The position numbers were made by a program, and so were the translations under genes. From Bacteroidota bacterium (GTDB lineage Bacteria; Bacteroidota; Bacteroidia; Bacteroidales; FEN-979), in NCBI GenBank assembly GCA_043810345.1, contig JBDROF010000022.1, positions 1,351 through 65,350 of the forward strand: 64,000 nucleotides of DNA, read 5' to 3'. Below, in pieces: positions 1 to 64,000 of this stretch; within the stretch, counting starts at the first letter, position 1; each line of letters starts with the position of its first letter. The notes under the pieces are model-generated. The model was given only the letters and a program-made list of their open reading frames with translations. It searched no databases and had not been told where the DNA came from.

Positions 1-5
1 CCTGC

Positions 6-1133
6 ATGACCCTCACGGAACTTGGCTATGCGGTGGTTCTGGTTGGCCGGAAACTGAAGCAAAGCCTGCCATTGGCATCCCGCACCTATGACATGCATCG
101 CATGCGGTTGTGGTTCAACAAAGGCCCCCTGTTCTACGCCAATTACAATATCAGGCTATTCTTTTACCTTCTTAATCATAAAGCAAACCTCCTCGTTTCC
201 AACGACCTTGATACCCTACTGGCTTGCTATCTGGCACGCAAAATAAAAACTTTTCTCCCCCTCCCTCGCGAGGGAGGGGGCAGGGGGGTGGGTAAAACCC
301 GGGGGGTGAGGCACCTCCACGATTGCCACGAGTACTTTCGGGGGGTACCGGAACTGGTTGGGCGGAATACTACCACACGTATCTGGAAATGGATCGAGGA
401 CCTTATCTTCCCAACACTGAAGCTGGTAACAGCTGTCAACACATCGGTAGCAAAGATCTATCAGGAAGAGTACGGAAATGAAATCGTGGTGATCCGTAAT
501 GTCCCGTTCCGGAGATCCTGGGAGAAGGATAGGGTGATTTCAAAAGAATCACTCGGGATTGCTCCCCATCAGCAGGTGATCCTGTACCAGGGGGCGGTGA
601 ACATTGACAGGGGGCTGGAAGAGGTGATCCAGGCCATGAAGTATATCAGGAGTGATGCCAAGCTGGTCATCATCGGAACCGGAGATATAGTTGAAGAGCT
701 CCAGGAATTTGTCAAAACAGAAAAAGTGCCGGGAAAAGTGCTGTTTACAGGTCAGATCCCGTTTCAGGAACTTTACAGGTATACCCTGATGGCCGATATA
801 GGCCTGTCGATCGAAAAAGATGTAAGCATGAATTACCATTATGCGCTGCCCAACAAGTTTCTCGACTACATCCAGGCCCATGTTCCGGTGTTGATCTCTC
901 CTTTCCCTGAGATGAAGGCGATCCTCGACAACTATTTTATCGGGGAGGTGCTGGAGACCCACGATCCAAGACATATTGCTGATAAGATTGACGGCATGCT
1001 GCTGAATGAAAAGCGTTTGGCTCTCTACAGGGAGAATTTGCACCGGGCAGCAGAAGATCTTTGTTGGGAGAATGAAGCGCCGAAGTTGAAGAGGATGCTG
1101 GAGGCGGGATACGGGATACGCGATACGCGATAA
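6..1133 (+). CDS. Glycosyltransferase family 4 (GT-B), 5' end probably outside the window
   Basis: Frame open from the window edge; motifs 'SNDLDTL', 'DCHEYF', 'YQGAVNIDRGLE', 'ALPNKFLDYIQA' typical of Bacteroidota GT4. Confidence 0.85.
   Translation: MTLTELGYAVVLVGRKLKQSLPLASRTYDMHRMRLWFNKGPLFYANYNIRLFFYLLNHKANLLVSNDLDTLLACYLARKIKTFLPLPREGGGRGVGKTRGVRHLHDCHEYFRGVPELVGRNTTTRIWKWIEDLIFPTLKLVTAVNTSVAKIYQEEYGNEIVVIRNVPFRRSWEKDRVISKESLGIAPHQQVILYQGAVNIDRGLEEVIQAMKYIRSDAKLVIIGTGDIVEELQEFVKTEKVPGKVLFTGQIPFQELYRYTLMADIGLSIEKDVSMNYHYALPNKFLDYIQAHVPVLISPFPEMKAILDNYFIGEVLETHDPRHIADKIDGMLLNEKRLALYRENLHRAAEDLCWENEAPKLKRMLEAGYGIRDTR
257..311. repeat. REP-like palindromic element inserted in-frame in the GT4 gene
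   Basis: Perfect 24-bp palindrome CCCCCTCCCTCG|CGAGGGAGGGGG at 257-280 followed by G-rich CAGGGGGGTGGGT and GGGGGGTGAGG; translates as PLPREGGGRGVG. Confidence 0.7.
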
Positions 1134-1180
1134 GGGATATGGGATATGGGATATGGGATTTTAAATTTGGGATTTTGGAT
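1104..1180 (+). repeat. Degenerate 7-bp tandem array (~11 units, xxGGGAT type) spanning the GT4 stop codon
   Basis: gcgggat acgggat acgcgat acgcgat aagggat atgggat atgggat atgggat tttaaat ttgggat tttggat. Confidence 0.85.
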
Positions 1181-1208
1181 TGGATAGAGAGAACCGAAAA
1201 CATTGTAT

Positions 1209-1243
1209 CTTGTGCTCTGCGCTCTGCGCCCTGTGCCCTGTGC
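1209..1243 (+). repeat. 7-bp tandem array (5 units)
   Basis: cttgtgc tctgcgc tctgcgc cctgtgc cctgtgc. Confidence 0.8.
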
Positions 1244-1257
1244 CAAATTCTTGAACC

Positions 1258-2409
1258 TTGAACCTTAATTTGCATATAATCAGTTTCGACATCCCGTACC
1301 CCCCGAATTACGGTGGGGTGATCGATGTCTATTACAAACTTCGGGCATTGCATGAGGCTGGTGTGAAGGTCATTCTGCACTGTTTCCATAGTGGGCGGAA
1401 TCCCGCACCGGAGTTGGAAACGATCTGCGCGGAGGTTTACTATTATCCACGGAGGTCTGGCATGCAGAACATCCTCTCACTGAAACCTTATATTGTCTCC
1501 AGCCGGGTTTCGGAACTCCTGCTCGGGAGGTTGTTGCAGGACGATTTTCCGATTCTTTTTGAGGGGCTTCATACCTGCGACTTGATGAAACATCCGGCTT
1601 TGCGGAATCGAAAAAAAATTTACCGGGAGAGCAACATTGAACATCACTACTATTACCACCTTTTCAAAGTGGCCGGCAACCTGAGGGATCGGCTATTCTT
1701 CCTGGCCGAAAGTTTCAAACTCCGGTGGTTTCAACCGATCCTGAAGCATACAGATCTAATGCTCGTGGTTTCGAAAGAAGACCAGCACTACCTGCAACAC
1801 AGGTTCCCACAGCATGATATCCGCTACCTCCCCTCCTTTCATCATGACAACCAGCTAAACTCCAGTCCCGGGAAAGGGTCATATGTGCTGTATCATGGGA
1901 ACCTCAGAGTACCGGAGAACTACCGTGCTGCCGAGTACATCATCAATCATATCCACATCGGTTCGCTACCGGAGTTGGTCATAGCCGGTCTGGATCCTCC
2001 TGACCACCTTGTAGCACTGATCGGCAACCATGTTAACATCCGGCTGGAGCGTAATCCGGATGAAAGGCGGATGTTTGAACTGATCCGGGATGCCCAGATC
2101 AACCTACTGGTTACTTTTCAGTCTACTGGCTTGAAACTGAAACTGTTAAACGCTCTGTTCAACGGCAGGCACTGCCTGGTCAATCCAAAGATGCTGACTG
2201 GCACCGGTCTGGATCCTGTTTGCAGGGTAGCTGATTCACCTGAACAGTTCCGGGCGGAAATTGTCAGCCTTTTCGAACAAGAGTTCACCACCTGGGAGAT
2301 TGCCCGGCGGGAAAAAATCATCATGGCAAAATACTCCAACAAAAAGAATTGCAAAATCCTGACAGATATATTAAATTTGTTGTATGAAAAAGATCCTTGT
2401 CCCGGTTGA
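1258..2409 (+). CDS. Glycosyltransferase (GT4-like, putative mannosyltransferase)
   Basis: N-terminal 'LHIISFDIPYPPNYGGVIDVYYKL' and C-terminal 'TGLKLKLLNALFNGRHCLVN', a common Bacteroidota GT-B family; TTG start. Confidence 0.8.
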   Translation: MNLNLHIISFDIPYPPNYGGVIDVYYKLRALHEAGVKVILHCFHSGRNPAPELETICAEVYYYPRRSGMQNILSLKPYIVSSRVSELLLGRLLQDDFPILFEGLHTCDLMKHPALRNRKKIYRESNIEHHYYYHLFKVAGNLRDRLFFLAESFKLRWFQPILKHTDLMLVVSKEDQHYLQHRFPQHDIRYLPSFHHDNQLNSSPGKGSYVLYHGNLRVPENYRAAEYIINHIHIGSLPELVIAGLDPPDHLVALIGNHVNIRLERNPDERRMFELIRDAQINLLVTFQSTGLKLKLLNALFNGRHCLVNPKMLTGTGLDPVCRVADSPEQFRAEIVSLFEQEFTTWEIARREKIIMAKYSNKKNCKILTDILNLLYEKDPCPG

Positions 2410-3250
2410 TTTCTCTGAACATACCGACATCACCTGTTCCTATGCCCTGAAACTGGCGAACGCCTATCAGTCAGAGCTGATGCTTTTTCACACCTATTTC
2501 GATCAGGTCATCCTGACCGATACCACGTTCCCCGACAGTATGAACATGAATACTGTATATAATGAAGAGCTGGTTCGTGAGATGCACAACCAGGCTGAGG
2601 CGAACATGAAAAAGCTGCATGCAAAACTTACGAAGCGGATCGAACAGGAGAAGATCCAGAATGTTGTACTGAAAACTACTGTTGTTGGAGGAGATATTGA
2701 GATGGAGTTGAAGATGGTCTGCATTGATTACCACCCCCACATGGTAGTCATGGGGACCCGGGGTATGGGACGAAATGTAAACGTCTGGGGCCGGGTGTCA
2801 ACGTACATCATCAACCATGCCAAGGTACCTGTACTCACCGTTCCCGAGATCAAAACCTTTATGGGGTTCCAGAATGTGATGTTTGCTGCGGATCTCTCTG
2901 ATGAAAATGAAATCGCTATCCCGAAGATATTGACCCTGCTTGAACCATTCCACAGCTTCCTTTATGTGGTTCATTTTCAAACGGGAAAGGATGGAGAAGA
3001 GCAAAAGATGGAGGCCCTGAAAAAACTCTTCATTGCCCAGGAACAAAAAGGAGTAATACGGTTCGAGCTGGTCGGTGTTGAAGACGATAACCAGAAAGCG
3101 CTGGATGACTACGTGGCGGGTAATGGAATTGAGATCATCGCATTCCAGCCACACAAGCGAAGCGTCTTCTACAACCTCTTCACCAAAAACATCACGAAGA
3201 AAAACCTCTTTTCGACCAACATTCCGTTACTCGCTATCCCGGTCGCCTGA
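2384..3250 (+). CDS. Universal stress protein (tandem Usp domains)
   Basis: 'MKKILVPVDFS', 'MVVMGTRG', 'PVLTVP'; TAAATTTG -7 box at 2372-2379. Confidence 0.9.
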   Translation: MKKILVPVDFSEHTDITCSYALKLANAYQSELMLFHTYFDQVILTDTTFPDSMNMNTVYNEELVREMHNQAEANMKKLHAKLTKRIEQEKIQNVVLKTTVVGGDIEMELKMVCIDYHPHMVVMGTRGMGRNVNVWGRVSTYIINHAKVPVLTVPEIKTFMGFQNVMFAADLSDENEIAIPKILTLLEPFHSFLYVVHFQTGKDGEEQKMEALKKLFIAQEQKGVIRFELVGVEDDNQKALDDYVAGNGIEIIAFQPHKRSVFYNLFTKNITKKNLFSTNIPLLAIPVA

Positions 3251-3263
3251 TAGATCCGAATAA

Positions 3264-4751
3264 TCAATTCAGAGGGGTGAGGGAGTAGTTATCGTAGTGG
3301 AATATCTCCCAGTGGTGGTTTTCCCAGCCATCTCCATTTTGCTGGCGGAACTTATACACGGTCTGTAATGTTCTGATCGTGATCTCCCTCAGGCAATCTG
3401 TGAAGGCAGTGCCATAACGCTGAAGTGCGTTCAGAAAATACCAGGCCACGTCATACCCCTGAAATGCAAGGTTGTCAGGATCCGTTTTATAGGTTTCTCT
3501 GAACAGCATTACCAGGCGCTGTACCTCAGGATTATTGTAATCAATCCAGGAGGGAACCAGGATGTGGGCCCGTGCTTTCTCCAGGTATTCGTAATCCATC
3601 CCTTCGAACTGATCCCACCGGGGTAGTCCGAATACGGTAAACGTGTAGCCCATCATATCGGCATTCAGTTGAGAGAGGATATTCAGGGCATAGGGTTTTT
3701 GAGTGGAGACGACTACGACAATGTTCTCCACACCTCGGTTCAGCCGGTGGATCAGATTCTCCTGATCCACCATCGATACATCCAGCCCCATTGCCAGGCA
3801 GTTAGCATAGATCTGGTTAGCCATTGTCCGTACTTCCGGCTCCCAGCTATGAGTCAACAGGGTATGGGAATAGTAGTGATTCTGAGATAGGTATTCGGCA
3901 AGTGCAATTCCTTCCGAGGTATAGGAGGGGCGGACTTTGATCACCATCGGATTCCCTTCAACCTGCGATTCCCTTTCCGAAATTGGGCTTACAACAGGTA
4001 TCCGGCGGTCGCGGGCCCAGGAGGCAACAATCTCGAAATTCCGATGGAACAGCATCCCGATGATCAGATCCATCTTTTTCATCTCCGGCTTTTTCAAAAA
4101 GGCATAGGTTCCGGATGCATTTGGATCCACATCGTAGACATAGAGGTTAAGGTTCAAGCCGGTTTTTCGCAGAGAATCCACTGCAAGGAGGAATCCTTCA
4201 TAGAACTGAATGTACCTCAGTGAGTTGTAGCTTTCAATCTCTTTTTGGGATGGGGACTCTGTGTTGATAGAATCAGCCTCCTTCAGGAAAAAATGCATCA
4301 TCAGTGCCACATTGTAAACCTCTTTACTCGATTCCGGCATCATGACGCAGGGGAGTTGGTCGTTTAGATAATCCCCGCGAGGGGAAACCGGATCCTCGCC
4401 CATCTCATCCCGGGACTTTACGCCTGTAGGATCTATGACCACCGGCTCCACTACATAAGGTAGTTCAATTGGAAGTTCTTCCTCCGGTGTGGGAATCATC
4501 AGGGTTTGATTCGCTTTTAATCCATTCTTGATCACAGGATTGGCATCGATGACATCCTGCATCTCCACATCATAGGCCTTGGCAATGGAATAGAGGGTTT
4601 GACCTTTCTTCACCAGATGAACGTAAAAACTCTTTCCGTCGATGATGCGAATCTGATCTGAACGGATCTGCTTATATCCGTCCTGAGCAAGACCCTGATT
4701 TGCAGCCAGCAGAAAGATCCACCCTATAAACAGTATATATCTCATTATCAA
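3264..4751 (-). CDS. LysM domain plus periplasmic-binding-protein type 1 domain protein
   Basis: Signal peptide; LysM 'HLVKKGQTLYSIAKAY'; 'FYEGFLLAVDSL', 'AFQGYDVAWYF' PBP1-like region. Confidence 0.8.
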   Translation of the reverse strand: MIMRYILFIGWIFLLAANQGLAQDGYKQIRSDQIRIIDGKSFYVHLVKKGQTLYSIAKAYDVEMQDVIDANPVIKNGLKANQTLMIPTPEEELPIELPYVVEPVVIDPTGVKSRDEMGEDPVSPRGDYLNDQLPCVMMPESSKEVYNVALMMHFFLKEADSINTESPSQKEIESYNSLRYIQFYEGFLLAVDSLRKTGLNLNLYVYDVDPNASGTYAFLKKPEMKKMDLIIGMLFHRNFEIVASWARDRRIPVVSPISERESQVEGNPMVIKVRPSYTSEGIALAEYLSQNHYYSHTLLTHSWEPEVRTMANQIYANCLAMGLDVSMVDQENLIHRLNRGVENIVVVVSTQKPYALNILSQLNADMMGYTFTVFGLPRWDQFEGMDYEYLEKARAHILVPSWIDYNNPEVQRLVMLFRETYKTDPDNLAFQGYDVAWYFLNALQRYGTAFTDCLREITIRTLQTVYKFRQQNGDGWENHHWEIFHYDNYSLTPLN

Positions 4752-4755
4752 TCAA

Positions 4756-6285
4756 TTATTCCCATTCAATGGTGGCCGGTGGTTTTGAGCTGATGTCGTA
4801 CACCACGCGGTTCACTCCCTTCACCTTGTTGATGATCTCGTTGGAGACCCAGGCGAGAAAGTCCAATGGTAGCTGTGCCCAATCGGCCGTCATCCCATCC
4901 GTGGAGGTGACAGCCCGGAGAGCCACTACATTTTCATAGGTCCGTTCATCCCCCATCACTCCTACCGCCTGTATTGGCAACAATACCACAAAGGCCTGCC
5001 AGGTATAATTGTACAGGTTATGATGCCGGAGCCCGTCGATGAAGATGTGATCGGCCTCCTGCAACAACCTGACCTTCTCCCGGGTGATGTCGCCCAGGAT
5101 CCGGACTGCGAGTCCTGGTCCCGGAAAAGGATGGCGCCCGAGGATCAGCGGATCCAGTCCGAGCGCTTTTCCGACACGCCGGACCTCATCCTTGAAAAGG
5201 GTGTTTAACGGCTCCACAATCTTCAGATTGAGGTGATCAGGAAGACCGCCAACATTGTGATGTGATTTGATGGTGGCGCTGGGACCTTTGACCGATCTCG
5301 ATTCAATGACATCTGGATAGATCGTCCCCTGGGCAAGCCATTTGATATTCCGGATTTTCTTCGCTTCCTCTTCGAATACTTCTATGAATACACGGCCGAT
5401 GACCTTCCTTTTCTGCTCCGGATCAGAGATCCCTTCCAGTTCGGTTAAAAACCTGTCGGAGGCATTCACACCAGTGACATTCAGATGCATGTGGTCGTAG
5501 GAGTGCAGCACAAGTGGGAATTCATCTTTCCGCAACAGGCCATTGTCGACGAAGATGCAATGCAGATTCTCACCAATGGCTAGGTGTAACAACATTCCGG
5601 TCACGGAGGAATCAACCCCTCCTGACAATCCCAATACCACCTGGTCGTCTCCTATCTTTTCCCGGAGCTCCCTTACAGTGGATTCGATGAACGATTCGGG
5701 TGTCCAGGATTGATGACAACCACAGATATCAGCGACAAAATTCTTCAGCAGGGCAGCTCCTTCGGTCGTATGGTATACTTCGGGGTGAAACTGGATGCCG
5801 TAGGTAGGTTCATCGGTGATCCTGAACCCGGCTATCTCAATGCTGGCTGTGGAGGTGATTACACAGAAATTATCGGGAACACGCAGAATAGTATCCCCGT
5901 GTGACATCCATACCTGGCTTCCGGCTGAAACCCCTTTCATCAAATCACTCTCCGGATTGATGTAGGAGAGGTTGGCACGGCCGTATTCCCGGATCTTCGA
6001 TGCCATTACCTCTCCACCCGATGACAGTGCCAGGTACTGAGCGCTATAGCAGATGGCGAGAATAGGGTATTTTCCGCGGATTCCGGAAAGATCGGGTATC
6101 AGTGGCTCCTTATCCCGGACCGAAAAAGGGCTTCCCGAAAGCACCACCCCTTTGATGTGTGGTCCTAAGGAAGGGATGGCATTGTATGGATAGATGTCGC
6201 AATAGACATTCAGCTCTCTGATCCGGCGGGCAATCAGTTGAGTATACTGAGATCCGAAGTCGAGGACAAGGATGGTCTCTTCCAT
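4756..6285 (-). CDS. guaA: GMP synthase (glutamine-hydrolysing)
   Basis: '[14 protein letters not shown]', 'QFHPEV', 'LSGGVDS', '[11 protein letters not shown]', '[10 protein letters not shown]'. Confidence 0.98.
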
Positions 6286-6307
6286 ATCACAAATGTATGA
6301 AAATATT

Positions 6308-8113
6308 TTACCTGATCAGGGTGGCACTGTATTCGGTCTGGTTCCCAACCCCATCGGTCACCACCAGGTGGAACTTGTTGCTTCCTGCTTTGATCCTGTT
6401 GTCATATTTGTACACAAGCCTGTTTCGCTTGGCATCAAAGTCCATGAGGATCCAGCGTCCATTAAGCGTGCCACGGTAATGTTTGATCCCGGAAAAATCG
6501 TCGGAGATGACGACGACAATCGTATTTTGTTTGCTGATATTCTTGTGGTCGTAGATATTTACCGGTTTGATCTTCGGTGGGATCGTATCCACACTGATGG
6601 TATACTCCCCAAACTCCCGGATATTGCCGGTCACAACCCCATCTTTGAAGCTGCCTCCCAGGCTGACAAACTTATTTTCTTTCTCCACCTTCACCAGAAG
6701 TGCTTTGCTTTCAAGCCACCTGGGAAGGGTTTCGGCCCGGATTGAGAGATCGCACCGAAGATGAATAGGGATTTCCTCTTTATGAAGAATATGCACCCGG
6801 GCGAAGCTGCCATTTACAGGAGGGGCTGTCTGATACCGGAAATCCAGCTCCTCATATAAAGCATTCGCTGGGATGGTAAATTGGATGTTAACATTCTCAT
6901 ACCGGTTCTCCCGGTTCCATGCAAACAGATTCTCCGGTATTTTCTGCTCAACTGGCCTGGTGCCACCGGGAGACGGTGGATGACTTTTCACCCAGAAGGT
7001 GATCCGGGAGGTGTTGCCGTGGACATCTTTCACTACATAGTGTATCTTGTGTGTATTCCGGTCCGCAAAGTTGACAATTCCCCTGTTGATGACCCCATCA
7101 AAAATATCCAGCTTGTTTCCCGGAGCAATATAGGATCTTAGAAAACGCTGCTTGTTCTTCTTGTTCTGGGGAAAATCAAGGATGGCATTGACATACCGGC
7201 TATCCGCGAAAGCATACCGAAGTATATGCTGACCAAATACCTTCTTCCCGTCAACCATCAATTCCACTGATTTAATTCCACACCGGATGGATGATCCTTC
7301 ATGGTAATCATATGTCTCAATCCCGAAGATGATATCCCCCGAGACCATCACGGTATCGGACGACTTGATACTGTAAACTCCATTGGTTCCGGCAGCCTGC
7401 AGAGCTAACGGATGGTCAGAGAAATTGACCATCCCTGAATTCCCGAACGGATAGATTTTTACCCACAGGATCTGAGGCGGGATGTGATCAGTGATCGGAA
7501 TTCCGTACGACAAAGGATCAAGAGGTTCCTGGGTATGGGTATCCCGAATCTCAAAATGCAAATGTGGGCCTGCCGAAGTGCCCGAGTTGCCGGAATAGCC
7601 AATCACCTCCCCTTTCCGGACCTGAATCTTCCCACTGGGAACTGTCACATCGATTTTAAAAGACTCCTTTGAATATTGCTGATTTAGTGCATAGGTTGCG
7701 ATATCGCCCCGAAACCGGTCTAAATGGGCATAAACAGTGGTATATCCCGAAGGATGATTGATGTAGACCGCCTTTCCGAAAGCCCAGGGGGAGACAAATA
7801 TCCGGGAGACATACCCCTCCGATGCAGCATAAACCGGTTTCCCTGTTTGTCCATCTGTCCGGATATCTATTCCCGAGTGAAAATGGTCCGGCCTGATCTC
7901 CCCGTACGTCCCCGATAGCGAAAGAGGAAAATCAACCGGTGAACGGAACAGGGTCTGCGCGTACGACGACTGCGAATAAGCAAGCGGTGGAAGGATCATG
8001 AACAGAAGCAGGATCCATTGACAGATGCGCGATGCGGGATACAGGATACGGGATGCCGGATCCTGGTTGCCGGATGCCGGATGCCGGATGCCTGCTCTGA
8101 ATATTTGGTTCAT
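6308..8113 (-). CDS. M23 family metallopeptidase
   Basis: '[10 protein letters not shown]' (HxxxD), 'YAHL', '[10 protein letters not shown]' (HxH); ATG at 8113 chosen, GTG at 8125 possible; N-terminus carries a heptamer array. Confidence 0.9.
8024..8093. repeat. In-frame 7-bp tandem array (10 units, GATGCCG type) in the M23 gene N-terminus
   Basis: gatgcgc gatgcgg gatacag gatacgg gatgccg gatcctg gttgccg gatgccg gatgccg gatgcct. Confidence 0.9.
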
Positions 8114-8140
8114 GAATTGCCTCACCCGGTTCTCCCAATT

Positions 8141-10654
8141 TCAGTAATAAACCACTTCACATCCAGGGTGTCCGGCTTTGAACTTTTCAATCCGTTTGGA
8201 TGAGATCCTTGTGTTGAATATTTTCACTGATTTCAGGTCATTCATGTTGTTAAGCACATCGATGTTGCTGATTTTGGTGTTATAACAATCGAACACCTCC
8301 AGTTTCTGCATATTGCCCAGGTATTTCAGGTTTTTAATGGGCGTTCCGGAAAGTTTCAGAACCTCCAGATTTCCCAGGTTCTCAATCGGCCGGAGGTCCT
8401 CCACCTGGGTGTTTTCCGCATCAAGTTCTACCAACTGGGTAAGAGCTGATAGCGGGGAGAGGTCGGAGATGGCGTTTTTGGGGAATCCCAGCCGTCTGAG
8501 CCAATTCATCCGGCTGATGGACTCCAGCGAAGTCACCCGTGTATCGGAAAAGCGCAACTCCTCCAGCTGGGAGAGGAAAACAACCGGCTGGAGTGTGGTC
8601 AGTGAGGGATTATCCCTGATCACCACGCTCCTTAGCTTGGCAATCTGCTGAAGCTGAAATTTATCCGGCTCCCGGTTGAAACCTACCTCTTTCCGAAAGA
8701 TCTCCTGCCACACATCAGGAAGGGACTTCCACCAGTTTGTGTTTTCATACGTCTGGCTGATCACCAGACATCCCGGATTTTTTCCCATGAATTCGTTGGC
8801 CTCCTCTTTCGTGATCCCTGAGTTATCTGCCAGGATCAGTTCAAGCCCTGTTAGCCTTGTCAGGGGTGAGATATCGGTCACCCTGGTATTATCCAGGTTC
8901 AAAAAGGTAAGGTTTGCCAGCGTCGCAAGAGGAACCACAGAGGTGATCCCTGTGGATTTTACATTGAGATAGCTGAGGGCGAGCAGGTCCTTCAGCGGAT
9001 CCAGTGCCGTTATCGGGGTGAGGGAACAATCGAGCCATCTAAGTCTTAGTAACTCAGTGAGTGGAGTGAGCGACATAATCGAGGAGCGGCCATTGATATT
9101 CAAGCTGTCTATCGTCATGAGTGCATGCAACTGCTCGCGGGTTGGCGGGTCATCCAGGTTCCGGTAGATATAGAAAATGTTCTGCCACTCTGGCGACATT
9201 TTTTTCCACCACTCTTCCAGGGACGCGGAAGCGAAACTGACGACCACCCCGGGATAGTCGATCATAAACTGAACGGCATTCTTTTTCCCGACTAGTGTTT
9301 GGTCGCAATAAACCTTCCGGAGTGCCGGAAGAGCGGCCAGAGGTTCCAGCGTTTTCACCTGCGTGTTGTTGAATGTGACCGACTCCATTGCAGCCAGATT
9401 CTTCAACACCTCAATGGACCCGACAGGTGTGTCTGAAAAATCAAGCGTAGTAAGATTCTTCGCCCCGGTCAGTGGAGTCAGGTCTTCCACCCTGGTGTGG
9501 TTCATCTGGAGTTTCCAAAGACGCGGTAGCTCAGCGAGGGGTTTCAGGTCAGAGATCTCCGTGTGGCTGATATCCAGCACCTCCAGAGCCGGATAACTGG
9601 CCAGGATGGAGATATCGGTGATCGCTGTGGTGCTCAGGTTCAACTCCCTGATATGGTTGCAATACTTGAGGGGGTCGATGGAGTTCACCTGCGTTCCTGA
9701 GATGTTCAGGTTTTCCAGAACATTCAGGTTTCGAAGCGGCATCAGATCGTAAACCGGTGTATTGGAGAGGTTGAGCGAGGTAAGATTGGAGAGTTTGCTC
9801 ATCGGTTCCAAATCACTTACCATCGTATTGCCCGACAGGTCCATCGTTTTGTTATCGACGATCCTTAAAAACAGTCCGTAAATCCGGGAATCACTAATGG
9901 GGATGGGAATGCTATCGACCAGCGCAACCGTATCGTTGTAATGTTGCACACTGCTCAGCATCAGGTTTTCGTCCACTTTCAGGTTTTTTCCAAAGATCTG
10001 ATGCCACTCGTGCGACAAATCATTCCACCAGTTTCTCAGATCTTCCTTCTCGTTCAGTTTGATGGTGTAAATGCTGACGATCTTGATCTGCTTCTTGTTA
10101 TCATCATAGTTGATCTCAAGGTAACGAACCTGGTTGGTATTGACCGAATCGCCGTCGAGGGTCGTTCCCTGCAAACCGCGGTTAGCTGTTACCCTGAAGA
10201 AGGTCTTTCCGGCATGGTTGCTCATCACAATTACCTCCTGTACCTGGTAATCGAATATCGCCTTTTTGAAGAAAAAGTCCACATCCGTTAGATATGCCTG
10301 CACATCCTTATAAAGAGGAACAAGCCTCTTGGTGTCGAGGTCGTCCTCCACCTGTACCTCGCTGTCCCAGAAAAACTTCAGGTAGCTGTCGTTGATGATG
10401 ATCTCTTTCTCTTTGATTGAATTCTGCTTATCGGCCAGAAAGTTCAATGTGCTCTCCAGAAATTTCACGATCTGGGTGGCCTGTTGCCGATAGACCTCCA
10501 TCTCCTCTTCAGGGATGGAAGAGGCTGTTGGCTTATCACTCCCTTTCGTGGTTTTTCCGGTCTCTTTTTTCTGTCCGAATACCGGATTCTGCCACAGACA
10601 GCAACTGATGGCCGCTACCAGCCAAAATGATAAAAGGTAAGGCTTAATTTTCAT
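8141..10654 (-). CDS. Exported leucine-rich repeat protein (internalin-like LRRs, N-terminal alpha/beta domain)
   Basis: Signal peptide from MKIKPY (ATG 10654, overlapping upstream stop); many LxxLxxLxLxxTxVxDLxPL repeats; three WWxxLxxxWxxIF caps. Confidence 0.85.
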   Translation of the reverse strand: MKIKPYLLSFWLVAAISCCLWQNPVFGQKKETGKTTKGSDKPTASSIPEEEMEVYRQQATQIVKFLESTLNFLADKQNSIKEKEIIINDSYLKFFWDSEVQVEDDLDTKRLVPLYKDVQAYLTDVDFFFKKAIFDYQVQEVIVMSNHAGKTFFRVTANRGLQGTTLDGDSVNTNQVRYLEINYDDNKKQIKIVSIYTIKLNEKEDLRNWWNDLSHEWHQIFGKNLKVDENLMLSSVQHYNDTVALVDSIPIPISDSRIYGLFLRIVDNKTMDLSGNTMVSDLEPMSKLSNLTSLNLSNTPVYDLMPLRNLNVLENLNISGTQVNSIDPLKYCNHIRELNLSTTAITDISILASYPALEVLDISHTEISDLKPLAELPRLWKLQMNHTRVEDLTPLTGAKNLTTLDFSDTPVGSIEVLKNLAAMESVTFNNTQVKTLEPLAALPALRKVYCDQTLVGKKNAVQFMIDYPGVVVSFASASLEEWWKKMSPEWQNIFYIYRNLDDPPTREQLHALMTIDSLNINGRSSIMSLTPLTELLRLRWLDCSLTPITALDPLKDLLALSYLNVKSTGITSVVPLATLANLTFLNLDNTRVTDISPLTRLTGLELILADNSGITKEEANEFMGKNPGCLVISQTYENTNWWKSLPDVWQEIFRKEVGFNREPDKFQLQQIAKLRSVVIRDNPSLTTLQPVVFLSQLEELRFSDTRVTSLESISRMNWLRRLGFPKNAISDLSPLSALTQLVELDAENTQVEDLRPIENLGNLEVLKLSGTPIKNLKYLGNMQKLEVFDCYNTKISNIDVLNNMNDLKSVKIFNTRISSKRIEKFKAGHPGCEVVYY

Positions 10655-11474
10655 GGGTATAATTCCTGATGATTTCTTTTTTCTCTTGGTCATTTATGCG
10701 AACCAGGTTCGATATCAGCCATCCGGAGTTGTTCTGGTAGCGGTTGAAATAGGAGACTTCGAAGTACCAGTTAGGGATCTGGAAGAAGTGAAATTTCACA
10801 TGCTGGGATGAAACAAACTTGAGGTTTCCTTCCTGGTACTCTTTCAGAAAGATTGCAAGCTGGTCGGGATGGTAATCTTTTTCAAGGTAATAACCGATCT
10901 TAGTTGGATCGCCGAACATTTTACGCAGGTTCATGAAGTCCAGCTCATGGCTCATCGGGTGGAGGAAGTTATCGCCGCTGATGCTGTCTCCTACATGGTT
11001 AAAGAATCTCTCAAAGGTGGTGGAATAGACATTGGAGAGAACCCACTTGTAACCCAGGCGCTCTCTCTCCAGCTTAAAATAGAGGATCATATGAATCTTT
11101 TCACGTTTGTAAGTAAACTCCGTACTCACCTCGGCAAACCAATTATTGGAATGGAAGTCCAGAAAGAGTGGATTTTTCTTGCCGTTCACTTCCAGAAGGA
11201 AGATCTCCCTGGTATCAACTGAGATCAGTGGACTGGAGAGATCAAACAGAATATTCAGATATTTTTTTCGAAGTTTCGCATCGCGGAAATCACCATCGGT
11301 GCTGTAGAGTCGCTTTCCGGTGACGTCCTCTTCCCCGTTGAAGCGCCGGAAAAACTGGTTGATCTGTTTTGTTTGTGCGTATAGAATCGACTCATCGCCC
11401 TGGAAAGTTCGGATCTGTCCCTGCGAAAGAACCGAACTAACCACAAGGATCAGGACTATTGGGATCTTCTTCAT
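10644..11474 (-). CDS. Uncharacterised exported protein
   Basis: Long ORF; signal peptide from MKKIPIVLIL (ATG 11474); tight operon context. Confidence 0.75.
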   Translation of the reverse strand: MKKIPIVLILVVSSVLSQGQIRTFQGDESILYAQTKQINQFFRRFNGEEDVTGKRLYSTDGDFRDAKLRKKYLNILFDLSSPLISVDTREIFLLEVNGKKNPLFLDFHSNNWFAEVSTEFTYKREKIHMILYFKLERERLGYKWVLSNVYSTTFERFFNHVGDSISGDNFLHPMSHELDFMNLRKMFGDPTKIGYYLEKDYHPDQLAIFLKEYQEGNLKFVSSQHVKFHFFQIPNWYFEVSYFNRYQNNSGWLISNLVRINDQEKKEIIRNYTHEN

Positions 11475-11558
11475 CTGATTGCACATATGGATATGAAAAA
11501 TGCAGCATGCAGCGGGAGGTTTATCTACTGCATCCTGCATGTTCATCGGTAGATTATA

Positions 11559-12134
11559 TTATTTAGAGGTTTCTTTGACCCGGATATCTCCCAGTAACAC
11601 GTCCCAGAAGCCGATCAGTCGACCTCCAATCTGTGTCTCCTTACGTTTGACATACACCGTGATATCCTTTTTAGTGGTATCCTCATAAACCAATCCCTTC
11701 TCCTTGTCATACCCCTGGAAGCGCTGGAAAACCGTGATCACTCCCACATAGGTTCCATCGGGTTGGCGTTCCAGATCACTCACATACTGTATCTTGTACC
11801 ACTCAATTACCACCCGGTCGTAGTTCAGTTGCATCAGGCGGTCGAAATACTTCCGGATCTTGTAGTAATGAACTTCGGGACGGGAGAGGGAGGATACCCC
11901 CATTTCACTGCCCGGCATGAACAATTCAACAGCCCGTTCGATCACCCGTTGAGCTTCTGACCATGGTGTATCTTTGTTCCCGATGATGCTGATGTATTTA
12001 CTCAAGTCGCGGACCTTTTCCAGGGCCAGACTGTCGATTGCCTGTTTCCGTTGCGGGGAGATGTCATCTCTTTCCTGTGCAAACAGTCCGGCTGACAGCA
12101 GGACTAGGCCAACTATTATCAATGTTCGTTTCAT
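11559..12134 (-). CDS. Uncharacterised exported protein
   Basis: Signal peptide MKRTLIIVGLVLLSAGLFAQ; 4-bp gap to upstream gene. Confidence 0.8.
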   Translation of the reverse strand: MKRTLIIVGLVLLSAGLFAQERDDISPQRKQAIDSLALEKVRDLSKYISIIGNKDTPWSEAQRVIERAVELFMPGSEMGVSSLSRPEVHYYKIRKYFDRLMQLNYDRVVIEWYKIQYVSDLERQPDGTYVGVITVFQRFQGYDKEKGLVYEDTTKKDITVYVKRKETQIGGRLIGFWDVLLGDIRVKETSK

Positions 12135-12138
12135 GGAT

Positions 12139-12954
12139 CTACTTTTTTATAAGGTCAAGTTCTTTGATCTTTCCGGCTGCATCCAGCTGATAGGACTCCA
12201 CTTTATTACGGCTCTCTTTCTGATCTTTCAGGAAGTTCAGGTAGTTGTTTACCGTAGTTGGTTTATCGTAATCCACAATGGCTCCCTGCTTGCTGATGAT
12301 GATGAGGACCGGCACATCCGGTGCTGAAAAATAGTTGAGGGCTGCCTCGATCAGGTTGTTGGCCATGCTGGTATTCCCAGCCCGGGAAGCGTCGGCGATA
12401 GACTGGAATGAACTTTCCAGCTTGCTTGTCAATGTCATCTCAACGGAAGAATATTTTCGCATATCGCTGATCTTCTTCTCCAGGCGTGAGATCAGCTCAT
12501 CGATTTCCGAATTCCTCAGATTCTCCGCTTTGATCTTGTTCATCTCATGCTCGAGTTCGTCGGCCGAGAGGTTTTGTTTATTGACCAACAAGTCGAATAG
12601 TTTGTTTCGAGCCACCGCCACCTTTTGCTCCTGCTCTTTATGGTAGTCCGCATAGGCCTTTTTGCTCTTTTGTTGTGCCTGGAGGATCAGCTGGTTCAGT
12701 TCATCATCTCCGAAATTCTTATTGATCGCATCAGATATAGCCCTGTCCTGCTCCTCGAGGGTCATCTTGGTGGTTCCATTGATGATCTCGCGCATCTGCT
12801 TTTTGTACATCTCGATCTGTGCCTTTTTCTCCTTCCTGGTCAGTTTTCCTGACGACTTGCAGGAATCGAAGCTCACAGCAACTATTGCGATGAGTGCGAT
12901 GACCACAAATGACTGCCAGCTAACGGATTTTAATCTACTTACGGTAGTTGCCAT
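12139..12954 (-). CDS. Uncharacterised putative lipoprotein with coiled-coil region
   Basis: Hydrophobic leader ending FDSC-KSS (possible lipobox), helical charged middle, C-terminal 'DYDKPTTVNNYLNFLKDQK'. Confidence 0.75.
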   Translation of the reverse strand: MATTVSRLKSVSWQSFVVIALIAIVAVSFDSCKSSGKLTRKEKKAQIEMYKKQMREIINGTTKMTLEEQDRAISDAINKNFGDDELNQLILQAQQKSKKAYADYHKEQEQKVAVARNKLFDLLVNKQNLSADELEHEMNKIKAENLRNSEIDELISRLEKKISDMRKYSSVEMTLTSKLESSFQSIADASRAGNTSMANNLIEAALNYFSAPDVPVLIIISKQGAIVDYDKPTTVNNYLNFLKDQKESRNKVESYQLDAAGKIKELDLIKK

Positions 12955-12962
12955 GATTCGGG

Positions 12963-14054
12963 TTATTGAGGTTTGTAAAACGGTAATGCTACCACTTTTG
13001 CTTTCAGGGCTTTATCCCGGATTTTTATAACTATTTCACTTCCTTCCTTTGCCAGGGTTTTCGGCACATACCCCATGCCGATCGCTTTTTTTACAGCCGG
13101 ACCCATCGTTCCGCTGGTGACCTCTCCAATCAATTGACCCTGCTCATCCATGATTTCGTAACCATGCCGTGGGATTCCCCGGTCGATCATCTCAAAACCA
13201 ACGAGTTTTCGCGAAACGCCTTCCGCCTTCTGAATCAATAACGCATCCTTATGAATAAAATTTTTCTCCTCTGTGAATTTTGTAATCCACCCCAAACCGG
13301 CTTCGAGAGGCGAAGTGGTGTCGTTGATGTCGTTTCCGTAAAGACAAAAACCCATTTCGAGTCGAAGGGTATCCCGGGCAGCCAGTCCGATAGGCTTGAT
13401 GCCAAATTCGGCACCCGCTTCCATCACCGCTTTCCAGATCCGTGGTCCATCTTCATTGGCCATATAAATCTCACACCCTCCTGAGCCGGTGTAACCCGTA
13501 GTGGAGAGGATCACATCTTTCACCCCGGCAAAGGTCATCTTTTTGAAGGTGTAATACTTCATGTCGGGGAGGGGTGTTTCCGTCAGCTTTTGCATCGCTT
13601 CCAACGCTTTGGGTCCCTGGATGGAGAGTTGGGCAATCTCGTCGGAGGCGTTGTAGAGGATCGCGCCCATTTTGTTTTGCTTATTGCACCAGGCCCAGTC
13701 TTTGGCGATATTGGCCGCATTGACCACCAGCAGGTAGTTCTCCTTGTTGATCCGGTAAACCAACAAGTCGTCCACAATACCCCCTTCATCGTTGGGAAAG
13801 CAGGAGTATTGAACCTTGCCGTCAAACAGCTTCGATGCGTCGTTGGAGGTGACCCACTGGACAAATTCAAATGCTTCAGGACCCTTCACCCAGAATTCAC
13901 CCATGTGGGATACATCGAACACACCCACCCCATTTCGAACGCTTTCGTGTTCGATATTGACACCTTCGTACTGCACCGGCATGGTATATCCTGCAAACAA
14001 GACCATTTTAGCTCCCAACTCTTCGTGAAAGTTCGTAAATGCAGTCCGCTTCAT
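12963..14054 (-). CDS. gcvT: Glycine cleavage system aminomethyltransferase T
   Basis: 'FDVSHMGE', '[10 protein letters not shown]', '[11 protein letters not shown]', '[13 protein letters not shown]'. Confidence 0.97.
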
Positions 14055-14095
14055 GAGGTTATTATTGGTCCTATAAACCGTTCTGGAGATCGCTG

Positions 14096-14154
14096 CAAAA
14101 TTAGAAAAAATAATCAGGGATCATGGTGATGTTCATATTTATATAATAACTTTG
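14096..14154. promoter_or_regulatory. Divergent Bacteroidota -7 promoter boxes
   Basis: TAATTTTG on minus strand (14096-14103) toward gcvT; TAACTTTG on plus strand (14147-14154) toward the CapD-like gene. Confidence 0.6.
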
Positions 14155-14160
14155 CCGGCT

Positions 14161-16026
14161 ATGATGAACCTGCGACAAAACACGCCCCGGTGGCTGATTT
14201 TCCTGATCGACATGCTCATCGTTTTCACCTCGGTGATCATTGCCTACCTGTTAAGGTTCAATTTCGATATCCCGCAGGTTGAACTGGATCCCCTCCCCCA
14301 GATCCTTATTTACATGCTGGTCATCCGTACTGTTTCGTTCCTGATTACCAAGTCCTACGCCGGGATCATCAGGTATACCAGCACCGCCGATGCCTTGCGG
14401 GTGCTTTTCACGCTGCTTGCCGGCAGTGTTTGGTTCGGTTTGACAAACGTAGGTACGTATCTCTATGACCACACCTTCTTCATCCCCTTCTCCATCATCA
14501 TCATCGACCTGCTTGCCAGCACTTTTGGCATGGTTACCTTCAGAATGGTGGTGAAGATCGCATTCCTGGAGTTTCAAAACCCGTTACGATCAAAGGTCAA
14601 TGTGATCATTTATGGCGCCGGAGAAGGTGGAATCACTGCCAAGCGGGTCCTTGACCGGGATGCAGGGACCAAATACAAAGTGCTGGGCTTCATCGACGAT
14701 GATCCGGCGAAAGCTGGAAAGAAGCTGGAAGGAATCGACATCATGGGGCCCGATAAGTTGGAAAACCTCCTGAATACCAATACCATTGCCCACGTGATCC
14801 TCTCCATTCAGCGTTTTGATCCGGTAAAAAGAGAGCAACTGGTCGATCTTTGTCTGAGTCATCAAACAAAGGTGCTGACCGTTCCCCCGATGATCCGGTG
14901 GATCAACGGGGAGCTGAGCTTCAAACAGATCCGGAAGATCAACATCAAAGAGTTACTGGAGCGGGAGGAGATTCATCTCGACGACAAAATGATCTCCCGG
15001 GAGATCACCGGGAAGGTGATCCTGGTAACCGGCGCTTCCGGCTCCATCGGCAGCGAGATTGTCAGGCAACTGGTGAGGTTTCACCCGAAAAAACTGCTCC
15101 TGGTCGACCAGGCTGAAACCCCACTCCATTTCCTCGAACTGGAGTGGATGAATAATGTTGCGGGAACGGAATTAGCGTTTATCCTGGGAGACATCACAAA
15201 CGAACCGAGGATGACAGGTGTGTTTGCTGCAGACAAACCAGATGTGGTCTACCATGCAGCCGCTTACAAGCATGTCCCGATGATGGAGGCGAACCCGTTG
15301 GAAGCCGTCCTCACCAATGTTCAGGGGACCCGCCTGATGGCTGACCTGGCTATCGCCCATGGGGTGAAGAAGTTCATCATGGTCTCCACCGATAAAGCTG
15401 TGAACCCAACCTCGGTGATGGGCGCCACGAAACGGATGGCCGAAATTTACATCCAGTCGCTCGACAGGAGTGGTGTCACGAAGTTCATCACCACCCGCTT
15501 CGGCAACGTGCTGGGATCCAACGGCTCGGTCATCCCCCTCTTCCGCAACCAAATCGAGAGCGGGGGTCCGATCACCATCACCCATCCTGAGATCACCCGG
15601 TTTTTCATGACCATCACCGAAGCCTGCCGGCTGGTGCTGGAAGCCGGAGCCATGGGGAAAGGCGGGGAGATCTATATCTTCGATATGGGGAACTCGGTGA
15701 AGATCCTCGACCTGGCCAAAAAAATGATTCAGCTCTCGGGTCTCACACTGGGAAAAGATATCCAGATCCGGTACATCGGACTTCGTCCGGGCGAAAAGCT
15801 GTACGAAGAGCTCCTAAACAAAGAGGAGGACACCCTGCCTACTCATCACGAGCGAATCCTGATCGCCAAGGTCAGGGAGTACGATCTGGAAGAGGTCAAA
15901 CGGCACACCAACGAACTGATCACCATGACCGCCACCAACACCGCCCTGGATCTGGTGAAGAAGCTGAAAGAGGTGATCCCGGAGTACCGGAGCCAGAATT
16001 CGGTTTTTGAGGAGTTGGATGTTTAG
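14161..16026 (+). CDS. Polysaccharide biosynthesis nucleoside-diphosphate-sugar dehydratase (CapD/PglF/WbpM family)
   Basis: N-terminal TMs, 'IYGAGEGG', 'LVTGASGSIGSEI', 'HAAAYKHVP', 'STDKAVNP', 'RFGNVLGS', 'RPGEKLYEEL'. Confidence 0.93.
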   Translation: MMNLRQNTPRWLIFLIDMLIVFTSVIIAYLLRFNFDIPQVELDPLPQILIYMLVIRTVSFLITKSYAGIIRYTSTADALRVLFTLLAGSVWFGLTNVGTYLYDHTFFIPFSIIIIDLLASTFGMVTFRMVVKIAFLEFQNPLRSKVNVIIYGAGEGGITAKRVLDRDAGTKYKVLGFIDDDPAKAGKKLEGIDIMGPDKLENLLNTNTIAHVILSIQRFDPVKREQLVDLCLSHQTKVLTVPPMIRWINGELSFKQIRKINIKELLEREEIHLDDKMISREITGKVILVTGASGSIGSEIVRQLVRFHPKKLLLVDQAETPLHFLELEWMNNVAGTELAFILGDITNEPRMTGVFAADKPDVVYHAAAYKHVPMMEANPLEAVLTNVQGTRLMADLAIAHGVKKFIMVSTDKAVNPTSVMGATKRMAEIYIQSLDRSGVTKFITTRFGNVLGSNGSVIPLFRNQIESGGPITITHPEITRFFMTITEACRLVLEAGAMGKGGEIYIFDMGNSVKILDLAKKMIQLSGLTLGKDIQIRYIGLRPGEKLYEELLNKEEDTLPTHHERILIAKVREYDLEEVKRHTNELITMTATNTALDLVKKLKEVIPEYRSQNSVFEELDV

Positions 16027-16046
16027 AAAGCCGCCATAAATGGAGT

Positions 16047-16139
16047 CAGTTGAACCACGGCACTCACCAGTTTGTCAAACATCAGATGACCTGGTTCCGC
16101 CGCATGGACAAGAGAGGCATTCCCATTCAGTGACTCGAT
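16047..16139 (+). pseudogene. miaA: Remnant of the C-terminus of tRNA dimethylallyltransferase
   Basis: Intergenic translation QLNHGTHQFVKHQMTWFRRMDKRGIPIQ*LD resembles the MiaA C-terminal HQFAKRQMTWFR motif; no start, internal stop. Confidence 0.65.
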
Positions 16140-16192
16140 TTACTCCCCTGACAAAAAGAACCCCTCTGATCATTGAGACGCTATCTTGTCAA

Positions 16193-19100
16193 TTATCTGG
16201 ATTTGTCAGGATAGGGTGGAATATCCGGCAGTTTTTCAGGCCAGTTTTTCAACTCCTCGAGGATCACCTCGATGGCTTTGTTCAGTTGCTCATCCTCTCC
16301 GGAATACTCTTTGGCAGGATCATTTACCACGACGATGTCGGGTTCCACGCCAACACCTTCCATGGCCCATTTATTTTCATTAAAATCGTAATTGGCGAAC
16401 TCGGGTTTCATGAGTGATCCTCCGTCGATAAAAGGAAGGGATCCCCGGATTCCGATCACTCCACCCCAGGTACGTTGTCCGATCAGTTTACCCAGCTTCA
16501 GTTGCTTGAACTGGAAGGGGAAGAGGTCGCCGTCCGAAGCTGAATACTGATCGATCAGGCAAACCTTAGGTCCCCACATAAAGGCGATGCGCCCCGGTAC
16601 AGGATCGGTATTCCGGGCCATCCGCATGATCACCGCTTCGCGCTGCAGCCGTTCAATGATCATCGGGGAGACGTTCCCTCCTCCATTGCCCCGGTCATCT
16701 ATGATCAGTGCCCGTTTGGTCAACTGTGGATAGAAATGCTTCACAAATTCGTTCAGTCCTCCCGGCCCCATATCGGGGATGTGGATATACCCCACCTGCC
16801 CGTTCGTGGCCTCCTCCACTTTTTGAATGTTATGCTGTACCCAGTTGTAATAGTAGAGGTCTGATTCATTATCCACCGGTACCACGATGGTTTTATGTGC
16901 TCCCTCCGGGGAGGGATTTCCATTCACGGTCAGTTCCACCTGCACGCCGGCTTTGTTCACCAGGGCCTGGTAGACATCGTTCATCTCTTTCGTGGAGAGT
17001 CCATCCACGGCAATGATGTAATCGCCCTCCGACACATCCACACCCAACTCGGTAAGGGGAGAACGGTTTTGCTTCGACCAGTTCTCTCCAATGAGAATCT
17101 CATCGATCCGGTAATATCCCGATTTATCGCGGGAAATGGCAGCTCCCAGCAAGCCGAGCTTGATCCGTTCCGGCTTAGGCTTGTCCCCGGCACTGACATA
17201 GGCATGCCCCACATTCAACTCTCCCACCATCTCACCAATGATGTAATTCAGGTCGTTCCGGTTATTTACATAAGGAACCAGCGGAGCGTATTTTTCCCGG
17301 ATGGCATCCCAGTCGACCCCATGCATGTTAGGCGCGTAAAAGAAATACTTCATCTGCCGCCACGACTCGTTGAAGATCTGGTTCCACTCCGCTTTCAGGT
17401 CGACCATGATCTTCATGTTCGAAAGGTCCACGTAGTCCTTGACGTCGATCTTGGATTTAGGCAGGTCAATCACGGCATATTTGTCCCCTTTTTCGAGCAG
17501 CATCTTTTTATGGTCAGTAGCAATCTCGTAGTTCCCGAAATCACCCAGTTCAGTCTCCTTTTTATCCTTGAGGTTGAACAGGCAAAGGGAGGGTTTCTCC
17601 ACACGTTTGCTCTTCACATAATAGACATTGTCGTCAATAGCGGTAATCCCACAGTAAACTCCTGCATCCAAGGGCAGGGCTACCGTTCGTCCCACAATCC
17701 CCTCCAGATCAACCTTCACCTCTTTCTCTTTTTTCGCATCTTTTTCCTCTTTCGGATCCTTTTCCTCTTTCTTCTCGACTTTTGACCCTTGATCCTCGAC
17801 CTTCGACCCTCGACCCTCGACCTTTTCCTCTTTCACCTCTACCTCGTCGTTTTCATAGGCGAAAGGAGATGGTGTACTTTTAGCCAGGGTGACGAAGTAG
17901 ATCTTGCTCATGTCGTTGTAAGCGTGGTTCCATTCCGTCCAGCTGTAGATCGGGTTGAAGTCGCGGTTTGAGGTAAAGAAGAGGTATTTGCCATCCGAAG
18001 AGAAATAGGGTCTTCCCACGTCGTACCATCCGTCGGTCACCGGTGTGGCCTTTTTGGAAGCCAGTTCGTACAGGAAGATCTTCGATTCTCCCCGCTGTGC
18101 CGGCTGGGTATAGGCGATCCATTTACTGTCTGGGGACCAGTTATAATCCCGGTATTCAAATTCTTTCGTCTCAGCTACCACTGTTACCTCTTTTGTTTCA
18201 ATATCCACATATTGCAATCGCAGCATCTTATCACCCCAGAGCAGCTTCTTGCCATCTGGCGACCATACGGGAAAATATTTATAGGTATCTGCATTTGTCG
18301 TGATCTGTACCGGGGATTCAGTGCCGTCCTGGTTGATGATGTAGATCTCATCCTCTCCGGTCTGATCGGAGATGAAGGAGAGGTATTTTCCGTCGGGCGA
18401 CCAGGCCACATCACGGTCGTGAATCCCGGAGGAGAGGGTCAGGTCCTTGGTTACGCCGGAGGTCACCGGAACGGTAAAGATATCTCCGCGGGCATCGAAT
18501 CCTAGCCGTTTCCCATCCGGAGAGATGGTGAAGGAGTTGATGATCTTGCCGGCATCCTTGAGTTGGTTTCTTCCAGTGATAAAGTCGTTGGCAATGCGGA
18601 TGTCCACCTTGGTGGATTGTTCGGCGGCCAGATCAAAAAAATAGATATACCCGCCATTCTCGTAAGCAATGGCCGCATCTCCCAGCGAGGGAAACTTCAC
18701 GTCGTAGTTAGTGTAGTTTGTCAGCTTCCGGGTCTCTTTTCTATTCAGGTCATAGACGAAGAGGTTCATGGTCCGGTCGCGGTCGGAGCAGAAATAAATT
18801 TTATCTCCTTTCCACATCGGGAAGATATCCTGGCCCGGGTTGTTGGTGATGTTTTCCGTGGTTTTTGTAGCAAAGTCATAGATCCAGATGTCGTCGGCCA
18901 TGCCTCCCCGGTAATATTTCCAGGTACGGAATTCACGGAACACTTTGTTATAGGCAAGTTTTTTCTTGTCGGGAGAATAGCTGCAAAAGCCGCCAACAGG
19001 AAGAGGAAGCTCCTCCGAGAGGCCTCCCTCCTTACGGATCAGAAAGAGCTGTCCTTTAAAACTGTTAAACGACTGTTTCCGTGAACGGTAAACTATGTGA

Positions 19101-19489
19101 TCGTCATCCCGCCAGGTTAGTACGATGTTGTTCGGTCCCATCCTGTCGGAGATGTCGTCGCGTCCCAGGGTGGCCGTGTAAGTCAGCCGTACCGGCACAC
19201 CCCCTTCGGCCGGGATCAGGAAGACCTCGGTATTCCCGTCATACTGTCCGGTAAAGGCGATGTTTTTCCCGTCCGGTGAGAACCGGGCAAACATCTCATA
19301 TCCTTCGGAATCGTTGGTCAGTTTGCGGGCTATCCCACCGGTTTTCGCAACGGTATAGAGATCCCCTGCGTAGGAAAATACGAGTTGATCGCCGTGGATG
19401 GCCGGAAACCGAAATAATCTTGCTTCTTCCTGGGCATGGGTAACGCCCAGTATTATCAAAGCAAACAGGGTAATGGTCAGTTTTTTCAT
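16193..19489 (-). CDS. Tricorn protease homolog (S41 family; PD40 propellers, PDZ)
   Basis: 'ARFSPDGK' repeats, 'GYIHIPDM', 'DDRGNGGG', 'SASDGDLFP', 'IGQRTWGGVIG'. Confidence 0.95.
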   Translation of the reverse strand: MKKLTITLFALIILGVTHAQEEARLFRFPAIHGDQLVFSYAGDLYTVAKTGGIARKLTNDSEGYEMFARFSPDGKNIAFTGQYDGNTEVFLIPAEGGVPVRLTYTATLGRDDISDRMGPNNIVLTWRDDDHIVYRSRKQSFNSFKGQLFLIRKEGGLSEELPLPVGGFCSYSPDKKKLAYNKVFREFRTWKYYRGGMADDIWIYDFATKTTENITNNPGQDIFPMWKGDKIYFCSDRDRTMNLFVYDLNRKETRKLTNYTNYDVKFPSLGDAAIAYENGGYIYFFDLAAEQSTKVDIRIANDFITGRNQLKDAGKIINSFTISPDGKRLGFDARGDIFTVPVTSGVTKDLTLSSGIHDRDVAWSPDGKYLSFISDQTGEDEIYIINQDGTESPVQITTNADTYKYFPVWSPDGKKLLWGDKMLRLQYVDIETKEVTVVAETKEFEYRDYNWSPDSKWIAYTQPAQRGESKIFLYELASKKATPVTDGWYDVGRPYFSSDGKYLFFTSNRDFNPIYSWTEWNHAYNDMSKIYFVTLAKSTPSPFAYENDEVEVKEEKVEGRGSKVEDQGSKVEKKEEKDPKEEKDAKKEKEVKVDLEGIVGRTVALPLDAGVYCGITAIDDNVYYVKSKRVEKPSLCLFNLKDKKETELGDFGNYEIATDHKKMLLEKGDKYAVIDLPKSKIDVKDYVDLSNMKIMVDLKAEWNQIFNESWRQMKYFFYAPNMHGVDWDAIREKYAPLVPYVNNRNDLNYIIGEMVGELNVGHAYVSAGDKPKPERIKLGLLGAAISRDKSGYYRIDEILIGENWSKQNRSPLTELGVDVSEGDYIIAVDGLSTKEMNDVYQALVNKAGVQVELTVNGNPSPEGAHKTIVVPVDNESDLYYYNWVQHNIQKVEEATNGQVGYIHIPDMGPGGLNEFVKHFYPQLTKRALIIDDRGNGGGNVSPMIIERLQREAVIMRMARNTDPVPGRIAFMWGPKVCLIDQYSASDGDLFPFQFKQLKLGKLIGQRTWGGVIGIRGSLPFIDGGSLMKPEFANYDFNENKWAMEGVGVEPDIVVVNDPAKEYSGEDEQLNKAIEVILEELKNWPEKLPDIPPYPDKSR
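17775..17823. repeat. In-frame 7-bp tandem array (7 units, TCGACCY) in the tricorn linker
   Basis: tcgactt ttgaccc ttgatcc tcgacct tcgaccc tcgaccc tcgacct; protein KVEGRGS-KVEDQGS-KVE. Confidence 0.85.
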
Positions 19490-19644
19490 CTTTTAATAAA
19501 TAAGTGATCCATCAGTGAAAGGCCAAATTTACTCAGAATCCCCGGATAAATATGACAACGCATTGATCAACGCCGTCAATGTATGCGCGGTGAAACGGCA
19601 CCTGTCGGCGAACATTGAACACGAGATACTGATTGTTAGGGCGT

Positions 19645-19802
19645 GAAGGACGAGGGACGAGGGAACGAGAGACGTGAGACGTGAGACGTGAGACGTGGGA
19701 CGTGGGACGTAGGATGTAGGCCGTCTTTCAGCCGAAGACTCTATCAGACGGAGCCTCCGTCAGCTTAACCAATCGCATATCCCGTATCGCGTATCGCGGA
19801 TT
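19645..19802 (+). repeat. Intergenic heptamer arrays (GTGAGAC type, 11 units at 19645-19722; GCGTATC type, 4 units at 19775-19802)
   Basis: gaaggac gagggac gagggaac gagagac gtgagac x3 gtgggac x2 gtaggat gtaggcc; gcatatc ccgtatc gcgtatc gcggatt. Confidence 0.88.
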
Positions 19803-19842
19803 CAGAATAATTTTGTAAGTTTGGAGTGCAACTCCTACCCGG

Positions 19843-22143
19843 ATGAATCGCTGGCAACAAATCATATTCACTTTTCACTTTTCACTTTTCACTCTGTTTT
19901 CCCCTTTCATTTTTTCCCAGAAGGTGGCACTAGTGCTTTCGGGTGGCGGGGCCAAAGGGGCAGCACACATTGGAGTGATCCGGGCACTGGAGGAACAGCA
20001 GATTCCGATCGATTACGTGGTTGGCACCTCCATCGGGGCCATTGTGGGAGCGCTTTACGCTATCGGGTATACCCCGGATGAGATGGAGGAGCTTATGGAC
20101 TCCCAGGAGTTCACCCATTGGGCCTCCGGGGTGATCGACGAACAGTACAAATATTATTTCCGGAAAGGCGATCCTAATGCTTCGTGGTTCTCCCTTGATT
20201 TTAATCCGAAGAAAAAGCTGACTACCGCGCTCCCAACCAACCTGATCAATCCGTATGAGATTGATTTTGAATTCATGCGCCTGCTTGCACCGGCATCGGC
20301 TGCCTGCGGATATAATTTTGACAACCTGATGATACCGTTTCGATGCGTTGTTGCCGACATTGATTCTACCAAACCACTGGTGATGCGCGGTGGGAACCTT
20401 AGTACAGCTGTTCGCGGATCCATGTCGATCCCACTGGTTTTCAATCCATTGCAATATGAAGGCAAATTGCTTTTCGACGGAGGGATGTATAATAATTTTC
20501 CAGCCAATGTGGCCAAGGAGAACTTCCATCCGGATGTGATCATCGGATCAAGGGTAGCCCAACGGTACGCCAAAGCAGATCCCGATGACGTGGTAAGCCA
20601 GTTGATGACGATGCTGATGGAGCGTCAGAGCGATACCATCACCTATCCGAACTCGGTGATGATCGTTCCGTCGATCCCCAAGATCAACCTGCTGGATTTT
20701 ACGCAGACGGACGTTCTTGCTGATAGCGGATATATTGCCGCAATGTCGATGATCCCTGAGATTCGCAAACTGGTCAGCGACAGTCTCCCTCCCGACGAGC
20801 TTCTCCGTAAACGAACCATATTTAAATCAAACGAACACAAACTGATCTTTGACTCGATCATCGTGAAGGGATTCTCCAGGGCTCAGACACAGTATTTACA
20901 AAAGGTACTGAAGCACAGCAAAGAGACGGTAACCATTTATGGACTAAAAAAAAACTATTTCCGTTTCATCGACGAAGGGTTTGCGAAGACCCTCTTTCCG
21001 GTGGCCAGATACAACCCTGAAACAGGGTATTACGATCTCTATCTTGATGTTCAGAAAGCGCCCAATTTCAATGTGCAATTCGGTGGAAATCTTTCCTTTG
21101 GGACCAGCAATGAAGGTTTTGTTCAGCTGCAATACCGGTACCTTTGGAACCACGCTTTCCGGGTTCTGGCTAATGGGTACTTCGGCAGATTTTACAATTC
21201 TTTGAAAGCAGAAGCACGCATTGATTTTACGTCAAAACTCCCTGGCTACCTTGAACTTTCCTACACTTATAACAGTTACAACTATTTCAAAAATACCACT
21301 TACTTCTTTGATGACCTCACCCCATCATACATCAAGCTTTGGGAGAGCTTCACCTCACTAAACGGAGGAATTCCGGTTACCAACAAGGGGAAGCTGAATA
21401 TCGGATTGATTAATGCGATCACCTCCGCTGATTACTACCAATCGAACGATTTTTCCCGTTTGGATACGGCCGATCAGACCAAATTCAACTTTTTCAGTCC
21501 ACGGTTCTGTTTCGAACTGAACAGCTTAAATCGCAAGCAATACGCTAATGCCGGAGCCCAATTACGCCTCTCCATCTCTTACATGAACGGGCAGGAAGTC
21601 TTCATCCCCGGTTCTCAAGCGGTCAATAAATCCGAGCAAACGAAGTTTCACGATTGGCTGGAGATCAGGGGCCTTTACGACAACTATTTCGAGACGATCG
21701 GTCCTTTGAAGCTTGGTTTCTTTGGAGAGCTCTGTATAACCAACCAACCCCTCTTCCGGAACTACACCTCCACCATGATTTATACCCCTGTTTTTCAGCC
21801 AATTCCGGAGATGCAATCCTTGTTTTTACCACATTTCCGGTCGACCATTTACCTGGCAGGAGGTTTGAAAGCCATCGTGAAAATCTTAAAAAACCTGGAG
21901 CTCCGGACTGAAGGCTATATCTTTCAGCCCTATCAGGAGATCCTGCAGGATCCAGCCGATTATTCTCCCCGTTATGGTCCGATCCTTAGTGACCGTTCTT
22001 ACATTGCAGCAGCCACCCTGGTCTACCATACCTTCCTGGGACCTCTGAGTGCCGGTGTCAGTTTCTACGACAAAATCCAGAATCCCTTTACTTTCAATCT
22101 CAATTTCGGATACATCATCTTTAACCGCAGTGCCTTGCCCTAA
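19843..22143 (+). CDS. Patatin-like phospholipase with probable C-terminal beta-barrel
   Basis: 'LSGGGAKG', 'GTSIG' (GxSxG), 'DGG'; aromatic beta-rich C-terminus; TTTTCAC-type array (19865-19892) in the signal peptide. Confidence 0.9.
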   Translation: MNRWQQIIFTFHFSLFTLFSPFIFSQKVALVLSGGGAKGAAHIGVIRALEEQQIPIDYVVGTSIGAIVGALYAIGYTPDEMEELMDSQEFTHWASGVIDEQYKYYFRKGDPNASWFSLDFNPKKKLTTALPTNLINPYEIDFEFMRLLAPASAACGYNFDNLMIPFRCVVADIDSTKPLVMRGGNLSTAVRGSMSIPLVFNPLQYEGKLLFDGGMYNNFPANVAKENFHPDVIIGSRVAQRYAKADPDDVVSQLMTMLMERQSDTITYPNSVMIVPSIPKINLLDFTQTDVLADSGYIAAMSMIPEIRKLVSDSLPPDELLRKRTIFKSNEHKLIFDSIIVKGFSRAQTQYLQKVLKHSKETVTIYGLKKNYFRFIDEGFAKTLFPVARYNPETGYYDLYLDVQKAPNFNVQFGGNLSFGTSNEGFVQLQYRYLWNHAFRVLANGYFGRFYNSLKAEARIDFTSKLPGYLELSYTYNSYNYFKNTTYFFDDLTPSYIKLWESFTSLNGGIPVTNKGKLNIGLINAITSADYYQSNDFSRLDTADQTKFNFFSPRFCFELNSLNRKQYANAGAQLRLSISYMNGQEVFIPGSQAVNKSEQTKFHDWLEIRGLYDNYFETIGPLKLGFFGELCITNQPLFRNYTSTMIYTPVFQPIPEMQSLFLPHFRSTIYLAGGLKAIVKILKNLELRTEGYIFQPYQEILQDPADYSPRYGPILSDRSYIAAATLVYHTFLGPLSAGVSFYDKIQNPFTFNLNFGYIIFNRSALP

Positions 22144-22251
22144 CCGTTGTAATTTTGATTTATCAGAATAAATGCTACTTTTGCATTGCGTAACTCGACT
22201 TACCGGCATTGTTCGGAACCTTTAGATTATTTATATGACGTTTGTTAACTC

Positions 22252-24420
22252 ATGGAAAACAAAGAGCACACCGATCAGAATCCTGATCTGGAACAGAAAC
22301 CAGTTCAGGAGGAGAATCCTTCACCTGTTGAATTAACTGAAACCACTGCAGACACTCCAGAAAGCGTTCTGGAGATATCTGATACTACCGAAGAGAAACC
22401 TACCCTACCTGACGCAGCTGAATCTGAAACTCCCGCTGCACCTGTCGAAATCACCACTTCTGTTAATGAAGTTTCTCCAGTTAATCTACCGGAGGAAGAG
22501 GCTGTTGTCAAAACTCCGGCAGTGGAAGAGGATTCCACCGAGGAGAATGTCCCTGCTGCAGAACCTTCTAGCCAAAAGAAAGAGGGTAAAGCGAAAGTGA
22601 AAAAGAAAGAGATTAAAAAACAAGAGAAAGAGGAGAAGAAAGAAGAAGAGACGAAAGAGGAAGAGGAGGAGGAGGAAGTCGATGAAGATGACGCTGAGCA
22701 TCACGACTCCGAAGAGGATCTCAATCAAGTTAGCCGGGAACAGCTTCTCGAATTACTTGAGGTTGCGGTAACTGAGCCCGATCTCAATCTGGTAAAAACC
22801 CGGATTGCTCTGATTAAAATGGCGTTCCTGAAGAAGCGGGATGAGCTGCACGAACAGGTTGATCTGGATGAACAGAAGGATGAGGAAGCCCTGAAGAGGC
22901 CTGACCAGGATGAACTGAATGCTCGTTTTGATGAGCTGTTCAGCATTTACAAAGCAAACAAAAGCCGTTTCAATGCGGAGCAGGAAAAGCTTAAGAAGGA
23001 GAACCTGGTGCGGAAAAACCAAATCCTTGAGAAGCTTCGGAACCTGATCAACTCGGAGGAGACCCTGAAAAAGACCTACGATGAGTTCAGGCTCTTGCAG
23101 GATCAATGGAAAGATATCGGGATGGTGCCCCGGAACGAGATCAACAACCTCTGGCAGAATTATCACTTCCTGGTTGAAAAGTTTTTCGAAAAAGTCAAGC
23201 TGAATAAAGAGCTCAAAGATCTTGATCTGAAGAAAAACATGGAAGCCAAGATCGAACTGTGCGAAAGGACCGAAGAGTTACTGCTTGAGCCATCTATCCT
23301 GAAATCGTTCAAGCAGTTGCAAAAGTATCACGACGAATGGAAGGAGATCGGCCCGGTACCAACAGATAAAAATGACGAAATCTGGGAGCGTTTCAAGACC
23401 GCAACTGACAAGATTAACGAACGCCGCCGGGACTATTATGCCACCCTTGAAGAAGAGCAAAATAAAAACCTGGAAACTAAATATGCATTGTGCCAGCAGG
23501 CTGAAGAGATTCTGACTATACGGAACGAGACGGTCAAAGAATGGCAGGAAAACACTCAGAAGGTCAATGAGTTACTTAGTATCTGGAAAAGTGTGGGACC
23601 CGTTCCCCAGAAACACAACGCCGAGATCTGGACCCAGTTCAAAGGTTGTCTGGATAACTTCTTCGCCAGCAAAAAAGAATTTTTCAACCGGGTGAAGGAT
23701 CAGCAGATGCACAACTACAACCTTAAAGTGGACCTTTGTTTACAGGCAGAGGCGATCAAGAGCAACACCGACTGGAAGAAGACTACCAATGACCTCATCC
23801 GGCTCCAGGGAGAGTGGAAAAGAATTGGTCCGGTGCCCCGTAAGCATTCCGACAAAATATGGAAACGGTTCCGGGCTGCGTGTGATGAGTTCTTCAAAGC
23901 GAAATCAACCTATTTTACCAACATCCACACGCATGAAGAAGATAACATGAATTTGAAGGAGGAATTGCTGAAGAAGCTAACAGAACACCAGTTTTGTGAT
24001 GATAAAAACAAGAACCTGGAGGATCTGAAGAATTTTCAACGGGAGTGGACTCAGATAGGTCATGTGCCTATTAAAGAACGTGATCGGTTACAGAATGAAT
24101 TCCGGAAACTGGTCAACGAGCACCTCGATAAGCTGAAGATCAGTGAAGTTGAAATGACTACCGTGAGCTATCAAACCAAGATGGAGTCGATGAAGAACGA
24201 TCCTCAGGCGAGGAGGTTACTTGGCCGTGAACGGGATACCATGATGGCGAAGATCAACAAACTCCGCGATGATATCAATCTGTGGGAAAACAACATCGGC
24301 TTCCTCGCCAACTCGAAAAATGCCAACATTCTGAAGAAGGAATTTGAAAATAAGATCGAAAAATCGAAAAACGAGTTGAAAGTGATGGAGGCGAAGCTGA
24401 AGATCCTGCGCCAGCAGTGA
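22252..24420 (+). CDS. DUF349 domain protein
   Basis: Repeated 'WKxIGPVP...IWxRF' units and acidic low-complexity N-terminus; TACTTTTG box at 22176-22183. Confidence 0.9.
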   Translation: MENKEHTDQNPDLEQKPVQEENPSPVELTETTADTPESVLEISDTTEEKPTLPDAAESETPAAPVEITTSVNEVSPVNLPEEEAVVKTPAVEEDSTEENVPAAEPSSQKKEGKAKVKKKEIKKQEKEEKKEEETKEEEEEEEVDEDDAEHHDSEEDLNQVSREQLLELLEVAVTEPDLNLVKTRIALIKMAFLKKRDELHEQVDLDEQKDEEALKRPDQDELNARFDELFSIYKANKSRFNAEQEKLKKENLVRKNQILEKLRNLINSEETLKKTYDEFRLLQDQWKDIGMVPRNEINNLWQNYHFLVEKFFEKVKLNKELKDLDLKKNMEAKIELCERTEELLLEPSILKSFKQLQKYHDEWKEIGPVPTDKNDEIWERFKTATDKINERRRDYYATLEEEQNKNLETKYALCQQAEEILTIRNETVKEWQENTQKVNELLSIWKSVGPVPQKHNAEIWTQFKGCLDNFFASKKEFFNRVKDQQMHNYNLKVDLCLQAEAIKSNTDWKKTTNDLIRLQGEWKRIGPVPRKHSDKIWKRFRAACDEFFKAKSTYFTNIHTHEEDNMNLKEELLKKLTEHQFCDDKNKNLEDLKNFQREWTQIGHVPIKERDRLQNEFRKLVNEHLDKLKISEVEMTTVSYQTKMESMKNDPQARRLLGRERDTMMAKINKLRDDINLWENNIGFLANSKNANILKKEFENKIEKSKNELKVMEAKLKILRQQ

Positions 24421-24514
24421 GACGAAGGATGAGGGACGAAGGACGAAGGAAGAGGGAAGAGGATAGATCGCTCAGGGCTCAGAGCACAGAAAATCGGAGA
24501 TCGAAAATCGAATC
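24417..24514 (+). repeat. Intergenic drifting heptamer array (~14 units)
   Basis: gtgagac gaaggat gagggac gaaggac gaaggaa gagggaa gaggata gatcgct cagggct cagagca cagaaaa tcggaga tcgaaaa tcgaatc. Confidence 0.7.
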
Positions 24515-24529
24515 AATCGGAGATCAAGC

Positions 24530-25591
24530 GTGGCTGGTAATTCAATAGGAAAAAACCTCGTGCTGACCACCTTTGGTGAGTCGCACGGACCGGCCATTGG
24601 GGGTGTGCTGGATGGTTTCCCTGCCGGGATCGCCATTGACCTTGATTTCATCCAGTCGGAGATCAATCGTAGGAATCCGGCAAAATATCCGTTTGCTACG
24701 CCACGCAAAGAGGACGATAAACTGGAGATCCTCTCCGGCCTGTATAAAGGCATATCGACCGGAACTCCCATTGCATTTTTGATCCGGAACAAAGATCAGC
24801 GTCCTCAGGATTACGACCACCTGAAAGATCTCTACCGTCCCTCTCATGCTGATTTTACCTACGAAGCCAAATATGGGATTCGCGATCCACGTGGAGGTGG
24901 AAGGGCTTCGGCGCGTACCACCCTGGCCGTGGTGGCCGGAGGAGCGTTTGCAAAACAGTTTCTTTCCCTGCATGACATCTCGATCACAGGTTATGTGTCA
25001 CAGATTGGCCCCTTTACACTTCCCCAGGGATTTGTTTTATCCGATCTGGCCCTGGTCAGACTCTCTCCTCTTGCCTGTCCTCACGAAAAGACCACTCAAA
25101 AGATGATGGACTACCTGGATGGATTGAAAAAGGTGGGGGATACGGCTGGCGGGGCGATATCCTGCATCCTTCATGGCGTACCGGCCGGATTGGGAGATCC
25201 GGTCTTTGACAAGCTTCAGGCTGACCTGGCCAAATCGATGCTGAGCATCAATTGCGTGAAAGGTTTTGAATATGGTTCCGGATTTCGGGCTGCTGGAATG
25301 AAAGGGTCGGAGCACAACGATGAGTTTATCCTTCAGGATAACCTGATCAAAACCAAAACCAACCACTCAGGGGGCATCCAGGGAGGCATCTCCAACGGGA
25401 TGGACATCACCTTTAACATTGTTTTCAAGCCCATTTCAACACTGAGCATGGAGCAGCAAACCATCAACAAAGCGGGTGACCAGATTACTTACAAAGCCGA
25501 AGGCCGTCATGATGTATGTGTCGTTCCCCGCGCCGTACCGATTGTAGAGGCGATGGCGGCACTGGTGCTGGCTGACAAGTTGGACAAGTGA
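24530..25591 (+). CDS. aroC: Chorismate synthase
   Basis: 'TTFGESHG', 'RPSHADF', 'GGGRASAR', 'GGIQGGISNG', 'GRHDVCVVPRA'; GTG start. Confidence 0.97.
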   Translation: MAGNSIGKNLVLTTFGESHGPAIGGVLDGFPAGIAIDLDFIQSEINRRNPAKYPFATPRKEDDKLEILSGLYKGISTGTPIAFLIRNKDQRPQDYDHLKDLYRPSHADFTYEAKYGIRDPRGGGRASARTTLAVVAGGAFAKQFLSLHDISITGYVSQIGPFTLPQGFVLSDLALVRLSPLACPHEKTTQKMMDYLDGLKKVGDTAGGAISCILHGVPAGLGDPVFDKLQADLAKSMLSINCVKGFEYGSGFRAAGMKGSEHNDEFILQDNLIKTKTNHSGGIQGGISNGMDITFNIVFKPISTLSMEQQTINKAGDQITYKAEGRHDVCVVPRAVPIVEAMAALVLADKLDK

Positions 25592-25748
25592 GATCTGAAA
25601 TCCGTCAACATGAAACAGATCCACGAGCGCTGGTATTGCTTTACAAACGTCAGGAGATTTTTGGTGACTAATTCTTTTTCATGCAACTCATTAAAACTCT
25701 TCTCTTATTCTCCAATCCGCATTGAAAGCGGAAAGGGGGACAGATTTG

Positions 25749-26963
25749 TTATCTTATGATCAGCTTCCGGGAGATCATAAAATCCAGGCCTTTCAATTCT
25801 GTAAGATAGATTCCGGGAATGAACCCGGAGCAATCAATCACAATGTTCCCGGTCGACAGGTCTGTTTCGGTTTGCCAGACTTTCTTTCCGTTCAGATTGA
25901 AAACGCTAAGAGTTGCGGGCGACACATGCTGGAGCGGTTGAAATGAAAGGACCGCCAAGGTTGTCGCAGGATTTGGTTGAATGGATAGGGAAAATGGGAT
26001 GGGGCGGTTTTGTTCAGGAATATTGAGAAAATAGTCATAGGAGACATACGCTCCGTTTTCAGTACAACAAAACAATGCAATCGCGCTCATCGTTGGATTA
26101 TGCGTAACCTGGTTGATGATCAGGTTGGGCAGATTGTCATTGATGAACGTCAGAGAAGCTGTTTCGGGATGATACCAGGCAACTCCCTGCTCAGGTGACG
26201 AAGGATTATCTCCCCATCCCACAAACACATTTGCATAATCAAAACCTACACAACTCATCTCTGTCGACCAGAATTCAACCTCCCATGTCTGGCCGAAATC
26301 ACTAGATGACCATAAACCTGATGAATAACTGCCATCAGGGAAAATACCATAGAGAAGTCCTTCCTGATCAAACCCGAGGCAACTGATCATTGGACTGGTG
26401 GGATTCAGGGTCCAGGTAGTTCCGGAATCATCCGAAAACCATACTCCATACAGATTATCCATTTCGGAAACCACAAAATGGTTCTCATAGGTATCCATCG
26501 TAACGATGGCTTTGTTATTGAATGTGTCCACCGGCGTCCAGGAATATCCATCAGGTGACGTAAGAAGCCCAAGGTGATGACCGATGTAATAGGTTTGTTC
26601 CCCTTCGCAATACGTAATAAACTGCGGACTTTCAATAAATTGAATCAGCTCAAACTGGCCGTTAACGGGATTGTACTGATAAATCCCATCGGAATCTGTA
26701 CCATCGCCCATGACGACCAGAATTTTCTCACCATCAAGATAGCTGGCATCAAGAACCGGCAATATGGCCGGATGATTTGTCCAGGTTTGTGTGACCAGAT
26801 CGTACAAATACAACCCGCCATCATGACAAACACCCCAATGGTTATTCAAATCCAGGTAAAACCGTATCCGGTTCGCCTGGATCCCTTCCGGGCCAAACGG
26901 GGACCATGTGGCATGAACCTGCAACGAGATAACAATGCCCAGGATAAATAAACTTCTTTTCAT
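25749..26963 (-). CDS. T9SS-secreted beta-propeller protein
   Basis: Signal peptide from MKRSLF; Asp-box-like SxDxGxTW motifs; C-terminal 'QPNPA...GIY...RKLIIR' sorting domain. Confidence 0.8.
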   Translation of the reverse strand: MKRSLFILGIVISLQVHATWSPFGPEGIQANRIRFYLDLNNHWGVCHDGGLYLYDLVTQTWTNHPAILPVLDASYLDGEKILVVMGDGTDSDGIYQYNPVNGQFELIQFIESPQFITYCEGEQTYYIGHHLGLLTSPDGYSWTPVDTFNNKAIVTMDTYENHFVVSEMDNLYGVWFSDDSGTTWTLNPTSPMISCLGFDQEGLLYGIFPDGSYSSGLWSSSDFGQTWEVEFWSTEMSCVGFDYANVFVGWGDNPSSPEQGVAWYHPETASLTFINDNLPNLIINQVTHNPTMSAIALFCCTENGAYVSYDYFLNIPEQNRPIPFSLSIQPNPATTLAVLSFQPLQHVSPATLSVFNLNGKKVWQTETDLSTGNIVIDCSGFIPGIYLTELKGLDFMISRKLIIR

Positions 26964-26988
26964 AACATCGAACTTTGACATCTGACTT

Positions 26989-28041
26989 CTATCTCGGTTC
27001 CTGCTGGCTCAGACAGTGCCAACTCCCCAATCCCCAGATGATCTCCACGGAATCGATTCCCACTACCCGGCGGTCGGGGAAACACTCTTCAAGGATGGAT
27101 AGGGCCACATCGTCTTCGCGACAACGGTAGGTTGGGACAATCACGGCATGGTTTGAGATATAAAAATTAGCATAGGATGCCGGCAGGCGTTGATCTTCGT
27201 AAACGACTGGTTTGGGCATAGGTAGTTCAACGACATCCAGTTGTTTTCCGTTCAGCAACCTAAATCTCTTCAACTTCTTCAGATTTTCTTTGAGCGACTT
27301 GTGGTTGGCGTCGAACTTACTGGGTTCCACCATGGTAATCACGCCGTCATCCTTGAAAAACCGGGTCACATCATCTATATGACCATTGGTATCGTCACCG
27401 TCGATCCCTTCATCCAGCCAGAGGACCTGATCCACTCCGTAAAAATTTTGCAGGTACTCTTCGATTTCATGCTGGAAAAGGTCGGAGTTGCGGCTTTCAT
27501 GGAGCAGACAGGATGTGGTGGTTAACAAGGTTCCCTTTCCGTTAAATTCAACTGCACCTCCTTCCATCACGATACCGGGATAAAAGACGGGGATATCCAG
27601 GTATTGCCCCACAAGCATGGGAATCTTATCATCCAGATCGTGAGGGTATTTGTCGCCCCATGCATTGTATCTCCAGCCGACAATCACTTTGGGATCCTTG
27701 GCTTCCGGATTGATCAGGAAAGCCGGACCATGATCGCGGCACCAGGCGTCATTGGTTGGGTTAAGATAGAAGATGATCTGTTCCATCCCGGTTCCCAGCT
27801 TCTCCAGCTCTTTCGTTGCCCATGCCTGCAGTTTTTTGTCACGGATGTTGATGCATACCTCCTCCCCCTTCGCAATCTCTTTAATAAACCTATTGAAATG
27901 GGGATATATTCTGGATAGCGTTCCTGGCCAGGAGTAGGAATCTCCATGAGGATAACTTAACCAGGTAGCCCGGTGCGGCTCCCATTCTGCCGGAAACCGG
28001 TAGCCGAGCTCTTTTGGTGTATGTTGTTCAAGGTCAAACAT
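26989..28041 (-). CDS. aguA: Agmatine/peptidyl-arginine deiminase family protein
   Basis: 'PAEWEPH', 'WCRDHGP', 'EGG', 'DTNGHID', 'ASYANFY', 'GSWHCLSQQEP'. Confidence 0.9.
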   Translation of the reverse strand: MFDLEQHTPKELGYRFPAEWEPHRATWLSYPHGDSYSWPGTLSRIYPHFNRFIKEIAKGEEVCINIRDKKLQAWATKELEKLGTGMEQIIFYLNPTNDAWCRDHGPAFLINPEAKDPKVIVGWRYNAWGDKYPHDLDDKIPMLVGQYLDIPVFYPGIVMEGGAVEFNGKGTLLTTTSCLLHESRNSDLFQHEIEEYLQNFYGVDQVLWLDEGIDGDDTNGHIDDVTRFFKDDGVITMVEPSKFDANHKSLKENLKKLKRFRLLNGKQLDVVELPMPKPVVYEDQRLPASYANFYISNHAVIVPTYRCREDDVALSILEECFPDRRVVGIDSVEIIWGLGSWHCLSQQEPR

Positions 28042-28045
28042 TTAA

Positions 28046-28177
28046 ATCATTGCACATCATTGCACATCATTGCACATCATTGCCATCATTGCCATCATTG
28101 CCATCATTGCCATCATTGCCATCATTGCACATCATTGCCATCATTGCACATCATTGCCATCATTGCACATCATTGCC
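28046..28177. repeat. Tandem array of 14 units mixing a 10-mer (ATCATTGCAC) and a 9-mer (ATCATTGCC)
   Basis: Unit order 10,10,10,9,9,9,9,9,10,9,10,9,10,9 with no spacers. Confidence 0.95.
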
Positions 28178-28253
28178 ATCAATCTTGAGCTATAATGCGC
28201 AATAAAGATAGTTGGAATTTTTAAAATTTCCATTACTTTTGCTGTCCCAATCT

Positions 28254-28326
<73 letters not shown>

Positions 28327-28339
28327 CCCTGATGAAAAA

Positions 28340-28411
28340 GTAGTGAGGTAGTGAGGTAGCGAGGTAGTAAAATTATTAAATGGCGAAATGGTGAAAACTG
28401 ATTCGCCATTT
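28340..28411 (+). repeat. Octamer repeats (GTAGTGAG type x4) and a hairpin downstream of the tRNA, possible terminator
   Basis: gtagtgag gtagtgag gtagcgag gtagtaaa; AAATGGCGAA (28378-28387) pairs with TTCGCCATTT (28402-28411). Confidence 0.55.
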
Positions 28412-28436
28412 TGCATTTTAGCATACCTTTGCCCCC

Positions 28437-30362
28437 ATGAAAGGGAATCTGTTTGAAACCAACAAATCACTCTGCTACTTTGCTTTGCTGATCATTGTTT
28501 TCATTACTTTTTATCCTTTTTTCCTTAGCGGGTTCGGATGCGCCGATGACATTCAGAATTATCTTGTTCTCAAATCGGGGGGTACGTGGCCGAACATGAT
28601 CTGGCTGGCCAAATTCGCAGGAAGGTTTTACTACCTGATCGTTCACCCGGTATACATGGTTCCCTACCTGGCTGATTCCATGTTTGTAACCAAGCTGTTC
28701 CATCATATTCCCCTGATCATTGGAATCGTTCTGTTTGCTGTCATTCTCTTCAGGATGAACCGCTCCCGGGAACTTTCATTGTTCTACCTGCTGATCTTCC
28801 TTACCGTGGCACAGGCTTCAAAACATACCTCCCTGTTTTTAAACTATCCGTTTTTCTTTACCTTTTCCTTCGATCTGCTGTTGATTTCATTCCTTCTCCT
28901 TCTCAGTTATTTCGATACGTCCCGGAAGTACCATCTGGTTCTCTCCGTGATCCTGTTTGCCGTCGTGTTGCTGTTCAGTGAAATTTACCTTGTTTATCTG
29001 CTCATCTTCGCCATTACCATTGTGATCTATGTTGCCCAAAACGAATCCAGTGCTGTTGCACTGCTAAAACGTGCCGGTCTCATAATACTCCCTTTCCTCG
29101 GGGTGGCCGCACTGTACCTGGCTGCCTATTTCCTTTACCGGGTTTACTACCCCTCGCACTACATCGGCACCATGATTGATACAAAAAACGTTGACTTCCC
29201 CGGGTTTTTCAATGCTCTCTGGAACCTCTCCTATGCTTCATACCCTCTTACCATGTTCGAAGAAAATCGCCATCTCCTCAACATGAAATCCGAATTGATA
29301 GGGGGACATTCACCCGTTGTCCTGAATATCCTTCTGAACGCCAGGATCGAATGGATCATCAAAGGAATCTGTGTGGCCCTGACAGGATTTATCCTCCTTA
29401 CAGGGATTCACCGCATCAGTTACAAAACTCTTCTTGCCGGATCAGGCCTGGCCGTGTTGCTGATCTTCCTACCGCAGATTCCTCTGGCCATAACGGTGAA
29501 ATACATCTCCCATGTGGAGGGAGGGATGAAAGGGTACATCCCCGCATTTTTCTCAATGTTCGGAACGGTGCTGTTGCTCAGCCTCCTCCTCGGATACCTG
29601 GTCAGCTTATTGCATTTCAACCGCTTCGTCAAGATCAGCGTGATTTTCCTTTTTGCCTCCGGATTGTTTGTTCTCTCCGTCCTGACTGACCTCAACAATT
29701 ATACGGTTGCGAAAGATACGAGACGGGCTAACATCCGGTTCTACGCAATGGATGAACTGATGAAGACCCCGTCATTCCAGTCAATCCCTTCCCAGGCCAC
29801 GCTGTACACCCAGGAGCTGTACCGGCATACTTCTCAACAGTACGGCGGACTTACCGAACAGGGCTTCAACTGGGGGAAGTACATTACCGCCCGTACCGGG
29901 ATCACCTATCAGGTCTTCAGATATTTTAAGGATATCCCGGTTCCCCTTCCCGGTCAGGAAAAGCCCATCTATTCGATGGCAGCCCAACAGGCGGCAAAGA
30001 GTGATGAGTTGCTGCTGGTGCTTGCCAGGTTGCCACAAAAAACCACAGAGGAGGATCAGCCGGCGCAATTTGCCGACCAGGTATGGCTCCTCTACTATTC
30101 GGCATACAAGATCTTTTCAATCGGTTTCAACACGCGGGACGAATTTATTGATGTCGATACCCCCTTGTACGTGAACAACCGGTCCCTGATGGTCAGACCG
30201 GGAAGAAACATTGAGCTGACCATTAACAATCCACAGCTGACACAACCGGCCACCTTTTTCACCATCCAGACACCAGGCATTGATCTGAAAAGCATCCGGA
30301 TTTCCGATATCGTGGATATGGAATGTCCGGTATTTACCATCCGGCCTGACCAATTAAAGTAA
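28437..30362 (+). CDS. Multi-pass membrane protein, possible GT-C-fold glycosyltransferase
   Basis: ~11 hydrophobic segments; acidic 'DD' after TM1 followed by 'GRF'; soluble C-terminal domain; adjacent to a GT2. Confidence 0.6.
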   Translation: MKGNLFETNKSLCYFALLIIVFITFYPFFLSGFGCADDIQNYLVLKSGGTWPNMIWLAKFAGRFYYLIVHPVYMVPYLADSMFVTKLFHHIPLIIGIVLFAVILFRMNRSRELSLFYLLIFLTVAQASKHTSLFLNYPFFFTFSFDLLLISFLLLLSYFDTSRKYHLVLSVILFAVVLLFSEIYLVYLLIFAITIVIYVAQNESSAVALLKRAGLIILPFLGVAALYLAAYFLYRVYYPSHYIGTMIDTKNVDFPGFFNALWNLSYASYPLTMFEENRHLLNMKSELIGGHSPVVLNILLNARIEWIIKGICVALTGFILLTGIHRISYKTLLAGSGLAVLLIFLPQIPLAITVKYISHVEGGMKGYIPAFFSMFGTVLLLSLLLGYLVSLLHFNRFVKISVIFLFASGLFVLSVLTDLNNYTVAKDTRRANIRFYAMDELMKTPSFQSIPSQATLYTQELYRHTSQQYGGLTEQGFNWGKYITARTGITYQVFRYFKDIPVPLPGQEKPIYSMAAQQAAKSDELLLVLARLPQKTTEEDQPAQFADQVWLLYYSAYKIFSIGFNTRDEFIDVDTPLYVNNRSLMVRPGRNIELTINNPQLTQPATFFTIQTPGIDLKSIRISDIVDMECPVFTIRPDQLK

Positions 30363-30478
30363 TTGCTCCCAAACAGACCTAATGTCTTCTAACAATATAT
30401 TGTTATTTTTGAACAGGCAAGTGTTAATCATTTTGAAATCTCATTCAGCATCGGTATACAATCAATCCAAATCTTTAT

Positions 30479-31198
30479 ATGCATTTAAGTATAATCATTC
30501 CTTCATTTCATGGAGCAGATATTTTAAAGAGAAATATTCCAGGATTAATTAATTATTTTAAGGAAAAAAGTGTTCAATTTGAAATAATTATTGTTGATGA
30601 TGGTTCTAATGACAACGGATCAACGGAAAATATTGCCAATCAATTACAATGTAAATTCTTGAAACATGAAAAGAATTTAGGGAAGGGCGCTTCTGTAAGA
30701 AATGGCATACTTACGGCTGAAGGCGCTTTTAGAATATATACAGACGTCGACGTGCCATTTGAATATGTTGCATTTGAACGCTTTGTAAATTATTTAGAGG
30801 TGAAGGAATTTGACATGGTAATTGGAGACAGAACTTTGCCTGATTCAAAATATTTTGTTGATGTTTCGCGATTGCGATTTATATCAAGCAAAATATTTTC
30901 TTTTATTATTGGAAGATTTATTATTGGTGGTTATTTTGATTCGCAGTGTGGTATGAAAGGGTTCAGAGCAGCAGTTGCAAACGATTTATTTTCAGTCAGT
31001 AAGATTAATGGTTTTGCCTTTGATGTTGAATTGATATATATTGCCTTAAAAAGAAACTATGATATTAAACGATTACCAGTAGTTTTAAAATGTCAGGAGG
31101 GATCTAGTGTAAGAGTAATTCGACATGGTTTTAGAATGTTGATAGATCTTTTGATAATCATATGGAATCACAAAATGGGTTTTTATAAAAAATTGTAA
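30479..31198 (+). CDS. GT2 glycosyltransferase (polyprenol-phosphate glycosyltransferase-like), low GC
   Basis: 'LSIIIP', 'IIIVDDGSND', 'NLGKGASVRNG', 'DSQCGMKGF', 'GFAFDVEL'. Confidence 0.88.
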   Translation: MHLSIIIPSFHGADILKRNIPGLINYFKEKSVQFEIIIVDDGSNDNGSTENIANQLQCKFLKHEKNLGKGASVRNGILTAEGAFRIYTDVDVPFEYVAFERFVNYLEVKEFDMVIGDRTLPDSKYFVDVSRLRFISSKIFSFIIGRFIIGGYFDSQCGMKGFRAAVANDLFSVSKINGFAFDVELIYIALKRNYDIKRLPVVLKCQEGSSVRVIRHGFRMLIDLLIIIWNHKMGFYKKL

Positions 31199-31204
31199 TA
31201 ATAG

Positions 31205-31933
31205 ATGAATTCAAGGATGATTATTGATAGATTTCCGAAGAAAAGAATTCCATTGTCTGAAGAATATCAAAAGATTTATTATCAGCATTATCTTAATAGC
31301 AGGGAGGGTAGATCCAAAATAACTTCCTTAGTAAAAAAAATGGAATCATGGATGCACAAAAAAGTTGCAGAAGATGTTGTAAGTGAAAATAAAACAACTG
31401 CTACGCTTGAAATTGGTGCAGGCACCCTTAACCATTTAAAATATGAACCTTTACAAAATAAATATGACATCGTTGAACCTTTTGATGAATTATACAAACA
31501 TAGTCCGTTGGTTAATAGGATTGACAACATTTACAAAGATATAAATGATATACAGGGGATTCAATACGATAGAATAATTAGCATAGCTACATTTGAGCAT
31601 GTAATTGATTTACCCAGACTAGTTGCTAAAGCGGGAAGTTTGCTTGACAAGAAATGTGGGAAGTTAAGAGTTGCTATTCCGAATGAAGGTACAGTATTAT
31701 GGAACATTGGGACAAAATTAACTGGGATTTCCTTCAGGAAAAGTTATGGATTGAATTATCAAACCTTTATGCAATATGAACATCTAAACTCAGCAGATGA
31801 AATAGAGCAGGTACTGGCTTTTTTTTTCGTAACATTAAAATATTCTATTTTTGGAATTAATAAGCAATGGGCGTTTTATCGGTTTTATGAATGTTCAAAC
31901 GTAATTGAGGAAAACGTACTTCAATTCTTGTGA
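31205..31933 (+). CDS. Class I SAM-dependent methyltransferase, low GC
   Basis: 'LEIGAG' motif I, 'YDRIISIATFEHV', 'VAIPNEG'. Confidence 0.75.
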   Translation: MNSRMIIDRFPKKRIPLSEEYQKIYYQHYLNSREGRSKITSLVKKMESWMHKKVAEDVVSENKTTATLEIGAGTLNHLKYEPLQNKYDIVEPFDELYKHSPLVNRIDNIYKDINDIQGIQYDRIISIATFEHVIDLPRLVAKAGSLLDKKCGKLRVAIPNEGTVLWNIGTKLTGISFRKSYGLNYQTFMQYEHLNSADEIEQVLAFFFVTLKYSIFGINKQWAFYRFYECSNVIEENVLQFL

Positions 31934-31950
31934 AACAAAATGACACATAT

Positions 31951-32490
31951 TTACATTTGGCCTTCCCGCAGCTTTTCCCGGCACTGGTGGCAAAGACTGG
32001 AACTTTTTTGATCAATATCTTCGACATATGTGCTGGACCGCATTACGCAGGTTGGAACATGGCAGTGGATCAATCCAAACGTATGACCAAGTTCGTGGAT
32101 TACCTCTTTCTTGAACCGATCCCTCATCATCTCCTCATCCTTTTTCATTCCATACCGTTCATTGCTAAACCGGTACCACGATGCAATCCCCGTACGACCC
32201 TCCAGGTATGCCTGCCCGAAAATGTAGGTCAGAATAGGGATAAAGAGATCCACACTGAATAATCCGATGGTTTTTAACGAGTCGGAAGAGAACTTCGTAT
32301 CCACCTCTTTCAATAAATTATTGCCATTGTATTGTCGTCGGGCAAAATCATGAAAGTCACTCAAATCAAGATGCCCCTCTTTGATCTTCACCGGCAGAAG
32401 AAATTCACGTGAAACATTCTCTGCTATCATCTTCAGAAAATCCTTTTCGAAGTACCCAAAAGAAATCAATGTGATATGTTGCAGATTCAT
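31951..32490 (-). CDS. Archaemetzincin (M54) zinc metalloprotease
   Basis: 'HELGHTFGLIHC...CVM' and C-terminal 'LCHQC'; ATG 32490 avoids overlap with the upstream regulator. Confidence 0.9.
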   Translation of the reverse strand: MNLQHITLISFGYFEKDFLKMIAENVSREFLLPVKIKEGHLDLSDFHDFARRQYNGNNLLKEVDTKFSSDSLKTIGLFSVDLFIPILTYIFGQAYLEGRTGIASWYRFSNERYGMKKDEEMMRDRFKKEVIHELGHTFGLIHCHVPTCVMRSSTYVEDIDQKSSSLCHQCREKLREGQM

Positions 32491-32507
32491 GTGATCAGCA
32501 ATGATGT

Positions 32508-33848
32508 TTAATCTGCACGTTCTAATCCGTATTTTTTGATTTTCTTGTAAAGGGTCACCCGGTCCACTTTTAACGCTTTTGCTGAGCGTGATATATTCCA
32601 ACGGTACTTCGTAAGGATTTGCTGAATATGGATTTTTTCATGATCATCAAGACTTTCCACGGAGTTGTCGATCACGGTTTTACCCAGCGGAAGATCTTTC
32701 AGGCGGATCTCCTTTCCGTTGCCAATCACAATAGCACGTTCAATCATATTTTCCAATTCACGAACATTTCCGGGGAAATCAAACTCTTCCAACCGTCTCA
32801 AAGCTGCGGAGTCGATGGGAATGGGAGGTTTGTTCATGGAAGTACAGTATTTTTTAATGAAATAGTCCACGAGCAGGGGGATGTCCTCTGTTCGTTCCCG
32901 CAAGGGTGGAATATGAAGATTCACCACGTTCAGCCGGTAATAGAGGTCCTCCCGGAAGGTTCCTTTTTCCACCATGCTTTTCAAATCCCGGTTGGTGGCA
33001 CAGATGACCCTGAAATCAGATCTGATTTCCTTATTTCCGCCTACTCGTACAAAACTTTTTGACTCCAGAACCCGCAGTAGTTCTATCTGCATTTTAGGGG
33101 AAATGGTGGCAATTTCATCCAGGAAGATCGTACCCCCATCCGCCATTTCAAACCTCCCTTTACGATTATACATGGCTCCGGTAAAAGCTCCCTTTTCGTG
33201 CCCAAAAAGTTCACTCTCCAGTAAGCTTTCCGTCAACGCACCACAATGTACACTCACAAGGGGAAAGAATTTGCGCTGAGAATTGGAATGGATCGCTTTG
33301 GCAATCAGCTCTTTCCCCGTACCACTCTCTCCTGTAATAATCACCGAGGAATCCGACTGGGCTACGTGTTCAACCTGTTTAAGTACGTTCATCATCGGTT
33401 TACTGTTTCCAATCAGGTCCTCCACATTCTCCAATGAAATAACCTTCTCTTTCAGGGCTTCATTCTCCTCGGCCAGCTGGATCTGCTTGGAAGCATTCCT
33501 GATCAGATGCGACAAATCGTCGGGATCAAACGGTTTTGTTACATAATCAAATGCCCCGTCTTTTAAGGCCTGGACAGCCGTATCCACCGTGGCAAATGCG
33601 GTCATGACAATCACAATAGAATCATGTTTCAGGGATTTTATTCTCCGGAGCATCTCCAATCCGTCCATGCCAGGCATTTTAATATCTGCCAGAATGATGT
33701 CGTAATAATCGGATTCCAGTATGGACAATGCTTTTTTTGCACTTTCTGCACATTCGACGCGATAACCGTCTTCAATGAACCAGTTGTACAACGAATCTCT
33801 TACGGACTCTTCATCGTCAACAACTAATAATGAGATTTTTTTTGCCAT
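32508..33848 (-). CDS. Sigma54-dependent response regulator (receiver, AAA+, Fis HTH)
   Basis: 'VVDDE', 'DIKMPGMDG', 'GESGTGKE', 'GAFTGA', 'FLDEI', 'PGNVREL', C-terminal HTH. Confidence 0.95.
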   Translation of the reverse strand: MAKKISLLVVDDEESVRDSLYNWFIEDGYRVECAESAKKALSILESDYYDIILADIKMPGMDGLEMLRRIKSLKHDSIVIVMTAFATVDTAVQALKDGAFDYVTKPFDPDDLSHLIRNASKQIQLAEENEALKEKVISLENVEDLIGNSKPMMNVLKQVEHVAQSDSSVIITGESGTGKELIAKAIHSNSQRKFFPLVSVHCGALTESLLESELFGHEKGAFTGAMYNRKGRFEMADGGTIFLDEIATISPKMQIELLRVLESKSFVRVGGNKEIRSDFRVICATNRDLKSMVEKGTFREDLYYRLNVVNLHIPPLRERTEDIPLLVDYFIKKYCTSMNKPPIPIDSAALRRLEEFDFPGNVRELENMIERAIVIGNGKEIRLKDLPLGKTVIDNSVESLDDHEKIHIQQILTKYRWNISRSAKALKVDRVTLYKKIKKYGLERAD

Positions 33849-33850
33849 AT

Positions 33851-35518
33851 TCAGTCTCCTTTATTCCTTATTACTGGTAACGTGATGGATATGGTGGTTC
33901 CCTTTCCAGGTTCTGATTTCACTTCAACTTTCCCTTTATGACTCTGCACAATACCATGAACAATAGCCAGGCCCAGGCCAATTCCCCTGGCCCCCTGTTT
34001 TGTCGAAAAGAACGGCTCAAAAATATGCGGGATGTCTTCCGGGGAAATACCTGATCCGTTATCAGTAATTTCCAGATTGATGTGCTCATCATCAGGGTTA
34101 TTCGTGGTGATCGTGATTTCCCCGTTTTCCGATACCGCTTCGTAAGCGTTCACGAGGATGGCAACACAAGCCTGTTTGATCTGGTTTGGACAGCAATAGA
34201 TCTCCTCTCTTTTCGCAACGAAATCCTTTAAAAAACTGGCGTTAGCAATGACGATCGGGTGGGACATCAGATCATAGGTTTCATGTAATATTTCATGCAG
34301 ATGGCATACTTCGAAATCATCCTGATCTTTTCTTGAAAAATCCAGTAATCCCTTTACAATATCTCCACATCGCTTTGTTTCAACTTCAATCAGTTTCAAA
34401 TGTTTCAGGATCGTCGCCTTTTTATTGGCGTCCCATTTATCGTTCATTACCTGTTTATGTACGAGTTTAGTATAAATCAAAATGCCTGACAGGGGATTAT
34501 TGATCTCATGCGCCACCGATAGGGATAATTTTCCAAGGGAAGCTATTTTCTCAATTTGTATCAATTCCGCCTGGGCTTTTCCCAGCTCTTCAGACTTTTT
34601 CTGGACTTTATATTCCAGCTGTTGCGACCAGTTGTGCAACTCTTTTGTAGCCGATTGCAGTTTGTCAAGCATATTGTTAAATGCATAGGAAACCATCTTC
34701 AGATCGTCCAGTTGATTGGATTGGACATCCAACCGTTTACTGGTATCCCCGTTTGCCACAGCTTCACTGGCTTCAATGATGGCAGTTAATGGTTTCTTGA
34801 TTTTTTTTCTCGTAAAGATGATGATGATCAATAAAAGTAAAAGTGTGGACAGGGTTGCCAAGATGTAAGACTTTTCAAGTCCCGCATCAAGTTCTTCCAA
34901 CGGGATTTTGATCACAAAATAACCAAGCACATCATCACTTGGCTTATGTGCATGACAGGAACTTTGATAGCAGGATGGTTCATTTAAGATAGGAGCCCTG
35001 ATCAAAAGATGTCTGCAGTTGTCCTTTTTCTTATTCATCTTGCATTCACTATCGATATCCACGATTCTGATCCCCTTCTCTGTTCTGGGAAACAGTACAT
35101 TTATATTCGAATGGCAATCTTTGCAATTCGGATTGTTGTGATCCGCATAATCGTCTGAGAAGGATGAATAAACGAGGTTATCCTCTTCATCATACATATT
35201 CACATCCTTGATCCCAGGCATCTTATTGATGATGTTCAACATATTTTGCAATGCCATTTTATCGTTTTCGAGCATGGATTGATAAAGTGCTCCTTCCACG
35301 AGAAGACCTACATTATTACCGCTCCTCTGAATGACACTTTTCATATATTCCTCGTTGATCGACTTGAAGATGATCCCGAACGATATAAACAGAAAAAGAG
35401 CCAGTACCGTAATGATATAAACAACCTGACCATAAATCGATGACCGGAATTTATGAATTCTCGAAGTCAATGAATTTGTCCGGTCAGGTTTACGGATTGT
35501 ACGATTGAACCAAGTCAT
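33851..35518 (-). CDS. HAMP sensor histidine kinase with periplasmic heme-binding motifs (paralog 2)
   Basis: Two TMs; CKDCH and CYQSSCH; H-box 'VAHEINNPL'; 'DNGSGI', 'GIGLGL'. Confidence 0.92.
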
Positions 35519-37200
35519 TATTCTTTTCTTTCATTCAATATCAACGGGAGGGTAATCGAAACAGCGGTACCTTTCCCCAGTTCTGATTTCACTTCAATAT
35601 GCCCGTCGTGGCTTTTCACGATGCCGTGCACAATGGCCAACCCCAAACCAATGCCACTTCCGCCTTGCTTGGTGGAAAAGAAGGGTTCCAATATATGCGG
35701 GATGTCTTCCGGGGCAACGCCTAACCCGTTATCAATGATCTCCAGTTTTACATATTTGTCGTTCGGATTAGAGGTTCTTAAAATAATCTCTCCGTTTTCC
35801 AACACAGCTTCAGAGGCATTGACAAGAATGGCCACACACGCCTGTTTGATCTGGTTCGCGCTGCAGTTAATCAAATCCGTCATGGCATCCAATTCCTTGA
35901 TAAAATGAATGTTGGCAATTTTAATAGGATGTGCCATTAAATCATAGGTTTCCTGCAAAATCTCATGAAGGTGCCTGGAGTGGAAATCATTTTGATCTGT
36001 TCTTGAAAAATCCAATAAGCCTTTGACGATATCTCCACACCGTTTTGTTTCCGTTTCAATGAGTTTCAAATGTTTAAGAATAGACTCCTTTTTGGTGGTT
36101 TCCAGATCCAGGTTGTTTAGTTGTTTATAGGCCAGCTTTGAGTAAGTCAGGATTCCCGAAAGAGGATTGTTGATCTCATGGGCAACGGATAAGGATAACC
36201 TTCCGAGAGATGCTATCCGCTCAATTTGTATCAGTTCATTTTGAGCTTCCCCTAATTCTTCTGTCTTTTTCTGCACTTTGTATTCAAGCTGCTGGGACCA
36301 GTTTTGTAATTCAACCGTAGCTGCTTGCAGGTTGTCAAGCATGTCGTTAAACGCATGAGAAACCATTCGCATATCGTCCAGTTCATTGTCCCTTATTTTC
36401 AACCTGGTACTCTTGTCTCCTTTGGTGACAGCTTCACTGGCTTTGATAATGGCGGTCAAAGGTTTTTTAATATTTTTTCTGGTAAAGAGGATTAAAAAGG
36501 ATACCAGCACCAGGGTCATCAATATGGCTAGCAGGAGAAAATCCCTCAATGATTTGCTCAGAGCAGCATCCAGGTTTTCCAGTGGGATTCTGATGACGAG
36601 TGATCCGAGTACGTCATCACCAGCTTGATGAGCATGACACGAACTCTCGTAGCAGGATTTTTGATTCAGAATTGGTGATCTGATCAGCAGATGCCTGCAA
36701 CTGGTGTCTCGCTGACTCATCTTACATTCGCTATCGATGTCGATGATTCGATACGATTTCTCTGTTCTGGGAAACATCTTCGCCAGATCCGCATGACAAT
36801 GGGTACAATTCGGATTGTTGTGACCGATTTCGTCATCAGAAAAGGAGGAGTAAACAAGGTTGTTCTCTTCATCATACATATTCACATCATCGATACCTGG
36901 CATGGTATTGATGATATCCATGGTGCTCCGCAGTGCCTCTTTGTCATTCTCAAGCATAGAGCGATACAACGCTCCTTCAACCAGGAGGCCGATATTGGTT
37001 CCACTCTGACGAACCACACTTCTCATGTACTCCTCGTTAACCGATCTGAAGATGATCCAAAACGCTACAAACAAAAAGACGGACAAGATCGTAATGACAT
37101 AGATCACGCGACTGTATACAGACGAACGGAACCTCATGTACTTAATCAGGATTGAGATCCATGGCCTGTTTCTACGTAATATATTCTTAAACGATGCCAT
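35518..37200 (-). CDS. HAMP sensor histidine kinase with periplasmic heme-binding motifs (paralog 1)
   Basis: Two TMs; CTHCH and CYESSCH; 'VAHEINNPL'; stop overlaps next start (TAATG). Confidence 0.92.
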   Translation of the reverse strand: MASFKNILRRNRPWISILIKYMRFRSSVYSRVIYVITILSVFLFVAFWIIFRSVNEEYMRSVVRQSGTNIGLLVEGALYRSMLENDKEALRSTMDIINTMPGIDDVNMYDEENNLVYSSFSDDEIGHNNPNCTHCHADLAKMFPRTEKSYRIIDIDSECKMSQRDTSCRHLLIRSPILNQKSCYESSCHAHQAGDDVLGSLVIRIPLENLDAALSKSLRDFLLLAILMTLVLVSFLILFTRKNIKKPLTAIIKASEAVTKGDKSTRLKIRDNELDDMRMVSHAFNDMLDNLQAATVELQNWSQQLEYKVQKKTEELGEAQNELIQIERIASLGRLSLSVAHEINNPLSGILTYSKLAYKQLNNLDLETTKKESILKHLKLIETETKRCGDIVKGLLDFSRTDQNDFHSRHLHEILQETYDLMAHPIKIANIHFIKELDAMTDLINCSANQIKQACVAILVNASEAVLENGEIILRTSNPNDKYVKLEIIDNGLGVAPEDIPHILEPFFSTKQGGSGIGLGLAIVHGIVKSHDGHIEVKSELGKGTAVSITLPLILNERKE

Positions 37201-37290
37201 TGTCAGATAATCGAATCAGTTAACTGGCTGCCAAAACAGCCTGTTAAGATAGAAAAAAATGGTGATAACTCACCATTTATATTCTGTTGT

Positions 37291-38010
37291 TCAAGAAGTA
37301 TGATCCAGAAAATCTTTCTGGAACTCCTCCCATATCTCAATGGGCAGATGCGAAAGGGTGTTGTCCCGGAGTTCACCTCCATCCTGCAATGCCACCAAGG
37401 CAGGTTCGGATGAATGCTTTTTCATCGACACAGCAAGAAAATCCTTAAACCTTTCCAATTCTTTCAGCGACCAGTTTGTAGCCTTCTCTGCCAGGTAATA
37501 GGAGTTTGTTTCGGCTACCCAGTTTGAGGGTTGTATTTTATAAATCCACCCTTCCTTAAAAGGATCCTCATTCAGGAGTTCAGGACTTTCGCTAAGTTCT
37601 GAGTTCGCATCCAGGATCGTTCCTGAAATGGGTGAGAATACCCTGAGATGCTTACCATCCTGTTGAATCTCCGTCAGCAATTCTCCTTTCCTGATGATTT
37701 CGCCCGGGGATTTAAGGTTACTGAACCGGACCTCACCCGTTATATGCTGCAGGAGGTCATCCATTCCCACCCTGGCAGCTCCCGACACTTCCAGATGCGT
37801 CCAGGTATGGTTTTTACTGAAAAACAGTCCCTGGGGTATTCTTAACACATTGGCTGTAAGATTCCCGATCGCTTGTTGAATCTGTTTGCCAAGCTTAATC
37901 TGTTTGGTTGACAGTTGCCAGAAAACGATCAGGATTACCAGGTAACCGATGACAAACAGGTACTCTAAACCTTTTGTATCGAAAATATCTATTCTACTGA
38001 AGCCTTCCAT
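37291..38010 (-). CDS. Membrane-anchored GcvH-like protein lacking the canonical lipoyl-Lys
   Basis: N-terminal TM; 'FSKNHTW', 'ARVGMDD', 'SPISGTI', 'LLNEDPFKEGWIYKI' H-protein fold motifs; QQDGK in place of ESVKA. Confidence 0.85.
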   Translation of the reverse strand: MEGFSRIDIFDTKGLEYLFVIGYLVILIVFWQLSTKQIKLGKQIQQAIGNLTANVLRIPQGLFFSKNHTWTHLEVSGAARVGMDDLLQHITGEVRFSNLKSPGEIIRKGELLTEIQQDGKHLRVFSPISGTILDANSELSESPELLNEDPFKEGWIYKIQPSNWVAETNSYYLAEKATNWSLKELERFKDFLAVSMKKHSSEPALVALQDGGELRDNTLSHLPIEIWEEFQKDFLDHTS

Positions 38011-39254
38011 GTTTTACTCCTTTCTTCTTGTTGAATGGTTGATTTATTTTGCTTTTTTCCGCTCACCCACCCGGGTGATTCCCGATACACCGGCATTCTT
38101 CTGACGATCCAGCGAAACACCAGAATCTGCAGAAAGATGACGGCCATACTCACGACAATCTCCTTCCAGGTGGGATAATGGAATGTTTTGTCGTACCATT
38201 GATAAGCGATCATCGAAATATTCAGGCGGTTCAATATAATTCCTATGATAGTCATGATCGCAGCTGTCCGGATCAACAGTATGTTCCGACGGTTGTAACC
38301 AAACATAAAGATGATGCAGGGAACCACCACTAAACCAACAACCTCCACAAGGTACCATGCCCCCCATGAAGTGTTGAGATAGACGCTATTTTTGCCATGT
38401 ATGAAAACCAATACAGTCATAAATAGATAGACAAACATGGTCACGCCACATACCCTGGCTAAACTCATCAGGATACTCCTGTGGGAACTTTTGAACTCAA
38501 ATGCCATGTCGTGTTTGAACACCCGCTGGTTGATCGTCTCCATGATGATCACCAGGGAAAGACCGGCGAAGATGCTGGAAATGAAGAACAGGATCGGGAT
38601 AAACTCCGAGTACCACAAGGGGTGGATCTTTGGCTTTGCCATTAAAAAAAGTGCTCCGAGTCCGGATTGATGTAACGTGGAAAGTGCGATTCCAAATATC
38701 ACTACGGCTAGTGTCAGAGAAAGAAAAAATTTCCGCTGCCGTTTCAGGGAAGCCCACTCCGTGATCGTAGGGCAGAACTCTATGAATAGCGAGATCATAT
38801 AAAGAATAAAATGCCAGGCCACCAGGAATAGGACAGAACTGATCCCAAACGAGTTGCCAATGATCGGATTGATCACCTTCCAGGGACGTCCAAGGTCCAG
38901 TAACAGTGCGCCGGCGTAAAAGATATAGGCCAGGAGGGCGTAGAGCACCGTAGCCCTTACAATCGGTCGGTACTTCTCCATCCCTACAATGTATACCATG
39001 AATGTTACCACAAAGGCTCCTCCGGCAAACGCCACACCGGTGATGACATTGAAATTGATCCACAGCCCCCACGGCATCTCCTGGGAGGCATGAATCACGG
39101 AACCCAGGCCATCTTTGAAACGGATAAAGAGTATCCATGCCGCTACAAGAATGGTGATTCCGGCAATGACATTGAACGGGGTGATGATCTTCCCCTTTGG
39201 TTTCAATTCATGCATCATGAATTTAAAAAACCCTGTGTGTTGTTCGTTGCTCAT
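37989..39254 (-). CDS. NrfD/PsrC-family membrane subunit (HybB/HmcC-like)
   Basis: ~10 TMs; 'PWGLWI', 'DLGRPW', 'LSTLHQSGLG', 'HPLWYS', 'LNRLN', 'YPTWKE'. Confidence 0.9.
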   Translation of the reverse strand: MSNEQHTGFFKFMMHELKPKGKIITPFNVIAGITILVAAWILFIRFKDGLGSVIHASQEMPWGLWINFNVITGVAFAGGAFVVTFMVYIVGMEKYRPIVRATVLYALLAYIFYAGALLLDLGRPWKVINPIIGNSFGISSVLFLVAWHFILYMISLFIEFCPTITEWASLKRQRKFFLSLTLAVVIFGIALSTLHQSGLGALFLMAKPKIHPLWYSEFIPILFFISSIFAGLSLVIIMETINQRVFKHDMAFEFKSSHRSILMSLARVCGVTMFVYLFMTVLVFIHGKNSVYLNTSWGAWYLVEVVGLVVVPCIIFMFGYNRRNILLIRTAAIMTIIGIILNRLNISMIAYQWYDKTFHYPTWKEIVVSMAVIFLQILVFRWIVRRMPVYRESPGWVSGKKQNKSTIQQEERSKTWKASVE

Positions 39255-40126
39255 GATTGCTCCTCCTTCTCTTTCTGAATTCGTTTTTTTCGCTCAAAAA
39301 ATGAATTGTTCAGGCCGAGCAAAAACGCCGGCCACAGAATCAGAACGGCAGGAACCGAATAGAGGAATGTCTTGTTATATTCAGGATATGCCTTGGTTCC
39401 AAGATCTTTCCTGAGTCCCAGTTCCTCAAAGGGTACGGAGGCAATATATAGCAAGCTTGTTCCGCCCACTTCATGCTCTCCGTAAATGGCATGATTGTAT
39501 TTCTCCGGTTCAGCGTAGATCCGGGTCCTGGCGATCTCGATCAGGTCTCTTCTCTTGCCGAACAGGAGCGCTTCCGGCGGACAAACATCCACACAGGCAG
39601 GTTTCTGACCTTCCAGAAGAAGCTCATAGCACATCCGGCATTTTTGGATCTTCGGATTCGGGTTGTTGTATTCAAATTTTGGCATATCAAACGGACAGGA
39701 GATCATGCAGGACCGGCAGCCCATGCATTTATCTTCCCGCCAGATAACCGGACCTTCATCCGTCTTTAGCATAGCTTTGGTAAGGCAGGCGGATGCACAG
39801 GCAGGTTCATTGCAATGATTGCACGATGTCCGGATAAACTGCTCTCCCTTGGAGGTGTTGTAACAATTCATCACGACACGACGTGTATCATTCGTTTTGT
39901 TAATGACTCCCGGTTCCGTTGCTTCCGTAGGAAATGGTAATTCATACTGTTCAGCACAGGCAAATTCGCAACTTTGACAGCCTATGCAAAGCGTCGAATC
40001 ATATAAGATTCCGCTGAATTCAGTATCACTCTTGTCGTCCAGTGAAGCACCAAAGCTCTTGCCCACCGTCAGAGTGACCCCTGCGAGTCCCAGGGTTTTT
40101 AAAAAGCCTCGTCGATCAATACCCAT
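39251..40126 (-). CDS. Tat-exported 4x[4Fe-4S] protein with C-terminal anchor (HybA/HmcB-like)
   Basis: 'RRGFLK'; CIGCQSCEFAC, CNHCNEPACASAC, CMGCRSCMISCP, KCRMC...PACVDVCP; 'YGEHEVGGT'; C-terminal TM. Confidence 0.92.
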   Translation of the reverse strand: MGIDRRGFLKTLGLAGVTLTVGKSFGASLDDKSDTEFSGILYDSTLCIGCQSCEFACAEQYELPFPTEATEPGVINKTNDTRRVVMNCYNTSKGEQFIRTSCNHCNEPACASACLTKAMLKTDEGPVIWREDKCMGCRSCMISCPFDMPKFEYNNPNPKIQKCRMCYELLLEGQKPACVDVCPPEALLFGKRRDLIEIARTRIYAEPEKYNHAIYGEHEVGGTSLLYIASVPFEELGLRKDLGTKAYPEYNKTFLYSVPAVLILWPAFLLGLNNSFFERKKRIQKEKEEQS

Positions 40127-40172
40127 AATATCAGATTTTAGTTATTGATGAAAACATTAGTTTTAATTGTTT

Positions 40173-41912
40173 TTATTGAGATGTGTTAATAAACGTTGTC
40201 TGGAAATCTTCCCATACTTCGGGGCCCAGATCAGCCAGAACACCCTCCTTTACTACTCCGCCATCCTGCATGATCACATGTGCGTAATCAACCTGATCGC
40301 CCTTCATTGAAACAGCAAGAAAATCCTTGAGCCTGGAAAATTCCTTTCTTAACCACTCTTTAGACTTTTCCCCCATGAATAAAAACCGGATCTCTCTTAC
40401 CCAGTTTGTGGGTTCAATCATGTATACCCAGCCGTCTGAATAGGGAGCCGAGTTCATCATGGATGCATCTGTGTTCAGGAGTTTGTTTTGAGCCTTGATG
40501 GTTCCCGAAATCGGGGCATGAATGGTCAATTGCTTTCCGTTTTGGATGATGGAAAGAAGTTGATCTCCTTTTTTTACCTTCTCCCCCGGACTCTTCATCT
40601 TTACGCGGTTAAGGGGGCCGGTGACGTGCTGAAGGAAATCATCTATCCCTATTCTGACAACACCGTTTTTCTCCATAAACGCCCACATATGCGATTTGTC
40701 AAAATAGAGCCCATTTGGTACCGCTACCGTATTTTCATCAAACACAGCCGGTGCAAGGGATTTGGTATCCATCACGACAGCTTTTTTTTGTCGTTTGTGA
40801 CGGATAACAGCATCTCCGATCATATAGGCCAGTACAAATGGTATCAATATGATCACAATGAGGGAAAAGAGGGACAAATCATGTAATTTGTTGGCGAAGA
40901 ATCCAGTATTGGTCAACATCCCTATCTGCGTTGGATTACTCGTTAACATGGCTATTTTTTTTGCATGTCTTTCACTGTTTGAAAGTTCGGCATAGCTATC
41001 CGGAATCAGGAATTCCTGTCCCTCAACGAGCACCCATTTCAGGAATGCCACTTCTGCTTGGCTGGCAGGCTTTACTGAAGAGACTGAATAAATTGGTCTA
41101 CTTAAGGTTCTGGGATATTTTCCAATCCATAGACCCCTGGCAAAGTCGTTTAGATTCCCGTAGATATTTTCAAAAGAATCAAGCGTCCCATTTCTGTTTT
41201 TGTCGATGGGCATCAACATGATATTTTTTACCAGAGATTGATTTTCAGGGTTAACAACATCCTCCATTCTACAAAATCCGATTCCGTACGGGTCGTTCTG
41301 AATAGCCAGGACCATCGCTTCCATACCCCCTGTGTTAATCCCATTTATAAGTGTTGGATCTGAGTTCAGGAATTGAGCCGCCTGTGACTGAATGATTACA
41401 TCGTTGGTTTGATAAAAATGGACAGGTGCGGCCTGATTGTCGCCCAGAATGGTTCCCCATGTCTGTTTCTCCGGATGTTTGAACAGGAGAGCAAGTTCAT
41501 CTGATGAGATGCCCTGCTTTTTAATGTTCTTTAGAAATGGATTTTTTGAATTGATCACCGGAACGATGAGGTCTGTTCCAACAACCATCTTCCACAGGTC
41601 GTTGTCCTCGAGTACCTTCATGTATTCAGTTGATACAAATGATAAACACTTCCCCGCTTTTAAATCAGATGCTTCGGGGGTGCCTGTCAGAAGAACCACC
41701 TCTATACCGACTTCCGGATTCAATTTGCTGTACTCTTTCGCCCACGTTTTTGTGATCGAATACAGATCCGGAGAAGATTGGATCCGTATCAAGTGCTCCA
41801 TGGTTGAGTTGCTTTCCGATACCTTTTTGTCACTGCTGCTATCGCTACCAAACGATTGTTCGCCGCCATAAAGCAGGAGTAACCCGATGAATAAAAAGAT
41901 CATGTTTTTCAT
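40173..41912 (-). CDS. Fusion: PstS-like periplasmic binding domain, TM, GcvH-like domain
   Basis: Signal peptide from MKNMIF; 'WAKEYSKLNPEV', 'DPYGIGF', 'GKYPRTLSRPIY'; TM; 'YFDKSHMWA', 'RIGIDDF', 'APISG', 'PYSDGWVY'. Confidence 0.82.
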   Translation of the reverse strand: MKNMIFLFIGLLLLYGGEQSFGSDSSSDKKVSESNSTMEHLIRIQSSPDLYSITKTWAKEYSKLNPEVGIEVVLLTGTPEASDLKAGKCLSFVSTEYMKVLEDNDLWKMVVGTDLIVPVINSKNPFLKNIKKQGISSDELALLFKHPEKQTWGTILGDNQAAPVHFYQTNDVIIQSQAAQFLNSDPTLINGINTGGMEAMVLAIQNDPYGIGFCRMEDVVNPENQSLVKNIMLMPIDKNRNGTLDSFENIYGNLNDFARGLWIGKYPRTLSRPIYSVSSVKPASQAEVAFLKWVLVEGQEFLIPDSYAELSNSERHAKKIAMLTSNPTQIGMLTNTGFFANKLHDLSLFSLIVIILIPFVLAYMIGDAVIRHKRQKKAVVMDTKSLAPAVFDENTVAVPNGLYFDKSHMWAFMEKNGVVRIGIDDFLQHVTGPLNRVKMKSPGEKVKKGDQLLSIIQNGKQLTIHAPISGTIKAQNKLLNTDASMMNSAPYSDGWVYMIEPTNWVREIRFLFMGEKSKEWLRKEFSRLKDFLAVSMKGDQVDYAHVIMQDGGVVKEGVLADLGPEVWEDFQTTFINTSQ

Positions 41913-41942
41913 AGCTGTATAATTAAGACCAATATGCAATAC

Positions 41943-41958
41943 TCAAATCCTGTGCCAA
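41943..41958 (-). promoter_or_regulatory. Putative sigma54 (-24/-12) promoter
   Basis: Minus strand TTGGCACAGGATTTGA (GG-N10-GA variant) about 30 bp upstream of ATG 41912; operon encodes a sigma54 activator. Confidence 0.65.
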
Positions 41959-42009
41959 ATAAAAAAACATGATGTATAATGCTGTTTTTCAGAATGTTAC
42001 AAAGATATG

Positions 42010-42140
42010 TGTGTAGGAAACTTACAATGTGAGGTGTTGAGTTTTTAAACACCCTGGTTCAGAATCGCGTGTAATACCCTCTGGATCAGTCCGTTTTTGG
42101 GTGTTGTGTATTTTCTATACACCTGTTGTAAAATTCAACA
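42010..42140. promoter_or_regulatory. Four TGT-N11-ACA sites, putative enhancer for the sigma54 activator
   Basis: TGTGTAGGAAACTTACA 42010-26; TGTTGAGTTTTTAAACA 42035-51; TGTGTATTTTCTATACA 42105-21; TGTTGTAAAATTCAACA 42124-40. Confidence 0.6.
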
Positions 42141-42159
42141 GGTCCGTGAAGGGTTCTTC

Positions 42160-43098
42160 TCATGGTTTATCCTCCTTTTGCCGAAACCGCAGCATCATAA
42201 TCCGGCCATTACTGTATTTGGTATCCAGGATCTCAATGTGTTTCAAACTGCTGGCCGGCATGGTGAGCTTATTGATAAATTCCCACTTCGTATACAACTC
42301 CATTCCTACAGTTCCGGCGTTGAATACCTGGTAGATCAGGGCGCTGTCGGAGATCATCCTGTCCAGCTGATTTCTGCGTTGCTGCCAGTCCTTGACATTC
42401 ATCCTGGAAAAATAGTGGATCATCAGGGCGTAGTTGTTTGGCCGGAGCCGCACCATCTCTTCCCGTTTGTATCTATCCAATACCCTGATAACGGTATCCG
42501 TTTGATAGTAGGGTGTTTTGACCACCAGGGTGACATGGGTTTCATCTGTTTTCAGCACCAGGCATCCATCGGGTCCGCAGAGAAAATTGACCGGGGATTC
42601 ATCGGGGAGCAGCAGGCTCACTTCAATGATGTTGTTGGTGATCGGTTCACGGGTATCGGCGTCGTAGAAACAGATGCGGTATTCCCGTGTATTGTAAATC
42701 TTGAATACCACATAGAGGATGGCCAGGATGGCGATGACCAGCAGGGGAACCAGAATGAATACCCGGTTTGCCCTGCGCAGCCTGGTATCGGCTGGAACCC
42801 GGGAGCTGTTCCGGTGGCAGAAGTCATCCCAGCCTGTGTACCCGCAAAACCGGCTCAGCAGGTTCAGCACATCGATGCGGGGCAGGGATCCGCTGTTGGA
42901 TTTCATGTGGGTGTAAAACCATTTCTCACTGATATGACCGTTCACCCGGGATGCCAGCTCTTCCTGGAAATTGGTAATCTCCTGTCCTTTCCACTCAGAG
43001 ATATCGGGATTGATGGCCGGGTAGGAGCGTTGCATGGTTGAAACGATCTGCTGCTTCAGTAACCTGAAAAATGCTCTCTCCTGCTGTTGCACGCTCAA
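42160..43098 (-). CDS. Single-pass membrane protein, putative transmembrane one-component regulator
   Basis: Helical N-domain 'ISEKWFYTHMK...LPRIDVLNLLSRFCGYTGWDDF', central TM, exported C-domain; TTG start uncertain. Confidence 0.65.
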   Translation of the reverse strand: MSVQQQERAFFRLLKQQIVSTMQRSYPAINPDISEWKGQEITNFQEELASRVNGHISEKWFYTHMKSNSGSLPRIDVLNLLSRFCGYTGWDDFCHRNSSRVPADTRLRRANRVFILVPLLVIAILAILYVVFKIYNTREYRICFYDADTREPITNNIIEVSLLLPDESPVNFLCGPDGCLVLKTDETHVTLVVKTPYYQTDTVIRVLDRYKREEMVRLRPNNYALMIHYFSRMNVKDWQQRRNQLDRMISDSALIYQVFNAGTVGMELYTKWEFINKLTMPASSLKHIEILDTKYSNGRIMMLRFRQKEDKP

Positions 43099-43243
43099 AA
43101 AATATGATGCCGGAGAACCAGTCCGGGTTCTTTGTAAAACAATCTACAGCCAATTTACAACGGATTTGCCAAAAAAACCTTCTGCGACGGGATAATTTTA
43201 TCACTGATTGTCAAATCCCTATTGTTGAACCAAATCCAAAAAC

Positions 43244-44320
43244 ATGAAAAAGTTACCTCTTTTACTCCTGCTGGCCTTGTTGATCAACGGGAGTTGTTCA
43301 TCTCAAAAGGAGTCCGGTAATAAAGATGTGATGAAAGCCTACGATCTCCGTATGCAGGGGAAAGTAGACCAGGCTCTCGCTCTCCTTGACTCCATCCTTG
43401 AAAAAGATTCCACCAATGCCATGGCCTGGTACGAACGCTCGCGTGCAAAAAAATACATGCTCACCGGAGGTGGGAATGTCTCCATGGACGAGATCCTTTC
43501 CGATATTGACAACGCAACCCTGTATGATCCGGAAAATGTCATTTATGCGTATGAGAAAGCCATGGACAGTTTCCTGAATGCGTATATGGCCATGCACCGC
43601 GAACCAGAAAAGGTCAAAGAAAGAATTATGCTGACCTGTAACCAGTATGAAAACGTACTTACCCTGAAACCTGATTATCCTGAGGCCATGTTATACCTGG
43701 TGGAGATCTATGGTCTGTTGCCGCCAGAGATGGGAGGGGATAGCGTAAAAGCGACTACCTATGCGGCAAAACTCAAGGAAATGGATCCCTATTTCGGTGC
43801 CAAAGCAACCCTCGATCTGGCCCCTGAGGAGACGGATCAGGTTGCCTTCTGGAAGGAATATCAAGCCATTCACGGGGACACGCCGGATGTCTTAAAGGAA
43901 ATCGGGATTGCCTGCCTTTATCAGGATGATCCGGAAAACGCAAAACACTATTTTTCCAAAGCCATAGAGATGGACTCATCCAAACAGATCCTGCTGCTGG
44001 ATCTTGCCCGGTACTTTATGACGGGGGTGATGCAAAACAAGGATCTGGCCGATTCGTTACTACCCATCTCAGCGTTGTATGTAAAGCAATACCTGGCAAG
44101 CGACCCGGCGCCTGTGATTCCCCTGCAGGCTTATGCTACCGGGATGCTGGTGAAGACCGAAATGTTCACAGGCCACAAAGAAGAGGCAGAAGCGTTGATG
44201 GAGAAAGCGAAATCGCTGGATCCCTATTTCTCCAGAGCATTCGGTATTCCCGGGCCTTCAATTTTCGAACCGCCCGACAAAATATCCTATCATTTCACGT
44301 CATTCTTTCGTCCCTTTTAA
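43244..44320 (+). CDS. TPR-repeat lipoprotein
   Basis: Lipobox-like 'INGSC'; helical repeats 'NAMAWYERS', 'PDYPEAMLYL', 'KAKSLDP'. Confidence 0.75.
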   Translation: MKKLPLLLLLALLINGSCSSQKESGNKDVMKAYDLRMQGKVDQALALLDSILEKDSTNAMAWYERSRAKKYMLTGGGNVSMDEILSDIDNATLYDPENVIYAYEKAMDSFLNAYMAMHREPEKVKERIMLTCNQYENVLTLKPDYPEAMLYLVEIYGLLPPEMGGDSVKATTYAAKLKEMDPYFGAKATLDLAPEETDQVAFWKEYQAIHGDTPDVLKEIGIACLYQDDPENAKHYFSKAIEMDSSKQILLLDLARYFMTGVMQNKDLADSLLPISALYVKQYLASDPAPVIPLQAYATGMLVKTEMFTGHKEEAEALMEKAKSLDPYFSRAFGIPGPSIFEPPDKISYHFTSFFRPF

Positions 44321-44350
44321 TTACCTTTAATCCTTGTAAACCGGCACCGA

Positions 44351-44758
44351 ATGAAAACAACAATGAAAATCCTATTCTGGAGTCCGAGGATCCTCTGTAT
44401 CCTGGCTATCCTTTTCGTCAGCTTGTTTGCGCTTGACGCGTTCGAACCAGGAGTTTCCTTCTGGAAACAGATCCTGGCTTTTGTGATCCACCTGATCCCC
44501 TCTTTCATCCTCATTGCCATGTTGATCGTTGCCTGGAAATGGGAGTTGATCGGTGGGATCATCATTGCAGCCACCGGGCTTGTATTCTCCCCTTTTGTCT
44601 TTATCCACAATTACCAGATGAATCATTCGGTATGGATGAGCCTGGGGATCATCCTTTCACTCACATTTCCGTTCATCCTTGTGGGGGGCCTCTTTATCAT
44701 CAGCTATTTTCTGAGACGAAAAGAGGCTAAAAAACAGAATCTCTCAACAAATCAATAA
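44351..44758 (+). CDS. Small four-TM membrane protein
   Basis: 'WSPRILCILAILFVSLFALDAF', 'IHLIPS', 'AWKWELIGG'. Confidence 0.75.
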   Translation: MKTTMKILFWSPRILCILAILFVSLFALDAFEPGVSFWKQILAFVIHLIPSFILIAMLIVAWKWELIGGIIIAATGLVFSPFVFIHNYQMNHSVWMSLGIILSLTFPFILVGGLFIISYFLRRKEAKKQNLSTNQ

Positions 44759-44772
44759 AGGAGGAGTTAATC

Positions 44773-45177
44773 ATGATTGAGTATGTTCATAACCACATTA
44801 CGTCGGAGCTGCAGCAAAACACCAAGACCGACACCATCTTTATCCTGGCTGCCATCATCCTGAATCTGATCACTTTGGCGATCAATTCCAGCATCGCTGA
44901 GGATTCACGAACTGATGGCACGATGCTGCTCGTGATGTTTATCTTTGTCGGGTTGCTGGTGCTGGTCAACATCGTAGTGATCTTCGGATTACTCAAAGGA
45001 AAACAGACGCGGGTCAAACTGCTGAATGGCCTGATGTCGATGTACCGCGACCAGAAGGTGGAGAAATACTACGACGAGACGCTGCTCAGCAACTACAGCG
45101 TCCGGTATAATTTATTTATCATGGTGGTGGTTTGCACAGGCATCATCGCTGTGGTTGTGCCGTTTGTGATGAGGTAA
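44773..45177 (+). CDS. Small three-TM hypothetical protein
   Basis: Three hydrophobic segments; AGGAGGAG just upstream. Confidence 0.75.
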   Translation: MIEYVHNHITSELQQNTKTDTIFILAAIILNLITLAINSSIAEDSRTDGTMLLVMFIFVGLLVLVNIVVIFGLLKGKQTRVKLLNGLMSMYRDQKVEKYYDETLLSNYSVRYNLFIMVVVCTGIIAVVVPFVMR

Positions 45178-45184
45178 TTGCTTA

Positions 45185-45577
45185 TTACTTCAGGGTGCGC
45201 ATGTAAGCTACAAGCGCCCAGCGGTCAGCTTCAGCAGGGACCTTTTTTTCGTAAGATGGCATCTCATCCTTGCCATAGGTAGTCTTGTAATAAAGCTCTC
45301 CATCGGTCTGCTCCTGGAATTTGGCGCTCGAAAAATCACCGGGGTTTGTTTTCAGCATGGCTTTTTTTGGTCCGTCACCTAGCCCCTTTGTACCATGGCA
45401 GGCTTTGCACTGCTTGGCCCACAACTCTTTGCCATCAGCAATCACCGATGCATCTTTCAGGTTCACGCTTGCTTTCATCGTCTTGTACTTGGCCGGAACC
45501 TCCCAGCGCTTTCCCTGCGCCGACGCACTCCCCGCGATGAGAAGAGCTACAGCAACCATAAATATGATCTTTTTCAT
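45185..45577 (-). CDS. Monoheme cytochrome c (class I)
   Basis: Signal peptide from MKKIIF; CKACH; distal Met 'MPSY'; TACCTTTG box at 45601-45608. Confidence 0.9.
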   Translation of the reverse strand: MKKIIFMVAVALLIAGSASAQGKRWEVPAKYKTMKASVNLKDASVIADGKELWAKQCKACHGTKGLGDGPKKAMLKTNPGDFSSAKFQEQTDGELYYKTTYGKDEMPSYEKKVPAEADRWALVAYMRTLK

Positions 45578-45679
45578 TGTTTTATTGTTTTTAGATACCA
45601 CAAAGGTATAAATAAATCCAGATATGTTAATTTATTAACATTTTTTTACATTCACGGACGGTTAGGTGCCGGGGTTTTA

Positions 45680-46204
45680 TCACTCGATCAGCCCGTGACC
45701 TGGAAGGGTCATTTCCGGAAAGAGAATCCGCCGGATCTCTTCCAGCCTGGTTTCAACGATGAGGATTTCATGCCGGTTTGAATCGGTTATATCCGCTTTG
45801 CTCAGCAACTCGCGGTACCGTTGCTGAAGTGTTTGTTGTTCCGCCAGAATCGGGGTGATGTAGTCGATATATTCAGGATAGATCGAATCATAATATACCT
45901 TCCATCTCTCTCGTATTTTTTCTGAGGGAGATACGCACATGATGTATTCTGCAAGCATGATTTTATTTACCGGATCGGGATTGAGTACGATCAGTTCGGT
46001 GATGTACTGATCGTAAAACTGCAACTCGGCCAGGTCTGCTGCACGATTACGAAATCCGGTATCAATGACTTTCGTTGCCACTACCAGCGCGACGCTCACA
46101 ATGAACCATTTTGCCAGGTCGATCCAGAATTTCAATGTTGGCGTTACCTGTCCGGAATTCCCGCCAATGGGATTTTCCGTTGTACTCTTTACACTTTTTG
46201 CCAT
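45680..46204 (-). CDS. Hypothetical single-TM protein
   Basis: 174-aa ATG-started ORF with one TM; no family recognised. Confidence 0.6.
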   Translation of the reverse strand: MAKSVKSTTENPIGGNSGQVTPTLKFWIDLAKWFIVSVALVVATKVIDTGFRNRAADLAELQFYDQYITELIVLNPDPVNKIMLAEYIMCVSPSEKIRERWKVYYDSIYPEYIDYITPILAEQQTLQQRYRELLSKADITDSNRHEILIVETRLEEIRRILFPEMTLPGHGLIE

Positions 46205-46348
46205 ATTTGCTTCATTTTTAAGGATTGATTTTGATGCGCGGAAAAATTATTACTGACCCAAGTTAGAAAAAAAATGTGTATTGACATTCCCGGTAAAGAT
46301 ACTTTTAATAAATTGAGCCGTTTTTAACCTTCCGATAGAGAACACATC

Positions 46349-48040
46349 ATGCTAAAGAAGATCAGATTTCCCCTGTTTCCCATTCTATTATTCGCTTCCT
46401 GCTCCCTTGTCGCACAAGATACTATCCCGGTAGCCGGTGACCATCAACAGACAACGTTCCTGACTGAGGAAGAGGAATTAACGATCAGCCAGCAGATCGA
46501 CCGGGCCTTCTCTCCCGTCGTGGATGTCATGAACTCGATTCTGTTCTTCGATCCCTTTGCCGTTACCGGGCTGCATGATCCGGTAGTCTATGATGAGAAT
46601 GGAGTTCCGTTTCGCGACAGTGCCGGAAACCCTGTTCAGTCCAACATCCCTTTCATTGTGGTATGGTTGATTTTTGGAGCGGTAGTTTTCACTATCGTGA
46701 TGCGGTTCATCAACATCCGGGGATTCAGGCATGCCATCCAGCTGATCCAGGGAAAATATGACAATCCGAACGATCCTGGCGAAGTCTCTCATTTTCAGGC
46801 GCTTACAACTGCTTTATCGGCCACAGTGGGTCTCGGAAACATTGCCGGGGTAGCCATCGCTATATCCATCGGTGGGCCTGGGGCCACGTTATGGATGATC
46901 GTGGCTGGATTTCTGGGGATGACTTCCAAGTTCACCGAATGTACGTTGGGAGTTAAATACAGGAAAATCGATGAACATGGGGTGGTTTCCGGGGGGCCGA
47001 TGTACTACCTCCGGGAGGGATTGAAACGAAAAAAACTGAAATGGCTGGGTTGGATCCTCTCCGGGATGTTTGCCATCCTGGTCATTGGCGGATCCTTCGG
47101 AGGCGGGAACATGTTCCAGGCCAATCAGGCCTTTTCCCAGCTGGCCTACGTCGTGCCGTCTATCCAGCATTTCGGTGCCTGGTTCGGAATGGCTCTGGCA
47201 TTATTGGTAGGGATTGTGGTGATCGGCGGGATAAAAAGCATCGCCCGGGTAACCGATAAGATCGTTCCCTTCATGGCACTTTTTTATGTGGGAGTCGCCT
47301 TGGTCATCATCGCCATGAATATTCACAACACCGGGGAGGCCTTCTCCATGATCTGGCACGGAGCCTTTGCTCCGGGAGCCATCAAAGGTGGAATCATCGG
47401 GGTGCTGATCGTCGGATTCCAGCGGGCCGCATTCTCCAATGAAGCTGGCGTTGGTTCGGCAGCCATTGCCCATTCGGCCGTGAAAACCGATGAACCTATC
47501 ACCGAAGGTCTGGTAGCATTAATGGAGCCTTTTGTCGATACCGTGGTAATCTGCACGATGACAGCGTTGGTTCTGATCTTCACCGGCACCTACGAAAACC
47601 CACTGGGACTGGAAGGATCACAACTTACCAGCCAGGCTTTCGAAAAAGTCTTCTCCTGGTTCCCTTACATGCTGGTGGTCGCCATTTTCCTCTTTGCTTA
47701 TTCTACAATGATCTCCTGGTCCTACTATGGACTGAAAGGATTCGATTACCTTTTTGGAGGATTCTCCCGGAGACTTTTCGGAAACAGAGAGGTCGCCAAA
47801 TACACCTACTTTGTCATCTTCCTCGGGTTCATCATCGTGGGATCCTCTTCCAATCTGGGATCTGTGATCGACTTCTCCGACATGATGATCCTGGCCATGG
47901 GAGTTCCCAATATCCTCGGATTGCTTATCCTTGCTCCGGAGGTAAAGCGCGACCTCAATGCTTACTGGAAACAATTGAAATCAGGGGAACTGAGAAAATA
48001 CACCCGGGCGGAGAGGAGGGCGGCGAGACGTGAGACGTGA
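46349..48040 (+). CDS. Alanine/glycine:cation symporter (AGCS family)
   Basis: 'SATVGLGNIAGVA', 'GGPGATLWM', 'GGPMYY', 'FSNEAGVGSA', 'DTVVICTMTA'. Confidence 0.95.
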   Translation: MLKKIRFPLFPILLFASCSLVAQDTIPVAGDHQQTTFLTEEEELTISQQIDRAFSPVVDVMNSILFFDPFAVTGLHDPVVYDENGVPFRDSAGNPVQSNIPFIVVWLIFGAVVFTIVMRFINIRGFRHAIQLIQGKYDNPNDPGEVSHFQALTTALSATVGLGNIAGVAIAISIGGPGATLWMIVAGFLGMTSKFTECTLGVKYRKIDEHGVVSGGPMYYLREGLKRKKLKWLGWILSGMFAILVIGGSFGGGNMFQANQAFSQLAYVVPSIQHFGAWFGMALALLVGIVVIGGIKSIARVTDKIVPFMALFYVGVALVIIAMNIHNTGEAFSMIWHGAFAPGAIKGGIIGVLIVGFQRAAFSNEAGVGSAAIAHSAVKTDEPITEGLVALMEPFVDTVVICTMTALVLIFTGTYENPLGLEGSQLTSQAFEKVFSWFPYMLVVAIFLFAYSTMISWSYYGLKGFDYLFGGFSRRLFGNREVAKYTYFVIFLGFIIVGSSSNLGSVIDFSDMMILAMGVPNILGLLILAPEVKRDLNAYWKQLKSGELRKYTRAERRAARRET

Positions 48041-48071
48041 GATGTAGGACGTAGGATGTGAGATATGAAGA
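48023..48071 (+). repeat. Heptamer array (GTGAGAC type, 7 units) spanning the symporter stop codon
   Basis: gcgagac gtgagac gtgagat gtaggac gtaggat gtgagat atgaaga. Confidence 0.8.
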
Positions 48072-48189
48072 GTGTGACGGAAGAAGAGTGAAGTCACATA
48101 ACAGGTTCTATTCCCCTATCTTTGCAAAAATTTTTTCGCTATGAACTGGAGAAAATCATTGATAAGTACTATTGTGGTGATCCTGCTAC

Positions 48190-48291
48190 GGTACAGGGAG
48201 AGATCCTGCAAAGCCAGGTAATTCTTCGTGAAGGGACGAAATTCAGGAAAGGGAATCTGCTGGTCAGGATTTTCGATGAAGAGGCCCGCAA
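48190..48291 (+). pseudogene. Fragment of an RND periplasmic adaptor gene
   Basis: 'VQGEILQSQVILREGTKFRKGNLLVRIFDEEA' resembles the adaptor barrel-sandwich segment and lies directly before AcrB fragments. Confidence 0.5.
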
Positions 48292-51027
48292 TATCCGGAA
48301 CGCCTCGAACGATACATCAACGTCTCTGTCTTTTATCCCGGTGCCTCTCCCAAAGAGATGGAAGAGGGCGTCACCGTCAGGATCGAAGAAGCGCTCAGAG
48401 GCATTGCAGGGATCAAGGAAGTGAACAGTACTTCATCCGAAAACGTGACAACCGTTCAGGTTGAGATCACAGGAGAATATGACATTAACGAAACCCTGAT
48501 GGAGGTAAAAAATTCCGTGGATGGGATTACCTCCTTCCCGGTGGACGCAGAAAAACCGATTGTCAACAAACAGCGATCCTCCACTTTTGCCATTTTTATG
48601 AGTCTCTCAGGAACGTCGATTTGTTGACCCTGAAACAGTATGCCAACGAAATTGAGCATGACCTTTATACATCCGGGATCATTTCACAGATTACGGTAGG
48701 TTGGGTTCCCCGCCCTGGAGCTCTCCGTAGAGATCTCCGAAGAGAACCGGTTGCGTTATAACCTGACCTTCGACGAAGTCTCCCGCGCCATTGCCCAGAA
48801 CAACCTGGATATTTCCGGGGGCCAGATCCGTTCCGATAAAGAGGAGATCATGATCCGGAGCCGTTACCGTACGGTCAAACCGGAAGAGATTGAAGAGATC
48901 ATCATCCGTGGAAATCCAGATGGCAGCTATCTCCGTATCGGCGACGTGGACGCGGTGAACATACAGTTTGCCGATGTGGCCAGCACCTCCCTGTTAAACG
49001 GGAATCCTGCGGTGACCTTTCAGATATTTAAGCTCCCTACAGAAGACCTGACCGCCATTTCAGACTATTGTAACGAATATACCGAAACCTGGAACGAAAC
49101 GCACAGTGATACAGAAATATCCGTCACCTACGACTTCCTTCAACTGCTCAAAGCCAGGTTGAACCTGCTCTATAGGAACGGGGGTATCGGGTTGCTGCTG
49201 ATCTTCATCTCCCTGGGTCTCTTCCTAAGCCTCCGCCTATCCCTCTGGGTGGCCATAGGCATCCCGGCTTCATTTGGCGCCATGTTTATCCTGGGGATGT
49301 TCTATGGCCTCACGGTGAACATGATCTCTCTCTTCGGAATGATCCTGGTGATCGGGATTCTGGTGGATGACGGGATTGTGATCGCCGAAAATATCTATAC
49401 CCACTTTGAACGAGGAAAAACTCCCCGGAAGGCGGCTCTTGACGGAACGATGGAGGTGCTTCCTGCCGTGGTGACCTCCGTAACTACCACCATTGTTGCT
49501 TTTTCACCGCTGTTCTTCATCAAGGGAAGAATGGAATTCATGTATGAGATGGCGTTTGTGGTAGTCTTCAGTTTGGCTTTCTCCCTGCTTGAAGCCTTTT
49601 TTGTACTTCCCGCCCACCTGGCAAGCAGGTGGGTGTTGCGACGGAATGTCCGACAGAATACCGGGAAACGGATCCGGGATGCGTTGGATAGAGCTGTCGA
49701 TTACATGCGTGTCAAGCTTTACGGAAACACCTTGAAATTTGTGATCAAAGGAACTTTTTTCCCGGCCATTCCGTTTGACCAGTTTACCGTAGATCTTGCT
49801 TTCAAGCCCGGATCAGGAGAGGCTCAAACTCTGGAATATCTTAACCTGATCGACGACGCGATCTGGGAGGTGAATGCCGAACTGCAGGAGGAGCTGGGCG
49901 ACACCAACCACTTTGTGAATTATACCTTCCTCTCTACCGGTAACGCCTTCAGCGGGCAGGAGCGGGGATCCCATGCCGGTAACATCTTCGTGTTGTTGCG
50001 GGACCTTGAAAACACCGGCACCTCCAGTTACGATATCGTCAGCCGGGTACAACAGAAAGTGGGTGACATGCCCGAAGCCGAGAAACTCACCATCCAGGGC
50101 AGAGCTACGTTCGGCACCCCTATCTCTGTAAGTCTGCTTGGCAAAGATGAAGCCGAACTGAACCTGGTGAAAGCTGATCCGCAGCCTGAAACAGATTGAA
50201 GTGCTGAACAACATCGCCGACGTAAATCCTACGGGAATGCGGGAGGTTCAGCTGAAGCTGAAACCTCTTGCCTATTTTCTAGGACTTACCCAGGCCAGCC
50301 TCACCAACCAGGTTCGCCAGGGTTTCTTTGGCGGACAGGCTCAGAGGCTGCAGCATGGAAAAGATGAGTTGCGGGTATGGGTCAGGTATCCAAAGACAGA
50401 CCGCATCAACCTGGGTCAACTGGAAACGATGAAGATCAAAACGCCGCTGGGTGAATTTCCGCTCTCGGAACTGGCCACCTATAGGATCGAACGGGGACCT
50501 GTCAGCATCAAACATTACAACAGTTCGCGGGAGATCCGCATCGATGCCAATGTGATCAGCTACGATACCCCCATTGTTCCCATCCAGACGAAGATCGAAA
50601 CGGAGATCGTTCCGGATCTGATAGCACGATATCCGGGGATTGATCATTGTGATGATGATCCCGCTTGCCTGGCTTGGCGCGTTTCCGGGCCATCGTACTG
50701 ACAACCATTACCACCACAGTAGGGCTTTATCCGATCATCCTCGAAGGAAGTTTCCAGGCGCAGTTCCTGATACCAATGGCTGTTTCCTTGGCTTACGGGG
50801 TATTCATCGGTACTGCTTTTATCCTGGTCTTTTTCCCCGTCCTGATCCTGGCCCTGAACGACATCAAAAGGTACTCCATCTATTTCTACAACCGGATCAA
50901 CTTATGGATATTGCAGGGAGATCCCAAGCGGAAGGTGCCTCCTAAGATCGCAGCGAAACTCTCTACCGTTCCTTCGAGGGAGAGCGTTGAAAAGGCCCTG
51001 ATTTACAGTAAACGTACCATTGAATAA
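48292..51027 (+). pseudogene. AcrB/AcrD/AcrF-family RND permease pseudogene
   Basis: 'YPGASPKEMEEGV', 'GILVDDGIVIAENI', 'RFRAIVLTTITT', 'QAQFLIPMAVSLAYG' spread over several frames; TM1 and later TMs appear deleted. Confidence 0.85.
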
Positions 51028-51048
51028 CGCTACTGAAGGAAGAAAAAG

Positions 51049-51556
51049 ATGAAACATCTGATGACCAGCGTGAACCGGTACGACAACACCCCATCCTTCG
51101 ACACCACCAGTTTCAGTTATGTCCGGGGTGATCAGTATACGAACAGCCTGACCCCTTATGTCAATGTACGTTGGCTGCTCTTCGACGGGTTATCAGTAAC
51201 CATGAACAAACAGAAGCTCGCCCTGCTGGAGCAGGAGCGGTTGCGGGTCCTGAATGAAGTGAAGGATCTCTCGGGCGACCGGTATGCCTATGAGATGATG
51301 CGGAAAGAGCTGGGAAATTCTGTCACCTTTGACGTGTTGCAGGCCAAAAACTCCTTCCTGAGCGACTCCACCAACTACCTGCTGCAGGAGCTGAACGTGA
51401 AGAACTCCCGGTTACGCCTCAACCTGTTGCTCGGAGAGCCCCCTTCGGTGCAATTTACACTGGTTGACAGTTTTCGGGTGGAGCTGCAGGAATACGCCAT
51501 CTATGACCTGATCGACAGCCAGACGGAGCTGCTCCGGTTGACAGGGGGGATCATTG
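51049..51556 (+). pseudogene. TolC-family outer membrane protein remnant
   Basis: 'VRWLLFDG', 'GNSVTFDVLQAK', 'LNLLLG', 'ELLRLTGGI'; no signal peptide and far shorter than TolC. Confidence 0.7.
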
Positions 51557-51559
51557 TCC

Positions 51560-51735
51560 TCTATTTTCCTTGATAATTCTTTCGTTGATTCCATATAACG
51601 CCTGAGTTGAACAAATGCCCGCATAATAAGGATGTTCACTTGGATAGCTTTATCAGAATTTAGAATGGAAGAGAGCATGGCCACACCTAGTTCAGTAAAT
51701 GCGAAAGGAAGAAATTTTGAATGTTGCCCCCGAAA
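51560..51735 (-). pseudogene. ORF6N-domain gene fragment
   Basis: RGQHSKFLPFAFTELGVAMLSSILNSDKAIQVNILIMRAFVQLRR, preceded by an in-frame stop. Confidence 0.75.
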
Positions 51736-51882
51736 TCATTTGGGAATCTGTGCATGTTCCTCCTCAGGCAGGAGTGCTACCTGATGATATTTCTTTTCCA
51801 TTATCTGAGTTTTCTCCATTAATCCGGAAACCAGGGGAAAGGTTATACCTTTATTTGTAAATTAGATGAGAATTTCATCAAG

Positions 51883-52338
51883 ATGAGATCCCTCCGAAGA
51901 AGAATCATAAGGTATTTCCTCGCCATTTTCACTCTGCCCAGGGTGAAGGCGGAGGTGGCGCGAATAGCCCGGGCATTTCTCCAGGAATCATCGAGATACA
52001 CCCATGGCGTAACCGGTGAGGCCAGAGAGACGAAAGAGGCCTTTGTAATCCTGACCAGATATATGAAGCGGGAGAAGCTCTCCCCGGCAGAGAGGCGTCA
52101 GTTCGGCCGGCAGATGATTGATCTTCTGAAAGGAACCGGCGTGGTGGTGCCCGTTTTACTCATTCCTGTTCCGTTTGTGGGGACCGTCTTGTTGGTGGTT
52201 ATGGATCACCTGCTGATGAGCATGAACATCCAGCTACTGCCATCTGCTTTCTATCAGAAAGAGAAAAAAGGATTATTGACTCCTGAGGCGATAGAGAAGG
52301 AGCTGGAGGGAGAAAAGGAAGAGGGAAAAACCAAGTAG
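51883..52338 (+). CDS. Hypothetical protein, LETM1-like hairpin
   Basis: 'QMIDLLKG...LLIPVPFVG...LLPSAF' pattern. Confidence 0.55.
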   Translation: MRSLRRRIIRYFLAIFTLPRVKAEVARIARAFLQESSRYTHGVTGEARETKEAFVILTRYMKREKLSPAERRQFGRQMIDLLKGTGVVVPVLLIPVPFVGTVLLVVMDHLLMSMNIQLLPSAFYQKEKKGLLTPEAIEKELEGEKEEGKTK

Positions 52339-52356
52339 CGTTTGCCCGGCGTAACC

Positions 52357-55248
52357 TTAATGCGGTGGAGAGATCGTATCCCCGGGAAGTTCCTCCTCCT
52401 TGGCAGCACGGATCAGTTTCAGCATCTCAGGAGGGAGTTCGTCGGAGTATTCGGTCTCTTCCACATCCTCGTCATGGGTGCCCCGGCCGTATTTGAATTT
52501 TGGGTTTTCACTTGTTCCCAATATCCTCATCGGAATGCCAACAATTCCTAAGGGAGGAAGTCCGAGGCGGGACTTGAGATTCAGTTTCCCGTTGAAGCTA
52601 GTTTGTCCCTCTATCCGAAACCGGAAACCGGCCATCTTCATTTTCGTCCTCTCCAGGGTGATCACGTTGTTTTTGATGGTTGTCCTGAGATCCACCTTCG
52701 ACAAGTTGGGATTTTTGATCCCCTCTTTTTCCAGGTTTTTCCCCATAGCGTTGAAAAGTTTTAGCCCCATGACCTTCACCTTTTCCAGCGACAGGGTTCC
52801 GCCTCCCTCCAGCGACGGATACACCGGGTTCATTCCCGCATTCAGCTTGCCTTTGAGCGAATAATTGAGCGATACAATCCCTTCGCATTTTCCGGCCGCA
52901 GTCGAGAGATTCCGGAAGAGTTCCACTTCGCGGTATGCTCTTTGGATATCAAAATCCTTCGCGTCGATGTAAAAATCAAAGAATGCCCTCTCCGGAGTGA
53001 TGCTCCCATAGGTAGCCTCCATGTTGACCTTGCAGCCGATCAGATCAAAATTCATCCCTTTGAGCAGAAGCATCCCTTTTTGAATCTCTACCGTACTCGT
53101 CAGATCCGTGATGTCCAGGTTCTGAAAACGGATTTTTTTTAGGTCTGCAGTCAACCCGATTTCCAAATTCTGAGGGATCACGATGACGCCGGGAGAAGAG
53201 GTGGTCTCTGCAGAAGCCATGAACTCATCCACCAGCAGGTAATTTGACCTGAAAGCAAAATTTCCTTTTAACGGTTGGTTCTCAGCAAACACATAATTGA
53301 TGACATTGCTCAGGTAGCCATCCATGGTGATGTCGGAAACGCCATACCGGCTGTCGAATCTTTCAAACCAGATCCGGTCATTCTCGAACCGGAATACGCC
53401 AGACTGAACGATCAGGGGCTTGGGCAGATACTCCGTGGTCAATGCAATATTCCGGAGAACCAGTTTCCCGCTGTTGTACAACCGGTCGTAATATCCGGCC
53501 AGGGCATCGCTCTGCTTGCCCTTGAGGATAAGATCGGTTGAAATATATCCGGCCAACTCCATGCCTTCCCGTGAGAAGAGATGATAGATTCCGGCCAGGT
53601 CAATGGAACCCTTGGATACCAGATCATACTGAAGGTTCTCCGGATTGGAAAAATCGCCTCTGAAGTCAAACGGGTTCCCCTCAAAGGTAAAGGAGAGCGG
53701 ATCCAGTTTGACGGTCGTGCCGGAGAGATTGCCCGTTTCGTTGATAATGGTAGCCGAAAGATGGATCTTTTCGATTGGGCGGGGATAGTATTTTGTCTGG
53801 ATGGCTCCATCATTCACAGTCAATGTAACGGTAGCCAAGGGAAAGCGCTTCTTCTCCGGAGCATAATTCCCCTTCACCTCCAGATTCAGGTCAAGCATCC
53901 CCTTCAAATCAAGACTGTCTAACGGAATCGCCTCTTTCAGCTCCGTGAGGTTCACATGGGTGAGAAATTTTGCTTCGAGAGGCAGATCAACCAACCCGTG
54001 AACGCTAAGAAAACCCTCCACATGGTTATTCAGGATTCCGGCCTTCAGGTTTTCTATCTGTAGATTGATCGTCCGGTAATCGTGGTTCGTGGCGGAAGAA
54101 GAAAGGCTGAACGAGATCTCCTTGATGGCTTGCGGGAGAGATTTATCCTGGAAAAACCCGTCACTTAGCTTTGAGGTGATGGTGAAATCGGGAATGCTCA
54201 AAATCACGGTATCCGGTTGTTTGCTCTCTGGGTTCTGCCCGGTGGCGTAAATCCCCTCTGCCTTCAGCTTCATGTTAAATTTGCCCCGCAGATCGGTCTC
54301 TTTGATCCCGAATCCTTTTACCCAGTTCTCCAGGGTAACGTTGATATCTGCTTTTACCGATACCCACAGGGAATCAGTGCTGATCATCCACAGAGATCCG
54401 CTCAGGTACTCTTCCCTGAACATGGAAAAGAAAGCGATAAAGATCTCGTATCCGTCTTTCCGGAAGTTAAACTCGCCTTTGAACTCAAATGGGACGTCTT
54501 TGATCTTCAGGTCGTTTTTTTCAAACTTCATGTCCAGCGAGTTCAGATCTACCCGCGTGATGAGTTCTGCATAGAGAGGTTTGGCATCGATGTAGGGGAC
54601 TTGATCATAGACCAGGTCAATGGAATCGATGAGCACCTTTGAGTCGAGTCTCATGATAGCGTTGCTGATATCATTCTTCCCGCGGTAGTCTATTCCGTGT
54701 GCCACGATGTTCAACGGAATAGAGGGATCAGAATAGACAAAGTCGGTATGGGTAAAAATAATACGCTCGATCCGGATCGCGGCGCTTCCGGAAGCAGGTT
54801 CCCCAGGTTTGGAAGATGGATCGCCATCTTCAACAGAATCGGGTGATGCATTGTATACCTGGTAATTTGGGGTGCCCTCTTCGTTGTATTGAATGACGAC
54901 CCGGCCATGATCAATGTAGATCCGCGTAATCTCGACCGGACCGCTGACCAGGCTCCACAAGTCGACTCCAACCGAAACAATCCCGGCAATGATGAGGGTA
55001 TCCTGACTAAAAGGGGCGGATGATTTCAGGGAGAAATTGAACAGATTGATGGTCAGATGAGGGAAATGACGGATAAAAGAGATCTCCATCTCCGAGAAGT
55101 TCAACTCGGTGTTGAGAGTTTTATTCGCCGTATGTTTTACAACCTGTTCGAGTTTATCCTTAAAAATGAACGGGGTGAGAATAAGAAAAAGCAAGAGGAC
55201 AAAGAGAGTCCCCAATATGATTCCGAAGATCCTGAAAGCTCGTTTCAT
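52357..55248 (-). CDS. AsmA family protein
   Basis: N-terminal TM anchor, 'SFIRHFPHLTI', long beta-rich body, C-terminal 'RLGLPPLGIVGIPMRILGT'. Confidence 0.85.
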   Translation of the reverse strand: MKRAFRIFGIILGTLFVLLLFLILTPFIFKDKLEQVVKHTANKTLNTELNFSEMEISFIRHFPHLTINLFNFSLKSSAPFSQDTLIIAGIVSVGVDLWSLVSGPVEITRIYIDHGRVVIQYNEEGTPNYQVYNASPDSVEDGDPSSKPGEPASGSAAIRIERIIFTHTDFVYSDPSIPLNIVAHGIDYRGKNDISNAIMRLDSKVLIDSIDLVYDQVPYIDAKPLYAELITRVDLNSLDMKFEKNDLKIKDVPFEFKGEFNFRKDGYEIFIAFFSMFREEYLSGSLWMISTDSLWVSVKADINVTLENWVKGFGIKETDLRGKFNMKLKAEGIYATGQNPESKQPDTVILSIPDFTITSKLSDGFFQDKSLPQAIKEISFSLSSSATNHDYRTINLQIENLKAGILNNHVEGFLSVHGLVDLPLEAKFLTHVNLTELKEAIPLDSLDLKGMLDLNLEVKGNYAPEKKRFPLATVTLTVNDGAIQTKYYPRPIEKIHLSATIINETGNLSGTTVKLDPLSFTFEGNPFDFRGDFSNPENLQYDLVSKGSIDLAGIYHLFSREGMELAGYISTDLILKGKQSDALAGYYDRLYNSGKLVLRNIALTTEYLPKPLIVQSGVFRFENDRIWFERFDSRYGVSDITMDGYLSNVINYVFAENQPLKGNFAFRSNYLLVDEFMASAETTSSPGVIVIPQNLEIGLTADLKKIRFQNLDITDLTSTVEIQKGMLLLKGMNFDLIGCKVNMEATYGSITPERAFFDFYIDAKDFDIQRAYREVELFRNLSTAAGKCEGIVSLNYSLKGKLNAGMNPVYPSLEGGGTLSLEKVKVMGLKLFNAMGKNLEKEGIKNPNLSKVDLRTTIKNNVITLERTKMKMAGFRFRIEGQTSFNGKLNLKSRLGLPPLGIVGIPMRILGTSENPKFKYGRGTHDEDVEETEYSDELPPEMLKLIRAAKEEELPGDTISPPH

Positions 55249-55389
55249 ATGGCCCCCTCCTTTTTTTGTTCATCAATTTATCGATTAAAGTTACGAGTTT
55301 CTCATTCATGATGAAAAAATTGCACAAATATTAATCTTATCTTCGTCCTTTACTTGCTTAAATTCCAGGAGAATCACACGGTTGATCCA

Positions 55390-55461
55390 ATGAGCCGCAC
55401 CTGTTCGCAGATTTACGTTCAGATCGTATTCGCGGTCAAAGGCCGTGACAGCGTGATACAA
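55390..55461 (+). mobile_element. IS200/IS605 TnpA N-terminal remnant, in frame with the downstream gene
   Basis: MSRTCSQIYVQIVFAVKGRDSVIQ resembles the Y1 transposase start (TYxQIYIQIVFAVKGR); rest of the transposase absent. Confidence 0.65.
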
Positions 55462-56766
55462 CACCTCATCAGAATTCCCTGTACAGGAATTTTGCTTTTA
55501 TGCCTTCTGGTCGAGCAGCACGCCTTCTCACAAGGCACCTGGGAACGTATTCCGGTTCCGACCTCGCTAAACCTCTACTCGGTCTGTTTTGTTGACAGCC
55601 TGTATGGCTGGGCTGTGGGCGATTCGGGGACGATCCTCCACACTTACAATGGTGGTTCAACCTGGGAACTCCAGGAAAGCACCACAGACAAAGAGATTAT
55701 GAGCGTCTTTTTTCTCACCCGGGAACTTGGCTGGGCCTCTGCGTTCAACTTCACCGAGCCTCCTTACGGAACCATCCTGTTGAAAACCACAAACGGTGGC
55801 ACCTCCTGGACAAGCTCCACCTATCCCGAAGAAAATATCTTCATCACCTGTATTCATTATTTTGATTCCCTCACCGGCTGGATGGGTGGAAAACCCCATG
55901 CGCTGGTGAAAACCACCGACGGAGGAGTTTCCTGGATGCAGGCTGCTATCGACACTTCTACACTTGCCTTTTTCCCGGTGTTGAAAATCGCTTTTTTGAA
56001 CGATGAGGTGGGTTTCGCCTGCGGCGGGATGTTCGACATCGCCGGAGTGATCTGGCGTACTACCAACGGGGGCGATCTCTGGTACGCCATTGATCCCTCC
56101 CAGGCCCCGGCCGATGAAGTCCACTCTCTCTGCATCTTCGATGAACTCCATGTGATGGGATCCGGGGGCGATCCTGACTACGGTTATGGAGTGGGTATGA
56201 TCCGGACCTCCGACGGAGGTTTGAGCTGGGAATACGAAGAAATCGGGTTCCAGGGTATCGCCTTTGATCTCGATTTCCGGACAGCATCCCAGGCCTGGTC
56301 GCCCCTGGGCCCGCAACAAAAACTGATCTTCAGTTCGGATAGTGGTTATACCTGGACTGAGATTCCCACACCCGATACCCTGGCCATCTTCGATATCACC
56401 TTCCCCGACTCCCTTCACGGATGTGGAGTAGGCTATGATGGGGCGGTAATCCGGTACATTCCGCCGGTACAGCCATTTGTGAAGCCCCTGATGGATGGAG
56501 CTGAGTGGGGAGAACTCATGGTTTTTCCGAATCCGACAGCAGGAAATTTGGAATTCGAAATTCGAAATTCGAAAAGATGTTTTATCACACTTGAGGTTTA
56601 TTCTTCGCTGGGGGCTGAAATTGCCGAATTGATCCATCAGGAATTTTCACCAGGGTTACATTCCTTTTATTTTGATACCGGGAAGCTGCCTGCAGGGAAC
56701 TACGAATGTGTCCTGAAATTCGATGGTGTAATCCGGGCTTGCCGCAGGATGGTCGTAATTCGCTGA
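55390..56766 (+). CDS. YCF48-like beta-propeller protein with T9SS sorting domain
   Basis: Repeated 'GWAVG..G.I..TxxGGxTW'; C-terminal 'VFPNPT...G.Y...RRMVVIR'; start ATG 55390 or GTG 55453. Confidence 0.85.
   Translation: MSRTCSQIYVQIVFAVKGRDSVIQHLIRIPCTGILLLCLLVEQHAFSQGTWERIPVPTSLNLYSVCFVDSLYGWAVGDSGTILHTYNGGSTWELQESTTDKEIMSVFFLTRELGWASAFNFTEPPYGTILLKTTNGGTSWTSSTYPEENIFITCIHYFDSLTGWMGGKPHALVKTTDGGVSWMQAAIDTSTLAFFPVLKIAFLNDEVGFACGGMFDIAGVIWRTTNGGDLWYAIDPSQAPADEVHSLCIFDELHVMGSGGDPDYGYGVGMIRTSDGGLSWEYEEIGFQGIAFDLDFRTASQAWSPLGPQQKLIFSSDSGYTWTEIPTPDTLAIFDITFPDSLHGCGVGYDGAVIRYIPPVQPFVKPLMDGAEWGELMVFPNPTAGNLEFEIRNSKRCFITLEVYSSLGAEIAELIHQEFSPGLHSFYFDTGKLPAGNYECVLKFDGVIRACRRMVVIR
56546..56573 (+). 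repeat. In-frame heptamer array (4 units, ATTCGAA)
   Basis: atttgga attcgaa attcgaa attcgaa directly after FPNPTAG. Confidence 0.75.
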
Positions 56767-56768
56767 AT

Positions 56769-56846
56769 TTTTGGTGTTTTGGTGTTTTGGTGTTTTGGTG
56801 GCAACAAATTCACCACGAAGTCACCAAGACACGGAGGTCACAAAAA
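56769..56846. repeat. Octamer array TTTTGGTG x4 facing degenerate complementary octamers, possible bidirectional terminator
   Basis: TTTTGGTG x4 (56769-56800) then CACCACGAAGTCACCAAGACACGGAGGTCACAAAAA, between convergent genes. Confidence 0.6.
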
Positions 56847-56848
56847 AC

Positions 56849-58489
56849 TTATTTCAAGTAAATGAGACGGTTTGTCACCGAAACCCCGTTCACCGTTAAC
56901 TGTACAAAGTAAACGCCAGGAGTCAGTCCCCGTCCCTGGTTTGCCGTTCCGAGATCAAAGTTCCCACTATATACTCCCGGTTTCAGCGATTCATTCAGAA
57001 ATTCTTTTAACAGGGTTCCTGTCAGGTCATAAAGGCCCAAAGTAACATCACTTTTATTCGTAATTCGTAATTCGTAATTCGTAATTCCAGTGGAAGGATT
57101 TGGAAATAGAGTGAGCCTTCCTCCTGTCCTCCATTCATTGGGTATCGCCTGTATCGCGGAGAACGCCACTGGCGCTGTCCATATCTGGTAAATGCCTGTC
57201 GAGTTATCCATCCACACCGGCCAGAGGGTACTGTCGGTGGAGGTGATATCGATGTTGTCGCCCTGGTATCCCTGGCCCAGTCCACCGATGGGAGTGGGTC
57301 TGAAATTGTGGCCACTGAGCGGGTATTCTATCCAGGTATCACCGCCATCCGTTGAACGGGCCAGGAAGACTCCGGCTGAATCGCTGGTGGTGTTGCGGTC
57401 GTCATAGTAGATGATATTCACCGCTCCGTACTGGTCTACATGCACTGTAGGGAAGTACTGCTCTTTCCCATTGTCCAACGGATCCTGGTTCACGCGGATG
57501 CCGGCCGACCAGGTAAGGCCGCCGTCGGTGGACCGGTTGAGAATGACATCGGGATCGCTTCCGGCTGGGGGAAGGTCTTTCTGACCGGTAACGATGTAGA
57601 TCCAGCCGCGTCGCGGTCCATCCGTCAGGTCGACATCCATGTTGGGCAGTCCGTTCACACGGATGTTATCCTTGTTTGGCAGAATACCAGTAATGCCATT
57701 GACGGGAAAAGCGTTTTCGGTGACGTTCCATGCTGCACCTCCTGTGTTGCTCGATGCAAAGCCTACCAGGATCTCTTTGAAAGGGGTGACAGCGGTAACA
57801 CCCGCCCAACAGGCATAGATCTCTCCATTGGGGCCCACTGCGAGGTCGCCCCCAGCGCTTCGATTGGAGGGGTTGTTTACCGCAGCAGGCGCTGTCCAAC
57901 TCTCTGCCCCATTATCCGTATACGCAAACATCAGCGGGAAAGGAGGGGCAAATTTCACCCAGGCTGCAAAGGTCCGGCCATGATAAGGGCTGGACGGATT
58001 AGCATCCGAGATCGCGGCAGCACGTTCCAGATCATCCGTAGAGATCACCTTTTGTTCCGACCAGGTAGCACCGTTATCGGTTGAGTAGTGTGAATAGAGT
58101 CCTGTAAACGGGGAACGCCCGAGCCGGGTGAGAATAAAGGTGCCTTTTTTGTCGATGGCAATGCCGGGATCGCCGCCGTGAAAAGCGATGGGCGCCCCGG
58201 TGCATGTGTCGTTACCCTGCCAGGATGCACCGCCATCCGTGGTCACATAGATCCCTTCACTGATGAAAAAGGGGATGAAGTTGAGCGTATTGCATGAGGA
58301 GAAGAGGATATCCTGATCCAGCGGGCTCTTCACGATGAAGACCTCGGTTTGGTTGATATTGCTGGGGTAGAGCCGGTAGTTGTCTCCAAACCGCAGGAAA
58401 ACATCTTCGCCGGAACCGGGTTGTGCCGATGCATGCACGAGGGAAAACACCAGGATCAGGGCAAAAATGCTAAGGATTCGGGAAGGCAT
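56849..58489 (-). CDS. BNR/Asp-box (sialidase-like) propeller protein with T9SS sorting domain
   Basis: Multiple SxDxGxTW boxes; 'GYQGDNIDI', 'WMDN'; C-terminal 'LFPNPS...GVYFVQL'. Confidence 0.85.
   Translation of the reverse strand: MPSRILSIFALILVFSLVHASAQPGSGEDVFLRFGDNYRLYPSNINQTEVFIVKSPLDQDILFSSCNTLNFIPFFISEGIYVTTDGGASWQGNDTCTGAPIAFHGGDPGIAIDKKGTFILTRLGRSPFTGLYSHYSTDNGATWSEQKVISTDDLERAAAISDANPSSPYHGRTFAAWVKFAPPFPLMFAYTDNGAESWTAPAAVNNPSNRSAGGDLAVGPNGEIYACWAGVTAVTPFKEILVGFASSNTGGAAWNVTENAFPVNGITGILPNKDNIRVNGLPNMDVDLTDGPRRGWIYIVTGQKDLPPAGSDPDVILNRSTDGGLTWSAGIRVNQDPLDNGKEQYFPTVHVDQYGAVNIIYYDDRNTTSDSAGVFLARSTDGGDTWIEYPLSGHNFRPTPIGGLGQGYQGDNIDITSTDSTLWPVWMDNSTGIYQIWTAPVAFSAIQAIPNEWRTGGRLTLFPNPSTGITNYELRITNKSDVTLGLYDLTGTLLKEFLNESLKPGVYSGNFDLGTANQGRGLTPGVYFVQLTVNGVSVTNRLIYLK
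57056..57083. repeat. In-frame heptamer array (4 units, ATTCGTA)
   Basis: attcgta x4; protein ITNYELR-ITN after FPNPSTG. Confidence 0.85.
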
Positions 58490-58544
58490 ACGCTTGGCTT
58501 CAATAGGATTGAGCAGATCAAAGGTACCAATTCTTCAGCAGCGC

Positions 58545-60695
58545 TCAAAACCTGTACCCCAGATTCAGAGACACAAAATAATCCCTTGGTGCGCCGGCTT
58601 CATAGAACCGTTTATCCGCTGAATTTGTGTTGGTGAAGCCGACATAGACCACGTTGAAGATGTTGTTCACTCCACCGGAGAGCATCAGGTTGAATTTTCC
58701 GAACCGCATATCCACTCCCACCAGGCTGTTGAGCAGGTTGTAAGGAGCTGTTTCGTCGGTGTTGGCGTCATCTACCCAAAGGCCGCTGATCCCCTGGCAG
58801 CTCACCTTGGCAAAAAGGTTGAAGTGTCTGCCGAAGGAGTGAGCGTAGGAGAGCGTCAGGTAAAAATTGTGTGCCGGGACGCTGGGCACGGTGTTACCGG
58901 AAAAATCCCGGTCGGTCTGGATGATGTTGCCAAGCGAATCGATCTCGATGGTTCTGGCATCATATGTTTTATACCTGAAATGTGACCAGGTATAGGAGGC
59001 TTCGAAATTGAGGTTCTCCCAGATCTCCACCAATCCTCCCAGTTCAGCCCCGAGCCGGTGTGTGTTGGCAGCATTTCTGTAGTATACATCCCCCAGCACT
59101 TCGAAGGGGACAATTTCATTATCCACCACGATATAAAAACCAGTAGCTTCGAATAAAACCCGTTTAAACCATTTCGTGTTCCGTTGGTAAAGTTTCCCCT
59201 TGATTCCCGCTTCAAAATTTTGCGACTCCTGCGGCTTCAGCTCCTGGTTGAAGAGAAAAACAGGATCGGGACTGTCGAGTTCGTTGTTGGCCGGACTGTC
59301 GAAACTATACCCAAAAGAGGTATAGAACGCCACCAGAGGCAGGATTTTATAATTGAGGGCGATCTTCGGCGTAAAGGCATGATACCGTTGGCGGTCGGCA
59401 CGGGAAGGCAGGGTCTCTTCTTCGAGACGGTAGTTTACGTTGTCGTACCGTCCCGTAAGAAGGACAAACATCCTGTTGGGGAGGATCTCGAAGTTATCGG
59501 AGAGATAAAATCCCTTGTTGGTGATGTTTTCTTCAGTGAGCTGCAGGATCTGGTCTCCCCGTTCCCCGTTGATGTTATCGTAGTACTCCGTTCGCGCAGG
59601 CTGAGCAAAGAGATCGCCACCTATCATGAACTCATTTTTCCTGGCGCCAATCCAGTGCCGGTGAATGTATTTCCCGCTGACGCCCAATCCATACCTGTTG
59701 ATGATCCGGTACTCCCGGGAGGTCCGTTCAAAGTACTTGATCGTGCCGTAGGCAGTCACCTCCATGTTGTTGTTCAGTTTCCGTCCGAAGGTGGCGTTGT
59801 ACCTGATCCCGATCCTCCCTTTGGTGGTGATCCGCTTTTCATCGCGGTCAACCGAACGCGGATTTGCCTGCAGGGGATCCTGTTCGAACTCGGCCATGGT
59901 GAGCGAACCAGGAAGTTTGATCATCCCATCCACGAAATAGCCCAGGATGGTGAGACGTGTATGGGCTGACGGGGTGGCTTCTGCCACCATGTTGAGGATG
60001 TGCCAGTACTCATTGTTATGCACCCTGTACCCATCGTAGTTCTGGTAACTGTAGGTGGTCAAAAAGCGGTATTTATCCGTTTTCACCGCTGTCTTCAATC
60101 CGTTCCGGAACAATCCGAACGAACCCATCTGGTTGAACAGCACCAGGGAGTGGCGGTTGAATTCTATGTCGTTGATGAAGTTCGCTACCCCGCCGGGTGC
60201 GTTAGTGTATAGTGAGGAGGCATTTCCTTTGACGATTTCGATCCGCCCGATGGAGTTGAAGTCGATCGCTTCGATCCTTGTCTGGCCGTCGGGTTCCGAC
60301 TCAGGGATGTCGTCGAGCAGGATACGGATACCCCGGATCCCGGAGTTGGAGCGGCTTCCGAACCCCCGGATAGAAAAACGGACATCGTGGTTTCCATACC
60401 GGGACTGCAGAAAGAGGCCAGGGACAGCCGATAACATATCGCTGGCGCCTATCTTCCGGTCGAACTGGTAGTTGGAATAGTTGAGCCGCACCACAGCGTA
60501 AGGGATGTTGATGATTCGTTCCGGCACCCGGGTAGCGGTGATCACTACCTCATTGAGCTCCCGGAAGAGGGTATCTTCTGTTGAGGTCAGCGAATCTGCC
60601 AAGGCGATCTGCTGGGTGAAGGCGGGGTTGATTCCCGAAAAGAGAAAAACCAGGAAAATGAAAAGAAGCGGATGATGTAGATATGGATATGTCAT
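58545..60695 (-). CDS. TonB-dependent receptor
   Basis: 'LNEVVITATR', plug 'SIRGFG', 'IEIVKG..SSLY.NAPGGV', C-terminal 'NLGYRF'; ATG 60695 follows TACATTTG box (60701-60708). Confidence 0.93.
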   Translation of the reverse strand: MTYPYLHHPLLFIFLVFLFSGINPAFTQQIALADSLTSTEDTLFRELNEVVITATRVPERIINIPYAVVRLNYSNYQFDRKIGASDMLSAVPGLFLQSRYGNHDVRFSIRGFGSRSNSGIRGIRILLDDIPESEPDGQTRIEAIDFNSIGRIEIVKGNASSLYTNAPGGVANFINDIEFNRHSLVLFNQMGSFGLFRNGLKTAVKTDKYRFLTTYSYQNYDGYRVHNNEYWHILNMVAEATPSAHTRLTILGYFVDGMIKLPGSLTMAEFEQDPLQANPRSVDRDEKRITTKGRIGIRYNATFGRKLNNNMEVTAYGTIKYFERTSREYRIINRYGLGVSGKYIHRHWIGARKNEFMIGGDLFAQPARTEYYDNINGERGDQILQLTEENITNKGFYLSDNFEILPNRMFVLLTGRYDNVNYRLEEETLPSRADRQRYHAFTPKIALNYKILPLVAFYTSFGYSFDSPANNELDSPDPVFLFNQELKPQESQNFEAGIKGKLYQRNTKWFKRVLFEATGFYIVVDNEIVPFEVLGDVYYRNAANTHRLGAELGGLVEIWENLNFEASYTWSHFRYKTYDARTIEIDSLGNIIQTDRDFSGNTVPSVPAHNFYLTLSYAHSFGRHFNLFAKVSCQGISGLWVDDANTDETAPYNLLNSLVGVDMRFGKFNLMLSGGVNNIFNVVYVGFTNTNSADKRFYEAGAPRDYFVSLNLGYRF

Positions 60696-60749
60696 TGATA
60701 CAAATGTACGAAGAACTCCTGATATTTTCTTACTTTTGATTGATCCTGT

Positions 60750-62279
60750 ATGGAAATGAATGTCAACATCATCGGGGCTGGGGTGTCGGGGCTGGCTGCT
60801 GGTTGCTATCTGCAAATGAGTGGACTCCGCACCAATATTTTTGAACAGACTGATCGTTTCGGGGGTCTGTGCACCAGCTGGAAGAGAGGTGAATACACCT
60901 TTGAAAGCGGAATTCAATGGCTTTTAGGTTCGGGATCCGCAAATCCTTTTCACCAGTTGTGGTCCGAGCTACTGGATATGAATTCCATCAATTTTATCAC
61001 GCATGAAATCCGGATGGACATTGAAGTGAAAGACTCGCACAGCCCAAACGGAGATAAGATCTTTCATCTCTATACCAATCTTGATAGGCTCAGGAATTAT
61101 CTTTCCGCCATTTCACCGGAAGATCAACCAATGATCGATAAGCTGATCAGGTCCATGAGGCAGATGCAATCATTTGAGATCCCGCCTATGATCAAAAAGG
61201 TCCCGCAGCTTATGCCTGTGAACCAAAAAATCAAGTATATCCGTTATCTGCCTTTGCTTTATTTTTTGAATAAAATCAGGAAAGAGACCAATTATTCTTT
61301 TGCAGGGAGATTAAAAAGCCCGTTTCTCCGGGAAGCTTTTGAATTACTTTTTGATGGAGACGAACTTCCGTTGATGATCATCACGATGCCGCTGGCCTAT
61401 GGAGATCTTGAAGCTGCCGGATATCCCATCGGCGGGGCGAGTAGATTTGTACAAAAACTGATGGAGAAATACCTGGCATTGGGAGGCCGCATCCATTTCA
61501 AATCGGCCGTGAGCAAAATTATAGTGGAAAACCATCGCGCTTCAGGCCTCCTGCTTGAAAACGGAGATGAGATTCGGTCAGATCTTGTACTTTCCGCATC
61601 CGATTGGCATTTCACTGTCTTTGATGCGCTCGATGGCAGGTATGTCAACATTAAAATCCGGAAGTTAGGAAACCAGAAAAGCCTGAAGGTTTATTACTCC
61701 CTTGTCCTCGTTTCTCTTGGAATACGGAGGAGTTTCGAAGGCATATCCCATTTTCTGAGGTTTCCGGTCGATCAAGAGTTAGTGTCACCGGACGGTAGCG
61801 GATATTCCCGTCTTGAATCGCATATTTATAACTATGATCCGACATTGGCGCCAGAGGGAAAAACAGTAGTTTCAGTAAGTTTTTATACACGTAATGCTGA
61901 TTACTGGATCCATCTCCGGGAAACAAACAAGCCTAAATACGATGAAGTTAAAAAGGAATTTGCCGAAGAGGTGATCACCCTCTTGGAAAGGAAGTTCGGA
62001 AAAATAAAAGGATTTATTGAGGAGGTGGATGTGGTCACTCCGGCAACATTATTCCGTTACACCAATAACTGGAAAGGATCGGCTCAGGGCTGGTTGCCGG
62101 GGAAAAACCTCATTTCCCGGTCGCCTGTTGATTTTACCCTGCCTGGGCTGAAAAATTTTTACTATGCCAGCCACTGGTCTATCCCCGGCGGAGGATTACC
62201 TGTCGCTCTCAAGTCGGCAAGAGATGCGGTACAAATCCTATGCCGGGACCACGGGCATCGGTTCGGAATGGATGAATAA
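60750..62279 (+). CDS. FAD-dependent oxidoreductase, phytoene dehydrogenase-related family
   Basis: 'IIGAGVSGL', 'GGLCTSW', 'YPIGG', 'TPATL.RYT', 'PGGGLP'. Confidence 0.88.
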   Translation: MEMNVNIIGAGVSGLAAGCYLQMSGLRTNIFEQTDRFGGLCTSWKRGEYTFESGIQWLLGSGSANPFHQLWSELLDMNSINFITHEIRMDIEVKDSHSPNGDKIFHLYTNLDRLRNYLSAISPEDQPMIDKLIRSMRQMQSFEIPPMIKKVPQLMPVNQKIKYIRYLPLLYFLNKIRKETNYSFAGRLKSPFLREAFELLFDGDELPLMIITMPLAYGDLEAAGYPIGGASRFVQKLMEKYLALGGRIHFKSAVSKIIVENHRASGLLLENGDEIRSDLVLSASDWHFTVFDALDGRYVNIKIRKLGNQKSLKVYYSLVLVSLGIRRSFEGISHFLRFPVDQELVSPDGSGYSRLESHIYNYDPTLAPEGKTVVSVSFYTRNADYWIHLRETNKPKYDEVKKEFAEEVITLLERKFGKIKGFIEEVDVVTPATLFRYTNNWKGSAQGWLPGKNLISRSPVDFTLPGLKNFYYASHWSIPGGGLPVALKSARDAVQILCRDHGHRFGMDE

Positions 62280-62295
62280 CCAGGTACTGGTAAGA

Positions 62296-62913
62296 CTATT
62301 TCTTCCCAAAGATCTTGAATCCTACGGAAACAAGGAACATGCCGTTGTGGGAATCGAAGGTCCAGTTCTGCGCATCCTGGATCATCTTATTCAGTCCGTA
62401 TTTATACCGAATGTTGAATGCAAGGAAAAGCACGTCGATCCCGGTTCCTCCCTCAATGTACCAGTTGGTATTCTTAATATCGGCCGTGGTGATGGGGCCT
62501 ACCACAGAATTAATCTCCTTTATTTTTTTGTTGACGATAAAAGATACTGCGGGTCCGAGTTCAATCCGCCAGGTAAGAGCATCCGAATGAATGATCTTGA
62601 ATCCGAGTAATACCGGTATATCCAGGGTGCCAATGGTGATCTTTTGCTTCCAATTTTTGGTTGAAAGTTTCCCTTCGTCGTTAAATACAGCTCCACTCAT
62701 GGTATAGAGCAGTTCAGGGGCTACATAAATACGCTTGCCCAGATGTGTCCATATCCCGACATGAAAGCCACTGTTGAATTGGGTTTTGATGCTGTCGAGG
62801 TTGGTCGACAGTTTGTTCGCATTATACCCGATTTTTACACCCAACGCAAACTGGCCGAATGAAACATTGGCTGCAAACAGTGCAAAAGCCATGAAGATGA
62901 AAATCTTTTTCAT
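62296..62913 (-). CDS. Small outer-membrane beta-barrel protein
   Basis: Signal peptide, 'GVKIGYN', 'PELLY', 'LDIPVLLG', 'RYKYGL', C-terminal 'SVGFKIF'. Confidence 0.85.
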   Translation of the reverse strand: MKKIFIFMAFALFAANVSFGQFALGVKIGYNANKLSTNLDSIKTQFNSGFHVGIWTHLGKRIYVAPELLYTMSGAVFNDEGKLSTKNWKQKITIGTLDIPVLLGFKIIHSDALTWRIELGPAVSFIVNKKIKEINSVVGPITTADIKNTNWYIEGGTGIDVLFLAFNIRYKYGLNKMIQDAQNWTFDSHNGMFLVSVGFKIFGKK

Positions 62914-62956
62914 AGGAATTTGATTTTGGTTGTTAACGGATTAGCTGTGATGAACC

Positions 62957-64000
62957 TTATTTTAAGGATTTTGCTTTTTCCTTGAATTCCATCAGCAGTG
63001 TTGCGAATGTCTCTTTTACAGAGATGATGGTAGTTGCCTTGAAGGCATTTGTGCCTGCGAATGCGTATCCCCCGGTAAAATTACCTTTTACCGCATTGAT
63101 CAATGCTATGATGATGCAATAAGGGCTGGATGAAACATCGCAGGTCCTGATACACTTGAACGGGCAGCTGATTGGTTGTTTCTTCCCCTGTTTGACCTTC
63201 TCCAGGAAGTCGTTAAAGATAGCCCGGCCAGGCATACCGACCGGACTTTTAATGATTCCGATATCTTCCTGTTTGGCTCCGATGTAAGCCTGTTTAAACC
63301 CATCGGAAGCATCACATTCGGTGGTGGTGACGAAAATCGTTCCCATTTGCACACCGGCGGCTCCGAGTTTCATGATATTATACATATCAGCCCCGGTATA
63401 GATCCCCCCGGCAGCTATGACCGGGATCTTCCTGCCATATTTTTTTTCAAAAGGTTTCAGCTCCCGTATAACTTCCGGGATAAGATTCTCCAGCGAATAC
63501 TTTTCATCTTCGATTTGTTCGGGCTTGAATCCAAGATGCCCGCCTGCTTTAGGACCCTCCACAACAACGGCGTCCGGGAGGTAATTATACTTGCTAAGCC
63601 ATTTTTCACAGATCAGCTTCGCTGCACGTGCCGAAGAGACAATCGGGACCAGTTTTGTCGTACTTTCTTTTGTAAGGTAAGAGGGGAGCTCCATAGGCAT
63701 TCCTGCCCCGGCAAAGATGACATCAATCTTCTCGGCAATGGAGGCCTTCACCATATCCACAAAGTTTGACATGGCCACCATAATGTTGACACCGATGATT
63801 CCTTTGGTTTTTTCCCTGGCCAGCCGTATCTCCTCCTTCAACCCATAGATGCTTGCTTCCAGAAAATCGGAAGAGATCTTTTTATACAGCAAACCCAGAC
63901 CTGCACTTGAGATGACACCAACACCACCTTCATTTGCAACAGCAGAGGCAAGTCCGGATAGAGAAACACCAACGCCCATTCCACCCTGGATGATCGGAAC
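62957..64000 (-). CDS. Nitronate monooxygenase / FabK-like flavoprotein, 5' end outside the window
   Basis: 'PIIQGGMGVGVS', 'EGPKAGGHLG', 'IAAGGI', 'VQMGT', 'SPVGMPGRA'. Confidence 0.9.
   Translation of the reverse strand, partial: VPIIQGGMGVGVSLSGLASAVANEGGVGVISSAGLGLLYKKISSDFLEASIYGLKEEIRLAREKTKGIIGVNIMVAMSNFVDMVKASIAEKIDVIFAGAGMPMELPSYLTKESTTKLVPIVSSARAAKLICEKWLSKYNYLPDAVVVEGPKAGGHLGFKPEQIEDEKYSLENLIPEVIRELKPFEKKYGRKIPVIAAGGIYTGADMYNIMKLGAAGVQMGTIFVTTTECDASDGFKQAYIGAKQEDIGIIKSPVGMPGRAIFNDFLEKVKQGKKQPISCPFKCIRTCDVSSSPYCIIIALINAVKGNFTGGYAFAGTNAFKATTIISVKETFATLLMEFKEKAKSLK

Follow-up and report, generated by a model that had tools for sequence, protein, structure and literature searches.

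Gene content and organization of the locus

The window, a 64,000-nucleotide stretch of contig JBDROF010000022.1 of a Bacteroidota bacterium, contains eight co-directional genes on the minus strand, here termed A to H; as claimed in a sequence-only reading of this DNA, all eight open reading frames are present and domain searches returned the domains described. Gene A (40173..41912) encodes a protein with a PstS-like domain, a TM helix and a GcvH-like domain, B (39251..40126) a Tat 4x[4Fe-4S] protein of the HmcB/HybA type, C (37989..39254) an NrfD-family integral membrane protein of the HmcC/HybB type and D (37291..38010) a second TM-anchored GcvH-like protein. These are followed by genes encoding a sensor histidine kinase with CXXCH and CX4CH motifs (E, 35518..37200), its tandem paralogue (F, 33851..35518), an NtrC-type sigma-54 response regulator (G, 32508..33848) and an archaemetzincin of family M54 (H, 31951..32490). 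The distances between successive genes are +46 nt (A-B), -4 nt (B-C), -22 nt (C-D), +90 nt (D-E), -1 nt (E-F), +2 nt (F-G) and +17 nt (G-H). Regarding start codons, ATG 41912 is the most likely start of A and ATG 32490 that of H, rather than TTG 41939 and TTG 32601 as read initially, the latter of which would give an overlap of 94 nt with G. The literature searched returned no description of this operon, and the arrangement is, as had been suggested, apparently undescribed.

The Fe-S/NrfD pair

The product of B has a Tat motif (RRGFLK, residues 5-10), four cluster motifs among its 17 cysteines and, towards the C-terminus, a TM helix, FLYSVPAVLILWPAFLLGL, followed by the basic tail ERKKRIQK, and shows all features of a HybA-type tail-anchored Tat ferredoxin (Tat signal, 16 cluster cysteines, C-terminal TM helix and basic tail). 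Its best NCBIfam match was HmcB (308.5 bits, cut-off 420), with HybA at 211.3 bits (cut-off 263), and its closest solved sequence is FdnH (1kqf_B, E 3e-30). C is a member of the NrfD family (PF03916, 50.0 bits against a cut-off of 25.8, residues 54-346) with approximately ten TM helices and basic N- and C-termini; it scored 362.4 bits for HmcC (cut-off 550) and 221.7 bits for HybB (cut-off 450), and its only solved relative is ActC (6f0k_C, E 5e-9). Assignment of the pair to the HybA/HmcB and HybB/HmcC equivalogs was rejected because the NCBIfam equivalog cut-offs were missed.

The pair resembles HybA-HybB of Escherichia coli hydrogenase 2 (NCBIfam matches at E 2e-62 and 2e-65), in which a four-cluster ferredoxin, Tat-dependent and tail-anchored, likewise sits on an NrfD-type subunit free of haem, but here HybO/HybC are missing, no Tat-exported [NiFe] hydrogenase was found in the genome, and genes for H-protein-fold (H-fold) proteins flank the pair. 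The best-scoring families for B and C are HmcB-HmcC of Desulfovibrio, related to NhcCD and QrcCD; however, the operon contains no homologue of HmcA, HmcD, HmcE or HmcF, and phylum and regulation also differ. Hmc and Nhc include a class III-type cytochrome, as does a sister system of the present operon with its 12-13-haem cytochrome (see below). A check for an orphan catalytic partner, as proposed in the sequence-only reading, detected no Tat-exported hydrogenase or molybdoenzyme in the host genome (97% complete). The other three NrfD genes of this genome each adjoin genes encoding a Tat FeS protein and multihaem cytochromes, and thus periplasmic c-type partners exist in the host. In the genome paper of Melioribacter roseus, a member of the same phylum in the GTDB sense, subunit-poor NrfCD pairs, which likewise combine FeS protein and NrfD without a molybdopterin subunit, were considered quinol:cytochrome reductases (PMC3534657); the passage of that paper concerned with them proposes a quinol:multihaem-cytochrome reductase and mentions no H-protein-like protein, kinase, sigma-54 regulator or M54 protein.

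Membrane-tethered H-fold proteins

Protein A begins with a signal peptide and a periplasmic PstS-like domain that contains an EF-hand-like loop; a single TM helix, a cytoplasmic H-fold domain and a C-terminal extension of 65 amino acids follow. D has an N-terminal TM helix, a cytoplasmic H-fold domain and the same extension; the claim that both H-fold domains are cytoplasmic agrees with the positive-inside rule applied to the sequences. Both pass the Pfam domain cut-off for GCV_H (75 bits for A, 80 bits for D), and the top Foldseek matches of the AF2 model of D (pLDDT 78.6) are GcvH structures (TMt 0.86-0.90). The proteins share this fold, as well as the HxW and DD[FL] core motifs, with the glycine cleavage H protein and with GcvH-L and LbpA, two atypical relatives of it. 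They differ from the H protein in being membrane-tethered (or, in the sister system, fused to REC), in the extension, and in a lipoyl lysine that is off its canonical position and replaceable by arginine: the lipoyl-lysine column (K in ..EAVK..) is glycine in A and D, with lysine one position later. Going by the lipoyl-domain literature, a shift of the lysine by one residue would be expected to abolish lipoylation. Neither A (57.8/71.3 bits) nor D (73.7/80.4 bits) can be assigned as a glycine cleavage H protein at the TIGR00527/NF002270 cut-offs of 115.85/117, and the host genome retains a separate canonical gcvH.

Regarding the periplasmic part of A, its AF2 model matches PstS-type binding proteins (TM 0.57-0.71 depending on the target, 12-19% identity). 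A was nevertheless rejected as a PstS phosphate-binding protein, since it missed the curated cut-offs (PBP_like_2, 22 bits against 27; TIGR02136, 25 against 206) though its fold is PstS-like; in one weak alignment the Thr of the PstS SDTL motif aligns with Asp.

There are at least 1382 homologues of A, and the source names among the 120 listed are 'hypothetical' or a generic domain label. Names, where given among the 120 relatives of D listed, read either 'hypothetical protein' or 'glycine cleavage system protein H'; every D relative aligned lacks the lipoyl site, and the latter annotation should be corrected. The H-fold domain is combined with a variety of sensor-like heads: the PstS-like domain in some proteins, only a TM helix in others, and elsewhere a C-x12-C-x6-C-x2-C motif or REC. 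A soluble Cys-rich form is found in other classes.

Kinases, regulator and archaemetzincin

Both kinases have HAMP-HisKA-HATPase domains (Pfam) and a periplasmic sensor with CXXCH (residue 132) and CX4CH (residue 183), F being 63% identical to E over the sensor part. The two motifs are kept in 28/28 cluster kinases aligned, and a gene for CcsA-type cytochrome c maturation is present in the host genome. The earlier label of 'heme kinases' is a reading of these motifs, which are putative sites of covalent haem; we infer from the sequences that the periplasmic domains are di-haem-c sensors. The sensor part (residues 1-235) gave no Pfam match at E <= 0.01 and no PDB sequence match, and sCache_haem (DUF3365) was rejected as there was no Pfam match. 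The published haem-c periplasmic sensors are NO or redox sensors (PMC12889525). Among them, GSU0582/GSU0935 (PAS-like) and sCache_haem/DUF3365 proteins share with E and F an extracytoplasmic CXXCH before a TM helix and HAMP, but sCache_haem proteins have a single CXXCH in a Cache insertion whereas E and F have two motifs (PMC12889525).

The regulator G contains REC, Sigma54_activat and HTH_8 domains with GAFTGA at residue 220, as expected of an NtrC-type protein. Kinase and activator domains, GAFTGA, palindromic enhancers upstream and a putative -24/-12 promoter are shared with NtrB/NtrC-like systems, with AtoSC and ZraSR as the top NCBIfam matches; however, scores were under all equivalog cut-offs, the sensor here has two c-haem motifs, and the regulator gene is constantly coupled to an archaemetzincin gene. 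The product of the latter, H, is a cytoplasmic archaemetzincin (NF033823, 150.7 bits against a cut-off of 145) and a member of M54 with the full zinc motif HEXXHXXGX3CX4CXMX16CXXC, its spacer being of 16 residues. The motif given in the literature is HEXXHXXGX3CX4CXMX17CXXC (PMC13325395); archaemetzincin AmzA (PDB 2X7M), as described there, has the same HEXXHXXGX3CX4CXM...CXXC motif, while H differs in being bacterial and fixed in a two-component operon (PMC13325395).

Putative promoter and enhancer elements

Pattern matching revealed a putative sigma-54-type -24/-12 promoter, TGGCACaggatTTGAG (41942..41957, minus strand), approximately 30 nt ahead of the start codon of A, preceded by two enhancer-like palindromes on the same strand, a proximal one, TGTTTAAAAACTCAACA (42035..42051), with the 17-nt spacing pattern and a distal one, TGTATAGAAAATACACA (42105..42121, TGT-N11-ACA), a putative G site. 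TGT-N11-ACA enhancer (UAS) sites are present upstream of A in 15/16 loci, the same motif class occurs upstream in four distant loci (L033, L035, L037 and L040), and promoter-like elements are likewise found in distant loci. With a sigma-54 promoter defined by GG at -24, GC at -12 and the spacing of TGGCAC-N5-TTGC, the -24 element and the spacing are kept in all 16 loci, while the -12 element is TTGA in the window and most loci and the canonical TTGC only in one (L011). The pattern TGG[CT]A[CT]-N5-TTG was detected in 16/16 upstream regions compared to 39/8000 shuffled sequences, and the host genome contains rpoN. Since promoter and UAS are conserved to this extent, the operon is probably self-regulated via G and the sigma-54 promoter, which makes the corresponding claim of the earlier reading plausible. 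Elsewhere in the host genome the strict 17-nt-spaced enhancer pattern occurs only at C111, inside a coding frame by sequence reading, and it points to no other target in this genome.

Conservation of the gene set and a sister system

The gene set recurs in 19 Bacteroidia loci, whose records carry the names Bacteroidetes or Bacteroidales, and in 20 further loci belonging to other classes of the phylum, the latter comprising 10 distant loci, with the same gene order at 28-59% identity, and 10 more found via the M54 gene. The flanking genes are unrelated between loci. With the same order in dozens of genomes and such flanks, the arrangement is far beyond chance. Among the 20 Bacteroidia-type loci, genes for kinase, regulator and M54 protein were found in all 15 whose contigs extend far enough, and two kinases are encoded in 4/15 loci that include regulator genes. 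Identity to G is 77-89% in Bacteroidia loci and 55-59% in distant loci. In every regulator-containing locus the M54 gene lies directly after the regulator gene or, in L047 and L048, beside it, and it was single-copy and in the cluster in 5/5 genomes checked.

The invariant core thus consists of the H-fold protein(s), the kinase, the sigma-54 regulator and the M54 protein. The NrfD/FeS pair is not the core of the system but dispensable: B is present in 18/20 Bacteroidia-type loci, and B-C are absent from 4 of the first 30 loci (L006, L016, L032 and L039; 2/20 Bacteroidia, 2/10 distant). A profile search with C detected no NrfD relative in three of the four genomes concerned (G073, G261 and G401), and the H-fold proteins can therefore not act on this NrfD alone. 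The suggestion of a membrane complex that couples quinone redox state and a periplasmic ligand to cytoplasmic H-fold domains is thus supported in part: the gene set is conserved, but the NrfD/FeS pair is not its core, the PstS-like domain is confined to the Bacteroidia form of the operon, and the A-B-C-D complex is hypothetical.

In the sister system, here termed type 2, the H-fold domain is fused to receiver domains, as confirmed by Pfam (REC-GCV_H and TM-REC-GCV_H). Full-length orthologues were detected in 24 of 400 sampled genomes; in the 8 of 10 loci that were fully resolved, they always adjoin genes for a haem kinase and a 12-13-haem cytochrome as well as for a Tat FeS protein and NrfD. 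No response regulator other than the REC-H-fold proteins is encoded next to this cytochrome-NrfCD unit, which points to that unit as their target. Regarding a catalytic partner, no catalytic-subunit gene family is common to the flanks of the 20 Bacteroidia-type loci, and the pair was therefore not assigned to a Hyd-2, Hmc or CISM complex, for which the gene of a catalytic or electron-entry subunit, be it a hydrogenase, a Mo-bisPGD enzyme or a multihaem cytochrome, has to accompany it. The claim that there is no partner is consequently valid for type 1, where none is conserved nearby, but not for type 2 with its multihaem cytochrome.

Proposed function and alternative explanations

In many anaerobic respirations, electrons enter and leave the quinone pool through NrfD-type modules, and to our knowledge little has been described of how these are controlled after synthesis. 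We consider it slightly less than even (probability of about 0.45) that the locus represents one subtype (type 1) of a family of operons for redox signalling and electron transfer across the Bacteroidota, functioning as a kinase-controlled quinol:periplasmic-haem module with the H-fold proteins as regulatory adaptors. The periplasmic di-haem-c domains of E and F would sense a periplasmic redox or gas signal and the kinases would phosphorylate G, which would bind the two TGT-N11-ACA sites and activate the sigma-54 promoter ahead of A-B-C-D. The HybAB/HmcBC-like pair, in which the tail-anchored 4x[4Fe-4S] protein, exported via Tat, would sit on its NrfD partner, might then link the menaquinone pool to c-type haems of the periplasm, belonging either to unlinked cytochromes or to the kinases themselves, with electrons presumably passing from quinol to haem. 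Rather than as lipoyl carriers, A and D would act as membrane-tethered adaptors or regulators on the cytoplasmic side of the inner membrane, their type 2 counterparts would be phosphorylated directly, and H, as part of the regulatory unit, would probably process or remove one component. Counting against this explanation, 6/6 distant type 1 FeS proteins inspected lack a Tat signal although their C-terminal TM helix and basic tail are retained, an observation that a periplasmic location of the protein leaves unexplained.

A bolder and rather doubtful extension holds that the H-fold is a new output or regulatory domain of two-component systems, made on demand in type 1 and phosphorylated via the fused receiver in type 2, which would dock at the cytoplasmic face and switch the haem-free NrfD-type quinol dehydrogenase and possibly other targets, with the archaemetzincin as a reset protease. 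If true, respiratory or extracellular electron flow would be under direct post-translational control by a periplasmic haem sensor, and the orphan archaemetzincin family, for which we know of no physiological substrate, would gain its first physiological role.

Alternatively, although we think this unlikely, the operon may be purely a signalling device, in which A, D and the soluble Cys-rich form serve as co-sensors or connectors modulating the kinases, the regulator or the protease H, and B-C are an optional input poising the kinase haems against the quinone pool, with outputs elsewhere or in the system itself. The invariant core without B-C, the varied sensor-like heads of the H-fold domain and the single-copy, clustered M54 gene are in keeping with this. 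However, the H-fold genes and B-C are themselves under the conserved sigma-54-type promoter, so that these look like outputs; a circuit producing only itself would be of no evident benefit; and the type 2 REC-H-fold proteins point to the adjoining cytochrome-NrfCD unit as a target.

It is improbable that the H-fold proteins are true swinging-arm carriers, with lipoate or another group on the hairpin lysine, shuttling reducing equivalents or a bound intermediate at the membrane, as in LbpA/sHdr of sulfur oxidation or DsrC/DsrMKJOP. In favour of this, small carrier proteins of the cytoplasm are served by Hmc- and Dsr-type complexes, the fold is close to that of the H protein, and all 42 A-type proteins aligned keep G459-K460. 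The lysine, however, lies one position off the lipoyl column, is replaced by arginine in D of two loci (L007 and L017) and in half of the type 2 proteins (K or R, 4:4, n=8), and is missing in the Cys-rich and REC-only forms. There is no cysteine in D or in the cytoplasmic part of A, the FeS protein of the window is on the opposite side of the membrane, NrfD has no cofactor for electron transfer across it, and the genome has its own gcvH. Judging from these sequence features, a role of the H-fold domains of A and D as redox or lipoyl carriers is unlikely. A decayed Hyb/Hmc respiratory operon that lost its catalytic subunit, or a chance neighbourhood, would agree with the sub-threshold best matches of B and C to HmcB/HmcC and HybA/HybB and with the missing partner gene, but is very improbable given that the partner-less arrangement is kept across classes, its frames are intact, stops overlap with starts and the promoter is conserved.

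As a kinase-controlled quinol:periplasmic-haem module, the family would tie an NrfD-type module to a dedicated haem-type sensor kinase and a repurposed H-protein fold, with the sister form placing the H-fold directly on receiver domains beside cytochromes of the extracellular-electron-transfer kind. If the H-fold proteins are regulators, they would constitute a new output domain for two-component signalling, offer a handle on electron-flow control in Ignavibacteria-like and Bacteroidales groups, and give bacterial archaemetzincins a first functional context.

Regarding the division between structural genes (A-D) and regulatory genes (E-H), a pattern scan detected, within the 90 nt separating D and E, a hairpin with a T run behind it (37257..37278, minus strand), a possible terminator or attenuator between the two units, in a scan whose overall count of hairpins was not above that in shuffles. 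In one genome (G089) the two units are located on different contigs.

Gene organization of the cluster

The cluster at window positions 31951-42140 consists of eight open reading frames (ORFs) on the minus strand with intergenic gaps of -22 to +90 nt, and Pfam and NCBIfam domain calls matched the gene order proposed in the sequence-only reading. Gene A (40173-41912) encodes a protein with a signal peptide, a weak match to PBP_like_2, one transmembrane (TM) helix and a GCV_H domain, the glycine-cleavage H-protein fold (H-fold); B combines a twin-arginine (Tat) signal and four [4Fe-4S] motifs with a TM helix at its C-terminus, C is an NrfD-family protein, and D has a TM helix followed by GCV_H. 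The two kinases, E and F, share a HAMP-HisKA-HATPase architecture with periplasmic CXXCH (residue 132) and CX4CH (residue 183) motifs, while G contains a receiver (REC) domain, a sigma-54 AAA+ domain with GAFTGA, and HTH_8. The archaemetzincin H (family M54) scored above the NCBIfam cut-off and has a complete zinc motif as given in PMC13325395. The starts originally assigned to A and H should most likely be moved, to the ATG codons at 41912 and 32490, respectively. Regarding B and C, NCBIfam ranked HmcB/HmcC best and HybA/HybB second, all scores being under the equivalog cut-offs.

For D, AF2 gave a model (pLDDT 78.6) with a long TM and juxtamembrane helix, an H-protein fold and two additional helices, and Foldseek matched it to GcvH structures with TM scores of 0.86-0.90 by target. 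As the C-terminal half of the full-length model of A was poor (pLDDT 30-57), only its periplasmic domain was used, which gave a good model resembling PstS-type binding proteins at 12-19% identity; phosphate as its ligand is neither favoured nor disfavoured. Residues 237-248 of this domain (window 41160-41195) are the loop DKNRNGTLDSFE, with the pattern D-x-N-x-N-G-x-x-D-x-x-E; D237, N239, N241, D245 and E248 are invariant across 42 aligned proteins, and by its residue pattern the loop resembles that of a canonical calcium-binding EF-hand.

Distribution and conservation

At least 1382 homologues of A were found and, among the 120 matches listed, the source names were all "hypothetical" or a generic domain label; named relatives were Bacteroidales or Bacteroidia metagenome bins. 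The best 150 of the 1002 clusters returned by a protein-cluster search at E <= 1e-30 were all A- or D-like, and GCV_H in Bacteroidota was the sole cluster kind returned by a protein atlas search. In the Bacteroidia-type comparison (19 genome loci plus the window), B was present in 18 of 20 loci, being missing from L006 and L016, and all 15 loci on sufficiently long contigs had the regulator, M54 and either a single kinase or two, which bears out the expectation that the gene set is kept in other genomes. Clustering of the flanking ORFs of these loci gave no family, apart from the cluster genes, with members in three or more loci. In one Bacteroidia locus the M54 gene is followed after about 0.5 kb by a second, partial copy (L008:20416-20808).

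Of 400 other genomes drawn evenly from the phylum, 21 encode D-like proteins (E <= 1e-30); these include none of the seven sampled genomes of the same order and 14 of the 17 from one family of another class. Ten loci outside Bacteroidia (distant loci) have genes for a TM-H-fold protein, the FeS protein, NrfD, a second H-fold protein, kinase, regulator (55-59% identical to G) and M54, with the exceptions of L032 and L039, which are without FeS and NrfD, and of L034, in which kinase, regulator and M54 lie on a different contig from the structural genes. By the source name of identical proteins, two of the distant genomes belong to "Kryptoniota" and "Acidoferrales" bins. The M54 family occurred in 64 of the 400 genomes, among them all 21 with D-like proteins, and ten further M54 loci had kinase, regulator and M54 in every case and H-fold genes, within the stretch fetched, in seven.

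We conclude that the cluster is a real system with deep conservation, which appears not to have been described before. Searches of an open-access library yielded no description of a GcvH-like protein together with NrfD, a receiver domain or archaemetzincin, while supplementary tables (e.g., for Melioribacter or Ignavibacteria) may list the genes; the passages found in PMC6295460 and PMC7399161, on extracellular electron transfer, do not mention the arrangement. Among the NrfD complexes in the passages found in review PMC8076601, none has H-protein-like subunits. For Melioribacter, the genome paper reports an NrfCD pair that lacks a catalytic subunit and proposes a quinol:cytochrome role (PMC3534657). 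Haem-c Cache sensors have recently been described (PMC12889525); E and F have no match to that Pfam family.

Putative regulatory elements

All 16 loci compared have the element TGG[CT]A[CT]-N5-TTG at 30-100 nt ahead of gene A, whereas it occurred in 39 of 8000 shuffled sequences; palindromes of the form TGT[TA][TGA]A-N5-T.[CA]A[AC]A, one to four per locus, lie farther upstream in 15 of the 16. In the window, these correspond to a putative sigma-54-type promoter at 41942-41957, and to two putative enhancer palindromes of the same motif class at 42035-42051 and 42105-42121; the -12 element is TTGA, not TTGC. Similar elements are present in the distant loci. Scanning the cluster's own genome for enhancer plus promoter revealed no second target, and the strict palindrome with 17-nt spacing recurs in this genome only on contig C111, within what we read as a coding frame. 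The 90-nt gap between D and E contains a hairpin with a T run; from this hairpin and the split halves in one genome we infer that A-D may form an inducible output and E-H a regulatory unit.

Proposed function of the FeS-NrfD pair

Our preferred reading, to which we assign a probability of roughly 0.45, is that the putative haem kinases and sigma-54 control a quinol:periplasmic-haem module, of which the H-fold proteins would be regulatory adaptors. REC fusions in a sister system (type 2) provide the strongest clue to a signalling-output role of the H-fold domain, and likewise suggest that periplasmic c-type cytochromes are the partners of this family's FeS-NrfD pair. At locus L044 the type 2 cluster adjoins a cluster of the present kind (type 1) and encodes a Tat FeS protein, NrfD, a cytochrome of 383 aa in which 13 haem motifs and matches to class III and c7 Pfam families were found, a kinase with sensor motifs as in E and F, a 268-aa REC-GCV_H protein, and a 386-aa TM-REC-GCV_H protein with the C-terminal extension also seen in A and D. 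Full-length orthologues of the last occur in 24 of the 400 sampled genomes, and all six genes in eight of the ten loci fetched (NrfD and cytochrome being fused in one of the eight); L057, where an antisense ORF was called instead of NrfD, and the GC-rich L058 were counted as unresolved and not as gene-less. Type 2 clusters are followed by 19- and 16-haem cytochromes in three loci and adjoined by type 1 genes in three others. The former (L055:1025-6959, L056:11146-16543 and L061:281-6204) directly adjoin type 2 and also encode a protein of about 280 aa, with a 4-haem protein in addition in L055 and L061; these gene sets, which include the ORFs with 19 and 16 CXXCH motifs, resemble porin-cytochrome conduits for extracellular electron transfer.

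That the cluster is a purely signalling device is the closest rival, somewhat unlikely in our estimate. Four genomes have a locus lacking B and C; in three of them, two being 99-100% complete, the profile of C detected no NrfD relative, which indicates that H-fold proteins, kinase, regulator and M54 can function without NrfD; this persistence of the core counts against a purely respiratory reading. The self-regulated redox/signalling unit proposed from the sequence alone is retained in part, its centre shifting from the NrfD pair to the core of H-fold proteins, kinase, regulator and M54. One observation sits uneasily with a periplasmic FeS protein: all six distant type 1 FeS proteins inspected (L031:10435-11223, L033-L036 and L040) lack the Tat signal but retain the TM helix and the basic tail at the C-terminus; they may either hitch-hike on some Tat substrate or have a different topology.

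H-fold domains

A further alternative, that the H-fold proteins are lipoyl or thiol redox carriers, has the fold itself in its favour and is unlikely, with a low probability, because in an alignment to the GcvH of the same genome the lipoyl-lysine column is Gly in both A and D, the Lys found one position later is replaceable, cysteines are absent from D and from the cytoplasmic part of A, and the Tat-exported FeS protein B of the window lies on the opposite side of the membrane from the H-fold domains, which are cytoplasmic as judged from the basic residues flanking the TM helices. All 42 A-type proteins aligned have the displaced Lys, whereas Arg replaces it in two D-type proteins and four of eight type 2 proteins, and it is absent from Cys-rich and REC-only forms. 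Common to all forms is a C-terminal extension of 65 residues, in which a DGG is invariant and aromatic residues are conserved and for which no Pfam or PDB match was found. In the type 1 loci outside Bacteroidia (L031:12498-13331, also L032, L034-L036 and L038-L040) the second H-fold protein is soluble and starts with a conserved C-x-W...L-C-x6-C-x2-C motif without a Pfam match, the four Cys of which might bind a metal or a cluster; a homologue search with the Cys-rich protein gave five matches only.

Genome background and candidate catalytic partners

The genome (2.96 Mb, estimated 97% complete; cluster on contig C22) also encodes a separate canonical gcvH, rpoN, a CcsA-type cytochrome c maturation gene, and three more NrfD genes, each beside a Tat FeS protein and multihaem cytochromes. 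A Tat-signal motif scan of this genome returned four NrfC-like proteins, two small Rieske-like candidates, one unclassified protein of 386 aa and nothing more, and neither the single [NiFe] hydrogenase small subunit nor either of two molybdopterin-family proteins has a Tat signal. Therefore no orphan periplasmic catalytic subunit is evident, and B-C as the anchor of an orphan hydrogenase or molybdoenzyme was rejected. That the cluster is a remnant of a Hyb- or Hmc-type respiratory operon, or a chance assembly of genes, is highly improbable in our estimate, with the same gene set recurring across distant loci.

Downstream of the [NiFe] hydrogenase with the Tat-less small subunit (contig C94:464-9674) come genes for a single-domain response regulator and a kinase of 441 aa and, further on, a maturation protease and hyp-like genes named from their N-termini. 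The N-terminal part of the kinase has two CXXCH motifs and 22% identity (E 7e-8) to the E/F sensor, and the unit looks like a hydrogen- or redox-sensing one with the same sensor type. Another NrfD cluster, with 5- and 7-haem cytochromes (C16:22512-30492), contains a canonical sigma-54 promoter TTGGCACTGTTCTTGC at C16:24158-24173, 70 nt ahead of a 256-aa ORF; it may be under the control of another sigma-54 activator of this genome.

Regarding the DNA near the cluster, a gene of the agmatine/peptidyl-arginine deiminase family (26989-28041; PAD_porph, E 5e-110) and several ORFs without a Pfam match (28437-30362 and 42160-43098) are unrelated to it. The GC content of window positions 30001-32000 is 0.35, compared with 0.41-0.53 over the remaining window, and the genes of this stretch, encoding a family 2 glycosyltransferase (30479-31198) and a methyltransferase-like protein (31205-31933), run towards H and were perhaps inserted recently.

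Follow-up and report, generated by a model that had tools for sequence, protein, structure and literature searches.

Organization of the locus

The window analysed here is a stretch of 64,000 nucleotides from contig JBDROF010000022.1 of a Bacteroidota bacterium. It carries a gene cluster in which two genes for GcvH-like proteins, referred to here as the short and the long paralogue, bracket the genes for an HmcB/HybA-like and an HmcC/HybB-like protein. The cluster continues with the genes of heme-c sensor kinases, followed by those of a sigma-54 regulator and an archaemetzincin. In the order of transcription, its features are:

41942..41957, minus strand: sigma-54-type -24/-12 element TGGCAC-N5-TTGAG, lying 45 nt upstream of the first gene's ATG
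40173..41912, minus strand: long paralogue, with signal peptide, PstS-like domain, membrane helix, probably cytoplasmic GcvH-like domain and tail
39251..40126, minus strand: HmcB/HybA-like four-cluster iron-sulfur protein (Pfam Fer4_11, NCBIfam)
37989..39254, minus strand: HmcC/HybB-like NrfD-family integral membrane protein (NCBIfam)
37291..38010, minus strand: short paralogue, with 14-residue N-terminus, membrane helix, probably cytoplasmic lipoyl-less GcvH-like domain and tail
35518..37200, minus strand: sensor histidine kinase 1 (periplasmic domain, HAMP, HisKA, HATPase)
36793-36807 and 36634-36654, minus strand: heme-c motifs CXXCH and CX4CH, respectively, in the periplasmic domain of kinase 1
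33851..35518, minus strand: sensor histidine kinase 2, paralogous to kinase 1
35111-35125 and 34952-34972, minus strand: the same two heme-c motifs in kinase 2
32508..33848, minus strand: NtrC-type sigma-54-dependent response regulator (REC, AAA+ with GAFTGA, HTH_8)
31951..32484, minus strand: archaemetzincin-like zinc peptidase (Peptidase_M54, Pfam E 5.7e-23), start approximate

The open reading frame of the first gene was listed from a TTG at 41939. Because the promoter-like element ends at 41942, the ATG at 41912 is most likely the start. In 30 of 34 related loci, a TGGYAY-N5-TTG element was found at most 210 nt from the start of the first gene; elsewhere in these loci, the background was 12 matches in 1.04 Mb, counting both strands. 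Of 40 related loci, 33 had all seven core genes and 37 had two GcvH-like genes, the three exceptions being truncated by contig ends. The M54 peptidase was the conserved last gene of the cluster (34/40), and two kinase genes occurred in 4/40. Beyond this peptidase, no gene family recurred in the flanks of the related loci, and no ligase gene recurred in the neighbourhood of their GcvH-like genes.

The HmcB/HybA-like protein carries a twin-arginine signal (DRRGFLK), is anchored in the membrane at its C-terminus, and scored 308.5 bits for HmcB (cut-off 420) and 211.3 for HybA (cut-off 263) in NCBIfam. The HmcC/HybB-like protein scored 362.4 bits for HmcC (cut-off 550) and 221.7 for HybB (cut-off 450). 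At the level of sequence, this NrfD-type subunit retains most of the quinone-site and proton-path residues of HybB, as listed in PMC8076601: D109, Y77, R89, Y99, Y141, E148, E155, H184, S186, K198, E291 and R329 were kept in 38/38 family sequences, and S129 and H200 in 37/38. The twin-arginine signal places the iron-sulfur protein of the window in the periplasm. A direct contact between its clusters and the GcvH-like domains was ruled out, because the membrane separates them.

Predicted periplasmic domain and anchor of the long paralogue

40920..41798, minus strand: periplasmic PstS-like type II binding-protein domain, residues 48-340 (AF2 pLDDT 88, Foldseek)
41169..41210, minus strand: EF-hand-like loop PIDKNRNGTLDSFE within this domain (alignment of 35 sequences)
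40803..40871, minus strand: membrane helix followed by the basic stretch RHKRQKK (read from the sequence)

The match of the long paralogue to PBP_like_2 was below the Pfam cut-off (E 1.5e-4, 22 vs 27 bits). In Foldseek, the best matches of the binding domain were phosphate-binding proteins (4jwo, 4gd5, 4pqj and 1twy), with TM of about 0.55-0.70 and 13-20% identity. Its most conserved element was the loop PIDKNRNGTLDSFE, which we take to be EF-hand-like; P197, D199, N201, N203 and E210 were invariant in 35 sequences and G204 and D207 nearly so. According to the positive-inside rule, the basic stretch after the membrane helix would place the GcvH-like domain in the cytoplasm.

A GcvH fold without the lipoyl-lysine

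37912-37968, minus strand: membrane helix of the short paralogue
37441..37845, minus strand: GcvH fold of the short paralogue, residues 56-190 (AF2, Foldseek, VIA match to 1dxm_A)
37651-37659, minus strand: hairpin D118-G119-K120 of the short paralogue (AF2 model)
40323..40727, minus strand: GcvH fold of the long paralogue, residues 405-539 (GCV_H, alignment to the short paralogue)
40533-40541, minus strand: hairpin N467-G468-K469 of the long paralogue (sequence)

Both proteins matched Pfam GCV_H (E 1.5e-22 for the short and 4.6e-21 for the long paralogue), and their NCBIfam GcvH scores were below the cut-offs (80.4 vs 117 and 73.7 vs 115.85). They could be aligned to each other over 218 residues with 39% identity and zero gaps (E 2e-58), from the membrane helix across the GcvH fold to the tail. 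Thus, they are paralogues and their likeness is not due to chance. In the AF2 model of the short paralogue (pLDDT 82), residues 56-190 aligned with the pea H protein (1dxm_A) over 131 residues (Z 18.0, rmsd 1.6), and Foldseek gave TMt of 0.74-0.90 against H proteins, with 0.87-0.90 for the closest ones, such as 1onl, 3ab9 and 1htp.

The original prediction, made from the sequence alone, had placed a glycine at the lipoyl-lysine position and a lysine one residue later in both proteins. The peptides that it quoted are present in the translations of 37291-38010 and 40173-41939 (both minus strand), and this assignment was confirmed by alignment to solved H proteins. In ungapped phmmer alignments of the short paralogue to 1onl, 3a8i, 3a7a and 2ka7, G119 fell in the lipoyl-lysine column and K120 at +1; the corresponding residues of the long paralogue are G468 and K469. 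The model of the short paralogue has strands at 111-117 and 120-125 with a two-residue turn, D118-G119, and K120 directly flanks the tip of this hairpin. A canonical gcvH with lysine in the lipoyl column is located on another contig of the same genome.

The loss is a property of the whole family. In the 40 related loci, the lipoyl column was glycine in 34/41 short and 35/35 long sequences. Among database homologues it was glycine in 205/231 short and 114/115 long ones, and lysine in just 1/231 and 0/115, respectively. The +1 residue was lysine in 214 of the 231 short homologues (arginine in 10) and in 114 of the 115 long ones, the latter a near-invariance beyond what a mere requirement for a base would lead one to expect. 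In ten membrane-anchored relatives from variant clusters, it was arginine in six, lysine in three and asparagine in one. A conserved base in which lysine and arginine are swapped among relatives is unlikely to be an acylation site. In the E2 lipoyl domain, a lysine shifted by one position escapes lipoylation, according to section 4.2 of PMC6270654. The GcvH-like pair have lost the lipoyl-lysine while keeping the fold, and it appears from these alignments that they are not lipoate carriers. Of the two states proposed for them originally, non-lipoylated and differently modified, the former agrees with these data and the latter found no support. No description of this family was found in the literature searched.

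C-terminal tail and predicted heterodimer

37294..37440, minus strand: family-specific tail of the short paralogue, residues 191-239 (1dxm_A structural match, conservation)
37375-37386, minus strand: QDGG of the short paralogue (sequence)
40176..40322, minus strand: family-specific tail of the long paralogue, residues 540-588 (sequence, conservation)
40257-40268, minus strand: QDGG of the long paralogue (sequence)

Both proteins end in an extension of about 49 residues (QDGG...W..FQ) that is absent from canonical GcvH. G211, G212 and W227 of the tail were invariant in 229/229 short and 115/115 long homologues. A search with the tail alone gave 339 matches, and all 120 of those listed also carry PF01597, in line with the claim that the two proteins share a unique tail. 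That this tail is absent from true GcvH held for residues of about 191-239 (540-588 in the long paralogue). It did not hold for the helix just before 'RFKDFLAV', which is the canonical C-terminal helix because the pea H protein aligns through residue 190.

The model of a complex between the short and the long protein gave an ipSAE of 0.78 (0.79, 0.78 and 0.77 in the runs) and the best control 0.00, to be read against a calibration in which the mark was reached by 116/157 solved complexes and 2/215 mismatched pairs, and which holds only roughly for this model because it was built on custom alignments. The partner pLDDT was at least 89, and at least 97% of the contacts were common to the runs. 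The interface consists of equivalent residues on both chains: in the short protein these are 59-62, 72-78, 151, 164-165, 168-169 and 173-174, and in the long one 408-411, 421-426, 500, 510, 513-514, 517-518 and 522-523. The model thus favours the heterodimer that had been suggested as a possibility, and most likely the two proteins pair pseudo-symmetrically at the inner membrane face. Since the predicted interface is symmetric, homodimers are equally possible. The tail motif and the basic residue of the hairpin are conserved yet lie outside the predicted interface, which suggests a further specific partner.

Sister clusters with receiver fusions

Other classes of the phylum have sister clusters in which the same lipoyl-less GcvH-like domain is fused to a REC or a 4-Cys domain. 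Three of these clusters (L050, L051, L054) have genes for two REC-GcvH-like proteins along with HmcB, HmcC, a multiheme cytochrome and a kinase, and five (L044, L047, L049, L052, L053) encode a 4-Cys-GcvH-like protein. In the REC-GcvH-like family, both domains were found in 117/119 proteins, the lipoyl column was aspartate in 116/119, and a lysine occurred within two residues of this column in only 2/119. The interaction or signalling domain that was originally proposed is consistent with these fusions of homologous domains to receivers.

In cluster types A, B and C, the GcvH-like genes occur together with a kinase gene of one family, whose sensor domain carries CXXCH + CX4CH. The REC-GcvH-like response regulators of Ignavibacteria and Zixibacteria resemble the present pair in that they likewise lack the lipoyl-lysine, and their genes in type C clusters adjoin HmcB, HmcC and the same kinase family. 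In contrast to the present family, they are soluble, with a receiver domain instead of the membrane anchor and the binding-protein domain, and most lack the QDGG tail. In Ignavibacteriaceae (L045, L046), the gene for the REC-GcvH-like protein adjoins that of a kinase, with HmcBC genes absent nearby; thus, the GcvH-like domain is not tied to HmcBC everywhere. L053 has GcvH-like genes, HmcB and HmcC, with a kinase gene absent nearby. The REC-GcvH-like proteins are annotated just as 'response regulator', and no paper on them was found in the literature searched.

Possible role of the GcvH-like pair

On balance, we lean towards the view that the paired GcvH-like membrane proteins are an adaptor/signalling module on a quinone-linked redox complex and its sensor kinases. 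In this best reading, non-lipoylated cytoplasmic adaptors would link ligand binding in the periplasm, or two-component signalling, to the NrfD-type quinone module. They would be subunits of a conserved sigma-54-controlled module that also includes the periplasmic HmcB/HybA-like protein, the quinone-reactive HmcC/HybB-like protein and either one or two sensor kinases that bear heme-c motifs. Once the PstS-like domain of the long paralogue had bound a ligand, the signal would be passed across the membrane to the dimer of GcvH-like domains, which would in turn act on the NrfD-type subunit at its cytoplasmic face. Because the GcvH-like domains of the sister clusters are fused to receiver domains, phosphorylation would do the same job there. 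Computation shows the fold, the missing lipoyl-lysine, its absence across the family, the linkage of the genes, the receiver fusions and a predicted dimer that stood up to its controls; how the proteins lie in the membrane, which partner they touch and which way the signal runs are what we infer.

It is possible, though rather unlikely, that the dimer docks on the sensor kinases instead of the NrfD-type subunit and tunes their kinase/phosphatase balance. It would then resemble the inner lipoyl domain (L2) of E2 on pyruvate dehydrogenase kinase (PDK), a barrel-sandwich domain that serves as a docking and regulatory module for a kinase (an analogy of mechanism only), and the binding-protein domain would be a co-sensor, as TorT is for TorS and LuxP for LuxQ. 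PDK belongs to the histidine-kinase/GHKL lineage, and two lipoyl-domain/kinase complexes, 3crk and 1y8n, turn up as structural neighbours of the short-paralogue model (Z 5.7 and 5.5). The recurrence of one kinase family in cluster types A, B and C, and the kinase gene beside the REC-GcvH-like genes of Ignavibacteriaceae, would also fit such docking. However, L2 is lipoylated, and the lipoyl group that takes part in PDK binding is missing here. L053, with no kinase gene nearby, is difficult to explain in this way, and since a receiver is normally downstream of its kinase, feedback of REC-GcvH-like proteins on the kinase would be less direct.

More doubtful still is a purely structural role, in which both proteins would assemble or stabilise the HmcBC-like complex without any signal and the binding-protein fold would be a periplasmic scaffold. 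This would account for the strict association with HmcB and HmcC, both in occurrence and in gene order, and for the conservation of the 14-residue N-terminus of the short protein, which is probably periplasmic and in which M1, F10, G14, E16 and Y17 were invariant in 60 sequences. In addition, the motifs that we take to be canonical for the PstS oxyanion site were not evident in 35 sequences of the binding domain. However, the receiver fusions fit a passive scaffold poorly, and so does the further specific partner suggested by the conserved residues outside the dimer interface.

We consider it very improbable that the +1 lysine carries lipoate or another acyl group added by an unrecognised ligase, making the pair a cytoplasmic swinging-arm carrier like LbpA in sHdr: its near-invariance, its place beside the hairpin tip and two BPL/LplA/LipB-family genes elsewhere in the genome would allow this, but arginine replaces it in 10/231 short homologues and 6/10 membrane-anchored relatives, the REC-fused relatives have aspartate in the column and rarely a lysine nearby, the off-by-one lysine of E2 is unlipoylated, and the cluster has neither a recurrent ligase gene nor a cytoplasmic redox partner.

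Comparison with known systems

As a proposed adaptor/signalling module, the pair can be compared with several known systems. It has in common with GcvH the fold, which extends over about 131 residues and takes in the C-terminal helix, and structural motifs such as H.W, PxSG and GW; its identity to solved H proteins is about 25-32%. Unlike GcvH, the present family has glycine for the lipoyl-lysine, a membrane anchor and a 49-residue tail, and it is encoded with HmcBC-like and two-component genes rather than in a gcvT/gcvP context. GcvH-L, from the SirTM/macrodomain operon of Streptococcus and Staphylococcus, is likewise a paralogue of GcvH fold whose role lies outside glycine cleavage, and its structure (5a35) is a neighbour of the short-paralogue model (Foldseek E 6.2e-7; Z 11.8). 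It is described as lipoylated and ADP-ribosylated in the abstracts of PMC4518038 and PMC12440151, whereas the present family lacks the lipoyl-lysine and has no sirtuin, macrodomain or ligase gene nearby. LbpA, of sHdr sulfur oxidation, is a GcvH-like protein that serves a redox complex other than glycine cleavage (PMC6067878). However, it needs a lipoyl-lysine and dedicated ligases, and both are absent from the present family and cluster.

The combination of a periplasmic four-cluster ferredoxin and an NrfD-type subunit is also found in Hmc/Nhc of sulfate reducers and in HybA-HybB of E. coli hydrogenase 2. The available portion of the NrfD review (PMC8076601) gives 10 helices for the membrane subunit in homology models; 'GcvH' or 'glycine' has 0 occurrences in that portion, and no such partner is mentioned there. 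Unlike these systems, the present cluster is without HmcA, HmcD, HmcE, HmcF and hydrogenase subunits, has GcvH-like proteins and heme-c kinases as partners, and scores below all of the equivalog cut-offs.

Gene row and its linkage

The two GcvH-like genes enclose genes for an HmcB-like iron-sulfur protein and an HmcC-like membrane protein, and the row continues with signalling genes.

Genes of the row, assigned with Pfam and NCBIfam (window positions, strand)
40173-41912/41939, -, long GcvH-like protein, 579/588 residues
39251-40126, -, HmcB/HybA-like iron-sulfur protein
37989-39254, -, HmcC/HybB-like NrfD-family membrane protein
37291-38010, -, short GcvH-like protein, 239 residues
35518-37200 and 33851-35518, -, two paralogous sensor kinases
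32508-33848, -, NtrC-type sigma-54 regulator
31951 to about 32484, -, archaemetzincin-like peptidase (Peptidase_M54)

A neighbourhood scan with one genome per species yielded 43 loci, 40 of them in this clade, which consists mostly of MAGs labelled Bacteroidales, Prolixibacteraceae or Draconibacterium. All seven core genes were present in 33 of the 40 clade loci, and both GcvH-like genes in 37, the other three loci being cut by contig ends. Two kinase genes occurred in only 4 of the 40. The M54 peptidase, which follows the sigma-54 regulator in the window, was found in 34 and was the sole extra recurrent family when the flanking ORFs of the related loci were clustered, the next commonest family being seen in 4 loci. 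One possibility is that the tethered GcvH-like proteins are substrates cleaved by this peptidase.

A GcvH fold without the lipoyl-lysine

Both proteins matched Pfam GCV_H (E 1.5e-22 for the short protein and 4.6e-21 for the long one), and they align with each other without gaps over 218 residues, from the membrane helix to the C-terminus (39% identity, E 2e-58). In ungapped phmmer alignments with four solved H proteins, G119 of the short protein lies opposite the lipoyl-lysine and K120 follows at +1; the equivalents in the long protein are G468 and K469. This agrees with the original prediction of a Gly at the lipoyl-lysine position and a Lys next to it in both proteins. For the short protein, an AF2 model (pLDDT 82.2, pTM 0.71) resembled H proteins with TMt of 0.74-0.90 and has a hairpin whose strands, 111-117 and 120-125, are joined by the two-residue turn D118-G119. 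A structural alignment of the model with the pea H protein recovered the fold (1dxm_A; Z 18.0, rmsd 1.6, 131 residues, model residues 56-190). Because the match to 1dxm_A spans residues 56-190, the canonical C-terminal helix is kept; a tail beyond GcvH does exist as predicted, with its extent now set at about residues 191-239.

The family is large. Of 2051 candidates in a word-indexed search, 1821 proteins passed E <= 0.001, and the 120 matches listed had 225-262 residues and were named 'glycine cleavage system protein H' or hypothetical. When 50%-identity representatives were searched exhaustively, 312 clusters came out at E <= 1e-30. Of the 150 clusters listed, most belong to one of two length classes (about 232-248 or about 527-594 residues), and the shorter and intermediate ones among them are probably fragments. 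Residues were counted in 231 short and 115 long homologues drawn from the word-indexed, exhaustive and tail-only searches. At the lipoyl column the short homologues had G in 205, D in 11, S in 5, E in 4, N in 3 and K, A and Y in 1 each, and the long homologues had G in 114, N in 1 and K in none of the 115. The +1 residue was K in 214 and R in 10 of the 231 short homologues, and K in 114 and R in 1 of the 115 long ones.

In the tail, with its QDGG...W..FQ pattern, G211, G212 and W227 were found in 229 of 229 short and 115 of 115 long homologues. The tail alone retrieved 339 proteins, and all 120 matches listed carried PF01597 as well. With the tail as query, the ESM Atlas gave scores of 0.81-0.84, inside the range of shuffled sequences, and a wide VIA-align search, which barely tested residues 191-239, listed no match over them. 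At the other end of the short protein, the 14 residues ahead of the membrane helix (window 37969-38010, -) are unusually conserved; M1, F10, G14, E16 and Y17 were invariant in 60 sequences, a pattern that points to a specific contact in the periplasm.

Sequence comparison and analogy make it unlikely that the +1 Lys is modified. Among ten remoter membrane-anchored relatives the +1 residue was R in 6, K in 3 and N in 1, and in relatives fused to receiver (REC) domains a Lys lay within 2 residues of the lipoyl column in only 2 of 119. According to the accessible text of PMC6270654, a review that covers mutagenesis of the E2 domain of Bacillus stearothermophilus, neither lysines added at -1 or +1 nor a lysine shifted by one position were lipoylated. 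Flank clustering of the related loci found no ligase gene recurring near the cluster, and the two BPL/LplA/LipB-family genes of the genome are on contigs other than that of the window. With Gly at the lipoyl column family-wide and K and R interchanging at +1, the computational evidence supports the predicted non-lipoylated subfamily.

Predicted pairing of the two proteins

Residues 50-239 of the short protein were modelled in complex with residues 397-588 of the long one. The ipSAE was 0.78 (0.79, 0.78 and 0.77 in separate runs), compared to 0.00 for the best control, with 43-44 confident contacts, partner pLDDT of at least 89, and at least 97% of the contacts shared between runs. In calibration, 116 of 157 solved complexes and 2 of 215 mismatched pairs scored this high in ipSAE, a guide that is rough here, with custom alignments. 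The model thus favours the heterodimer that had been raised as a possibility, and a homodimer may be an alternative to it. The predicted interface uses equivalent residues of both chains, namely the PxGL strand, the next strand, a position near 151, and 164-174. It omits the hairpin and the QDGG tail, so both would be free for another partner.

Partner proteins

The iron-sulfur protein of the window has a twin-arginine signal and a C-terminal anchor. The membrane protein matched Pfam NrfD (PF03916) at E 4.3e-13, and we aligned it with E. coli HybB and checked 25 HybB residues of the quinone-binding site and proton paths, as listed in the accessible part of PMC8076601. Twelve of the 25 (D109, Y77, R89, Y99, Y141, E148, E155, H184, S186, K198, E291 and R329) were kept in 38 of 38 family sequences, and S129 and H200 in 37; S105, E133 and S190 are replaced in this family.

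The periplasmic domain of the sensor kinases carries one CXXCH and one CX4CH motif (C....CHAH), conserved in all three of the cluster types described in the next section. The kinases are probably di-heme redox sensors, and cytochrome c assembly genes are present in the genome.

The periplasmic domain of the long protein was modelled with pLDDT 88. It has the fold of PstS-type, type II binding proteins, its best Foldseek matches being phosphate-binding proteins (E 2.8e-15 to 1e-10, TM 0.5-0.7). The identity to solved PstS proteins was 13-20%, phmmer against PDB sequences gave marginal matches only (E 0.017-0.022), and the profile scores were 22 bits for PBP_like_2 against a cut-off of 27 and 25.4 bits for TIGR02136 against 206.6. 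The most conserved part of the domain is the loop PIDKNRNGTLDSFE, whose P, D, N, N and E do not vary among 35 sequences and which we take to fit the EF-hand pattern DxNxNGxxDxxE. The loop points to a Ca2+ site or to Ca2+-dependent sensing. In L005, a close relative whose short protein is 82% identical, the gene before HmcB (L005:5072-5833) matches long-protein residues 335-588 only, and no match to the binding domain was found there though 5 kb of upstream flank is present.

Motifs in the periplasmic domains (window positions, strand)
36793-36807, 36634-36654, 35111-35125 and 34952-34972, -, heme-c motifs of the kinases (sequence motifs)
41169-41210, -, EF-hand-like loop PIDKNRNGTLDSFE in the PstS-like domain of the long protein

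Variant clusters in other classes of the phylum

When 401 genomes, spread evenly over the phylum, were scanned with the family profile, 58 gave a match at E <= 1e-25; the window's own order was represented by seven other genomes, and none of them matched. Eight regions were examined and showed three arrangements. Type A is that of the window.

In type B (loci L044, L048, L049, L052, L053 and part of L051), HmcC is accompanied by an HmcB-like protein that lacks the twin-arginine signal, by one or two GcvH-like proteins with a membrane anchor and by a soluble GcvH-like protein. The kinase, sigma-54 regulator and M54 peptidase come next; L053 and L044 are exceptions, in which these genes are missing or lie past the end of the contig. 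In L044, L047, L049, L052 and L053 the soluble protein carries CX11-12CX6CX2C near its N-terminus, a motif absent in L048; the L051 protein with the motif has no GCV_H match. The motif, C(I/V)WM.AG....(K/Q)LC......C..C, had no Pfam match and may be a metal or iron-sulfur site. The type B HmcB-like proteins of L044, L048, L051, L052 and L053 begin at the first ferredoxin motif and keep the C-terminal anchor. Without the twin-arginine signal, either the module would face the cytoplasm or the protein would be exported by hitch-hiking.

In type C (L050, parts of L051 and of L054), HmcC and an HmcB that has the twin-arginine signal occur with a multiheme c3/c7-type cytochrome, a same-family kinase and two receiver-GcvH-like fusion proteins, one of them with part of the tail. 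The M54 peptidase is absent after the type C fusion genes. Throughout the variant clusters the GcvH-like genes occur in pairs or triples, and 1 of 25 variant proteins had Lys at the lipoyl column.

A separate family of REC-GcvH-like proteins, from Ignavibacteria and Zixibacteria (L045, L046) and annotated only as 'response regulator', had 119 members at E <= 1e-5. Both domains were present in 117 of the 119, and the lipoyl column held Asp in 116.

Proteins of related loci (locus:positions)
L044:10664-11503, L049:8575-9387, L052:6496-7239, L053:12523-13323, L047:11349-12236 and L051:5555-6274, 4-Cys-motif proteins
L045:7539-8324, REC-GcvH-like response regulator, with 118 database relatives

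Proposed role and alternatives

From the signal peptide that precedes the long protein's binding domain and the basic stretch after both membrane helices, we infer that the GcvH-like domains face the cytoplasm. Receiver domains relay a phosphorylation signal to the domain fused to them. A lipoyl-less domain lying behind receivers and beside the same redox and kinase genes argues for a signalling output or adaptor, more strongly than do arguments from the window only. The receiver fusions in 117 of 119 relatives are therefore in line with the interaction or signalling domain proposed at the outset.

The target that we prefer for such an adaptor is the NrfD-type subunit, at its cytoplasmic face; in this clade the input would come from the binding domain. 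In its full form our proposal is tentative and rather less than an even chance. The cofactor-less GcvH fold would be a signal-output or adaptor domain for post-translational control of a respiratory-type NrfD quinone module, driven by a periplasmic ligand-binding domain in Bacteroidales or by a receiver in the Ignavibacteria type. In the HmcC-like protein it would gate either the proton half-channel on the cytoplasmic side or the quinone chemistry, and the heme-c kinases would read the periplasmic redox state set by the module. If this is true, the domain represents a response-regulator output of a new class and the first direct two-component control of an energy-converting membrane complex.

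The main rival places the target of the GcvH-like dimer on the kinase, by analogy with the docking of lipoyl domains on pyruvate dehydrogenase kinase; 3crk and 1y8n are weak structural neighbours of the short-protein model. Two other explanations were rejected. Against a decayed gcvH relic speak the purifying conservation across 346 homologues and the strict operon linkage. Nor are these misannotated true GcvH proteins. They share the H-protein fold but not its lipoyl-lysine, and they fell below the equivalog cut-offs of TIGR00527 (73.7 and 57.8 against 115.85 bits) and NF002270 (80.4 and 71.3 against 117 bits). Among the three GCV_H (PF01597) matches of the genome, a canonical gcvH of 126 residues with the lipoyl-lysine, on contig C124, scored 148.9 bits, compared to 81.9 and 79 for the window genes. 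No gcvT or gcvP homologue recurred in the flanks of the related loci.

Other named systems also differ. GcvH-L has a lipoylated Lys and linkage to SirTM, macrodomain and LplA2 genes, which are both absent here; the recurrent neighbours of the GcvH-like genes are HmcB, HmcC, the kinase, the regulator and the M54 peptidase, and nothing else. The lipoyl-lysine, sHdr linkage and dedicated ligases of LbpA are likewise absent, and a Pfam and NCBIfam scan found no Hdr-like neighbour. The scores were 37.2 and 39.3 bits for the Desulfovibrio-type GcvH-related family NF045810 (cut-off 150) and 45.1 and 36 for TIGR03077, 'not_gcvH' (cut-off 144.05). The redox proteins fell short of the Hmc complex, HmcABCDEF (HmcB 308.5 against 420 bits, HmcC 362.4 against 550), and of hydrogenase 2 (HybA 211.3 against 263 bits, HybB 221.7 against 450), and the window's cluster has no cytochrome or HdrD-like gene and no hydrogenase genes (HybO/HybC).

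Full-text literature searches, with most subscription journals outside their scope, found neither a lipoyl-less, membrane-anchored or REC-fused GcvH-like protein nor a GcvH-like partner of NrfD modules, and the accessible sections of the NrfD review (PMC8076601) mention no such partner. The kinds of component are known. What appears to be new, from sequences and models, is a cofactor-less H-protein fold as a predicted paired adaptor whose association with an HmcBC-like module and heme-c kinases is fixed. The public name 'glycine cleavage system protein H' is wrong for this family, which counts at least 312 clusters at 50% identity. If our reading is right, the cofactor-less H-protein fold is an unstudied signalling domain, linked to receivers in 117 of 119 related proteins, and it offers a handle on the sensing or regulation of NrfD-type quinone modules, a common part of anaerobic respiration. 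The pair would be a concrete and testable case of a carrier protein reused as an interaction module.

Predicted promoter of the row

The pattern TGGYAY-N5-TTG lay within 210 nt of the start of the first gene in 30 of 34 loci, compared to a background of 12 matches in 1.04 Mb in the rest of the same loci, or 0.0024 per 210 nt. Because the promoter-like element ends 3 bases before the TTG chosen by the ORF tool, the ATG at 41912 is the probable start of the long gene. The -12 box is TTGA or TTGG, not TTGC. The strict pattern TGGYAY-N5-TTGCW, with one mismatch, showed no enrichment in the window (8 matches against 5.7 expected), and it skipped the operon's own element because the -12 box there is TTGA. 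The regulator has the REC, AAA+ and HTH domains of an NtrC-type two-component protein and retains the GAFTGA loop. Given this regulator and the -24/-12 element in 30 of 34 loci, the row looks like a sigma-54-dependent, self-regulated unit.

The sequence TGGCAC-N5-TTG was also seen outside the window, before genes at C6:20042, C18:12975 and C34:37509 on other contigs of the genome, whose N-termini resemble HtpG, Lon and DnaK. In this organism, heat-shock genes may be transcribed from a promoter of the sigma-54 type or from a look-alike. The G+C content was 0.35 at window positions 30001-32000, compared to 0.41-0.53 elsewhere in the window.
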